Made by a program: the position numbers and the translations under genes. A stretch of 64,000 bases of DNA from Eledone cirrhosa. Lineage: Eukaryota. Location of the stretch: assembly GCA_964016885.1 (NCBI GenBank), contig OZ024742.1, positions 368,156,001 through 368,220,000 on the forward strand, read 5' to 3'. The notes under the pieces were generated by a model. The model was not told the origin of the DNA, made no database searches, and saw only the letters and a list, made by a program, of their open reading frames with translations. Below, piece after piece: positions 1-64,000 of the stretch; the stretch's first letter is position 1; each line of letters begins with the position of its first letter.

Positions 1-3000
1 TGTCAGTGAGAGAGTGGTTTACTATGTTGTGTCAGTGAGAGAGTGGTTTACTATGTTGTGTCTGTGAGAGAGTGGTTTACTATGTTGTGTCAGTGAGAGA
101 GTGGTTTACTATGTTGTGTCAGTGAGAGAGTGGTTTACTATGTTGTGTCAGTGAGAGAGTGGTTTCCTATGTTGTGTCAGTGAGAGGGTGGTTTACTATG
201 TTGTGTCTGTGAGAGAGTGGTTTACTATGTTGTGTCAGTGAGAGAGTGGTTTACTATGTTGTGTCAGTGAGAGAGTGGTTTACTATGTTGTGTCAGTGAG
301 AGAGTGGTTTACTATGTTGTGTCTGTGAGAGAGTGGTTTACTATGTTGTGTCAGTGAGAGAGTGGTTTACTATGTTGTGTCAGTGAGAGAGTGGTTTACT
401 ACGTTGTGTCAGTGAGTGGTTTACTATGTTGTGTCAGTGAGAGAGTGGTTTACTATGTTGTATCAGTGAGTGGTTTACTATGCTGTGTCAGTGAGAGGAT
501 GGTTTACTATGTTGTGTCAGTGAGAGAGTGGTTTACTATGTTGTGTCAGTGAGTGGTTTACTATGTTGTGTCAGTGAGAGAGTGGTTTACTATGTTGTGT
601 CAGTGAGAGAGTGGTTTACTATGTTGTGTCAGTGAGTGGTTTACTATGCTGTGTCAGTGAGAGAGTGGTTTACTATGTTGTGTCAGTGAGAGAGTGGTTT
701 ACTATGTTGCGTCAGTGAGAGAGTGGTTTACTATGTTGTGTCAGTGAGTGGTTTACTATGCTGTGTCAGTGAGAGAGTGGTTTACTATGTTGTGTCAGTG
801 AGAGAGTGGTTTACTATGTTGTGTCAGTGAGAGAGTGGTTTACTATGTTGTGTCAGTGAGAGAGTGGTTTACTATGTTGTGTCAGTGAGAGAGTGGTTTA
901 CTATGTTTTTTCAGTGAGAGAGTGGTTTTCTATGTTGTGTCAGTGAGAGAGTGGTTTACTATGTTGTGTCAGTGAGAGAGTGGTTTACTATGTTGTGTCT
1001 CTGAGAGAGTGGTTTACTATGTTGTGTCAGTGAGAGAGTGGTTTACTATGTTGTGTCAGTGAGAGAGTGGTTTACTATGTTGTGTCAGTGAGAGAGTGGT
1101 TTACTATGTTGTGTCAGTGAGAGGGTGGTTTACTATGTTGTGTCTGTGAGAGAGTGGTTTACTATGTTGTGTCAGTGAGAGAGTGGTTTACTATGTTGTG
1201 TCAGTGAGAGAGTGGTTTACTATGTTGTGTCAGTGAGAGAGTGGTTTACTATGTTGTGTCTGTGAGAGAGTGGTTTACTATGTTGTGTCAGTGAGAGAGT
1301 GGTTTACTATGTTGTGTCAGTGAGAGAGTGGTTTACTATGTTGTGTCAGTAAGTGGTTTACTATGTTGTGTCAGTGAGAGAGTGGTTTACTATGTTGTGT
1401 CAGTGAGAGAGTGGTTTACTATGTTGTGTCAGTGAGAGAGTGGTTCACTATGTTGTGTCAGTGAGTGGTTTACTATGTTGTGTCAGTGAGTGGTTTACTA
1501 TGTTGTGTCAGTGAGAGAGTGGTTTACTATGTTGTGTCAGTGAGTGGTTTACTATGTTGTGTCAGTGAGAGAGTGGTTTACTATGTTGTGTCAGTGAGTG
1601 GTTTACTATGTTGTGTCAGTGAGTGAGTGGTTTACTATGTTGTGTCAGTGAGAGAGTGGTTTACTATGTTGTGTCAGTGAGTGGTTTACTATGTTGTGTC
1701 AGTGAGTGGTTTACTATGTTGTGTCAGTGAGTGGTTTACTATGTTGTGTCAGTGAGAGAGTGGTTTACTATGTTGTATCAGTGAGTGGTTTACTATGTTG
1801 TGTCAGTGAGTGGTTTACTATGTTGTGTCAGTGAGTGGTTTACTATGTTGTGTCAGTGAGTGGTTTACTATGTTGTGTCAGTGAGAGAGTGGTTTACTAT
1901 GTTGTGTCAGTGAGTGGTTTACTATGTTGTGTCAGTGAGTGGTTTACTATGTTGTGTCAGTGAGTGGTTTACTATGTTGTGTCAGTGAGTGGTTTACTAT
2001 GTTGTGTCAGTGAGAGAGTGGTTTACTATGTTGTGTCAGTGAGTGGTTTACTATGTTGTGTCAGTGAGTGGTTTACTATGTTGTGTCAGTGAGAGAGTGG
2101 TTTACTATGTTGTGTCAGTGAGTGGTTTACTATGATGTGTCAGTGAGTGCTTTACTATGTTGTGTCAGTGAGTGGTTTACTATGTTGTGTCAGTGAGAGA
2201 GTGGTTTACTATGTTGTGTCAGTGAGTGGTTTACTATGTTGTGTCAGTGAGTGGTTTACTATGTTGTGTCAGTGAGAGAGTGGTTTACTATGTTGTGTCA
2301 GTGAGTGGTTTACTATGTTGTGTCAGTGAGTGGTTTACTATGTTGTGTCAGTGAGTGGTTTACTATGTTGTGTCAGTGAGTGGTTTACTATGTTGTGTCA
2401 GTGAGAGAGTGGTTTACTATGTTGTGTCAGTGAGTGGTTTACTATGTTGTGTCAGTGAGTGGTTTACTATGTTGTGTCAGTGAGTGGTTTACTATGTTGT
2501 GTCAGTGAGAGAGTGGTTTACTATGTTGTGTCAGTGAGTGGTTTACTATGTTGTGTCAGTGAGTGGTTTACTATGTTGTGTCAGTGAGTGGTTTACTATG
2601 TTGTGTCAGTGAGTGGTTTACTATGTTGTGTCAGTGAGAGAGTGGTTTACTATTTTGTGTCAATGAGTGGTTTACTATGTTGTGTCAGTGAGAGAGTGGT
2701 TTACTATGTTGTGTCAGTCAGAGAGTGGTTTACTATGTTGTGTCAGTGAGAGAGTGGTTTACTATGTTGTGTCAGTGAGTGGTTTACTATGTTGTGTCAG
2801 TGAGAGAGTGGTTTACTATGTTGTGTCAGTGAGTGGTTTACTATGTTGTGTCAGTGAGTGGTTTACTATGTTGTGTCAGTGAGAGGGTGGTTTACTATGT
2901 TGTGTCAGTGAGAGAGTGGTTTACTATGTTGTGTCAGTGAGAGAGTGGTTTACTATGTTGTGTCAGTGAGAGAGTGGTTTACTATGTTGTGTCAGTGAGT

Positions 3001-6000
3001 GGTTTACTATGTTGTGTCAGTGAGTGGTTTACTATGTTGTGTCAGTGAGAGGGTGGTTTACTATGTTGTGTCAGTGAGAGAGTGGTTTACTATGTTGTGT
3101 CAGTGAGAGAGTGGTTTACTATGTTGTGTCAGTGAGTGGTTTACTATGTTGTGTCAGTGAGTGGTTTACTATGTTGTGTCAGTGAGAGGGTGGTTTACTA
3201 TGTTGTGTCAGTGAGAGAGTGGTTTACTATGTTGTGTCAGTGAGAGAGTGGTTTACTATGTTGTGTCTGTGAGTGGTATACTATGTTGTGTCAGTGAGTG
3301 GTTTACTATGTTGAGTCAGTGAGTCGTTTACTATGTTGTGTCAGTGAGAGAGTGGTTTACTATGTTGTGTCTGTGAGAGAGTGGTTTACTATGTTGTGTC
3401 AGTGAGTGGTTTACTATGTTGTGTCAGTGAGAGAGTGGTTTACTATGTTGTGTCAGTGAGTGGTTTACTATGTTGTGTCAGTGAGAGAGTGGTTTACTAT
3501 GTTGTGTCAGTGAGTGGTTTACTATGTTGTGTCAGTGAGTGGTTTACTATGTTGTGTCAGTGAGAGAGTGGTTTACTATGTTGTGTCAGTGAGAGAGTGG
3601 TTTACTATGTTGTGTCAGTGAGTGGTTTACTATGTTGTGTCAGTGAGTGGTTTACTATGTTGTGTCAGTGAGTGGTTTACTATGTTGTGTCAGTGAGTGG
3701 TTTACTATGTTGTGTCAGTGAGAGAGTGGTTTACTATGTTGTGTCAGTGAGACAGTGGTTTACTATGTTGTGTCAGTGAGAGAGTGGTTTACTATGTTGT
3801 GTCAGTGAGTGGTTTACTATGTTGTGTCAGTGAGAGAGTGGTTTACTATTTTGTGTCAATGAGTGGTTAACTATGTTGTGTCAGTGAGAGAGTGGTTTAC
3901 TATGTTGTGTCAGTCAGAGAGTGGTTTACTATGTTGTGTCAGTGAGAGAGTGGTTTACTATGTTGTGTCAGTGAGTGGTCTACTATGTTGTGTCAGTGAG
4001 AGAGTGGTTTACTATGTTGTGTCTGTGAGAGAGTGGTTTACTATGTTGTGTCAGTGAGAGAGTGGTTTACTATGTTGTGTCAGTGAGAGAGTGGTTTACT
4101 ATGTTGTGTCAGTGAGAGAGTGGTTTACTATGTTGTGTCAGTGAGTGGTTTACTATGTTGTGTCAGTGAGTGGTTTACTATGTTGTGTCAGTGAGAGGGT
4201 GGTTTACTATGTTGTGTCAGTGAGAGAGTGGTTTACTATGTTGTGTCAGTGAGAGAGTGGTTTACTATGTTGTGTCAGTGAGTGGTTTACTATGTTGTGT
4301 CAGTGAGTGGTTTACTATGTTGTGTCAGTGAGAGGGTGGTTTACTATGTTGTGTCAGTGAGAGAGTGGTTTACTATGTTGTGTCAGTGAGAGAGTGGTTT
4401 ACTATGTTGTGTCTGTGAGTGGTATACTATGTTGTGTCAGTGAGTGGTTTACTATGTTGAGTCAGTGAGTGGTTTACTATGTTGTGTCAGTGAGAGAGTG
4501 GTTTACTATGTTGTGTCAGTGAGAGAGTGGTTTACTATGTTGTGTCAGTGAGTGGTTTACTATGTTGTGTCAGTGAGTGGTTTACTATGTTGTGTCAGTG
4601 AGAGAGTGGTTTACTATGTTGTGTCAGTGAGAGAGTGGTTTACTATGTTGTGTCAGTGAGTAGTTTACTATGTTGTGTCAGTGAGTGGTTTACTATGTTG
4701 TGTCAGTGAGTGGTTTACTATGTTGTGTCAGTGAGTGGTTTACTATGTTGTGTCAGTGAGAGAGTGGTTTACTATGTTGTGTCAGTGAGACAGTGGTTTA
4801 CTATGTTGTGTCAGTGAGAGAGTGGTTTACTATGTTGTGTCAGTGAGAGAGTGGTTTACTATGTTGTGTCAGTGAGTGGTTTACTATGTTGTGTCAGTGA
4901 GTGGTTTACTATGTTGTGTCAGTGAGTGGTTTACTATGTTATGTCAGTGAGTGGTTTACTATGTTGTGCCAGTGAGAGAGTGGTTTACTATGTTGTGTCA
5001 GTGAGAGAGTGGTTTACTATGTTGTGTCAGTGAGAGAGTGGTTTACTATGTTGTGTCAGTGAGTGGTTTTCCATGTTGTGTCAGTGAGTGGTTTACTATG
5101 TTGTGTCAGTGAGAGGGTGGTTTACTATGTTGTGTCAGTGAGTGGTTTACTATGTTGTGTCAGTGAGTGGTTTACTATGTTGTGTCAGTGAGAGGGTGGT
5201 TTACTATGTTGTGTCAGTGAGAGAGTGGTTTACTATGTTGTGTCAGTGAGAGAGTGGTTTACTATGTTGTGTCAGTGAGTGGTTTACTATGTTGTGTCAG
5301 TGAGTGGTTTACTATGTTGTGTCAGTGAGAGGGTGGTTTACTATGTTGTGTCAGTGAGAGAGTGGTTTACTATGTTGTGTCAGTGAGAGAGTGGTTTACT
5401 ATGTTGTGTCTGTGAGTGGTATACTATGTTGTGTCAGTGAGTGGTTTACTATGTTGAGTCAGTGAGTCGTTTACTATGTTGTGTCAGTGAGAGAGTGGTT
5501 TACTATGTTGTGTCTGTGAGAGAGTGGTTTACTATGTTGTGTCAGTGAGTGGTTTACTATGTTGTGTCAGTGAGAGAGTGGTTTACTATGTTGTGTCAGT
5601 GAGTGGTTTACTATGTTGTGTCAGTGAGAGAGTGGTTTACTATGTTGTGTCAGTGAGTGGTTTACTATGTTGTGTCAGTGAGTGGTTTACTATGTTGTGT
5701 CAGTGAGAGAGTGGTTTACTATGTTGTGTCAGTGAGAGAGTGGTTTACTATGTTGTGTCAGTGAGTGGTTTACTATGTTGTGTCAGTGACTGGTTTACTA
5801 TGTTGTGTCAGTGAGTGGTTTACTATGTTGTGTCAGTGAGTGGTTTACTATGTTGTGTCAGTGAGAGAGTGGTTTACTATGTTGTGTCAGTGAGACAGTG
5901 GTTTACTATGTTGTGTCAGTGAGAGAGTGGTTTACTATGTTGTGTCAGTGAGTGGTTTACTATGTTGTGTCAGTGAGTGGTTTACTATGTTGTGTCAGTG

Positions 6001-9000
6001 AGTGGTTTACTATGTTGTGTCAGTGAGAGTGTGGTTTACTATTTTGTGTCAATGAGTGGTTAACTATGTTGTGTCAGTGAGAGAGTGGTTTACTATGTTG
6101 TGTCAGTCAGAGAGTGGTTTACTATGTTGTGTCAGTGAGAGAGTGGTTTACTATGTTGTGTCAGTGAGTGGTTTACTATGTTGTGTCAGTGAGAGAGTGG
6201 TTTACTATGTTGTGTCTGTGAGAGAGTGGTTTACTATGTTGTGTCAGTGAGAGAGTGGTTTACTATGTTGTGTCAGTGAGAGAGTGGTTTACTATGTTGT
6301 GTCAGTGAGAGAGTGGTTTACTATGTTGTGTCAGTGAGTGGTTTACTATGTTGTGTCAGTGAGTGGTTTACTATGTTGTGTCAGTGAGAGGGTGGTTTAC
6401 TATGTTGTGTCAGTGAGAGAGTGGTTTACTATGTTGTATCAGTGAGAGAGTGGTTTACTATGTTGTGTCAGTGAGTGGTTTACTATGTTGTGTCAGTGAG
6501 TGGTTTACTATGTTGTGTCAGTGAGAGGGTGGTTTACTATGTTGTGTCAGTGAGAGAGTGGTTTACTATGTTGTGTCAGTGAGAGAGTGGTTTACTATGT
6601 TGTGTCTGTGAGTGGTATACTATGTTGTGTCAGTGAGTGGTTTACTATGTTGAGTCAGTGAGTGGTTTACTATGTTGTGTCAGTGAGAGAGTGGTTTACT
6701 ATGTTGTGTCAGTGAGTGGTTTACTATGTTGTGTCAGTGAGAGAGTGGTTTACTATGTTGTGTCAGTGAGTGGTTTACTATGTTGTGTCAGTGAGTGGTT
6801 TACTATGTTGTGTCAGTGAGAGAGTGGTTTACTATGTTGTGTCAGTGAGAGAGTGGTTTACTATGTTGTGTCAGTGAGTAGTTTACTATGTTGTGTCAGT
6901 GAGTGGTTTACTATGTTGTGTCAGTGAGTGGTTTACTATGTTGTGTCAGTGAGTGGTTTACTATGTTGTGTCAGTGAGAGAGTGGTTTACTATGTTGTGT
7001 CAGTGAGACAGTGGTTTACTATGTTGTGTCAGTGAGAGAGTGGTTTACTATGTTGTGTCAGTGAGAGAGTGGTTTACTATGTTGTGTCAGTGAGTGGTTT
7101 ACTATGTTGTGTCAGTGAGTGGTTTACTATGTTGTGTCAGTGAGTGGTTTACTATGTTATGTCAGTGAGTGGTTTACTATGTTGTGTCAGTGAGAGAGTG
7201 GTTTACTATGTTGTGTCAGTGAGAGAGTGGTTTACTATGTTGTGTCAGTGAGTGGTTTACTATGCTGTGTCAGTGAGAGAGTGGTTTACTATGTTGTGTC
7301 AGTGAGAGAGTGGTTTACTATGTTGTGTCAGTGAGAGAGTGGTTTACTATGTTGTGTCAGTGAGAGAGTGGTTTACTATGTTGTGTCAGTGAGAGAGTGG
7401 TTTACTATGTTGTGTCAGTGAGTGGTTTTCCATGTTGTGTCAGTGAGTGGTTTACTATGTTGTGTCAGTGAGAGGGTGGTTTACTATGTTGTGTCAGTGA
7501 GAGAGTGGTTTACTATGTTGTGTCAGTGAGTGGTTTACTATGTTGTGTCAGTGAGAGAGTGGTTTACTATGTTGTGTCAGTGAGTGGTTTACTATGTTGT
7601 GTCAGTGAGAGAGTGGTTTACTATGTTGTGTCAGTGAGAGAGTGGTTTACTATGTTGTGTCAGTGAGAGAGTGGTTTACTATGTTGTGTCAGTGAGAGAG
7701 TGGTTTACTATGTTGTGTCAGTGAGAGAGTGGTTTACTATGTTGTGTCAGTGAGTGGTTTACTATGTTGTGTCAGTGAGTGGTTTACTATGTTGTGTCAG
7801 TGAGAGAGTGGTTTACTATGTTGTGTCAGTGAGTGGTTTACTATGTTGTGTCAGTGAGAGAGTGGTTTACTATGTTGTGTCAGTGAGAGAGTGGTTTACT
7901 ATGTTGTGTCAGTGAGAGAGTGGTTTACTATGTTGTGTCAGTGAGTGGTTTACTATGTTGTGTCAGTGAGTGGTTTACTATGTTGTGTCAGTGAGAGAGT
8001 GGTTTACTATGTTGTGTCAGTGAGAGGGTGGTTTACTATGTTGTGTCAGTGAGAGAGTGGTTTACTATGTTGTGTCAGTGAGTGGTTTACTATGTTGTGT
8101 CAGTGAGTGGTTTACTATGTTGTGTCAGTGAGAAAGTGGTTTACTATGTTGTGTCAGTGAGAGAGTGGTTTACTATGTTGTGTCAGTGAGTGGTTTACTA
8201 TGTTGTGTCAGTGAGAGAGTGGTTTACTATGTTGTGTCAGTGAGAGAGTGCTTTACTATGTTGTGTCAGTGAGTGGTTTACTATGTTGTGTCAGTGAGAG
8301 AGTGGTTTACTATGTTGTGTCAGTGAGAGAGTGGTTTACTATGTTGTGTCAGTGAGTGGTTTACTATGTTGTGTCAGTGAGTGGTTTACTATGTTGTGTC
8401 AGTGAGTGGTTTACTATGTTGTGTCAGTGAGTGGTTTACTATGTTGTGTCAGTGAGAGAGTGGTTTACTATTTTGTGTCAATGAGTGGTTTACTATGTTG
8501 TGTCAGTGAGAGAGTGGTTTACTATGTTGTGTCAGTCAGAGAGTGGTTTACTATGTTGTGTCAGTGAGAGAGTGGTTTACTATGTTGTGTCAGTGAGTGG
8601 TTTACTATGTTGTGTCAGTGAGAGAGTGGTTTACTATGTTGTGTCTGTGAGAGAGTGGTTTACTATGTTGTGTCAGTGAGAGAGTGGTTTACTATGTTGT
8701 GTCAGTGAGAGAGTGGTTTACTATGTTGTGTCAGTGAGAGAGTGGTTTACTATGTTGTGTCAGTGAGTGGTTTACTATGTTGTGTCAGTGAGTGGTTTAC
8801 TATGTTGTGTCAGTGAGAGGGTGGTTTACTATGTTGTGTCAGTGAGAGAGTGGTTTACTATGTTGTGTCAGTGAGAGAGTGGTTTACTATGTTGTGTCAG
8901 TGAGTGGTTTACTATGTTGTGTCAGTGAGTGGTTTACTATGTTGTGTCAGTGAGAGGGTGGTTTACTATGTTGTGTCAGTGAGAGAGTGGTTTACTATGT

Positions 9001-12000
9001 TGTGTCAGCGAGAGAGTGGTTTACTATGTTGTGTCTGTGAGTGGTAAACTATGTTGTGTCAGTGAGTGGTTTACTATGTTGAGTCAGTGAGTCGTTTACT
9101 ATGTTGTGTCAGTGAGAGAGTGGTTTACTATGTTGTGTCTGTGAGAGAGTGGTTTACTATGTTGTGTCAGTGAGTGGTTTACTATGTTGTGTCAGTGAGA
9201 GAGTGGTTTACTATGTTGTGTCAGTGAGTGGTTTACTATGTTGTGTCAGTGAGAGAGTGGTTTACTATGTTGTGTCAGTGAGTGGTTTACTATGTTGTGT
9301 CAGTGAGTGGTTTACTATGTTGTGTCAGTGAGAGAGTGGTTTACTATGTTGTGTCAGTGAGAGAGTGGTTTACTATGTTGTGTCAGTGAGTGGTTTACTA
9401 TGTTGTGTCAGTGAGTGGTTTACTATGTTGTGTCAGTGAGTGGTTTACTATGTTGTGTCAGTGAGTGGTTTACTATGTTGTGTCAGTGAGAGAGTGGTTT
9501 ACTATGTTGTGTCAGTGAGACAGTGGTTTACTATGTTGTGTCAGTGAGAGAGTGGTTTACTATGTTGTGTCAGTGAGTGGTTTACTATGTTGTGTCAGTG
9601 AGAGAGTGGTTTACTATTTTGTGTCAATGAGTGGTTAACTATGTTGTGTCAGTGAGAGAGTGGTTTACTATGTTGTGTCAGTCAGAGAGTGGTTTACTAT
9701 GTTGTGTCAGTGAGAGAGTGGTTTACTATGTTGTGTCAGTGAGTGGTCTACTATGTTGTGTCAGTGAGAGAGTGGTTTACTATGTTGTGTCTGTGAGAGA
9801 GTGGTTTACTATGTTGTGTCAGTGAGAGAGTGGTTTACTATGTTGTGTCAGTGAGAGAGTGGTTTACTATGTTGTGTCAGTGAGAGAGTGGTTTACTATG
9901 TTGTGTCAGTGAGTGGTTTACTATGTTGTGTCAGTGAGTGGTTTACTATGTTGTGTCAGTGAGAGGGTGGTTTACTATGTTGTGTCAGTGAGAGAGTGGT
10001 TTACTATGTTGTGTCAGTGAGAGAGTGGTTTACTATGTTGTGTCAGTGAGTGGTTTACTATGTTGTGTCAGTGAGTGGTTTACTATGTTGTGTCAGTGAG
10101 AGGGTGGTTTACTATGTTGTGTCAGTGAGAGAGTGGTTTACTATGTTGTGTCAGTGAGAGAGTGGTTTACTATGTTGTGTCTGTGAGTGGTATACTATGT
10201 TGTGTCAGTGAGTGGTTTACTATGTTGAGTCAGTGAGTGGTTTACTATGTTGTGTCAGTGAGAGAGTGGTTTACTATGTTGTGTCAGTGAGAGAGTGGTT
10301 TACTATGTTGTGTCAGTGAGTGGTTTACTATGTTGTGTCAGTGAGTGGTTTACTATGTTGTGTCAGTGAGAGAGTGGTTTACTATGTTGTGTCAGTGAGA
10401 GAGTGGTTTACTATGTTGTGTCAGTGAGTAGTTTACTATGTTGTGTCAGTGAGTGGTTTACTATGTTGTGTCAGTGAGTGGTTTACTATGTTGTGTCAGT
10501 GAGTGGTTTACTATGTTGTGTCAGTGAGAGAGTGGTTTACTATGTTGTGTCAGTGAGACAGTGGTTTACTATGTTGTGTCAGTGAGAGAGTGGTTTACTA
10601 TGTTGTGTCAGTGAGAGAGTGGTTTACTATGTTGTGTCAGTGAGTGGTTTACTATGTTGTGTCAGTGAGTGGTTTACTATGTTGTGTCAGTGAGTGGTTT
10701 ACTATGTTATGTCAGTGAGTGGTTTACTATGTTGTGCCAGTGAGAGAGTGGTTTACTATGTTGTGTCAGTGAGAGAGTGGTTTACTATGTTGTGTCAGTG
10801 AGAGAGTGGTTTACTATGTTGTGTCAGTGAGTGGTTTTCCATGTTGTGTCAGTGAGTGGTTTACTATGTTGTGTCAGTGAGAGGGTGGTTTACTATGTTG
10901 TGTCAGTGAGTGGTTTACTATGTTGTGTCAGTGAGTGGTTTACTATGTTGTGTCAGTGAGAGGGTGGTTTACTATGTTGTGTCAGTGAGAGAGTGGTTTA
11001 CTATGTTGTGTCAGTGAGAGAGTGGTTTACTATGTTGTGTCAGTGAGTGGTTTACTATGTTGTGTCAGTGAGTGGTTTACTATGTTGTGTCAGTGAGAGG
11101 GTGGTTTACTATGTTGTGTCAGTGAGAGAGTGGTTTACTATGTTGTGTCAGTGAGAGAGTGTTTACTATGTTGTGTCTGTGAGTGGTATACTATGTTGTG
11201 TCAGTGAGTGGTTTACTATGTTGAGTCAGTGAGTCGTTTACTATGTTGTGTCAGTGAGAGAGTGGTTTACTATGTTGTGTCTGTGAGAGAGTGGTTTACT
11301 ATGTTGTGTCAGTGAGTGGTTTACTATGTTGTGTCAGTGAGAGAGTGGTTTACTATGTTGTGTCAGTGAGTGGTTTACTATGTTGTGTCAGTGAGAGAGT
11401 GGTTTACTATGTTGTGTCAGTGAGTGGTTTACTATGTTGTGTCAGTGAGTGGTTTACTATGTTGTGTCAGTGAGAGAGTGGTTTACTATGTTGTGTCAGT
11501 GAGAGAGTGGTTTACTATGTTGTGTCAGTGAGTGGTTTACTATGTTGTGTCAGTGACTGGTTTACTATGTTGTGTCAGTGAGTGGTTTACTATGTTGTGT
11601 CAGTGAGTGGTTTACTATGTTGTGTCAGTGAGAGAGTGGTTTACTATGTTGTGTCAGTGAGACAGTGGTTTACTATGTTGTGTCAGTGAGAGAGTGGTTT
11701 ACTATGTTGTGTCAGTGAGTGGTTTACTATGTTGTGTCAGTGAGTGGTTTACTATGTTGTGTCAGTGAGTGGTTTACTATGTTGTGTCAGTGAGAGTGTG
11801 GTTTACTATTTTGTGTCAATGAGTGGTTAACTATGTTGTGTCAGTGAGAGAGTGGTTTACTATGTTGTGTCAGTCAGAGAGTGGTTTACTATGTTGTGTC
11901 AGTGAGAGAGTGGTTTACTATGTTGTGTCAGTGAGTGGTTTACTATGTTGTGTCAGTGAGAGAGTGGTTTACTATGTTGTGTCTGTGAGAGAGTGGTTTA

Positions 12001-15000
12001 CTATGTTGTGTCAGTGAGAGAGTTGGTTTACTATGTTGTGTCAGTGAGAGAGTGGTTTACTATGTTGTGTCAGTGAGAGAGTGGTTTACTATGTTGTGTC
12101 AGTGAGTGGTTTACTATGTTGTGTCAGTGAGTGGTTTACTATGTTGTGTCAGTGAGAGGGTGGTTTACTATGTTGTGTCAGTGAGAGAGTGGTTTACTAT
12201 GTTGTATCAGTGAGAGAGTGGTTTACTATGTTGTGTCAGTGAGTGGTTTACTATGTTGTGTCAGTGAGTGGTTTACTATGTTGTGTCAGTGAGAGGGTGG
12301 TTTACTATGTTGTGTCAGTGAGAGAGTGGTTTACTATGTTGTGTCAGTGAGAGAGTGGTTTACTATGTTGTGTCTGTGAGTGGTATACTATGTTGTGTCA
12401 GTGAGTGGTTTACTATGTTGAGTCAGTGAGTGGTTTACTATGTTGTGTCAGTGAGAGAGTGGTTTACTATGTTGTGTCAGTGAGTGGTTTACTATGTTGT
12501 GTCAGTGAGAGAGTGGTTACTATGTTGTGTCAGTGAGTGGTTTACTATGTTGTGTCAGTGAGTGGGTTTACTATGTTGTGTCAGTGAGAGAGTGGTTTAC
12601 TATGTTGTGTCAGTGAGAGAGTGGTTTACTATGTTGTGTCAGTGAGTAGTTTACTATGTTGTGTCAGTGAGTGGTTTACTATGTTGTGTCAGTGAGTGGT
12701 TTACTATGTTGTGTCAGTGAGTGGTTTACTATGTTGTGTCAGTGAGAGAGTGGTTTACTATGTTGTGTCAGTGAGACAGTGGTTTACTATGTTGTGTCAG
12801 TGAGAGAGTGGTTTACTATGTTGTGTCAGTGAGAGAGTGGTTTACTATGTTGTGTCAGTGAGTGGTTTACTATGTTGTGTCAGTGAGTGGTTTACTATGT
12901 TGTGTCAGTGAGTGGTTTACTATGTTATGTCAGTGAGTGGTTTACTATGTTGTGTCAGTGAGAGAGTGGTTTACTATGTTGTGTCAGTGAGAGAGTGGTT
13001 TACTATGTTGTGTCAGTGAGTGGTTTACTATGCTGTGTCAGTGAGAGAGTGGTTTACTATGTTGTGTCAGTGAGAGAGTGGTTTACTATGTTGTGTCAGT
13101 GAGAGAGTGGTTTACTATGTTGTGTCAGTGAGAGAGTGGTTTACTATGTTGTGTCAGTGAGAGAGTGGTTTACTATGTTGTGTCAGTGAGTGGTTTTCCA
13201 TGTTGTGTCAGTGAGTGGTTTACTATGTTGTGTCAGTGAGAGGGTGGTTTACTATGTTGTGTCAGTGAGAGAGTGGTTTACTATGTTGTGTCAGTGAGTG
13301 GTTTACTATGTTGTGTCAGTGAGAGAGTGGTTTACTATGTTGTGTCAGTGAGTGGTTTACTATGTTGTGTCAGTGAGAGAGTGGTTTACTATGTTGTGTC
13401 AGTGAGAGAGTGGTTTACTATGTTGTGTCAGTGAGAGAGTGGTTTACTATGTTGTGTCAGTGAGAGAGTGGTTTACTATGTTGTGTCAGTGAGAGAGTGG
13501 TTTACTATGTTGTGTCAGTGAGTGGTTTACTATGTTGTGTCAGAGAGAGTGGTTTACTATGTTGTGTCAGTGAGTGGTTTACTATGATGTGTCAGTGAGT
13601 GCTTTACTATGTTGTGTCAGTGAGTGGTTTACTATGTTGTGTCAGTGAGAGAGTGGTTTACTATGTTGTGTCAGTGAGTGGTTTACTATGTTGTGTCAGT
13701 GAGTGGTTTACTATGTTGTGTCAGTGAGAGAGTGGTTTACTATGTTGTGTCAGTGAGTGGTTTACTATGTTGTGTCAGTGAGTGGTTTACTATGTTGTGT
13801 CAGTGAGTGGTTTACTATGTTCTGTCAGTGAGTGGTTTACTATGTTGTGTCAGTGAGAGAGTGGTTTACTATGTTGTGTCAGTGAGTGGTTTACTATGTT
13901 GTGTCAGTGAGTGGTTTACTATGTTGTGTCAGTGAGAGAGTGGTTTACTATGTTGTGTCAGTGAGTGGTTTACTATGTTGTGTCAGTGAGTGGTTTACTA
14001 TGTTGTGTCAGTGAGTGGTTTACTATGTTGTGTCAGTGAGAGAGTGGTTTACTATGTTGTGTCAGTGAGAGAGTGCTTTACTATGTTGTGTCAGTGAGTG
14101 GTTTACTATGTTGTGTCAGTGAGAGAGTGGTTTACTATGTTGTGTCAGTGAGAGAGTGGTTTACTATGTTGTGTCAGTGAGTGGTTTACTATGTTGTGTC
14201 AGTGAGTGGTTTACTATGTTGTGTCAGTGAGTGGTTTACTATGTTGTGTCAGTGAGTGGTTTACTATGTTGTGTCAGTGAGAGAGTGGTTTACTATTTTG
14301 TGTCAATGAGTGGTTTACTATGTTGTGTCAGTGAGAGAGTGGTTTACTATGTTGTGTCAGTCAGAGAGTGGTTTACTATGTTGTGTCAGTGAGAGAGTGG
14401 TTTACTATGTTGTGTCAGTGAGTGGTTTACTATGTTGTGTCAGTGAGAGAGTGGTTTACTATGTTGTGTCTGTGAGAGAGTGGTTTACTATGTTGTGTCA
14501 GTGAGAGAGTGGTTTACTATGTTGTGTCAGTGAGAGAGTGGTTTACTATGTTGTGTCAGTGAGAGAGTGGTTTACTATGTTGTGTCAGTGAGTGGTTTAC
14601 TATGTTGTGTCAGTGAGTGGTTTACTATGTTGTGTCAGTGAGAGGGTGGTTTACTATGTTGTGTCAGTGAGAGAGTGGTTTACTATGTTGTGTCAGTGAG
14701 AGAGTGGTTTACTATGTTGTGTCAGTGAGTGGTTTACTATGTTGTGTCAGTGAGTGGTTTACTATGTTGTGTCAGTGAGAGGGTGGTTTACTATGTTGTG
14801 TCAGTGAGAGAGTGGTTTACTATGTTGTGTCAGCGAGAGAGTGGTTTACTATGTTGTGTCTGTGAGTGGTAAACTATGTTGTGTCAGTGAGTGGTTTACT
14901 ATGTTGAGTCAGTGAGTGGTTTACTATGTTGTGTCAGTGAGAGAGTGGTTTACTATGTTGTGTCTGTGAGAGAGTGGTTTACTATGTTGTGTCAGTGAGT

Positions 15001-18000
15001 GGTTTACTATGTTGTGTCAGTGAGAGAGTGGTTTACTATGTTGTGTCAGTGAGTGGTTTACTATGTTGTGTCAGTGAGAGAGTGGTTTACTATGTTGTGT
15101 CAGTGAGTGGTTTACTATGTTGTGTCAGTGAGTGGTTTACTATGTTGTGTCAGTGAGAGAGTGGTTTACTATGTTGTGTCAGTGAGAGAGTGGTTTACTA
15201 TGTTGTGTCAGTGAGTGGTTTACTATGTTGTGTCAGTGAGTGGTTTACTATGTTGTGTCAGTGAGTGGTTTACTATGTTGTGTCAGTGAGTGGTTTACTA
15301 TGTTGTGTCAGTGAGAGAGTGGTTTACTATGTTGTGTCAGTGAGACAGTTGTTTACTATGTTGTGTCAGTGGGAGAGTGGTTTACTATGTTGTGTCAGTG
15401 AGAGAGTGGTTTACTATGTTGTGTCAGTGAGTGGTTTACTATGTTGTGTCAGTGAGTGGTTTACTATGTTATGTCAGTGAGTGGTTTACTATGTTGTGTC
15501 AGTGAGAGAGTGGTTTACTATGTTGTGTCAGTGAGAGAGTGGTTTACTATGTTGTGTCAGTGAGAGAGTGGTTTACTATGTTGTGTCAGTGAGTGGTTTA
15601 CCATGTTGTGTCAGTGAGTGGTTTACTATGTTGTGTCAGTGAGAGGGTGGTTTACTATGTTGTGTCAGTGAGAGAGTGGTTTACTATGTTGTGTCAGTGA
15701 GTGGTTTACTATATTGTGTCAGTGAGTGGTTTACTATGTTGTGTCAGTGAGAGAGTGGTTTACTATGTTGTGTCAGTGAGTGGTTTACTATGTTGTGTCA
15801 GTGAGAGAGTGGTTTACTATGTTGTGTCAGTGAGAGAGTGGTTTACTATGTTGTGTCAGTGAGTGGTTTACTATGTTGTGTCAGTGAGAGAGTGGTTTAC
15901 TATGTTGTGTCAGTGAGTGGTTTACTATGTTGTGTCAGTGAGTGGTTTACTATGTTGTGTCAGTGAGTGGTTTACTATGTTGTGTCAGTGAGAGAGTGGT
16001 TTACTATGTTGTGTCAGTGAGTGGTTTACTATGTTGTGTCAGTGAGAGAGTGGTTTACTATGTTGTGTCAGTGAGAGAGTGGTTTACTATGTTGTGTCAG
16101 TGAGAGAGTGGTTTACTATGTTGTGTCAGTGAGTGGTTTACTATGTTGTGTCAGTGAGTGGTTTACTATGTTGTGTCAGTGAGAGAGTGGTTTACTATGT
16201 TGTGTCAGTGAGAGGGTGGTTTACTATGTTGTGTCAGTGAGAGAGTGGTTTACTATGTTGTGTCAGTGAGTGGTTTACTATGTTGTGTCAGTGAGTGGTT
16301 TACTATGTTGTGTCAGTGAGAAAGTGGTTTACTATGTTGTGTCAGTGAGAGAGTGGTTTACTATGTTGTGTCAGTGAGTGGTTTACTATGTTGTGTCAGT
16401 GAGAGAGTGGTTTACTATGTTGTGTCAGTGAGTGGTTTACTATGTTGTGTCAGTGAGATAGTGGTTTACTATGTTGTGTCAGTGAGAGAGTGGTTTACTA
16501 TGTTGTGTCAGTGAGTGGTTTACTATGTTGTGCCAGTGAGTGGTTTACTATGTTGTGTCAGTGAGAGAGTGGTTTACTATGTTGTGTCAGTGAGAGAGTG
16601 GTTTACTATGTTGTGTCAGTGAGTGGTTTACTATGTTGTGTCAGTGAGTGGTTTACTATGTTGTGTCAGTGAGTGGTTTACTATGTTGTGTCAGTGAGTG
16701 GTTTACTATGTTGTGTCAGTGAGAGAGTGGTTTACTATGTTGTGTCAGTGAGAGAGTGGTTTACTATGTTGTGTCAGTGAGTGGTTTACTATGTTGTGTC
16801 AGTGAGTGGTTTACTATGTTGTGTCAGTGAGAGAGTGGTTTACTATGTTGTGTCAGTGAGAGAGTGGTTTACTATGTTGTGTCAGTGAGAGAGTGGTTTA
16901 CTATGTTGTGTCAGTGAGTGGTTTACTATGTTGTGTCAGTGAGTGGTTTACTATGTTGTGTCAGTGAGAGGGTGGTTTACTATGTTGTGTCAGTGAGAGA
17001 GTGGTTTACTATGTTGTGTCAGTGAGTGGTTTACTATGTTGTGTCAGTGAGTGGTTTACTATGTTGTGTCAGTGAGAGGGTGGTTTACTATGTTGTGTCA
17101 GTGAGAGAGTGGTTTACTATGTTGTGTCAGTGAGAGAGTGGTTTACTATGTTGTGTCAGTGAGAGAGTGGTTTACTATGTTGTGTCAGTGAGTGGTTTAC
17201 CATGTTGTGTCAGTGAGTGGTTTACTATGTTGTGTCAGTGAGAGAGTGGTTTACTATGTTGTGTCAGTGAGTGGTTTACTATGTTGTGTCAGTGAGTGGT
17301 TTACTATGTTGTGTCAGTGAGTGGTTTACTATGTTGTGTCAGTGAGAGAGTGGTTTACTATGTTGTGTCAGTGAGAGAGTGGTTTACTATGTTGTGTCAG
17401 TGAGAGAGTGGTTTACTATGTTGTGTCAGTGAGAGAGTGGTTTACTATGTTGTGTCAGTGAGAGAGTGGTTTACTATGTTGTGTCAGTGAGAGAGTGGTT
17501 TACTATGTTTTGTCAGTGAGAGAGTGGTTTACTATGTTGTGTCAGTGAGAGAGTGGTTTACTATGTTGTGTCAGTGAGAGAGTGGTTTACTATGTTGTGT
17601 CTGGGAGAGAGTGGTTTACTATGTTCTGTCAGTGAGAGAGTGGTTTACTATGTTGTGTCAGTGAGAGAGTGGTTTACTATGTTGTGTCAGTGAGAGAGTG
17701 GTTTACTATGTTGTATCAGTGAGTGGTCTACTATGCTGTGTCAGTGAGAGGATGGTTTACTATGTTGTGTCAGTGAGAGAGTGGTTTACTATGTTGTGTC
17801 AGTGAGTGGTTTACTATGTTGTGTCAGTGAGAGAGTGGTTTCCTATGTTGTGTCAGTGAGAGAGTGGTTTACTATGTTGTGTCAGTGAGTGGTTTACTAT
17901 GCTGTGTCAGTGAGAGAGTGGTTTACTATGTTGTGTCAGTGAGAGAGTGGTTTACTATGTTGTGTCAGTGAGAGAGTGGTTTACTATGTTGTGTCAGTGA

Positions 18001-21000
18001 GTGGTTTACTATGCTGTGTCAGTGAGAGAGTGGTTTACTATGTTGTGTCAGTGAGAGAGTGGTTTACTATGTTGTGTCAGTGAGAGAGTGGTTTACTATG
18101 TTGTGTCAGTGAGTGGTTTACTATGTTGTGTCAGTGAGAGAGTGGTTTACTATGTTGTGTCAGTGAGTGGTTTACTATGTTGTGCCAGTGAGTGGTTTAC
18201 TATGTTGTGTCAGTGAGAGAGTGGTTTACTATGTTGTGTCAGTGAGAGAGTGGTTTACTATGTTGTGTCAGTGAGTGGTTTACTATGTTGTTTCAGTGAG
18301 TGGTTTACTATGTTGTGTCAGTGAGTGGTTTACTATGTTGTGTCAGTGAGTGGTTTACTATGTTGTGTCAGTGAGAGAGTGGTTTACTATGTTGTGTCAG
18401 TGAGAGAGTGGTTTACTATGTTGTGTCAGTGAGTGGTTTACTATGTTGTGTCAGTGAGTGGTTTACTATGTTGTGTCAGTGAGAGAGTGGTTTACTATGT
18501 TGTGTCAGTGAGAGAGTGGTTTACTATGTTGTGTCAGTGAGAGAGTGGTTTACTATGTTGTGTCAGTGAGTGGTTTACTATGTTGTGTCAGTGAGTGGTT
18601 TACTATGTTGTGTCAGTGAGAGGGTGGTTTACTATGTTGTGTCAGTGAGAGAGTGGTTTACTATGTTGTGTCAGTGAGTGGTTTACTATGTTGTGTCAGT
18701 GAGTGGTTTACTATGTTGTGTCAGTGAGAGGGTGGTTTACTATGTTGTGTCAGTGAGAGAGTGGTTTACTATGTTGTGTCAGTGAGAGAGTGGTTTACTA
18801 TGTTGTGTCAGTGAGAGAGTGGTTTACTATGTTGTGTCAGTGAGAGAGTGGTTTACTATGTTGTGTCAGTGAGAGAGTGGTTTACTATGTTGTGTCAGTG
18901 AGAGAGTGGTTTACTATGTTTTGTCAGTGAGAGAGTGGTTTACTATGTTGTGTCAGTGAGAGAGTGGTTTACTATGTTGTGTCAGTGAGAGAGTGGTTTA
19001 CTATGTTGTGTCTGGGAGAGAGTGGTTTACTATGTTCTGTCAGTGAGAGAGTGGTTTACTATGTTGTGTCAGTGAGAGAGTGGTTTACTATGTTGTGTCA
19101 GTGAGAGAGTGGTTTACTATGTTGTATCAGTGAGTGGTCTACTATGCTGTGTCAGTGAGAGGATGGTTTACTATGTTGTGTCAGTGAGAGAGTGGTTTAC
19201 TATGTTGTGTCAGTGAGTGGTTTACTATGTTGTGTCAGTGAGAGAGTGGTTTACTATGTTGTGTCAGTGAGAGAGTGGTTTACTATGTTGTGTCAGTGAG
19301 TGGTTTACTATGCTGTGTCAGTGAGAGAGTGGTTTACTATGTTGTGTCAGTGAGAGAGTGGTTTACTATGTTGTGTCAGTGAGAGAGTGGTTTACTATGT
19401 TGTGTCAGTGAGTGGTTTACTATGCTGTGTCAGTGAGAGAGTGGTTTACTATGTTGTGTCAGTGAGAGAGTGGTTTACTATGTTGTGTCAGTGAGAGAGT
19501 GGTTTACTATGTTGTGTCAGTGAGTGGTTTACTATGTTGTGTCAGTGAGAGAGTGGTTTACTATGTTGTGTCAGTGAGTGGTTTACTATGTTGTGTCAGT
19601 GAGAGAGTGGTTTACTATGTTGTGTCAGTGAGAGGGTGGTTTACTATGTTGTGTCAGTGAGAGAGTGGTTTACTATGTTGTGTCAGTGAGAGAGTGGTTT
19701 ACTATGTTGTGTCAGTGAGAGAGTGGTTTACTATGTTGTGTCAGTGAGTGGTTTACTATGTTGTGTCAGTGAGTGGTTTACTATGTTGTGTCAGTGAGAG
19801 AGTGGTTTACTATGTTGTGTCAGTGAGTGGTTTACTATGTTGTGTCAGTGAGAGAGTGGTTTACTATGTTGTGTCAGTGAGTGGTTTACTATGTTGTGTC
19901 AGTGAGTGGTTTACTATGTTGTGTCAGTGAGTGAGTGGTTTACTATGTTGTGTCAGTGAGAGAGTGGTTTACTATGTTGTGTCAGTGAGTGGTTTACTAT
20001 GTTGTGTCAGTGAGTGGTTTACTATGTTGTGTCAGTGAGTGGTTTACTATGTTGTGTCAGTGAGAGAGTGGTTTACTATGTTGTGTCAGTGAGTGGTTTA
20101 CTATGTTGTGTCAGTGAGTGGTTTACTATTTTGTGTCAGTGAGTGGTTTACTATGTTGTGTCAGTGAGTGGTTTACTATGTTGTGTCAGTGAGAGAGTGG
20201 TTTACTATGTTGTGTCAGTCAGTGGTTTACTATGTTGTGTCAGTGAGTGGTTTACTATGTTGTGTCAGTGAGTGGTTTACTATGTTGTGTCAGTGAGTGG
20301 TTTACTATGTTGTGTCAGTGAGTGGTTTACTATGTTGTGTCAGTGAGAGTGTGGTTTACTATGTTGTGTCAGTGAGTGGTTTACTATGTTGTGTCAGTGA
20401 GTGGTTTACTATGTTGTGTCAGTGAGTGGTTTACTATGTTGTGTCAGTGAGTGGTTTACTATGTTGTGTCAGTGAGAGAGTGGTTTACTATGTTGTGTCA
20501 GTGAGTGGTTTACTATGATGTGTCAGTGAGTGCTTTACTATGTTGTGTCAGTGAGTGGTTTACTATGTTGTGTCAGTGAGAGAGTGGTTTACTATGTTGT
20601 GTCAGTGAGTGGTTTACTATGTTGTGTCAGTGAGTGGTTTACTATGTTGTGTCAGTGAGAGAGTGGTTTACTATGTTGTGTCAGTGAGTGGTTTACTATG
20701 TTGTGTCAGTGAGTGGTTTACTATGTTGTGTCAGTGAGTGGTTTACTATGTTCTGTCAGTGAGTGGTTTACTATGTTGTGTCAGTGAGAGAGTGGTTTAC
20801 TATGTTGTGTCAGTGAGTGGTTTACTATGTTGTGTCAGTGAGTGGTTTACTATGTTGTGTCAGTGAGAGAGTGGTTTACTATGTTGTGTCAGTGAGTGGT
20901 TTACTATGTTGTGTCAGTGAGTGGTTTACTATGTTGTGTCAGTGAGAGAGTGGTTTACTATGTTGTGTCAGTGAGAGAGTGGTTTACTATGTTGTGTCAG

Positions 21001-24000
21001 TGAGAGAGTGGTTTACTATGTTGTGTCAGTGAGTGGTTTACTATGTTGTGTCAGTGAGTGGTTTACTATGTTGTGTCAGTGAGAGGGTGGTTTACTATGT
21101 TGTGTCAGTGAGAGAGTGGTTTACTATGTTGTGTCAGTGAGTGGTTTACTATGTTGTGTCAGTGAGTGGTTTACTATGTTGTGTCAGTGAGAGGGTGGTT
21201 TACTATGTTGTGTCAGTGAGAGAGTGGTTTACTATGTTGTGTCAGTGAGAGAGTGGTTTACTATGTTGTGTCAGTGAGAGAGTGGTTTACTATGTTGTGT
21301 CAGTGAGTGGTTTACCATGTTGTGTCAGTGAGTGGTTTACTATGTTGTGTCAGTGAGAGAGTGGTTTACTATGTTGTGTCAGTGAGTGGTTTACTATGTT
21401 GTGTCAGTGAGTGGTTTACTATGTTGTGTCAGTGAGTGGTTTACTATGTTGTGTCAGTGAGAGAGTGGTTTACTATGTTGTGTCAGTGAGAGAGTGGTTT
21501 ACTATGTTGTGTCAGTGAGAGAGTGGTTTACTATGTTGTGTCAGTGAGAGAGTGGTTTACTATGTTGTGTCAGTGAGAGAGTGGTTTACTATGTTGTGTC
21601 AGTGAGAGAGTGGTTTACTATGTTTTGTCAGTGAGAGAGTGGTTTACTATGTTGTGTCAGTGAGAGAGTGGTTTACTATGTTGTGTCAGTGAGAGAGTGG
21701 TTTACTATGTTGTGTCTGGGAGAGAGTGGTTTACTATGTTCTGTCAGTGAGAGAGTGGTTTACTATGTTGTGTCAGTGAGAGAGTGGTTTACTATGTTGT
21801 GTCAGTGAGAGAGTGGTTTACTATGTTGTATCAGTGAGTGGTCTACTATGCTGTGTCAGTGAGAGGATGGTTTACTATGTTGTGTCAGTGAGAGAGTGGT
21901 TTACTATGTTGTGTCAGTGAGTGGTTTACTATGTTGTGTCAGTGAGAGAGTGGTTTACTATGTTGTGTCAGTGAGAGAGTGGTTTACTATGTTGTGTCAG
22001 TGAGTGGTTTACTATGCTGTGTCAGTGAGAGAGTGGTTTACTATGTTGTGTCAGTGAGAGAGTGGTTTACTATGTTGTGTCAGTGAGAGAGTGGTTTACT
22101 ATGTTGTGTCAGTGAGTGGTTTACTATGCTGTGTCAGTGAGAGAGTGGTTTACTATGTTGTGTCAGTGAGAGAGTGGTTTACTATGTTGTGTCAGTGAGA
22201 GAGTGGTTTACTATGTTGTGTCAGTGAGTGGTTTACTATGTTGTGTCAGTGAGAGAGTGGTTTACTATGTTGTGTCAGTGAGTGGTTTACTATGTTGTGT
22301 CAGTGAGAGAGTGGTTTACTATGTTGTGTCAGTGAGAGGGTGGTTTACTATGTTGTGTCAGTGAGAGAGTGGTTTACTATGTTGTGTCAGTGAGAGAGTG
22401 GTTTACTATGTTGTGTCAGTGAGAGAGTGGTTTACTATGTTGTGTCAGTGAGTGGTTTACTATGTTGTGTCAGTGAGTGGTTTACTATGTTGTGTCAGTG
22501 AGAGAGTGGTTTACTATGTTGTGTCAGTGAGTGGTTTACTATGTTGTGTCAGTGAGAGAGTGGTTTACTATGTTGTGTCAGTGAGTGGTTTACTATGTTG
22601 TGTCAGTGAGTGGTTTACTATGTTGTGTCAGTGAGTGAGTGGTTTACTATGTTGTGTCAGTGAGAGAGTGGTTTACTATGTTGTGTCAGTGAGTGGTTTA
22701 CTATGTTGTGTCAGTGAGTGGTTTACTATGTTGTGTCAGTGAGTGGTTTACTATGTTGTGTCAGTGAGAGAGTGGTTTACTATGTTGTGTCAGTGAGTGG
22801 TTTACTATGTTGTGTCAGTGAGTGGTTTACTATTTTGTGTCAGTGAGTGGTTTACTATGTTGTGTCAGTGAGTGGTTTACTATGTTGTGTCAGTGAGAGA
22901 GTGGTTTACTATGTTGTGTCAGTCAGTGGTTTACTATGTTGTGTCAGTGAGTGGTTTACTATGTTGTGTCAGTGAGTGGTTTACTATGTTGTGTCAGTGA
23001 GTGGTTTACTATGTTGTGTCAGTGAGTGGTTTACTATGTTGTGTCAGTGAGAGAGTGGTTTACTATGTTGTGTCAGTGAGTGGTTTACTATGTTGTGTCA
23101 GTGAGTGGTTTACTATGTTGTGTCAGTGAGTGGTTTACTATGTTGTGTCAGTGAGAGAGTGGTTTACTATGTTGTGTCAGTGAGTGGTTTACTATGATGT
23201 GTCAGTGAGTGCTTTACTATGTTGTGTCAGTGAGTGGTTTACTATGTTGTGTCAGTGAGAGAGTGGTTTACTATGTTGTGTCAGTGAGTGGTTTACTATG
23301 TTGTGTCAGTGAGTGGTTTACTATGTTGTGTCAGTGAGAGAGTGGTTTACTATGTTGTGTCAGTGAGTGGTTTACTATGTTGTGTCAGTGAGTGGTTTAC
23401 TATGTTGTGTCAGTGAGTGGTTTACTATGTTCTGTCAGTGAGTGGTTTACTATGTTGTGTCAGTGAGAGAGTGGTTTACTATGTTGTGTCAGTGAGTGGT
23501 TTACTATGTTGTGTCAGTGAGTGGTTTACTATGTTGTGTCAGTGAGAGAGTGGTTTACTATGTTGTGTCAGTGAGTGGTTTACTATGTTGTGTCAGTGAG
23601 TGGTTTACTATGTTGTGTCAGTGAGTGGTTTACTATGTTGTGTCAGTGAGAGAGTGGTTTACTATTTTGTGTCAATGAGTGGTTTACTATGTTGTGTCAG
23701 TGAGAGAGTGGTTTACTATGTTGTGTCAGTCAGAGAGTGGTTTACTATGTTGTGTCAGTGAGAGAGTGGTTTACTATGTTGTGTCAGTGAGTGGTTTACT
23801 ATGTTGTGTCAGTGAGAGAGTGGTTTACTATGTTGTGTCAGTGAGTGGTTTACTTTGTTGTGTCAGTGAGAGAGTGGTTTACTATGTTGTGTCAGTGAGA
23901 GAGTGGTTTACTATGTTGTGTCAGTGAGAGAGTGGTTTACTATGTTGTGTCAGTGAGTGGTTTACTATGCTGTGTCAGTGAGTGGTTTACTATGGTGTGT

Positions 24001-27000
24001 CAGTGAGAGGGTGGTTTACTATGTTGTGTCAGTGAGAGAGTGGTTTACTATGTTGTGTCAGTGAGAGAGTGGTTTACTATGTTGTGTCAGTGAGTGGTTT
24101 ACTATGTTGTGTCAGTGAGTGGTTTACTATGTTGTGTCAGTGAGAGGGTGGTTTACTATGTTGTGTCAGTGAGAGAGTGGTTTACTATGTTGTGTCAGTG
24201 AGAGAGTGGTTTACTATGTTGTGTCAGTGAGTGGTTTACTATGCTGTGTCAGTGAGAGAGTGGTTTACTATGTTGTGTCAGTGAGAGAGTGGTTTACTAT
24301 GTTGTGTCAGTGAGAGAGTGGTTTACTATGTTGTGTCAGTGAGTGGTTTACTATGTTGTGTCAGTGAGAGAGTGGTTTACTATGTTGTGTCAGTGAGTGG
24401 TTTACTATGTTGTGTCAGTGAGAGAGTGGTTTACTATGTTGTGTCAGTGAGAGGGTGGTTTACTATGTTGTGTCAGTGAGAGAGTGGTTTACTATGTTGT
24501 GTCAGTGAGAGAGTGGTTTACTATGTTGTGTCAGTGAGAGAGTGGTTTACTATGTTGTGTCAGTGAGTGGTTTACTATGTTGTGTCAGTGAGTGGTTTAC
24601 TATGTTGTGTCAGTGAGAGAGTGGTTTACTATGTTGTGTCAGTGAGTGGTTTACTATGTTGTGTCAGTGAGTGAGTGGTTTACTATGTTGTGTCAGTGTG
24701 TGGTTTACTATGTTGTGTCAGTGAGTGGTTTACTATGTTGTGTCAGTGAGTGAGTGGTTTACTATGTTGTGTCAGTGAGAGAGTGGTTTACTATGTTGTG
24801 TCAGTGAGTGGTTTACTATGTTGTGTCAGTGAGTGGTTTACTATGTTGTGTCAGTGAGAGAGTGGTTTACTATGTTGTGTCAGTCAGTGGTTTACTATGT
24901 TGTGTCAGTGAGTGGTTTACTATGTTGTGTCAGTGAGTGGTTTACTATGTTGTGTCAGTGAGTGGTTTACTATGTTGTGTCAGTGAGTGGTTTACTATGT
25001 TGTGTCAGTGAGAGAGTGGTTTACTATGTTGTGTCAGTGAGTGGTTTACTATGTTGTGTCAGTGAGTGGTTTACTATGTTGTGTCAGTGAGTGGTTTACT
25101 ATGTTGTGTCAGTGAGTGGTTTACTATGTTGTGTCAGTGAGAGAGTGGTTTACTATGTTGTGTCAGTGAGTGGTTTACTATGATGTGTCAGTGAGTGCTT
25201 TACTATGTTGTGTCAGTGAGTGGTTTACTATGTTGTGTCAGTGAGAGAGTGGTTTACTATGTTGTGTCAGTGAGTGGTTTACTATGTTGTGTCAGTGAGT
25301 GGTTTACTATGTTGTGTCAGTGAGAGAGTGGTTTACTATGTTGTGTCAGTGAGTGGTTTACTATGTTGTGTCAGTGAGTGGTTTACTATGTTGTGTCAGT
25401 GAGTGGTTTACTATGTTCTGTCAGTGAGTGGTTTACTATGTTGTGTCAGTGAGAGAGTGGTTTACTATGTTGTGTCAGTGAGTGGTTTACTATGTTGTGT
25501 CAGTGAGTGGTTTACTATGTTGTGTCAGTGAGAGAGTGGTTTACTATGTTGTGTCAGTGAGTGGTTTACTATGTTGTGTCAGTGAGTGGTTTACTATGTT
25601 GTGTCAGTGAGTGGTTTACTATGTTGTGTCAGTGAGAGAGTGGTTTACTATTTTGTGTCAATGAGTGGTTTACTATGTTGTGTCAGTGAGAGAGTGGTTT
25701 ACTATGTTGTGTCAGTCAGAGAGTGGTTTACTATGTTGTGTCAGTGAGAGAGTGGTTTACTATGTTGTGTCAGTGAGTGGTTTACTATGTTGTGTCAGTG
25801 AGAGAGTGGTTTACTATGTTGTGTCAGTGAGTGGTTTACTTTGTTGTGTCAGTGAGAGAGTGGTTTACTATGTTGTGTCAGTGAGAGAGTGGTTTACTAT
25901 GTTGTGTCAGTGAGAGAGTGGTTTACTATGTTGTGTCAGTGAGTGGTTTACTATGCTGTGTCAGTGAGTGGTTTACTATGGTGTGTCAGTGAGAGGGTGG
26001 TTTACTATGTTGTGTCAGTGAGAGAGTGGTTTACTATGTTGTGTCAGTGAGAGAGTGGTTTACTATGTTGTGTCAGTGAGTGGTTTACTATGTTGTGTCA
26101 GTGAGTGGTTTACTATGTTGTGTCAGTGAGAGGGTGGTTTACTATGTTGTGTCAGTGAGAGAGTGGTTTACTATGTTGTGTCAGTGAGAGAGTGGTTTAC
26201 TATGTTGTGTCTGTGAGTGGTATACTATGTTGTGTCAGTGAGAGAGTGGTTTACTATGTTGTGTCAGTGAGTGGTTTACTATGTTGTGTCTGTGAGAGTG
26301 TGGTTTACTATGTTGTGTCAGTGAGAGAGTGGTTTACTATGTTGTGTCAGTGAGAGAGTGGTTTACTATGTTGTGTCAGTGAGAGAGTGGTTTACTATGT
26401 TATGTCTGTGAGAGAGTGGTTTACTATGTTGTGTCAGTGAGAGAGTGGTTTACTATGTTGTGTCAGTGAGAGAGTGGTTTACTATGTTGTGTCAGTGAGT
26501 GGTTTACTATGTTGTGTCAGTGAGTGGTTTACTATGTTGTGTCAGTGAGTGGTTTACTATGTTCTGTCAGTGAGTGGTTTACTATGTTGTGTCAGTGAGA
26601 GAGTGGTTTACTATGTTGAGTCAGTGAGTGGTTTACTATGTTGTGTCAGTGAGAGAGTGGTTTACTATGTTGTGTCTGTGAGAGAGTGGTTTACTATGTT
26701 GTGTCAGTGAGTGGTTTACTATGTTGTGTCAGTGAGAGAGTGGTTTACTATGTTGTGTCAGTGAGTGGTTTACTATGTTGTGTCAGTGAGAGAGTGGTTT
26801 ACTATGTTGTGTCAGTGAGTGGTTTACTATGTTGTGTCAGTGAGAGAGTGGTTTACTATGTTGTGTCAGTGAGTGGTTTACTATGTTGTGTCTGTGAGAG
26901 TGTGGTTTACTATGTTGTGTCAGTGAGAGAGTGGTTTACTATGTTGTGTCAGTGAGAGAGTGGTTTACTATGTTGTGTCAGTGAGAGAGTGGTTTACTAT

Positions 27001-30000
27001 GTTATGTCTGTGAGAGAGTGGTTTACTATGTTGTGTCAGTGAGAGAGTGGTTTACTATGTTGTGTCAGTGAGAGAGTGGTTTACTATGTTGTGTCAGTGA
27101 GAGAGTGGTTTACTATGTTGTGTCAGTGAGAGAGTGGTTTACTATGTTGTGTCAGTGAGTGGTTTACTATGTTGTGTCAGTGAGTGGTTTACTATGTTGT
27201 GTCAGTGAGTGGTTTACTATGTTATGTCAGTGAGTGGTTTACTATGTTGTGTCAGTGAGAGAGTGGTTTACTATGTTGTGTCAGTGAGAGAGTGGTTTAC
27301 TATGTTGTGTCAGTGAGAGAGTGGTTTACTATGTTGTGTCAGTGAGTGGTTTACCATGTTGTGTCAGTGAGTGGTTTACTATGTTGTGTCAGTGAGAGGA
27401 TGGTTTACTATGTTGTGTCAGTGAGAGAGTGGTTTACTATGTTGTGTCAGTGAGTGGTTTACTATGTTGTGTCAGTGAGTGGTTTACTATGTTGTGTCAG
27501 TGAGAGAGTGGTTTACTATGTTGTGTCAGTGAGTGGTTTACTATGTTGTGTCAGTGAGAGAGTGGTTTACTATGTTGTGTCAGTGAGAGAGTGGTTTACT
27601 ATGTTGTGTCAGTGAGAGAGTGGTTTACTATGTTGTGTCAGTGAGAGAGTGGTTTACTATGTTGTGTCAGTGAGTGGTTTACTATGTTGTGTCAGTGAGA
27701 GAGTGGTTTACTATGTTGTGTCAGTGAGTGGTTTACTATGTTGTGTCAGTGAGAGAGTGGTTTACTATGTTGTGTCAGTGAGAGAGTGGTTTACTATGTT
27801 GTGTCAGTGAGAGAGTGGTTTACTATGTTGTGTCAGTGAGAGAGTGGTTTACTATGTTGTGTCAGTGAGAGGGTGGTTTACTATGTTGTGTCAGTGAGAG
27901 AGTGGTTTACTATGTTGTGTCAGTGAGTGGTTTACTATGTTGTGTCAGTGAGTGGTTTACTATGTTGTGTCAGTGAGAAAGTGGTTTACTATGTTGTGTC
28001 AGTGAGAGAGTGGTTTACTATGTTGTGTCAGTGAGTGGTTTACTATGTTGTGTCAGTGAGAGAGTGGTTTACTATGCTGTGTCAGTGAGAGAGTGGTTTA
28101 TTATGTTGTGTCAGTGAGTGGTTTACTATGTTGTGTCAGTGAGAGAGTGGTTTACTATGTTGTGTCAGTGAGAGAGTGGTTTACTATGTTGTGTCAGTGA
28201 GTGGTTTACTATGTTGTGTCAGTGAGTGGTTTACTATGTTGTGTCAGTGAGAGAGTGGTTTACTATGTTGTGTCAGTGAGAGAGTGGTTTACTATGTTGT
28301 GTCAGTGAGTGGTTTACTATGTTGTGTCAGTGAGTGGTTTACTATGTTGTGTCAGTGAGAGAGTGGTTTACTATGTTGTGTCAGTGAGTGGTTTACTATG
28401 TTGTGTCAGTGAGAGAGTGGTTTACTATGTTGTGTCAGTGAGAGAGTGGTTTACTATGTTGTGTCAGTGAGTGGTGTACTATGTTGTGTCAGTGAGTGGT
28501 TTACTATGTTGCGTCAGTGAGAGAGTGGTTTACTATGTTGTGTCAGTGAGAGAGTGGTTTACTATGTTGTGTCAGTGAGAGAGTGGTTTACTATGTTGTG
28601 TCAGTGAGTGGTTTACTATGTTGTGTCAGTGAGAGGGTGGTTTACTATGTTGTGTCAGTGAGAGAGTGGTTTACTATGTTGTATCAGTGAGTGGTTTACT
28701 ATGTTGTGTCAGTGAGTGGTTTACTATGTTGTGTCAGTGAGAGGGTGGTTTACTATGTTGTGTCAGTGAGAGAGTGGTTTACTATGTTGTGTCAGTGAGA
28801 GAGTGGTTTACTATGTTGTGTCAGTGAGAGAGTGGTTTACTATGTTGTGTCAGTGAGAGAGTGGTTTACTATGTTGTGTCAGTGAGTGGTTTACCATGTT
28901 GTGTCAGTGAGTGGTTTACTATGTTGTGTCAGTGAGAGGGTGGTTTACTATGTTGTGTCAGTGAGAGAGTGGTTTACTATGTTGTGTCAGTGAGTGGTTT
29001 ACTATGTTGTGTCAGTGAGTGGTTTACTATGTTGTGTCAGTGAGAGAGTGGTTTACTATGTTGTGTCAGTGAGTGGTTTACTATGTTGTGTCAGTGAGAG
29101 AGTGGTTTACTATGTTGTGTCAGTGAGAGAGTGGTTTACTATGTTGTGTCAGTGAGAGAGTGGTTTACTATGTTGTGTCAGTGAGAGAGTGGTTTACTAT
29201 GTTGTGTCAGTGAGTGGTTTACTATGTTGTGTCAGTGAGTGGTTTACTATGTTGTGTCAGTGAGAGAGTGGTTTACTATGTTGTGTCAGTGAGTGGTTTA
29301 CTATGTTGTGTCAGTGAGAGAGTGGTTTACTATGTTGTGTCAGTGAGAGAGTGGTTTACTATGTTGTGTCAGTGAGAGAGTGGTTTACAATGTTGTGTCA
29401 GTGAGTGGTTTACTATGTTGTGTCAGTGAGTGGTTTACTATGTTGTGTCAGTGTGAGAGTGGTTTACTATGTTGTGTCAGTGAGAGGGTGGTTTACTATG
29501 TTGTGTCAGTGAGAGAGTGGTTTACTATGTTGTGTCAGTGAGTGGTTTACTATGTTGTGTCAGTGAGTGGTTTACTATGTTGTGTCAGTGAGAAAGTGGT
29601 TTACTATGTTGTGTCAGTGAGAGAGTGGTTTACTATGTTGTGTCAGTGAGTGGTTTACTATGTTGTGTCAGTGAGAGAGTGGTTTACTATGTTGTGTCAG
29701 TGAGTGGTTTACTATGTTGTGTCAGTGAGAGAGTGGTTTACTATGTTGTGTCAGTGAGAGAGTGGTTTACTATGTTGTGTCAGTGAGAGAGTGGTTTACT
29801 ATGTTGTGTCAGTGAGTGGTTTACTATGTTGTGTCAGTGAGTGGTTTACTATGTTGTGTCAGTGAGAGAGTGGTTTACTATGTTGTGTCAGTGAGAGAGT
29901 GGTTTACTATGTTGTGTCAGTGAGTGGTTTACTATGTTGTGTCAGTGAGTGGTTTACTATGTTGTGTCAGTGAGAGAGTGGTTTACTATGTTGTGTCAGT

Positions 30001-33000
30001 GAGTGGTTTACTATGTTGTGTCAGTGAGAGAGTGGTTTACTATGTTGTGTCAGTGAGAGAGTGGTTTACTATGTTGTGTCAGTGAGTGGTTTACTATGTT
30101 GTGTCAGTGAGTGGTTTACTATGTTGCGTCAGTGAGAGAGTGGTTTACTATGTTGTGTCAGTGAGAGAGTGGTTTACTATGTTGTGTCAGTGAGAGAGTG
30201 GTTTACTATGTTGTGTCAGTGAGTGGTTTACTATGTTGTGTCAGTGAGAGGGTGGTTTACTATGTTGTGTCAGTGAGAGAGTGGTTTACTATGTTGTATC
30301 AGTGAGTGGTTTACTATGTTGTGTCAGTGAGTGGTTTACTATGTTGTGTCAGTGAGAGGGTGGTTTACTATGTTGTGTCAGTGAGAGAGTGGTTTACTAT
30401 GTTGTGTCAGTGAGAGAGTGGTTTACTATGTTGTGTCAGTGAGTGGTTTACCATGTTGTGTCAGTGAGTGGTTTACTATCTTGTGTCAGTGAGAGAGTGG
30501 TTTACTATGTTGTGTCAGTGAGTGGTTTACTATGTTGTGTCAGTGAGTGGTTTACTATGTTGTGTCAGTGAGTGGTTTACTATGTTGTGTCAGTGAGAGA
30601 GTGGTTTACTATGTTGTGTCAGTGAGAGAGTGGTTTACTATGTTGTGTCAGTGAGAGAGTGGTTTACTATGTTGTGTCAGTGAGAGGGTGGTTTACTATG
30701 TTGTGTCAGTGAGAGAGTGGTTTACTATGTTGTGTCAGTGAGAGAGTGGTTTACTATGTTGTGTCAGTGAGTGGTTTACTATGTTGTGTCAGTGAGTGGT
30801 TTACTATGTTATGTCAGTGAGTGGTTTACTATGTTGTGTCAGTGAGAGAGTGGTTTACTATGTTGTGTCAGTGAGAGAGTGGTTTACTATGTTGTGTCAG
30901 TGAGAGAGTGGTTTACTATGTTGTGTCAGTGAGAGAGTGGTTTACTATGTTGTGTCAGTGAGAGAGTGGTTTACTATGTTGTGTCAGGGAGTGGTTTACT
31001 ATGTTGTGTCAGTGAGTGGTTTGCTATGTTGTGTCAGTGAGAGAGTGGTTTACTATGTTGTGTCAGTGAGAGAGTGGTTTACTATGTTGTGTCAGTGAGA
31101 GAGTGGTTTACTATGTTGTGTCAGTGAGAGAGTGGTTTACTATGTTGTGTCAGTGAGAGAGTGGTTTACTATGTTGTGTCAGTGAGTGGTATACTATGTT
31201 GTGTCAGTGAGAGAGTGGTTTACTATGTTGTGTCAGTGAGAGAGTGGTTTACTATGTTGTGTCAGTGAGAGAGTGGTTTACTATGTTGTGTCAGTGAGTG
31301 GTTTACCATGTTGTGTCAGTGAGTGGTTTACTATGTTGTGTCAGTGAGAGGGTGGTTTACTATGTTGTGTCAGTGAGAGAGTGGTTTCCTATGTTGTGTC
31401 AGTGAGTGGTTTACTATGTTGTGTCAGTGAGTGGTTTACTATGTTGTGTCAGTGAGAGAGTGGTTTACTATGTTGTGTCAGTGAGTGGTTTACTATGTTG
31501 TGTCAGTGAGAGAGTGGTTTACTATGTTGTGTCAGTGAGAGAGTGGTTTACTATGTTGTGTCAGTGAGAGAGTGGTTTACTATGTTGTGTCAGTGAGAGA
31601 GTGGTTTACTATGTTGTGTCAGTGAGTGGTTTACTATGTTGTGTCAGTGAGTGGTTTACTATGTTGTGTCAGTGAGAGAGTGGTTTACTATGTTGTGTCA
31701 GTGAGTGGTTTACTATGTTGTGTCAGTGAGAGAGTGGTTTACTATGTTGTGTCAGTGAGAGAGTGGTTTACTATGTTGTGTCAGTGAGAGAGTGGTTTAC
31801 AATGTTGTGTCAGTGAGTGGTTTACTATGTTGTGTCAGTGAGTGGTTTACTATGTTGTGTCAGTGAGAGAGTGGTTTACTATGTTGTGTCAGTGAGAGGG
31901 TGGTTTACTATGTTGTGTCAGTGAGAGAGTGGTTTACTATGTTGTGTCAGTGAGTGGTTTACTATGTTGTGTCAGTGAGTGGTTTACTATGTTGTGTCAG
32001 TGAGAAAGTGGTTTACTATGTTGTGTCAGTGAGAGAGTGGTTTACTATGTTGTGTCAGTGAGTGGTTTACTATGTTGTGTCAGTGAGAGAGTGGTTTACT
32101 ATGCTGTGTCAGTGAGAGAGTGGTTTACTATGTTGTGTCAGTGAGTGGTTTACTATGTTGTGTCAGTGAGAGAGTGGTTTACTATGTTGTGTCAGTGAGA
32201 GAGTGGTTTACTATGTTGTGTCAGTGAGTGGTTTACTATGTTGTGTCAGTGAGAGAGTGGTTTACTATGTTGTGTCAGTGAGTGGTTTACTTTGTTGTGT
32301 CAGTGAGAGAGTGGTTTACTATGTTGTGTCAGTGAGAGAGTGGTTTACTATGTTGTGTCAGTGAGAGAGTGGTTTACTATGTTGTGTCAGTGAGTGGTTT
32401 ACTATGTTGTGTCAGTGAGTGGTTTACTATGTTGTGTCAGTGAGAGAGTGGTTTACTATGTTGTGTCAGTGAGAGAGTGGTTTACTATGTTGTGTCAGTG
32501 AGAGAGTGGTTTACTATGTTGTGTCAGTGAGTGGTTTACTATGTTGTGTCAGTGAGTGGTTTACTATGTTGTGTCAGTGAGAGGGTGGTTTACTATGTTG
32601 TGTCAGTGAGAGAGTGGTTTACTATGTTGTGTCAGTGAGTGGTTTACTATGTTGTGTCAGTGAGTGGTTTACTATGTTGTGTCAGTGAGAGGATGGTTTA
32701 CTATGTTGTGTCAGTGAGAGAGTGGTTTACTATGTTGTGTCAGTGAGAGAGTGGTTTACTATGTTGTGTCAGTGAGAGAGTGGTTTACTATGTTGTGTCA
32801 GTGAGTGGTTTACCATGTTGTGTCAGTGAGTGGTTTACTATGTTGTGTCAGTGAGAGAGTGGTTTACTATGTTGTGTCAGTGAGTGGTTTACTATGTTGT
32901 GTCAGTGAGTGGTTTACTATGTTGTGTCAGTGAGTGGTTTACTATGTTGTGTCAGTGAGAGAGTGGTTTACTATGTTGTGTCAGTGAGAGAGTGGTTTAC

Positions 33001-36000
33001 TATGTTGTGTCAGTGAGAGAGTGGTTTACTCTGTTGTGTCAGTGAGAGGGTGGTTTACTATGTTGTGTCAGTGAGAGAGTGGTTTACTATGTTGTGTCAG
33101 TGAGAGAGTGGTTTACTATGTTGTGTCAGTGAGTGGTTTACTATGTTGTGTCAGTGAGTGGTTTACTATGTTATGTCAGTGAGTGGTTTACTATGTTGTG
33201 TCAGTGAGAGAGTGGTTTACTATGTTGTGTCAGTGAGAGAGTGGTTTACTATGTTGTGTCAGTGAGAGAGTGGTTTACTATGTTGTGTCAGTGAGTGGTT
33301 TACTATGTTGTGTCAGTGAGTGGTTTACTATGTTGTGTCAGTGAGAGAGCGGTTTACTATGTTGTGTCAGTGAGAGAGTGGTTTACTATGTTGTGTCAGT
33401 GAGAGAGTGGTTTACTATGTTGTGTCAGTGAGAGAGTGGTTTACTATGTTGTGTCAGTGAGAGAGTGGTTTACTATGTTTTGTCAGTGAGAGAGTGGTTT
33501 ACTATGTTGTGTCAGTGAGAGAGTGGTTTACTATGTTGTGTCAGTGAGAGAGTGGTTTACTATGTTGTGTCTGGGAGAGAGTGGTTTACTATGTTTTGTC
33601 AGTGAGAGAATGGTTTACTATGTTGTGTCAGTGAGAGAGTGGTTTACTATGTTGTGTCAGTGAGAGAGTGGTTTACTATGTTGTATCAGTGAGTGGTCTA
33701 CTATGCTGTGTCAGTGAGAGGATGGTTTACTATGTTGTGTCAGTGAGAGAGTGGTTTACTATGTTGTGTCAGTGAGTGGTTTACTATGTTGTGTCAGTGA
33801 GAGAGTGGTTTACTATGTTGTGTCAGTGAGAGAGTGGTTTACTATGTTGTGTCAGTGAGTGGTTTACTATGCTGTGTCAGTGAGAGAGTGGTTTACTATG
33901 TTGTGTCAGTGAGAGAGTGGTTTACTATGTTGTGTCAGTGAGAGAGTGGTTTACTATGTTGTGTCAGTGAGTGGTTTACTATGCTGTGTCAGTGAGAGAG
34001 TGGTTTACTATGTTGTGTCAGTGAGAGAGTGGTTTACTATGTTGTGTCAGTGAGAGAGTGGTTTACTATGTTGTGTCAGTGAGTGGTTTACTATGTTGTG
34101 TCAGTGAGAGAGTGGTTTACTATGTTGTGTCAGTGAGTGGTTTACTATGTTGTGTCAGTGAGAGAGTGGTTTACTATGTTGTGTCAGTGAGAGGGTGGTT
34201 TACTATGTTGTGTCAGTGAGAGAGTGGTTTACTATGTTGTGTCAGTGAGAGAGTGGTTTACTATGTTGTGTCAGTGAGAGAGTGGTTTACTATGTTGTGT
34301 CAGTGAGTGGTTTACTATGTTGTGTCAGTGAGTGGTTTACTATGTTGTGTCAGTGAGAGAGTGGTTTACTATGTTGTGTCAGTGAGTGGTTTACTATGTT
34401 GTGTCAGTGAGAGAGTGGTTTACTATGTTGTGTCAGTGAGTGGTTTACTATGTTGTGTCAGTGAGTGGTTTACTATGTTGTGTCAGTGAGTGAGTGGTTT
34501 ACTATGTTGTGTCAGTGAGAGAGTGGTTTACTATGTTGTGTCAGTGAGTGGTTTACTATGTTGTGTCAGTGAGTGGTTTACTATGTTGTGTCAGTGAGTG
34601 GTTTACTATGTTGTGTCAGTGAGAGAGTGGTTTACTATGTTGTGTCAGTGAGTGGTTTACTATGTTGTGTCAGTGAGTGGTTTACTATTTTGTGTCAGTG
34701 AGTGGTTTACTATGTTGTGTCAGTGAGTGGTTTACTATGTTGTGTCAGTGAGAGAGTGGTTTACTATGTTGTGTCAGTCAGTGGTTTACTATGTTGTGTC
34801 AGTGAGTGGTTTACTATGTTGTGTCAGTGAGTGGTTTACTATGTTGTGTCAGTGAGTGGTTTACTATGTTGTGTCAGTGAGTGGTTTACTATGTTGTGTC
34901 AGTGAGAGAGTGGTTTACTATGTTGTGTCAGTGAGTGGTTTACTATGTTGTGTCAGTGAGTGGTTTACTATGTTGTGTCAGTGAGTGGTTTACTATGTTG
35001 TGTCAGTGAGAGAGTGGTTTACTATGTTGTGTCAGTGAGTGGTTTACTATGATGTGTCAGTGAGTGCTTTACTATGTTGTGTCAGTGAGTGGTTTACTAT
35101 GTTGTGTCAGTGAGAGAGTGGTTTACTATGTTGTGTCAGTGAGTGGTTTACTATGTTGTGTCAGTGAGTGGTTTACTATGTTGTGTCAGTGAGAGAGTGG
35201 TTTACTATGTTGTGTCAGTGAGTGGTTTACTATGTTGTGTCAGTGAGTGGTTTACTATGTTGTGTCAGTGAGTGGTTTACTATGTTCTGTCAGTGAGTGG
35301 TTTACTATGTTGTGTCAGTGAGAGAGTGGTTTACTATGTTGTGTCAGTGAGTGGTTTACTATGTTGTGTCAGTGAGTGGTTTACTATGTTGTGTCAGTGA
35401 GAGAGTGGTTTACTATGTTGTGTCAGTGAGTGGTTTACTATGTTGTGTCAGTGAGTGGTTTACTATGTTGTGTCAGTGAGTGGTTTACTATGTTGTGTCA
35501 GTGAGAGAGTGGTTTACTATTTTGTGTCAATGAGTGGTTTACTATGTTGTGTCAGTGAGAGAGTGGTTTACTATGTTGTGTCAGTCAGAGAGTGGTTTAC
35601 TATGTTGTGTCAGTGAGAGAGTGGTTTACTATGTTGTGTCAGTGAGTGGTTTACTATGTTGTGTCAGTGAGAGAGTGGTTTACTATGTTGTGTCAGTGAG
35701 TGGTTTACTTTGTTGTGTCAGTGAGAGAGTGGTTTACTATGTTGTGTCAGTGAGAGAGTGGTTTACTATGTTGTGTCAGTGAGAGAGTGGTTTACTATGT
35801 TGTGTCAGTGAGTGGTTTACTATGCTGTTTCAGTGAGTGGTTTACTATGGTGTGTCAGTGAGAGGGTGGTTTACTATGTTGTGTCAGTGTGAGAGTGGTT
35901 TACTATGTTGTGTCAGTGAGAGAGTGGTTTACTATGTTGTGTCAGTGAGTGGTTTACTATGTTGTGTCAGTGAGTGGTTTACTATGTTGTGTCAGTGAGA

Positions 36001-39000
36001 GGGTGGTTTACTATGTTGTGTCAGTGAGAGAGTGGTTTACTATGTTGTGTCAGTGAGAGAGTGGTTTACTATGTTGTGTCTGTGAGTGGTATACTATGTT
36101 GTGTCAGTGAGTGGTTTACTATGTTGAGTCAGTGAGTGGTTTACTATGTTGTGTCAGTGAGAGAGTGGTTTACTATGTTGTGTCTGTGAGAGAGTGGTTT
36201 ACTATGTTGTGTCAGTGAGTGGTTTACTATGTTGTGTCAGTGAGAGAGTGGTTTACTATGTTGTGTCAGTGAGTGGTTTACTATGTTGTGTCAGTGAGAG
36301 AGTGGTTTACTATGTTGTGTCAGTGAGTGGTTTACTATGTTGTGTCAGTGAGAAAGTGGTTTACTATGTTGTGTCAGTGAGTGGTTTACTATGTTGTGTC
36401 TGTGAGAGTGTGGTTTACTATGTTGTGTCAGTGAGAGAGTGGTTTACTATGTTGTGTCAGTGAGAGAGTGGTTTACTATGTTGTGTCAGTGAGAGAGTGG
36501 TTTACTATGTTGTGTCTGTGAGAGAGTGGTTTACTATGTTGTGTCAGTGAGAGAGTGGTTTACTATGTTGTGTCAGTGAGAGAGTGGTTTACTATGTTGT
36601 GTCAGTGAGAGAGTGGTTTACTATGTTGTGTCAGTGAGAGAGTGGTTTACTATGTTGTGTCAGTGAGTGGTTTACTATGTTGTGTCAGTGAGTGGTTTAC
36701 TATGTTGTGTCAGTGAGTGGTTTACTATGTTATGTCAGTGAGTGGTTTACTATGTTGTGTCAGTGAGAGAGTGGTTTACTATGTTGTGTCAGTGAGAGAG
36801 TTGTTTACTATGTTGTGTCAGTGAGAGAGTGGTTTACTATGTTGTGTCAGTGAGTGGTTTACCATGTTGTGTCAGTGAGTGGTTTACTATGTTGTGTCAG
36901 TGAGAGGATGGTTTACTATGTTGTGTCAGTGAGAGAGTGGTTTACTATGTTGTGTCAGTGAGTGGTTTACTATGTTGTGTCAGTGAGTGGTTTACTATGT
37001 TGTGTCAGTGAGAGAGTGGTTTACTATGTTGTGTCAGTGAGTGGTTTACTATGTTGTGTCAGTGAGAGAGTGGTTTACTATGTTGTGTCAGTGAGAGAGT
37101 GGTTTACTATGTTGTGTCAGTGAGAGAGTGGTTTACTATGTTGTGTCAGTGAGAGAGTGGTTTACTATGTTGTGTCAGTGAGTGGTTTACTATGTTGTGT
37201 CAGTGAGTGGTTTACTATGTTGTGTCAAGAAGAGAGTGGTTTACTATGTTGTGTCAGTGAGTGGTTTACTATGTTGTGTCAGTGAGAGAGTGGTTTACTA
37301 TGTTGTGTCAGTGAGAGAGTGGTTTACTATGTTGTGTCAGTGAGAGAGTGGTTTACAATGTTGTGTCAGTGAGTGGTTTACTATGTTGTGTCAGTGAGTG
37401 GTTTACTATGTTGTGTCAGTGAGAGAGTGGTTTACTATGTTGTGTCAGTGAGAGGGTGGTTTACTATGTTGTGTCAGTGAGAGAGTGGTTTACTATGTTG
37501 TGTCAGTGAGTGGTTTACTATGTTGTGTCAGTGAGAGAGTGGTTTACTATGTTGTGTCAGTGAGAGGGTGGTTTACTATGTTGTGTCAGTGAGAGAGTGG
37601 TTTACTATGTTGTGTCAGTGAGAGAGTGGTTTACTATGTTGTGTCAGTGAGAGAGTGGTTTACTATGTTGTGTCAGTGAGTGGTTTACTATGTTGTGTCA
37701 GTGAGTGGTTTACTATGTTGTGTCAGTGAGAGAGTGGTTTACTATGTTGTGTCAGTGAGTGGTTTACTATGTTGTGTCAGTGAGAGAGTGGTTTACTATG
37801 TTGTGTCAGTGAGTGGTTTACTATGTTGTGTCAGTGAGTGGTTTACTATGTTGTGTCAGTGAGTGAGTGGTTTACTATGTTGTGTCAGTGAGAGAGTGGT
37901 TTACTATGTTGTGTCAGTGAGTGGTTTACTATGTTGTGTCAGTGAGTGGTTTACTATGTTGTGTCAGTGAGTGGTTTACTATGTTGTGTCAGTGAGAGAG
38001 TGGTTTACTATGTTGTGTCAGTGAGTGGTTTACTATGTTGTGTCAGTGAGTGGTTTACTATTTTGTGTCAGTGAGTGGTTTACTATGTTGTGTCAGTGAG
38101 TGGTTTACTATGTTGTGTCAGTGAGAGAGTGGTTTACTATGTTGTGTCAGTCAGTGGTTTACTATGTTGTGTCAGTGAGTGGTTTACTATGTTGTGTCAG
38201 TGAGTGGTTTACTATGTTGTGTCAGTGAGTGGTTTACTATGTTGTGTCAGTGAGTGGTTTACTATGTTGTGTCAGTGAGAGAGTGGTTTACTATGTTGTG
38301 TCAGTGAGTGGTTTACTATGTTGTGTCAGTGAGTGGTTTACTATGTTGTGTCAGTGAGTGGTTTACTATGTTGTGTCAGTGAGAGAGTGGTTTACTATGT
38401 TGTGTCAGTGAGTGGTTTACTATGATGTGTCAGTGAGTGCTTTACTATGTTGTGTCAGTGAGTGGTTTACTATGTTGTGTCAGTGAGAGAGTGGTTTACT
38501 ATGTTGTGTCAGTGAGTGGTTTACTATGTTGTGTCAGTGAGTGGTTTACTATGTTGTGTCAGTGAGAGAGTGGTTTACTATGTTGTGTCAGTGAGTGGTT
38601 TACTATGTTGTGTCAGTGAGTGGTTTACTATGTTGTGTCAGTGAGTGGTTTACTATGTTCTGTCAGTGAGTGGTTTACTATGTTGTGTCAGTGAGAGAGT
38701 GGTTTACTATGTTGTGTCAGTGAGTGGTTTACTATGTTGTGTCAGTGAGTGGTTTACTATGTTGTGTCAGTGAGAGAGTGGTTTACTATGTTGTGTCAGT
38801 GAGTGGTTTACTATGTTGTGTCAGTGACTGGTTTACTATGTTGTGTCAGTGAGTGGTTTACTATGTTGTGTCAGTGAGAGAGTGGTTTACTATTTTGTGT
38901 CAATGAGTGGTTTACTATGTTGTGTCAGTGAGAGAGTGGTTTACTATGTTGTGTCAGTCAGAGAGTGGTTTACTATGTTGTGTCAGTGAGAGAGTGGTTT

Positions 39001-42000
39001 ACTATGTTGTGTCAGTGAGTGGTTTACTATGTTGTGTCAGTGAGAGAGTGGTTTACTATGTTGTGTCAGTGAGTGGTTTACTTTGTTGTGTCAGTGAGAG
39101 AGTGGTTTACTATGTTGTGTCAGTGAGAGAGTGGTTTACTATGTTGTGTCAGTGAGAGAGTGGTTTACTATGTTGTGTCAGTGAGTGGTTTACTATGCTG
39201 TTTCAGTGAGTGGTTTACTATGGTGTGTCAGTGAGAGGGTGGTTTACTATGTTGTGTCAGTGTGAGAGTGGTTTACTATGTTGTGTCAGTGAGAGAGTGG
39301 TTTACTATGTTGTGTCAGTGAGAGAGTGGTTTACTATGTTGTGTCAGTGAGTGGTTTACTATGTTGTGTCAGTGAGAGGGTGGTTTACTATGTTGTGTCA
39401 GTGAGAGAGTGGTTTACTATGTTGTGTCAGTGAGAGAGTGGTTTACTATGTTGTGTCTGTGAGTGGTATACTATGTTGTGTCAGTGAGTGGTTTACTATG
39501 TTGAGTCAGTGAGTGGTTTACTATGTTGTGTCAGTGAGAGAGTGGTTTACTATGTTGTGTCTGTGAGAGAGTGGTTTACTATGTTGTGTCAGTGAGTGGT
39601 TTACTATGTTGTGTCAGTGAGAGAGTGGTTTACTATGTTGTGTCAGTGAGTGGTTTACTATGTTGTGTCAGTGAGAGAGTGGTTTACTATGTTGTGTCAG
39701 TGAGTGGTTTACTATGTTGTGTCAGTGAGAGAGTGGTTTACTATGTTGTGTCAGTGAGTGGTTTACTATGTTGTGTCTGTGAGAGTGTGGTTTACTATGT
39801 TGTGTCAGTGAGAGAGTGGTTTACTATGTTGTGTCAGTGAGAGAGTGGTTTACTATGTTGTGTCAGTGAGAGAGTGGTTTACTATGTTGTGTCTGTGAGA
39901 GAGTGGTTTACTATGTTGTGTCAGTGAGAGAGTGGTTTACTATGTTGTGTCAGTGAGAGAGTGGTTTACTATGTTGTGTCAGTGAGAGAGTGGTTTACTA
40001 TGTTGTGTCAGTGAGAGAGTGGTTTACTATGTTGTGTCAGTGAGTGGTTTACTATGTTGTGTCAGTGAGTGGTTTACTATGTTGTGTCAGTGAGTGGTTT
40101 ACTATGTTATGTCAGTGAGTGGTTTACTATGTTGTGTCAGTGAGAGAGTGGTTTACTATGTTGTGTCAGTGAGAGAGTGGTTTACTATGTTGTGTCAGTG
40201 AGAGAGTGGTTTACTATGTTGTGTCAGTGAGTGGTTTACCATGTTGTGTCAGTGAGTGGTTTACTATGTTGTGTCAGTGAGAGGATGGTTTACTATGTTG
40301 TGTCAGTGAGAGAGTGGTTTACTATGTTGTGTCAGTGAGTGGTTTACTATGTTGTGTCAGTGAGTGGTTTACTATGTTGTGTCAGTGAGAGAGTGGTTTA
40401 CTATGTTGTGTCAGTGAGTGGTTTACTATGTTGTGTCAGTGAGAGAGTGGTTTACTATGTTGTGTCAGTGAGAGAGTGGTTTACTATGTTGTGTCAGTGA
40501 GAGAGTGGTTTACTATGTTGTGTCAGTGAGTGGTTTACTATGTTGTGTCAGTGAGTGGTTTACTATGTTGTGTCAAGAAGAGAGTGGTTTACTATGTTGT
40601 GTCAGTGAGTGGTTTACTATGTTGTGTCAGTGAGAGAGTGGTTTACTATGTTGTGTCAGTGAGAGAGTGGTTTACTATGTTGTGTCAGTGAGAGAGTGGT
40701 TTACAATGTTGTGTCAGTGAGTGGTTTACTATGTTGTGTCAGTGAGTGGTTTACTATGTTGTGTCAGTGAGAGAGTGGTTTACTATGTTGTGTCAGTGAG
40801 AGGGTGGTTTACTATGTTGTGTCAGTGAGAGAGTGGTTTACTATGTTGTGTCAGTGAGTGGTTTACTATGTTGTGTCAGTGAGTGGTTTACTATGTTGTG
40901 TCAGTGAGAAAGTGGTTTACTATGTTGTGTCAGTGAGAGAGTGGTTTACTATGTTGTGTCAGTGAGTGGTTTACTATGTTGTGTCAGTGAGAGAGTGGTT
41001 TACTATGCTGTGTCAGTGAGAGAGTGGTTTACTATGTTGTGTCAGTGAGTGGTTTACTATGTTGTGTCAGTGAGAGAGTGGTTTACTATGTTGTGTCAGT
41101 GAGAGAGTGGTTTACTATGTTGTGTCAGTGAGTGGTTTACTATGTTGTGTCAGTGAGTGGTTTACTATGTTGTGTCAGTGAGAGAGTGGTTTACTATGTT
41201 GTGTCAGTGAGAGAGTGGTTTACTATGTTGTGTCAGTGAGTGGTTTACTATGTTGTGTCAGTGAGTGGTTTACTATGTTGTGTCAGTGAGAGAGTGGTTT
41301 ACTATGTTGTGTCAGTGAGTGGTTTACTATGTTGTGTCAGTGAGAGAGTGGTTTACTATGTTGTGTCAGTGAGAGAGCGGTTTACTATGTTGTGTCAGTG
41401 AGTGGTTTACTATGTTGTGTCAGTGAGTGGTTTACTATGTTGCGTCAGTGAGAGAGTGGTTTACTATGTTGTGTCAGTGAGAGAGTGGTTTACTATGTTG
41501 TGTCAGTGAGAGAGTGGTTTACTATGTTGTGTCAGTGAGTGGTTTACTATGTTGTGTCAGTGAGAGGGTGGTTTACTATGTTGTGTCAGTGAGAGAGTGG
41601 TTTACTATGTTGTATCAGTGAGTGGTTTACTATGTTGTGTCAGTGAGTGGTTTACTATGTTGTGTCAGTGAGAGGGTGGTTTACTATGTTGTGTCAGTGA
41701 GAGAGTGGTTTACTATGTTGTGTCAGTGAGAGAGTGGTTTACTATGTTGTGTCAGTGAGAGAGTGGTTTACTATGTTGTGTCAGTGAGAGAGTGGTTTAC
41801 TATGTTGTGTCAGTGAGTGGTTTACCATGTTGTGTCAGTGAGTGGTTTACTATGTTGTGTCAGTGAGAGGGTGGTTTACTATGTTGTGTCAGTGAGAGAG
41901 TGGTTTACTATGTTGTGTCAGTGAGTGGTTTACTATGTTGTGTCAGTGAGTGGTTTACTATGTTGTGTCAGTGAGAGAGTGGTTTACTATGTTGTGTCAG

Positions 42001-45000
42001 TGAGTGGTTTACTATGTTGTGTCAGTGAGAGAGTGGTTTACTATGTTGTGTCAGTGAGAGAGTGGTTTACTATGTTGTGTCAGTGAGAGAGTGGTTTACT
42101 ATGTTGTGTCAGTGAGAGAGTGGTTTACTATGTTGTGTCAGTGAGTGGTTTACTATGTTGTGTCAGTGAGTGGTTTACTATGTTGTGTCAGTGAGAGAGT
42201 GGTTTACTATGTTGTGTCAGTGAGTGGTTTACTATGTTGTGTCAGTGAGAGAGTGGTTTACTATGTTGTGTCAGTGAGAGAGTGGTTTACTATGTTGTGT
42301 CAGTGAGAGAGTGGTTTACAATGTTGTGTCAGTGAGTGGTTTACTATGTTGTGTCAGTGAGTGGTTTACTATGTTGTGTCAGTGAGAGAGTGGTTTACTA
42401 TGTTGTGTCAGTGAGAGGGTGGTTTACTATGTTGTGTCAGTGAGAGAGTGGTTTACTATGTTGTGTCAGTGAGTGGTTTACTATGTTGTGTCAGTGAGTG
42501 GTTTACTATGTTGTGTCAGTGAGAAAGTGGTTTACTATGTTGTGTCAGTGAGAGAGTGGTTTACTATGTTGTGTCAGTGAGTGGTTTACTATGTTGTGTC
42601 AGTGAGAGAGTGGTTTACTATGCTGTGTCAGTGAGAGAGTGGTTTACTATGTTGTGTCAGTGAGTGGTTTACTATGTTGTGTCAGTGAGAGAGTGGTTTA
42701 CTATGTTGTGTCAGTGAGAGAGTGGTTTACTATGTTGTGTCAGTGAGTGGTTTACTATGTTGTGTCAGTGAGTGGTTTACTATGTTGTGTCAGTGAGAGA
42801 GTGGTTTACTATGTTGTGTCAGTGAGAGAGTGGTTTACTATGTTGTGTCAGTGAGTGGTTTACTATGTTGTGTCAGTGAGTGGTTTACTATGTTGTGTCA
42901 GTGAGAGAGTGGTTTACTATGTTGTGTCAGTGAGAGAGTGGTTTACTATGTTGTGTCAGTGAGTGGTTTACTATGTTGTGTCAGTGAGTGGTTTACTATG
43001 TTGTGTCAGTGAGAGAGTGGTTTACTATGTTGTGTCAGTGAGAGAGTGGTTTACTATGTTGTGTCAGTGAGTGGTTTACTATGTTGTGTCAGTGAGTGGT
43101 TTACTATGTTGTGTCAGTGAGAGAGTGGTTTACTATGTTGTGTCAGTGAGTGGTTTACTATGTTGTGTCAGTGAGAGAGTGGTTTACTATGTTGTGTCAG
43201 TGAGAGAGCGGTTTACTATGTTGTGTCAGTGAGTGGTTTACTATGTTGTGTCAGTGAGTGGTTTACTATGTTGCGTCAGTGAGAGAGTGGTTTACTATGT
43301 TGTGTCAGTGAGAGAGTGGTTTACTATGTTGTGTCAGTGAGAGAGTGGTTTACTATGTTGTGTCAGTGAGTGGTTTACTATGTTGTGTCAGTGAGAGGGT
43401 GGTTTACTATGTTGTGTCAGTGAGAGAGTGGTTTACTATGTTGTATCAGTGAGTGGTTTACTATGTTGTGGCAGTGAGTGGTTTACTATGTTGTGTCAGT
43501 GAGAGGGTGGTTTACTATGTTGTGTCAGTGAGAGAGTGGTTTACTATGTTGTGTCAGTGAGAGAGTGGTTTACTATGTTGTGTCAGTGAGAGAGTGGTTT
43601 ACTATGTTGTGTCAGTGAGAGAGTGGTTTACTATGTTGTGTCAGTGAGTGGTTTACCATGTTGTGTCAGTGAGTGGTTTACTATGTTGTGTCAGTGAGAG
43701 GGTGGTTTACTATGTTGTGTCAGTGAGAGAGTGGTTTACTATGTTGTGTCAGTGAGTGGTTTACTATGTTGTGTCAGTGAGTGGTTTACTATGTTGTGTC
43801 AGTGAGAGAGTGGTTTACTATGTTGTGTCAGTGAGTGGTTTACTATGTTGTGTCAGTGAGAGAGTGGTTTACTATGTTGTGTCAGTAAGAGAGTGGTTTA
43901 CTATGTTGTGTCAGTGAGAGAGTGGTTTACTATGTTGTGTCAGTGAGAGAGTGGTTTACTATGTTGTGTCAGTGAGTGGTTTACTATGTTGTGTCAGTGA
44001 GTGGTTTACTATGTTGTGTCAGTGAGAGAGTGGTTTACTATGTTGTGTCAGTGAGTGGTTTACTATGTTGTGTCAGTGAGAGAGTGGTTTACTATGTTGT
44101 GTCAGTGAGAGAGTGGTTTACTATGTTGTGTCAGTGAGAGAGTGGTTTACAATGTTGTGTCAGTGAGTGGTTTACTATGTTGTGTCAGTGAGTGGTTTAC
44201 TATGTTGTGTCAGTGAGAGAGTGGTTTACTATGTTGTGTCAGTGAGAGGGTGGTTTACTATGTTGTGTCAGTGAGAGAGTGGTTTACTATGTTGTGTCAG
44301 TGAGTGGTTTACTATGTTGTGTCAGTGAGTGGTTTACTATGTTGTGTCAGTGAGAAAGTGGTTTACTATGTTGTGTCAGTGAGAGAGTGGTTTACTATGT
44401 TGTGTCAGTGAGTGGTTTACTATGTTGTGTCAGTGAGAGAGTGGTTTACTATGCTGTGTCAGTGAGAGAGTGGTTTACTATGTTGTGTCAGTGAGTGGTT
44501 TACTATGTTGTGTCAGTGAGAGAGTGGTTTACTATGTTGTGTCAGTGAGAGAGTGGTTTACTATGTTGTGTCAGTGAGTGGTTTACTATGTTGTGTCAGT
44601 GAGTGGTTTACTATGTTGTGTCAGTGAGAGAGTGGTTTACTATGTTGTGTCAGTGAGAGAGTGGTTTACTATGTTGTGTCAGTGAGTGGTTTACTATGTT
44701 GTGTCAGTGAGTGGTTTACTATGTTGTGTCAGTGAGAGAGTGGTTTACTATGTTGTGTCAGTGAGTGGTTTACTATGTTGTGTCAGTGAGAGAGTGGTTT
44801 ACTATGTTGTGTCAGTGAGAGAGTGGTTTACTATGTTGTGTCAGTGAGTGGTTTACTATGTTGTGTCAGTGAGTGGTTTACTATGTTGCGTCAGTGAGAG
44901 AGTGGTTTACTATGTTGTGTCAGTGAGAGAGTGGTTTACTATGTTGTGTCAGTGAGAGAGTGGTTTACTATGTTGTGTCAGTGAGTGGTTTACTATGTTG

Positions 45001-48000
45001 TGTCAGTGAGAGGGTGGTTTACTATGTTGTGTCAGTGAGAGAGTGGTTTACTATGTTGTATCAGTGAGTGGTTTACTATGTTGTGTCAGTGAGTGGTTTA
45101 CTATGTTGTGTCAGTGAGAGGGTGGTTTACTATGTTGTGTCAGTGAGAGAGTGGTTTACTATGTTGTGTCAGTGAGAGAGTGGTTTACTATGTTGTGTCA
45201 GTGAGAGAGTGGTTTACTATGTTGTGTCAGTGAGTGGTTTACCATGTTGTGTCAGTGAGTGGTTTACTATCTTGTGTCAGTGAGAGAGTGGTTTACTATG
45301 TTGTGTCAGTGAGTGGTTTACTATGTTGTGTCAGTGAGTGGTTTACTATGTTGTGTCAGTGAGTGGTTTACTATGTTGTGTCAGTGAGAGAGTGGTTTAC
45401 TATGTTGTGTCAGTGAGAGAGTGGTTTACTATGTTGTGTCAGTGAGAGAGTGGTTTACTATGTTGTGTCAGTGAGAGGGTGGTTTACTATGTTGTGTCAG
45501 TGAGAGAGTGGTTTACTATGTTGTGTCAGTGAGAGAGTGGTTTACTATGTTGTGTCAGTGAGTGGTTTACTATGTTGTGTCAGTGAGTGGTTTACTATGT
45601 TATGTCAGTGAGTGGTTTACTATGTTGTGTCAGTGAGAGAGTGGTTTACTATGTTGTGTCAGTGAGAGAGTGGTTTACTATGTTGTGTCAGTGAGAGAGT
45701 GGTTTACTATGTTGTGTCAGTGAGAGAGTGGTTTACTATGTTGTGTCAGTGAGAGAGTGGTTTACTATGTTGTGTCAGGGAGTGGTTTACTATGTTGTGT
45801 CAGTGAGTGGTTTGCTATGTTGTGTCAGTGAGAGAGTGGTTTACTATGTTGTGTCAGTGAGAGAGTGGTTTACTATGTTGTGTCAGTGAGAGAGTGGTTT
45901 ACTATGTTGTGTCAGTGAGTGGTTTACTATGTTGTGTCAGTGAGTGGTTTACTATGTTGTGTCAGTGAGAGGGTGGTTTACTATGTTGTGTCAGTGAGAG
46001 AGTGGTTTACTATGTTGTGTCAGTGAGAGAGTGGTTTACTATGTTGTGTCAGTGAGTGGTTTACTATGTTGTGTCAGTGAGAGAGTGGTTTACTATGTTG
46101 TGTCAGTGAGAGAGTGGTTTACTATGTTGTGTCAGTGAGTGGTTTACTATGTTGTGTCAGTGAGTGGTTTACTATGTTGTGTCAGTGAGTGGTTTACTAT
46201 GTTGTGTCAGTGAGAGAGTGGTTTACTATGTTGTGTCAGTGAGAGAGTGGTTTACTATGTTGTGTCAATGAGAGAGTGGTTTACTATGTTGTGTCAGTGA
46301 GAGAGTGGTTTACAATGTTGTGTCAGTGAGTGGTTTACCATGTTGTGTCAGTGAGAGAGTGGTTTACTATGTTGTGTCAGTGAGTGGTTTACTATGTTGT
46401 GTCAGTGAGAGAGTGGTTTACTATGTTGTGTCAGTGAGAGAGTGGTTTACTATGTTGTGTCAGTGAGAGAGTGGTTTACTATGTTGTGTCAGTGAGTGGT
46501 TTACCATGTTGTGTCAGTGAGTGGTTTACTATGTTGTGTCAGTGAGAGGGTGGTTTACTATGTTGTGTCAGTGAGAGAGTGGTTTACTATGTTGTGTCAG
46601 TGAGTGGTTTACTATGTTGTGTCAGTGAGTGGTTTACTATGTTGTGTCAGTGAGAGAGTGGTTTACTATGTTGTGTCAGTGAGTGGTTTACTATGTTGTG
46701 TCAGTGAGAGAGTGGTTTACTATGTTGTGTCAGTGAGAGAGTGGTTTACTATGTTGTGTCAGTGAGTGGTTTACTATGTTGTGTCAGTGAGAGAGTGGTT
46801 TACTATGTTGTGTCAGTGAGAGAGTGGTTTACTATGTTGTGTCAGTGAGAGAGTGGTTTACAATGTTGTGTCAGTGAGTGGTTTACTATGTTGTGTCAGT
46901 GAGTGGTTTACTATGTTGTGTCAGTGAGAGAGTGGTTTACTATGTTGTGTCAGTGAGAGGGTGGTTTACTATGTTGTGTCAGTGAGAGAGTGGTTTACTA
47001 TGTTGTGTCAGTGAGTGGTTTACTATGTTGTGTCAGTGAGTGGTTTACTATGTTGTGTCAGTGAGAAAGTGGTTTACTATGTTGTGTCAGTGAGAGAGTG
47101 GTTTACTATGTTGTGTCAGTGAGTGGTTTACTATGTTGTGTCAGTGAGAGAGTGGTTTACTATGCTGTGTCAGTGAGAGAGTGGTTTACTATGTTGTGTC
47201 AGTGAGTGGTTTACTATGTTGTGTCAGTGAGAGAGTGGTTTACTATGTTGTGTCAGTGAGAGAGTGGTTTACTATGTTGTGTCAGTGAGTGGTTTACTAT
47301 GTTGTGTCAGTGAGTGGTTTACTATGTTGTGTCAGTGAGAGAGTGGTTTACTATGTTGTGTCAGTGAGAGAGTGGTTTACTATGTTGTGTCAGTGAGTGG
47401 TTTACTATGTTGTGTCAGTGAGTGGTTTACTATGTTGTGTCAGTGAGAGAGTGGTTTACTATGTTGTGTCAGTGAGTGGTTTACTATGTTGTGTCAGTGA
47501 GAGAGTGGTTTACTATGTTGTGTCAGTGAGAGAGTGGTTTACTATGTTGTGTCAGTGAGTGGTTTACTATGTTGTGTCAGTGAGTGGTTTACTATGTTGT
47601 GTCAGTGAGAGGGTGGTTTACTATGTTGTGTCAGTGAGAGAGTGGTTTACTATGTTGTGTCAGTGAGAGAGTGGTTTACTATGTTGTGTCAGTGAGAGAG
47701 TGTTTTACTATGTTGTGTCAGTGAGTGGTTTACCATGTTGTGTCAGTGAGTGGTTTACTATCTTGTGTCAGTGAGAGAGTGGTTTACTATGTTGTGTCAG
47801 TGAGTGGTTTACTATGTTGTGTCAGTGAGTGGTTTACTATGTTGTGTCAGTGAGTGGTTTACTATGTTGTGTCAGTGAGAGAGTGGTTTACTATGTTGTG
47901 TCAGTGAGAGAGTGGTTTACTATGTTGTGTCAGTGAGAGAGTGGTTTACTATGTTGTGTCAGTGAGAGGGTGGTTTACTATGTTGTGTCAGTGAGAGAGT

Positions 48001-50691
48001 GGTTTACTATGTTGTGTCAGTGAGAGAGTGGTTTACTATGTTGTGTCAGTGAGTGGTTTACTATGTTGTGTCAGTGAGTGGTTTACTATGTTATGTCAGT
48101 GAGTGGTTTACTATGTTGTGTCAGTGAGAGAGTGGTTTACTATGTTGTGTCAGTGAGAGAGTGGTTTACTATGTTGTGTCAGTGAGAGAGTGGTTTACTA
48201 TGTTGTGTCAGTGAGAGAGTGGTTTACTATGTTGTGTCAGTGAGAGAGTGGTTTACTATGTTGTGTCAGGGAGTGTTTTACTATGTTGTGTCAGTGAGTG
48301 GTTTGCTATGTTGTGTCAGTGAGAGAGTGGTTTACTATGTTGTGTCAGTGAGAGAGTGGTTTACTATGTTGTGTCAGTGAGAGAGTGGTTTACTATGTTG
48401 TGTCAGTGAGAGAGTGGTTTACTATGTTGTGTCAGTGAGAGAGTGGTTTACTATGTTGTGTCAGTGAGTGGTTTACTATGTTGTGTCAGTGAGAGAGTGG
48501 TTTACTATGTTGTGTCAGTGAGAGAGTGGTTTACTATGTTGTGTCAGTGAGTGGTTTACTATGTTGTGTCAGTGAGAGAGTGGTTTACTATGTTGTGTCA
48601 GTGAGAGAGTGGTTTACTATGTTGTGTCAGTGAGTGGTTTACTATGTTGTGTCAGTGAGAGAGTGGTTTACTATGTCGTGTCAGTGAGAGAGTGGTTTAC
48701 TATGTTGTGTCAGTGAGAGAGTGGTTTACTATGTTGTCAGTGAGTGGTTTACTATGTTGTGTCAGTGAGTGGATTACTATGTTGTGTCAGTGAGAGAGTG
48801 GTTTACTATGTTGTGTCAGTGAGAGAGTGGTTTACTATGTTTTGTCAGTGAGAGAGTGGTTTACTATGTTGTGTCAGTGAGAGAGTGGTTTACTATGTTG
48901 TGTCAGTGAGAGAGTGGTTTACTATGTTGTGTCTGTGAGAGAGTGGTTTACTATGTTGTGTCAGTGAGAGAGTGGTTTACTATGTTGTGTCAGTGAGAGA
49001 GTGGTTTACTATGTTGTGTCAGTGAGAGAGTGGTTTACTATGTTGTGTCAGTGAGAGGGTGGTTTACTATGTTGTGTCTGTGAGAGAGTGGTTTACTATG
49101 TTGTGTCAGTGAGAGAGTGGTTTACTATGTTGTGTCAGTGAGAGAGTGGTTTACTATGTTGTTTCAGTGAGAGAGTGGTTTACTATGTTGTGTCTGTGAG
49201 AGAGTGGTTTACTATGTTGTGTCAGTGAGAGAGTGGTTTACTATGTTGTGTCAGTGAGAGAGTGGTTTACTACGTTGTGTCAGTGAGTGGTTTACTATGT
49301 TGTGTCAGTGAGAGAGTGGTTTACTATGTTGTGTCAGTGAGAGAGTGGTTTACTATGTTGTGTCAGTGAGAGAGTGGTTTACTATGTTGTGTCAGTGAGA
49401 GAGTGGTTTACTATGTTGTGTCAGGGAGTGGTTTACTATGTTGTGTCAGTGAGTGGTTTGCTATGTTGTGTCAGTGAGAGAGTGGTTTACTATGTTGTGT
49501 CAGTGAGAGAGTGGTTTACTATGTTGTGTCAGTGAGAGAGTGGTTTACTATGTTGTGTCAGTGAGTGGTTTACTATGTTGTGTCAGTGAGAGGATGGTTT
49601 ACTATGTTGTGTCAGTGAGAGAGTGGTTTACTATGTTGTGTCAGTGAGTGGTTTACTATGTTGTGTCAGTGAGAGAGTGGTTTACTATGTTGTGTCAGTG
49701 AGAGAGTGGTTTACTATGTTGTGTCAGTGAGTGGTTTACTATGCTGTGTCAGTGAGAGAGTGGTTTACTATGTTGTGTCAGTGAGAGAGTGGTTTACTAT
49801 GTTGCGTCAGTGAGAGAGTGGTTTACTATGTTGTGTCAGTGAGTGGTTTACTATGCTGTGTCAGTGAGAGAGTGGTTTACTATGTTGTGTCAGTGAGAGA
49901 GTGGTTTACTATGTTGTGTCAGTGAGAGAGTGGTTTACTATGTTGTGTCAGTGAGTGGTTTACTATGTTGTGTCAGTGAGAGAGTGGTTTACTATGTTGT
50001 GTCAGTGAGTGGTTTACTATGCTGTGTCAGTGAGAGAGTGGTTTACTATGTTGTGTCAGTGAGAGAGTGGTTTACTATGTTGTGTCAGTGAGAGAGTGGT
50101 TTTCTATGTTGTGTCAGTGAGTGGTTTACTATGTTGTGTCAGTGAGAGAGTGGTTTACTATGTTGTGTCAGTGAGTGGTTTACTATGCTGTGTCAGTGAG
50201 AGAGTGGTTTACTATGTTGTGTCAGTGAGAGAGTGGTTTACTATGTTGTGTCAGTGAGAGAGTGGTTTACTATGTTGTGTCAGTGAGTGGTTTACTATGT
50301 TGTGTCAGTGAGAGAGTGGTTTACTATGTTGTGTCAGTGAGTGGTTTACTATGTTGTGTCTGTGAGAGTGTGGTTTACTATGTTGTGTCAGTGAGAGAGT
50401 GGTTTACTATGTTGTGTCAGTGAGAGAGTGGTTTACTATGTTGTGTCAGTGAGAGAGTGGTTTACTATGTTGTGTCTGTGAGAGAGTGGTTTACTATGTT
50501 GTGTCAGTGAGAGAGTGGTTTACTATGTTGTGTCAGTGAGAGAGTGGTTTACTATGTTGTGTCAGTGAGAGAGTGGTTTACTATGTTGTGTCAGTGAGTG
50601 GTTTACTATGTTGTGTCAGTTAGAGAGTGGTTTACTATGTTGTGTCAGTGAGTGGTTTACTATGTTGTGTCAGTGAGAGAGTGGTTTACTA
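1..50691. repeat. Tandem satellite of interspersed 25-bp and 29-bp monomers, TGTCAGTGAG(AGAG)TGGTTTACTATGTTG; roughly 1,900 copies; begins before the window
   Basis: Read directly: uninterrupted head-to-tail monomers with only sporadic substitutions. It ends abruptly at ...GTGGTTTACTA (50691). Copy number is estimated as 50.7 kb / ~27 bp. Confidence 0.99.
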
Positions 50692-51464
50692 GCAAACCTC
50701 GTTTTGTCAGCAAACAGCTTTATTGTCACGTTGGGTAGTCTGTCGTATGTAGAATGTTTTTTTATACACACACACAAACATACACATGCGCACACACAAA
50801 CGCACACATACACACACAATAACACATATACACACACACAAAAACACACATACACACACATACACGCACACAAAAACAATGTAAAACCGGGTTTTTGTAC
50901 ATTGTGTTTTCCCCTTCAAATACTTGCTTATATTTCTTTATATATTCTCGATATATTTTTTTAATATATATATTTTCTATCTTTATTCTTATTTTCAATT
51001 TTATCCTCCTTTATATTTTAACTTATTCTTACTTTTATACCTTATTATAGTGTAATCTTCCCCATGCCTTATTATACATTATTAATTATAGATTATTATT
51101 ATTACACTTTTTCCATTTCTAATTACCTCATGTACTTTCTCCTCCGTTATATATATATACTAGCAGTAAAGCCCGGCGTTGCTCGGGGTCGCTCAGTAGC
51201 TGTGTTAAAGTTACAATGTTAAGTTTCTTTCTTGGCTTAAAAACTGTAGTGTCTACTGTGCAGACTTGCATGTGGTGTTTTTGATTAATATTCCCTCAAC
51301 CAACAATATGCCTTATGAAGTTAAGAAAACATAACGATAACCCGAATGTTATAACAAAAGAGGATGCTGGGGATAGAAACTGCACTGGTTATTTATTAAC
51401 AAAGATCGAAAATGTAAACACTGCAACGCAGAGAAAAACATTAGCGTAACCAAATTATCAGTTA

Positions 51465-51720
51465 TGTCTGTCTGCACGCCTATATCACCTCTCTGCACGA
51501 CTGTCTGTCTGCACGCCTATATCACCTCTCTGCACGACTGTCTGTCTGCACGCCTATATCACCTCTCTGCACGACTGTCTGTCTGCACGCCTATATCACC
51601 TCTCTGCACGACTGTCTGTCTGCACGCCTATATCACCTCTCTGCACGACTATCTGTCTGAACGCGTATATCACCTCTCTGCACGACTGTCTGTCTGCACG
51701 ACTGTCTGTCTGCACGCCTA
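51465..51720. repeat. 37-bp minisatellite TGTCTGTCTGCACGCCTATATCACCTCTCTGCACGAC, 6 units plus partials
   Basis: Read directly. Confidence 0.95.
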
Positions 51721-52012
51721 ACGACGAAATATTTGCTTGTTTTACGTAGTCTTTAAATAGACTTGTTTTCAAGTAAAAATATTGTTTTAAAATGCTTTTA
51801 AATGGAAATGAAGCAAAACGGAAGATTAGTGTTCGAACTGATGAATTTTGCAGGTATGCCTTATGAAGTTAATAAAACATAACGATAACCCGAATGTTAT
51901 AACAAAAGAGGATGCTGGGGATAGAAACTGCACTGGTTATTTATTAACAAAGATCGAAAATGTAAACACTGCAACGCAGAGAAAAACATTAGCGTAACCA
52001 AATTATCAGTTA

Positions 52013-52231
52013 TGTCTGTCTGCACGCCTATATCACCTCTCTGCACGACTGTCTGTCTGCACGCCTATATCACCTCTCTGCACGACTGTCTGTCTGCACG
52101 CCTATATCACCTCTCTGCACGACTGTCTGTCTGCACGCCTATATCACCTCTCTGCACGACTGTCTGTCTGCACGCGTATATCACCTCTCTGCACGACTGT
52201 CTGTCTGCACGACTGTCTGTCTGCACGCCTA
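52013..52231. repeat. 37-bp minisatellite, 5 units plus partials (second copy)
   Basis: Read directly. Confidence 0.95.
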
Positions 52232-52913
52232 ACGACGAAATATTTGCTTGTTTTACGTAGTCTTTAAATAGACTTGTTTTCAAGTAAAAATATTGTTTTA
52301 AAATGCTTTTAAATGGAAATGAAGCAAAACGGAAGCTTAGTGTTCGAACTGATGAATTTTGCAGGTCAATATTTTGCTGGCTCGACAACTGTTAAAGCCA
52401 GCGTAATTTTTTACGTAAGACGCTCAATGTAAACAGAACAAAGGGAAATAACTGATAACTTACGCTCAAAAATCGATACATTATATTCGATTTCGTCACA
52501 TAGGGTGGGTCAATTTGAAATTTTTTTTTCGATGTCTTCGCTAGGGCTCAATGTACAAGTATAGCAATTTCGGTGCAATTCCGTGAGAGATTCTAAGAGG
52601 AGATGTGTGCCAAAAATCGATAGACAGACAGACAACCACAGTTTTATATATATAGATTGTATGCCCATTGTGTGTGTATAGCCTCTGCACACCCTCTGCA
52701 CCCTACTATCGACGCCACCCCATCTATGGTTCAGCTAACCACTCGACTCCCGGGAATGAATATGACCGCAGCTAGTAAACAAGGACCCACACCCCACCCT
52801 CCCGTACCAAAATTAGACTTATCGTCCCCTACTTTTGCTCTTTACTCTCTTTACTCTTTGTTCTTGAATGTTTGGTTGGTAGAGTTCATAACACCAATCA
52901 AACCCCTTTTATA

Positions 52914-52958
52914 GCTCTGACGAATCCTACGGTTACGTAAGGAAGAAACATTGTAAGC
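52914..52958 (+). ncRNA. Minimal type I hammerhead ribozyme (PLE-type)
   Basis: gct-CTGACGA-a-tcctacg(gtta)cgtaagga-a-GAAA-cattg-TA-agc. Core is intact, stem I is GCU/AGC, stem II is ~7 bp and stem III is minimal; AATAAA follows. Confidence 0.75.
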
Positions 52959-53000
52959 CAATAAAAATATTTTGATGTTGTAGACGCTCTTGTGTTCTTT

Positions 53001-53003
<3 letters not shown>

Positions 53004-53034
<31 letters not shown>
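53004..53034. repeat. (TA)n microsatellite shared by two converging PLE tails
   Basis: Read directly. Confidence 0.95.
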
Positions 53035-53036
<2 letters not shown>

Positions 53037-53058
53037 GTATAATAAACAATACAATATA

Positions 53059-53136
53059 ATTACCTCATTACCAGAGGTTTCCCGAATAAGACGAATACGA
53101 AAGAAACGTCCTCATTCGTTCGTCGGACAAGGCAAT
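53059..53136 (-). ncRNA. Type I hammerhead ribozyme, CCGACGA core variant
   Basis: Minus strand: attgccttgt-CCGACGA-a-cgaatgaggacg(13 nt)cgtcttattcg-g-GAAA-cc(tct)gg-TA-atgaggtaat. Stem I is 10 bp (3 G-U), stem II ~11 bp and stem III short. Confidence 0.75.
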
Positions 53137-54110
53137 ATAAAACATAGTGAAACATTTTTGGAAAGTCTCCTCAAGAAATGCAAAAAAAATATATATATAT
53201 AAATAAAGGTAATGCAATAGACATAAAATATATAAAAATATATAAGGAAATATAGTTAGGTGTGTGTATATGTATGTATATACACTCACAAATGTACATA
53301 TGTATGTATGTACAAATGCGTGTGTATGGTGAAAATGTGTGCGTAAGTACACATATGAGGGCAAGTATATTTGTGTATATGTAACCACAAATACGGATAT
53401 AATCTAGTTGACACGAATCCAGACGCAGGTATTAGATACTTATATGCGGAAGATAAAGGGGGAAAGGGAGTGTAATAGTTAAAAGAAAGTGTCATTCTCG
53501 ATATATGTATAAAAATTAAACAATATGTGAGAAAGAAAAAATATTTAAATGAAAGAGAAAGTAGTCAATTAACACTAGAGAAAAGAAAAGAAAAGAAAAG
53601 AAGATACACGCGTACATACACATATATCTATAAAAAAACATATATCTATAAGAAAATATATATATACACGCAATACGTACAGACAAAACATATTAACGGA
53701 CATACACACAAACATATTCACGGACATTGACCCGCTTACACGCACACACATAAAAATAAGAATTTAAAAAACATAGATATAAAAACACAGATATAAAAAC
53801 ACACATACATACACATATATATACACGCACGCACACGCGCATACGGAGGCGTTCGTGTACATATACAGAACGTATACACACATAAAGACGCTCAAAAGCA
53901 ACCTTATGAATAAATGAGTACAAATATAAAAATATAAAAATGGCTGCGAAATAACAGAAAATATCTGGAGTGGAAAACGCAAGTGACTTTGGTAATCAGG
54001 TAGTAAAGAAATTAGGGAAGTAAAAAGTGGAAAGTGAAGATATTAGGTAAGTGAATCGAAGGATAAAAGAGGAGGGGGGTTACTGGTGGATGTGAAGTAA
54101 AAATAATAAT

Positions 54111-54386
54111 AAAAATAAAAATAAAAATAAAAATAAAAATAAAAATAAAAATAAAAATAAAAATAAAAATAAAAATAAAAATAAAAATAAAAATAAAAAT
54201 AAAAATAAAAATAAAAATAAAAATAAAAATAAAAATAGAAATAGAAATAGAAATAAAAATAAAAATAAAAATAGAAATAAAAATAAAAATAAAAATAAAA
54301 ATTAAAATTAAAATAAAAATAAAAGTAAAAATAAAAATAAAAATAAAAATAAAAATAAAAATAAAAATAAAAATAAAATTAAAATT
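54111..54386. repeat. (AAAAAT)n microsatellite within the PLE tail
   Basis: Read directly, ~45 units. Confidence 0.95.
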
Positions 54387-54462
54387 AATAATAAGGTTAA
54401 AAATGAAAGTAAATCAGAAAGAGTAGTCTTTAAAGAGAATAATTTAAGTGAAGAATAAGAGC

Positions 54463-54777
54463 TTATGGAGGATAAGTATCTGAAAGTGTGTTAAGTTTAT
54501 ATGAGCTGGAAAGCAAGTGTGATTTCATGTGTGGGCAACTGGTAAAAAGTTCTGCCTTTGTATTTAGGCAGGTTTTTGGTGATTTAAGGTTTTGTAAAAT
54601 CCAATATTTTTCATTTATGCAGAGTGTGCATTTTCTTGTTCCTCTTGCATATTCTTTACATTGGTTCAAAATTGACCAATCCAATTTATATTGGATACCT
54701 TGGTCTTTCAAATCCCATATTCTGCTAGCCAGAGCTGTTGTGAATCTTTTTTTCTGGATGTCGAAAGGATGCGACAT
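54463..54777 (-). pseudogene. C-terminal fragment of a PLE GIY-YIG endonuclease (CxxCxxEK...LN..E...CxH type)
   Basis: H.F...KKRFTTALASRIWDLKDQGIQYKLDWSIL...KCTLCINEKYWIL...LNTKAELFTSCPH matches the C-terminal pattern of a PLE endonuclease group, possibly the Hydra clade (from memory). The GIY/YIG motifs are lost by truncation. Confidence 0.7.
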
Positions 54778-55021
54778 GTGAGTAATAATATATATATATC
54801 ACGATAAATTAACGGAGCCATAGACCCTCGCCATTCCCAGTAATATATCTTCTTCCAACATTAGACTTACCTATATTTGTATATTTACTTAGAGATTTGT
54901 TGAACATTAAATAAATTATTGATATAAATTTTCTACAAAAACGGAGATTTCACAGAAGCAGACATGACATCTCTGCTGATTTCCCGTGACTTAGCTCTGC
55001 AACTAAAATAGACAGATCAAA

Positions 55022-55275
55022 TTCTTCTTCTTAGGATCTCTTCGGTCACGAATGATCATGGTATCGCATCTAGAAAATTACCCTTCGATGTACAAGCCTT
55101 GGTAAGGTGCATTCGTCGAAGACCTGTCTCTCCTCTCCACGCCACCGATGTTGTCCAAGAGAAATGCAATGACTGATACATCTTGGTCCCAGTGAATTCG
55201 CATCTCATTTCTACAGCTAAGTGAAATAAAGTGTCTTGCTCAAGAACACAACGCACTACCCGATCCGGGATTCGA
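55022..55275 (-). mobile_element. tRNA-derived SINE with (GAA)n tail
   Basis: Minus strand has the B-box GTTCGAATCCC, then GTGTTCTTGAGCAAGACACTT (a conserved SINE motif), and a 3' end in AAGAAGAAGAA. The A-box region is degraded. Confidence 0.7.
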
Positions 55276-55431
55276 ACTCACAACCTTACGATTGTATGCG
55301 TGTTTGTTGTACATGTGTGCGTTTCAACGGATCGGTCACATATTGTGTCATGCTGAATCTCGTGAGAATTACCTTAAGGCTACACGTGTCTGTGGAATGC
55401 TCTATCACATTAATACCATGCTTTATATATT

Positions 55432-55520
55432 AGTACTGGGCTCGATATGATAGACTAAATCTACGTTAGGCCGTACCCCAGCATGGCCGCAGTATAATGA
55501 CTAAAACCAGTTAAAGAATA
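55432..55520 (+). mobile_element. 3' fragment of a cephalopod-type SINE
   Basis: AGTACTGGG...CCCCAGCATGGCCGCAGT...ATGACTAAAACCAGTTAAAGAATA resembles the 3' end of abundant octopus SINEs. Recognition only, not searched. Confidence 0.45.
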
Positions 55521-55770
55521 TAGGAAACCTAATTCGCGTCCCCTCACAACCCTTGTGTATTTTATGGGTAACTTTATAGATCTCCGGTTGGAATTTCAAG
55601 GGCATTGTGCGTTTTTGCCAACTTGTGGGTTTATCTATAAAGAAAAGGAGAGGAGCTGATTATGAGATCGGATCAAGGAAATAATGTTTTTATTGGTCTT
55701 AACATTGCAAATATTATCTGTCGGTCACCTCACAGGAGTAAAGTGTAATGAAGAGACCTGCTTAAGAATA

Positions 55771-55983
55771 CGAGGGTTGGCTGAAACCTTCATACGCTGA
55801 AAGGTTCAGAGGGTGACAAAGATGCTCTTATAGAATGACTGAATAGGGTTTATTGTCAACATAGTGCCTGGAAAGAAACGATGCATTTAATAATAATCAG
55901 AGTTGAAATTAATGGATATAAGATTTCACAGCTCTAGAATCAATCCTCCATAATCAGCCTATGAACATTTTAGTCAACTCTTG
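55771..55983. mobile_element. Tc1/mariner-type MITE (213 bp)
   Basis: TA|CGAGGGTTGGCTGAAACCTTCATACGCTGA ... TCAGCCTATGAACATTTTAGTCAACTCTTG|TA: 30-bp imperfect TIRs (23/30 match) with a TA target duplication. Confidence 0.75.
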
Positions 55984-56094
55984 TATATATATAGAGTTGA
56001 TCGACTTTCGTCAAATCGGACCGAGGAAACACTGTTTCCGTTGGTCTTTCCAATTGCTAATACTATCTATCGTTCGCAACTCCAGGTAGAAGGA

Positions 56095-56157
56095 GCAACG
56101 TGAAATAATGTGTCTTGCTCAAGGACATCGCCTATTCCGGGAATCGAATTCACAACG
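56095..56157 (-). mobile_element. Degenerate SINE head fragment related to 55022-55275
   Basis: GTGAAATAATGTGTCTTGCTCAAGGACA...CCGGGAATCGAATTCACAAC parallels 55221-55283. Confidence 0.6.
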
Positions 56158-56335
56158 AATTACGAATCAAAGTATGAGTTCAGATGTATATATTTACCAC
56201 CAGACATTCCTCTGAAGGAATAATTATACCATTAATATGTAGTTTTACTGTCGTACGGATTGGACTACCCCTGCAGCAACATCCTTAAAGACAGAAATGT
56301 TTCTTGTCTGAAGAGTCTTAAGTACATGAAAATTG

Positions 56336-56337
<2 letters not shown>

Positions 56338-56430
<93 letters not shown>
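56338..56430. repeat. (TA)n microsatellite
   Basis: Read directly, ~46 units. Confidence 0.97.
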
Positions 56431-56432
<2 letters not shown>

Positions 56433-56516
56433 GAAAAATTGAACAGGGACAGAACAGAGAGGCAATACAATAAATGTTTATTAAATTCACGCTCAGGAGA
56501 GTGGGGGGTAGGTGGG

Positions 56517-56552
56517 TGACGACGTTTCGGGCATAAGCCCTTCTTCAGGTGA
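56517..56552 (-). ncRNA. Minimal hammerhead ribozyme (Penelope type)
   Basis: Minus strand: tcac-CTGAAGA-a-gggc(ttat)gccc-GAAA-CG-TC-gtca. The ACGT palindrome replaces stem III, as in dimer-dependent PLE HHRs. Stem I is weak. Confidence 0.75.
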
Positions 56553-57893
56553 GAAGTGTGTGGAAACAGAGTTCAAAAGGTGTGTAGGGGAGTGGTGGAG
56601 AGACATATAGCGAAAGGAAACGGTGCGAATGAAAAATTAACAAATAAAGACAAAAAATATAATAAATAAAAATAAAGCATGATCAAAACACAAGGAATGA
56701 GAAAATTTAAAAATAAAGGCATGATCAAAATAAACTGAAATTAAAAGGGGGGTAAACAGGTGGTGGAAGGGTGTGGGGTGAGTAGGGGTGGTGGCGGATG
56801 GAGTGGGGAGAGGGAGACGGGGTGTCCGAGCGGGGAGGGCTGAAGGTAGTGTGTGTGGTTAGGTGTGCGTGTGTGTGTGTGTGTGTGTATGTGAAAGTGA
56901 GGGTTGGGGGAAGAACGGAGTTGCATGTTCAGGAAGGTGTGTGTGGGGGTGTTTTTGTGGGTCGGAGTGTCTGTGCATGTGTGGATAGGGGGTGTGGGGA
57001 GAGGAATCAGGAGGCTGAGGGTGTAAATATGTGGTGGGAAGCACGTGTGTGTGGTTTAAGCGTGTTGTGGGTGTGGGTGGCGTGTGGATAAAAAATTCTT
57101 TTTGGGGTGTGTGTGTGGGTGAGTTATATAGGTGATGGTGTAAGAGGATGGTTGAAAAGTTGGTAAGTTCCACGGATGTTTGGAAATTTGGTTAGAAGTC
57201 AATTTCGCGTGTGGGTAATCCAAGAAGCGGTGGTCGGAAGAGGAGAGATGTGGGGTGCGCGCGCAACAGGAAGTGGTCAGCAGTGGGAGTGCTGTGGTCA
57301 GTTGGTGCTGAGAGGTGGTGGGAAGGGTATAGCAGCAGTCGGTGGAATGGTAGGGAGGCGAGGATGGGTAGGTGTGAGAGTTGGAGTGAGGAGGGTGTGT
57401 GTGTGTATTAGTAGGGGTGTTAGTGGGATGAGTGAGTGTGGAGCGGGGAGAGAAGGGTGTGTGTGGTTCTATGGAGGGAGTGTGGTGTACTGGTGTGTGT
57501 GTAGTTTGGGTGAAGAGGTGTTAGTGGGTGTTAGTATACGGGAGGTGGGGAGGGGTGGAATGCAGGTGTGAGTGGGGGTTAGTGGTGGTAGGGTGTGTAG
57601 AGTTGGTGGTGTACGAGGGTGTGTGGGTACGTGTGCGTGGGGTTGGGGGTGTTAGTGATGTTAGTTGCGTGTGGGGTGGGTGGTGTAAGTTGGTGCGTAT
57701 GTGCGTGTGATAAGGAGGGGGAGGAGGATAAGAGGGGAGGGAAGGGATGTTAGTAAGTTAGTTGGGGAAGGGTGGTCAGATGAGGGGTGGAGTAGAGGTG
57801 TTAGTATTGTTAGTGTGGGGTGGGCGGTGGAAAGGAGGGGTGTGTTAGTGGTGTTAGTGGGGGATAAGTGTGGGGGGAGGGGGCGGTCGAACG

Positions 57894-58192
57894 CTAAAGG
57901 AATAAGGGTGGGGAGTTCAGGCCGGGGGGAGTGTGGGTCTGTAAGATGAAGATAGTGCGTTGTTCGACCGTAAGGCGATGGGCGGGTGTTCCGTGGCACT
58001 GGAGTAGGCCACAGACTGTGAGATGGCGTGCGGAGTGTCCAGGGCCACCAAAGTGGCGGGCGATGGGGGAACTGCCCCCGAGACGAATATCCCGGAGGTG
58101 CTCCGTGACTCGGTCCGCCAGGCGACGTCCCGTCTGTCCGACATAAGTCGCGCTGCACTCCGTGCAACGAAGTCCGTAGACTATTTCCTTCG

Positions 58193-58193
<1 letters not shown>
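57894..58193 (-). pseudogene. PLE GIY-YIG endonuclease domain (RT lost by 5' truncation)
   Basis: IVYGLRCTECSATYVGQTGRRLADRVTEHLRDI...PIARHF...H...EQRTIFILQT..P.GLN: GIY/YIG equivalents, CxxC...H...H, catalytic R, E and GLN. The N-terminal part of the track ORF is translated microsatellite. Confidence 0.9.

Positions 58194-58232
<39 letters not shown>
58194..58232. repeat. (TA)n(TG)n compound microsatellite
   Basis: Read directly. Confidence 0.95.
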
Positions 58233-58235
58233 TTC

Positions 58236-58354
58236 TCGCAAGCCCTGATGAATAGACTGGTTATAACAAAGTATTGGTGATCTATTGACGCAAAAACGAG
58301 CGGGTAGCGATCTCTAGACCTACCAGTTCGGAGAAACAATTGTCAGCAATGTGA
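58236..58354 (+). ncRNA. Probable (possibly decayed) hammerhead ribozyme with an 81-nt stem II region
   Basis: tcgcaagcc-CTGATGA(58245)-atagactggt...accagttcgga-GAAA(58333)-caattg-TC-agcaatgtga, then AATAAA. GAAACAATTGTC is identical to the HHR at 61006. The first stem I pair is a C.A mismatch. Confidence 0.5.
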
Positions 58355-58573
58355 ATAAAGCCCTTATTGTATAGCAAACCGTGTCACTCTTCTTTCTTGA
58401 TTTATTATTACTCCAAGTGTAAACTACATAGAAATCACCGACTACTCGCAGCATCACTATGGAAACGTCTTGTTGAGTCAAACTTAGCCAAGCGTTAATA
58501 CTATCCACTACTCGGAGTACCCTAACTGGACTACATCTAAGTGAACTACCTATAACAATAATTTGTCATCCCG

Positions 58574-58594
<21 letters not shown>

Positions 58595-58607
<13 letters not shown>

Positions 58608-58704
58608 AGTGGTTACACAACAGTTAGTTCACCATACCGAGAACAATTGGGTTTGTTCTCGGTAAGGTGAACTAACTGTTGTGTAACCACTTCTCTCTCT
58701 CTCT
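58595..58704. repeat. Inverted repeat, 52-bp arms, 1 mismatch, 6-nt loop
   Basis: (AG)nAAGTGGTTACACAACAGTTAGTTCACCATACCGAGAACAA-ttgggt-TTGTTCTCGGTAAGGTGAACTAACTGTTGTGTAACCACTT(CT)n. Confidence 0.95.
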
Positions 58705-58949
58705 GTTGTGTAACCACTTCTCTCTCACCTTAGCGAATCCTCAGCTCGTAATGGGCATGGTTATACGGAATAGGAAGGACAACCGTACGAACGCTTATGC
58801 GCAGAAACGAACACTTCACACAGGCAATACTAAAATGCGTGCGAGAGGTGTAAGGGAGATAACTGCGAAAGTCCGAAAAGTTTCTAGTTGATAAGGAAAT
58901 TAGGGTGTTGTTGTAATTCAATCCGGAGCTTTGTAGTTACGTAAGAGAT

Positions 58950-59970
58950 CGGATCAATGGCAGTCTGTCATCGGGGTGTGTATAGGCAGCGGCGTTCCCC
59001 AGCGCTCTGTGTTGGGCCCAATTCTCTTCCTTCTATACAGCAACGACATGTCGGACCTGATTGGTGGAATCGTGCTTCTATTTGCAGATGATGTGAAAAT
59101 GGTAGCCCGTAGGAACGAGATCGACAATCTCATGTCCAGCCTCCAGCGCGCCTGGAGTTGGTCCATTGACTGGGATTTATACCTCAATGTCGATAAGTGT
59201 TGTCATATGGAAGTGGATACACCTTATAACTCAGCTCTTACCTTCAACGGTGGCACTGCTCCTTTGAAGGAGGCTGAGGAGACTAAAGATCTTGGTCTGC
59301 TGGTCGACTCGTCCTTCAAATCATCAAAACATTGCATTCAAGCCGCAAACAAGGCAAGGAACTCTCTTTTTCTTATTCGACGCTCCTTTGCCAAACTCAT
59401 TCCAGAAATGTTCAGGTCTCTCTATGTCGCCCTCGTGAGACCGCACTTAGAATATGAGGTCCAAGCATCAAACACATATCTCATCCGGGATATCTATCAC
59501 TTGGAGAGAGTTCAACGACTAGCGACTCGAATGGTACAGGGTCTTCATGAGCTGCCCTACGAAAACCGGCTGCAGAAGCTGAACCTCTTCTCCTTGGAGC
59601 GTCGACGGCTAAGAGGCGATCTCATTTCGGCTTACAGTCTCTTCAATGGCCATTACGATCTCCCTCAAGATCTCCTATTCACTTCGGAACTTGAAAGGGG
59701 TCTACGTGGACATGACAAAAAGCTGTTTCACCGCCGCTTTCGCCTGAATAGACGGAAAGCTGCTTTCTCGATCCGCATCTCTGGACCCTGGAATCGGCTT
59801 CCAGAAGAAGTAGTCAACGCGTCAACCACGCAACAATTCAAGGCGAAATTGGACCGGTGTTGGACCACTGTGTTTCGGACTGTGTAAATGTTGCCCCCTC
59901 CCCTCGTTACATGGCATCTGAAGCATCTATGTTTTAATTTCTGGCAAATATATTGAATTAAATTGAAAAA
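58950..59970 (+). mobile_element. 5'-truncated CR1-type LINE
   Basis: RT C-terminal half, a short 3' UTR and a degenerate (TTGAA)n tail near 59952-59967. Homology seems to begin at RINGSLSS (58950), one base out of frame with the ORF. Confidence 0.85.
58976..59887 (+). pseudogene. CR1-type non-LTR reverse transcriptase fragment (303 aa)
   Basis: Motifs SGVPQRSVLGPILFLLY.ND, LFADDVK, LNVDKC, KDLG, LYVALVRPHLEY, LERVQRLATR, SLERRRLRGDLI, LRGH..KL and WNRLP. The conserved G of GVPQG is changed to R. Confidence 0.93.
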
Positions 59971-59989
59971 AATGCTTTTAATTAAGCAT

Positions 59990-61150
59990 ACAGTGTATTA
60001 CCAAATACACTATATATACATTCATATATACATCGCTATTTCAGAGCACTAATTCTAATATATATAATTCTAATATATATATAAACTATCTAGTTATAAT
60101 AAAATAATTTTTAAAATGTGTCTAACTCCCTCCACACAAGTTTAAAAGATAACAATTGTATAACCAATAATATTTTATATACTCTATATAGATTAATTCA
60201 TAACACTACTACAATAATAATAAAACAATCCTTGATTTATCAACAACCTTAATTACTTCCCTTTGTTATTAACCCTCTTTACAACTTCCTGTGTAAACTC
60301 ATAAAATTAGGCAACCTAACGGTTTACCAACAACTTAATAACGGTTAATACAAACCCTAGAAAAGATAATTTGTAGATAAAAAATGCATAAGATAATATA
60401 CCTACAATAACAACATGGCCAATAATTCGGTGGAACAAACACCTATTGACTATAAACGACTCAAAATAATCCCATGGTTAATAGCTGTGAGTTACAAACA
60501 ACATATACACATACATACGAACTACAACACAAAAACACCTAAATGAAAATCACATATCCAACTCTATCACGTGCTTTGCATTACACCTTACATAACAAAT
60601 ACCTACATTATCACCACATGCCTCTCTAACAAATTGCACACTATCTTAAACATTTCTAACAATAATAACATGCTCTAACACCCCCACACAAAATGTTTAT
60701 TTCAACTGCATTATAACTCTTTCCTCATACATGCCTTATTGACTGTATTGACTCCTGAAATATACACCACTTTTCCTTGCTTGTAACTTTTTTGCCTGTA
60801 CTTTTTCCTTATACCTCTTACACTTTCAGCCAGTGCTGCCTGTAATTATGTTCTCTCAAACATAACACCTTTAACTCCTGACTCTCAACGTGATCCCTTT
60901 TACACTAAAAACAATTATGTACCCTAAATGTTCTGAATGATTAGGATTTTAGTCACATGTTTCGACATTCCCTATGCTCCGATGAACCCAGACTTCCCTC
61001 TGGAAGAAACAATTGTCGGCAAATAAATGTTCGAAATTAAAATTTTATCGTTTTAACACTTTGTATCTCGGCTCTGTAAAACACCAGAAAATTTGAACTG
61101 AGCTTTTTGTCATACCGGTAACCGGCTAGTACTTAGTACTACCCTACATA
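59990..61150 (+). mobile_element. Probable non-coding PLE 3' tail
   Basis: G-poor, A/C-rich strand ending in an HHR (60975-61021) and AATAAA (61022), shortly before (TA)n. Boundaries are approximate. Confidence 0.5.
60975..61021 (+). ncRNA. Type I hammerhead ribozyme, CCGATGA core variant
   Basis: tgct-CCGATGA-ac-ccaga(cttccc)tctgg-aa-GAAA-caattg-TC-ggca. Stem I is 4 bp, stem II 5 bp, and stem III is the palindrome ACAATTGT. Confidence 0.68.
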
Positions 61151-61195
61151 TTTATAGTTGTATTAAAGATATATAAATATAAATATCCTTATTAT

Positions 61196-61198
<3 letters not shown>

Positions 61199-61258
<60 letters not shown>
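61199..61258. repeat. (TA)n microsatellite
   Basis: Read directly. Confidence 0.97.
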
Positions 61259-61260
<2 letters not shown>

Positions 61261-61345
61261 CAAAAGCAATATTCAATTTGTTGGTAATTCAACAAATATA
61301 ACTGTTTATAACTGATTCAAAGCACTCGACAAGTTTTCTGGAGTA

Positions 61346-61687
61346 TAATATTCAATGATATTAAATAAATGGAAACTATATTTATAAAACCATACTTATT
61401 CTAGTATATATATTTCAAAGGTACCAAAACTTTGGTACGCTCTCATCAAATAAAATACAAAGTTTATTTTATAAATATTGACATAACCAGGAAGAACTTA
61501 ACGGTTCAAGTTTCTCCTAGAAAAACTTGAACCGTTAAGTTCTTCCTGGTTATGTCAATATTTATAAAACAAACTTTGTATTTTATCTGATGAGTGCGTA
61601 CCAAAGTTTGGTACCCTTGAAATATATATAATAGAACAAATATGGTTGTATAAATATAGTTTCGATTTATTTAATATCATTGTATTA
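61346..61687. repeat. Long palindrome (fold-back), ~170-bp arms, centred near 61518
   Basis: ...TGACATAACCAGGAAGAACTTAACGGTTCAAGTTT-ctcctagaa-AAACTTGAACCGTTAAGTTCTTCCTGGTTATGTCA... Complementarity continues with scattered mismatches out to CAATGATATTAAATAAAT / ATTTATTTAATATCATTG. Confidence 0.93.
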
Positions 61688-61975
61688 TTATTTTGCCCGA
61701 GAAAATATCTATGTGTATCATCAAATGTTGTACACACATGGATATTTTTTCAAATTCCAATTGAGTTCTAGCACGTGGCTTGAATTCCTTTTAGAATTCA
61801 TTGTCCTGCGCATGTATTTTTTTTTTTTGCGGTAATATACTTCCTCATGTTTGAATCAGTTTGAGAATTTCTTTAGAGCTGCTGAAGTAGCAACCTAACA
61901 GATACCTCAGGCACTGATGGTGATTATCGCTAAATACTGATGTTGATTTGATTATCAATATTAGTATTATTGGGC

Positions 61976-62103
61976 TCCCACTGATGAATTATAAGAGCCC
62001 ACTTGAATATTATCTGTTGATCCTATACAAGCTCCTTCATAAATTGATATAATTTCACCCAAATTGTAGGAATCTTATAATGAAACGAGACGTCCGTCTG
62101 GGA
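61976..62103 (+). ncRNA. Type I hammerhead ribozyme with a 94-nt stem II region
   Basis: tccca-CTGATGA-attataaga(76 nt)tcttataat-GAAA-cg(agacgtc)cg-TC-tggga. Core is perfect, stem I is 5 bp, the base of stem II is a perfect 9 bp, and the cleavage triplet is GUC. Confidence 0.78.
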
Positions 62104-62269
62104 AGAGATATATTCGATATGTCTCATATGAAATAATACAGCCAATTTTCCACACAATACATTTAGTTAGCACCCCGAACGTTTAATTAGGAATATACTC
62201 ACTTATTTCCTAATGTTTCTTGAGTGAGTTGGAATTTGGCCGGCGTATCGCTAAAAGCTTTCTCCGATA

Positions 62270-62272
<3 letters not shown>

Positions 62273-62322
<50 letters not shown>
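62273..62322. repeat. (TA)n microsatellite between two converging HHR-bearing tails
   Basis: Read directly. Confidence 0.97.
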
Positions 62323-62325
<3 letters not shown>

Positions 62326-62489
62326 CAATATGTTGAAAAGGTAACACATAAGAGAGAGAGAGATAGTGCGCTATCAATCAAACAGGGAAAATCCACCGTA
62401 TATGGAATTTATAACCCATGGAAGGCAGAGTAGACGATAATTAAAAGTATAAATTAAAGTGTAAATACATACCTCGATAACTATCTAAC

Positions 62490-62571
62490 ACACACGTACA
62501 AATCCAAAGAGATCTGTTTCGCCAATAAGTTGTAGACAGACATGAATAATCCATGGTTCGTCAGCGTATGT
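62490..62571 (-). ncRNA. Full three-stem type I hammerhead ribozyme
   Basis: Minus strand: acatacg-CTGACGA-a-cca...tgg-c-GAAA-cagatct(cttt)ggatttg-TA-cgtgtgt. Stem I is 7 bp, stem III 7 bp with G-U pairs, and the cleavage triplet is GUA. Confidence 0.8.
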
Positions 62572-62677
62572 AAGGCTTTTCAGGCAACTCTAAGAGAATC
62601 GAAAGCGACCGTCCCGCCACACGTTGGAGAGAGAAGTCACAACGTGACTAGGACAGTAACCAATGGCCTCTGAGGAC

Positions 62678-64000
62678 CACACACTGACACACACTGACAC
62701 ACATTGACACACACTGACACACACACTGACACACACTGACACACACACTGACACTGACACTGGCACACACTGACACACACTAACACACAGACTGAGATAC
62801 ACTGACACACACACAGACACACACTTACACACACTGACACACACGCTGACACACACTGACACACATTGACACACACTGACACACACACTGACACACACTG
62901 ACACACACACTGACACAGACACTGGCACACACTGACACACACTAACACACAGACTGACATACACTGACACACACACAGACACACACTTAAACACACTGAC
63001 ACACACGCTGACACACACTGACACACACTGACACACTGACACACACACTGACACATACACTGGCACACACTGACACACACTAACACACAGACTGAGATAC
63101 ACTGACAAACACACAGACACACACTGACACACACTGACACACACTGACACACACACTGGCACACACTGACACACACACACTGACACACACTAACACACAG
63201 ACTGAGATACACTGACACACACACAGACACACACTGACACACACTGAAACACACGCTGACACACACTGACACACACTGACATACACACTGACACACACTG
63301 ACACACACTGACACACACACTGACACAGACACTGGCACACACTGACACACACTAACACACAGACTGAGATACACTGACAAACACACTGGCACACACTGAC
63401 GCACACACTGAAACACACTGACATACACTGACACACACACTGACACACACTGACACACACTGACACACACACTGACACACACTGACATACACTGACACAC
63501 ACACTGACACACACGGACACACACTGACACACACACTGACACACACTGACACACACTGACACACACACTGACACACACTGACACACACTGACACACACAC
63601 TGACAAACACACTGACACACACTGACACACACACTGACACACACTGACACACACTGACACACACACTGACACACACTGACATACACTGACACACACACTG
63701 ACACACACTGACACACACTGACACCCACTGACACACACTGACACCCAGTGACACACACTGACACACACTAACACACACACTGACACACACTGACACACAC
63801 TGACACACACTGACACACACAGACACACACTGGCACACACAGTGGCACACACACTGTCACACACTGACACATAATGACATACACTGACACACACACTGAC
63901 ACACACACTGACACATACACTGACACACACTGACACACACTGACATACACTGACACACACTGACACACACTGACACACACTGACGCACACACTGACACAC
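62678..64000. repeat. Satellite of variable 8/10/12-bp units CTGA(CA)n; continues beyond the window
   Basis: Read directly. A recurring marker block (CTGGCACACACTGACACACACTAACACACAGACTGAGATAC) indicates a higher-order period of ~150 bp. Confidence 0.97.

What the first reader, a model, noticed from the sequence alone, without database searches (positions are those of the whole stretch)
52914..62571. Seven distinct hammerhead ribozyme motifs within ~10 kb
Seen: seven CYGANGA...GAAA...UH cores with pairable stems at 52914(+), 53059(-), 56517(-), 58236(+), 60975(+), 61976(+) and 62490(-). Their stem sequences differ, and each lies ~25-220 bp upstream of a (TA)n tract, often with AATAAA. Known: PLE pseudo-LTRs carry type I HHRs. 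Inference: up to seven different PLE or retrozyme-like families have accumulated at this locus, only two with coding remnants, spanning minimal, full, core-variant and extended architectures.
Basis: partly seen in the sequence, partly recalled or inferred. Interest (0 to 1): 0.75.

Follow-up and report, generated by a model that had tools for sequence, protein, structure and literature searches.

The report
Hammerhead-tipped Penelope ends in TA repeats
The seven hammerhead-shaped RNA motifs are real and are the clipped tail ends of seven abundant Penelope-type jumping-gene families that sit in TA repeats; the spot is only somewhat denser than the rest of this genome, which holds an estimated 350,000-440,000 such motifs, and whether they cut RNA is untested.

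Summary
All seven type I hammerhead motifs exist, far above chance. Each is the 3' end of a separate high-copy family (1,225-3,549 first-look candidates) ending at (TA)n (134 of 138 other copies). Five families trace to coding Penelope-like elements (PLEs): four with Hydra-clade motifs, one Neptune-type. Two are non-coding head-to-tail units of 700 and 536 nt. The locus is not special. Ninety-six spaced 10-kb windows held 149 motifs (shuffles 6-12); 6 of 96 matched the locus count of 5, and 2 of 96 matched its five families. That extrapolates to about 3.5-4.4 x 10^5 motifs, versus 126,247 canonical ones reported for the roughly ten-fold larger axolotl genome (different descriptor). PLE hammerheads, Hydra (TA)n targeting and an octopus Hydra family with a hammerhead are published. 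Cleavage and expression are untested. This scan reported the same picture before on other DNA of this genome (about 200,000 motifs). Verdict: new members of a known kind; the genome-wide load is the notable part.

The parts
50890..51158 (+). H1 element, upstream 3'-UTR piece, split from the rest at an internal TA run
   Evidence: 97% identical to L207, continuing at 52647
52647..53003 (+). H1 3' end (Hydra-type PLE, young, 98-99% identical copies)
52917..52955 (+). H1 hammerhead: stem I GCU/AGC, stem III ACAUUGU, predicted cut after GUA
   Evidence: core canonical in 28 of 28 copies
53004..53034 (.). (TA)n shared tail-to-tail by H1 and H2
53035..54788 (-). H2 5'-truncated Hydra-type PLE: GIY-YIG C-terminal remnant 54463-54788, long 3' UTR, hammerhead
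53069..53126 (-). H2 hammerhead: CCGA (U4C) core, 10-bp stem I, 9-bp stem II
   Evidence: C4 in 22 of 27 copies
56338..56430 (.). (TA)n at the H3 3' end
56431..58183 (-). H3 5'-truncated Neptune-type PLE: GIY-YIG remnant 57894-58183, CA-rich 3' UTR
   Evidence: Pfam GIY-YIG E=0.0024, below the curated cut-off; 96.8% identical to L213, which carries RT plus EN
56521..56548 (-). H3 minimal hammerhead, palindromic ACGU stem III (predicted dimer type)
58233..58573 (+). H4 3' end (Hydra-type PLE) with extended hammerhead 58245-58344; stem I damaged in this copy
58590..58947 (-). H9: rearranged copy of a ninth hammerhead family, core CUGAGGA at 58744 separated from its GAAACAAUUGU half
   Evidence: intact motifs in homologues L120 and L169
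60052..61193 (+). H5 3' UTR and end (Hydra-type PLE), hammerhead 60979-61017 with CCGA core
   Evidence: C4 in 42 of 47 copies
61194..61258 (.). (TA)n between H5 and the inverted H8 arm
61259..61689 (.).
61690..62272 (+). H6 non-coding unit (full unit about 700 nt); hammerhead 61981-62098 with 9-bp stem II and 94-nt stem II region
62273..62322 (.). (TA)n shared tail-to-tail by H6 and H7
62323..62676 (-). H7 non-coding unit (full unit 536 nt including an 87-nt tail); hammerhead 62564-62497 with 8-bp stems I and III

Best explanation
The seven motifs are the hammerheads in the 3' pseudo-LTRs of seven separate high-copy Penelope-like families, likely inserted one after another into (TA)n tracts by target-primed reverse transcription, and the locus is an ordinary dense patch of a genome saturated with them. 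Shown: family membership, fixed 3' ends at (TA)n, optional 75-100-nt tails, variable 5' truncation, linkage of H1-H5 to RT plus GIY-YIG ORFs, and short non-coding tandem units for H6 and H7. Inferred, by analogy to the anole Poseidon element: the GIY-YIG nicks AT-rich DNA and the RT starts at one of two internal RNA sites, giving ends with or without the tail; it usually stops early, so mostly the hammerhead-bearing 3' end is deposited; TA is left on both sides and is hit again, giving tail-to-tail pairs that share one tract. H6 and H7 likely borrow a PLE protein. The hammerheads likely matter only in the RNA of the source elements, and those with palindromic stem III (H3, H4, H5, H8) are predicted to need dimers. 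Inserted copies decay neutrally.
For: Families of 1,225-3,549 first-look candidates, 40 scored each. Of 138 other copies, 100 have TA at the fixed end, 34 after an extension, 4 neither. H1, H2, H4 and H5 ORFs carry RW[KR] (not seen in H4), DKT, CxCx5C and CxxC/CxH, the Hydra signature of Craig et al. 2021; H3 has DKG, Cx4CxxC and a Cys pair between GIY and YIG. The ORF-to-hammerhead chain is collinear between independent copies. For H6 and H7, 21 of 25 loci each show the unit preceded head-to-tail by its own 3' end, and 20 of 25 H7 loci have inverted arms. The longest stop-free stretches are 93 and 68 aa, and no shared upstream endonuclease was found. Covariation in the H8 group, gathered by sequence similarity: 48 double-sided changes versus 24.9 in shuffles, 0 of 500 as high; subfamily variants at 0 of 11 core versus 20 of 63 other sites, p=0.03. 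Background: 149 hits in 96 windows versus 6-12 in shuffles and 9-12 with decoy cores; 125 of 148 hits have (TA)5 within 300 nt downstream versus 27% of random positions.
Against: No cleavage or expression data. The hammerhead is not the minimum-energy fold and Rfam finds none. Within H1-H7 the core is not significantly more conserved than other sites (shared variants 1 of 77 versus 19 of 583, p=0.50; rare changes 1.44% versus 1.89%, p=0.12). In one search two of five measures (pairs with a two-sided change; further pair types) did not beat the shuffles, and relatedness inflates the others. Pfam did not recognise the Hydra RTs, so the clade assignment rests on motifs and on reading the published alignment, not on a tree. 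No autonomous partner for H6 or H7 was identified.
Confidence: 0.9

Rival explanations
1. The locus is a special trap or selected cluster of ribozymes, for example next to the 50-kb satellite or as a host RNA-processing unit.
For: Top 2-6% of windows. Families per window are mildly overdispersed (variance/mean about 1.2, computed). The stretch borders a 29-bp satellite.
Against: About 6,000-19,000 other 10-kb windows would be as dense (2-6% of about 300,000). The next 40 kb holds 0, 4, 0 and 0 hits. The motifs face both ways and differ in age (nearest copies 85-100% identical); some are damaged; the window was chosen after the fact.
Confidence: 0.05
2. H6 and H7 are classical retrozymes whose RNA is cut by the hammerhead, circularised and copied as circles.
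For: Non-coding head-to-tail units of 700 and 536 nt with a type I hammerhead; H7 has an 8-bp stem III compatible with monomer activity; 5 of 21 H6 and 3 of 21 H7 upstream pieces read through the cleavage site, and one H7 piece starts at it.
Against: 5' ends do not pile up at the cleavage site. Copies are mostly 1-1.5 units with PLE tails and inversions, which a linear read-through transcript explains equally well. For the anole PLE the hammerhead was dispensable in vitro.
Confidence: 0.3
3. The motifs are chance matches in AT-rich repetitive DNA.
For: No Rfam hit; modest folding z-scores.
Against: Shuffle and decoy-core controls, fixed position near the 3' end of each family, covariation.
Confidence: 0.01

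Closest known systems
Hydra-clade PLEs, including Hydra-1_Obim of Octopus bimaculoides (Craig et al. 2021, PMC8557442; sections 3 and 11, passages and supplement rows read)
   Same: RWK-type motif, DKT, CxCX5C linker, no CCHH, (TA)n insertion, type I hammerhead near the 3' end. By eye, the H2 protein resembles Hydra-1_Obim along the N-terminus and RT, and its stem III (ACC..GGU) resembles the listed one.
   Different: [quoted passage not shown] Here four Hydra-type families lie in one 10 kb, with 3' UTRs of about 0.9-2.2 kb, stem II regions of up to about 90 nt and U4C cores.
Minimal hammerheads of metazoan PLE pseudo-LTRs (Cervera and de la Pena 2014, PMC4209133; parts 1-2 of 4 read)
   Same: Type I topology, extra nucleotide after A9, palindromic stem III, mostly solo copies from truncated PLEs, opposite-strand pairs 100-700 bp apart, many families per genome.
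   Different: They report thousands per genome (about 2,000-9,000); the estimate here is 3.5-4.4 x 10^5. H6 and H7 have longer stem III.
Metazoan non-LTR retrozymes (Cervera and de la Pena 2020, PMC7229834, passages and section 15; Li, Clavereau and Pollet 2026, 10.64898/2026.07.22.740005, parts 1-2 of 5)
   Same: Non-coding tandem units with a type I hammerhead, proposed to derive from PLEs.
   Different: H6 and H7 are longer than the 150-450 bp typical in the 2020 paper (within the 51-972 bp of the 2026 preprint). They occur as 1-1.5 units with PLE tail, inversions and (TA)n ends; circular RNA is untested.
Poseidon PAc of Anolis (Frangieh et al. 2024, PMC11167929; parts 1-2 of 4 read)
   Same: Two classes of 3' end (with or without tail), AT-rich target, no pile-up of ends at the hammerhead site.
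   Different: Different clade; tails here are 75-100 nt rather than the 30-40 bp cited; nothing was assayed here.

Membership tests
Type I hammerhead ribozyme | Core C3-U4-G5-A6-N7-G8-A9 ... G12-A13-A14, A15.1-U16.1, H17 | tested here: met
   Canonical core (C4 allowed) in 28/28, 22/27, 24/24, 23/24, 34/47, 37/44 and 34/40 copies of H1-H7; H2 and H5 are mostly U4C, a known natural variant
Type I hammerhead ribozyme | Three stems, stem I open | tested here: met
   weak stem I in H3 and in the window copy of H4
Type I hammerhead ribozyme | Covariation of the stems | tested here: inconclusive
   Met for the H8 group on three of five measures; H1-H7 copies too alike for a test
Type I hammerhead ribozyme | Self-cleavage | not testable with these tools
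   no assay; no RNA run listed
Penelope-like element (EN+) | RT with C-terminal GIY-YIG in one ORF | tested here: met
   H1-H5 in longer copies L206/L207, L209, L213/L216, L218/L219, L335/L337; several are broken by stops or frameshifts
Penelope-like element (EN+) | Pseudo-LTR tandem or inverted arrangement and optional tail | tested here: met
   H3 tandem in L216; tails in H1, H2 and H7; inversions; no tail seen in the H3 or H4 copies examined
Hydra clade (H1, H2, H4, H5) | RWK, DKT, CxCX5C, CxxC and CxH around E/N, no CCHH | tested here: met
   RWK in H2, RWR in H1 and H5, not seen in the H4 copies read
Hydra clade (H1, H2, H4, H5) | (TA)n insertion | tested here: met
Hydra clade (H1, H2, H4, H5) | Placement in an RT tree with reference Hydra proteins | not tested
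   reference proteins were not available as stored sequences
Neptune clade (H3) | DKG, CX2-5CxxC linker, Cys pair between GIY and YIG | tested here: met
   separation from Nematis not tested by a tree
Non-LTR retrozyme (H6, H7) | Non-coding tandem unit with a type I hammerhead | tested here: met
Non-LTR retrozyme (H6, H7) | Two or more consecutive units with complete hammerheads | tested here: inconclusive
   Most loci hold 1-1.5 units; a few reach into a second hammerhead (for example L263, L268, L291, L292)
Non-LTR retrozyme (H6, H7) | Expressed as circular RNA | not testable with these tools
   no RNA holder listed

The most novel reading that the evidence does not exclude
This 3.0-Gb genome carries about 350,000-440,000 type I hammerheads from 50-100 PLE-related families, some 25-30 times the density of the published axolotl count. 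Among them are Hydra families that amplified to thousands of copies with a weakened U4C core or a 90-nt stem II, and non-coding 536- and 700-nt units that bear the PLE tail. These would make it the richest natural library of hammerhead variants and a direct test of whether cleavage matters for PLE and retrozyme mobility.
Probability: 0.6. Interest if true: 0.55.

Novelty: new member of a known kind. Interest (0 to 1): 0.35.

Why it matters
The locus itself matters little. The genome-wide load does. The role of PLE hammerheads is open: they cleave poorly in vitro and were dispensable for one purified PLE. Here, side by side, are young families with minimal, U4C, extended and long-stem-III hammerheads, in both coding and non-coding elements, so cleavage rate can be compared with amplification success. 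Non-coding units with PLE tails support the proposal that animal retrozymes are moved by PLE proteins.

Tried and rejected
Rfam scan of the whole window at E<=10: no hammerhead family, only hairpin-driven miRNA matches. Pfam does not recognise the Hydra ORFs and gave spurious D5_N and Casc1_N hits. The RT at 58937-59887 is a LINE-type fragment, not the mobiliser (type from recalled sequence style). The first core-conservation run had H4 and H8 coordinates off by one and was replaced. Hypothesis that 5' ends mark the cleavage site: no pile-up. Search for an ORF-bearing parent of H6 or H7 among held loci: 3 of 65 and 1 of 68 hits had an endonuclease-like motif upstream, all different from each other and so neighbours, not a parent. 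Naiad assignment was considered and rejected because the endonuclease is C-terminal. Lunse et al. on dimeric PLE hammerheads was seen only as a title in a reference list, so its variants could overlap those here. Literature searches; only Craig 2021 held all of 'hammerhead ribozyme', 'octopus' and 'cephalopod'. bioRxiv supplements were not seen.
Full report
Setting. The window is G000:C3:368156001-368220000 in a 2,996-Mb genome. Bases 1-50691 are a 29-bp satellite, so the finding lies in the only complex stretch. The taxon was not tested. An octopod is likely, from the closeness of one protein to a published octopus family and from earlier scan notes.

Observation. All seven motifs are present. 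A strict descriptor found five in 52000-63000 against 0.12 on average (maximum 2) in 300 local shuffles. A relaxed one recovered H1, H2, H5, H6 and H7 at score 10 or more and H3 at 7. H4 fails only because this copy's stem I is mutated; the family has UGCU/AGCA. H2 folds best with a 10-bp stem I and a cut after GUA at 53069. H2 and H5 carry C at position 4 in 22 of 27 and 42 of 47 copies, a natural variant said to lower activity in vitro (Perreault et al. 2011, PMC3088659, passages). Cleavage sites lie 34-229 nt before (TA)n, and 4 of 7 have AATAAA. Two more families were missed: H8 (61587+, with an inverted mutated arm) and a broken H9 (58744-). Results against: no Rfam hammerhead hit, and the hammerhead fold is 3.3-5.6 kcal/mol above the minimum for H1-H7.

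Families. Each motif with its flanks returned 40 scored copies out of 1,225-3,549 first-look candidates, which are lower bounds. Nearest copies are 97-100% identical for H1-H3, 94-98% for H4 and H6, 90-92% for H5 and 85-89% for H7, so the insertions differ in age. Among 138 other copies (the top-ranked loci fetched), 100 have TA at the family's fixed 3' end, 34 after an extension (mostly about 100 nt for H1, 77 for H2, 84 for H7) and 4 neither. 5' ends are scattered. In the window, H1/H2 and H6/H7 sit tail to tail on one shared TA tract.

What they belong to. Longer copies link H1-H5 to an RT followed by a GIY-YIG domain, collinear with the window pieces and between independent copies. H1, H2, H4 and H5 show DKT, CxCx5C, CxxC and CxH and lack the cysteines between GIY and YIG; RWK or RWR was seen in H1, H2 and H5. 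This is the Hydra definition in Craig et al. 2021, which also states (TA)n insertion and canonical hammerheads (section 11). Its supplement lists Hydra-1_Obim from Octopus bimaculoides with (TA)n preference and a hammerhead. H1 and H2 proteins are 35% identical over 482 residues, so they are distinct families. H3 has DKG, Cx4CxxC and the cysteine pair, as in Neptune. H6 and H7 are different: their tail runs straight into the same unit. In 21 of 25 loci each, the unit (700 and 536 nt) is preceded head-to-tail by its own 3' end, and 20 of 25 H7 loci have inverted arms. No long frame and no shared upstream endonuclease was found. They are read as non-autonomous.

Selection on the fold. Within H1-H7 the copies are too alike, and rare changes hit core and non-core sites about equally (1.44% versus 1.89%, p=0.12), as expected for neutral decay after insertion. 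The more diverged H8 group (50 copies gathered by BLAST) has subfamily variants at 0 of 11 core sites, at N7, and at 20 of 63 other sites (p=0.03). On a sequence-only alignment of 45 of them (duplicates and one truncated row dropped), the hammerhead structure gives 86% paired cells and 48 two-sided changes (shuffles 24.9; 0 of 500 as high) and beats all slid controls on these measures, though two of the five measures do not beat the shuffles.

Is the locus special? Ninety-six 10-kb windows were taken at fixed spacing on contigs C1-C15, C17, C19, C21, C22 and C28; small and unplaced contigs are under-sampled. At score 10 they held 149 motifs (1.55 per 10 kb, bootstrap 1.17-2.00), against 6-12 in five shuffles and 9-12 with four decoy cores. 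Of 148 hits with room, 125 had (TA)5 within 300 nt downstream, against 27% of random positions. The locus scores 5 by the same rule; 6 of 96 windows reach 5 hits and 2 of 96 reach five families. The adjoining 40 kb holds 0, 4, 0 and 0. Extrapolation gives 4.4, 3.9 and 3.5 x 10^5 motifs at thresholds 10, 11 and 12. One window with 15 hits inflates this by about 10%; the descriptor's misses (2 of the 7 here) deflate it. Hits fall into 52 clusters at 80% identity, some of them false singletons (Chao1 about 97). The largest published count I read is 126,247 for axolotl, a 28.2-Gb genome, obtained with a canonical descriptor, so the 25-30-fold density gap is not like for like.

Mechanism. Shown: the anatomy above. 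Inferred from Frangieh et al. 2024: the protein nicks AT-rich DNA and starts reverse transcription at two internal RNA sites, giving ends with and without a tail. Early termination leaves mostly the hammerhead-bearing end, and TA on both sides is targeted again. In that study the hammerhead was dispensable and protein-assisted. Consistent with this, H6 and H7 5' ends do not pile up at the cleavage site: 5 of 21 and 3 of 21 read through it and one H7 end lies at it. Palindromic stem III in H3, H4, H5 and H8 predicts dimer-dependent cleavage as in Cervera and de la Pena 2014; H7's 8-bp stem III predicts monomer activity. None of this was assayed, and no RNA run was listed.

Earlier scan notes. 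My reading (Hydra, Neptune, two non-coding units, ordinary density) was reached before the look-ups. Notes e1-8804474 and e1-9976111 describe the same picture elsewhere in this genome with about 200,000 motifs, and e1-8669291 in another genome. They gave the lead to Hydra-1_Obim, which I checked. Other notes report scrambled-order hammerheads that my descriptor would not see; I did not test them.

Verdict. Observation confirmed; interpretation partly supported. These are new members of known kinds. The cluster is ordinary for this genome, and the genome-wide load and the variant cores are what deserve follow-up. Interest 0.35.

Noticed in passing
window 51161-52650: A 1.5-kb repeat with internal 37-bp tandem arrays and a partial duplication splits the H1 element at an internal TA run; 94% identical to a copy in L090. 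Its ends recall Helitron-derived (HINE/DINE-1-like) elements; the label is recalled, not tested.
   Followed up: partly
window 1-50691: 29-bp satellite of about 1,860 copies with strong G/T strand skew.
   Followed up: no
window 54790-54850: Solo tail of the H7 family on the minus strand abutting the TA at H2's 5' end, followed by a degenerate stretch with a CCGAAGA core at 55045.
   Followed up: partly
window 58183-58220: The last bases of another abundant short family ending in TTCCTTCGT-(TA)n, whose full copies (L093, L099, L300) are near-perfect fold-backs.
   Followed up: partly
window 58937-59887: 316-aa open fragment of a LINE-type reverse transcriptase (Pfam RVT_1, E=1.5e-7), 5'-truncated.
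   Followed up: partly
window 54098-54413: (TAAAAA)53 expansion inside the H2 3' UTR, much shorter in other copies such as L209.
   Followed up: no
window 56308 and 55800-55965: Possible decayed hammerhead remnants: CTGAAGA..GAAA 31 nt before the 56338 TA tract on the plus strand, and an 80%-identical repeat shared with L102.
   Followed up: no
L334 (G000:C28:110000001-110010000) and L151: Clusters of one short hammerhead family: 15 hits in L334, and three copies at 310-nt spacing in L151; candidate classical retrozyme arrays.
   Followed up: no
L211: An LTR-retrotransposon-type pol frame lies between an inverted pair of H2 ends.
   Followed up: no
window 62678-64000: CACACACTGA-type 10/22-bp satellite begins exactly at the truncated 5' end of H7.
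   Followed up: no
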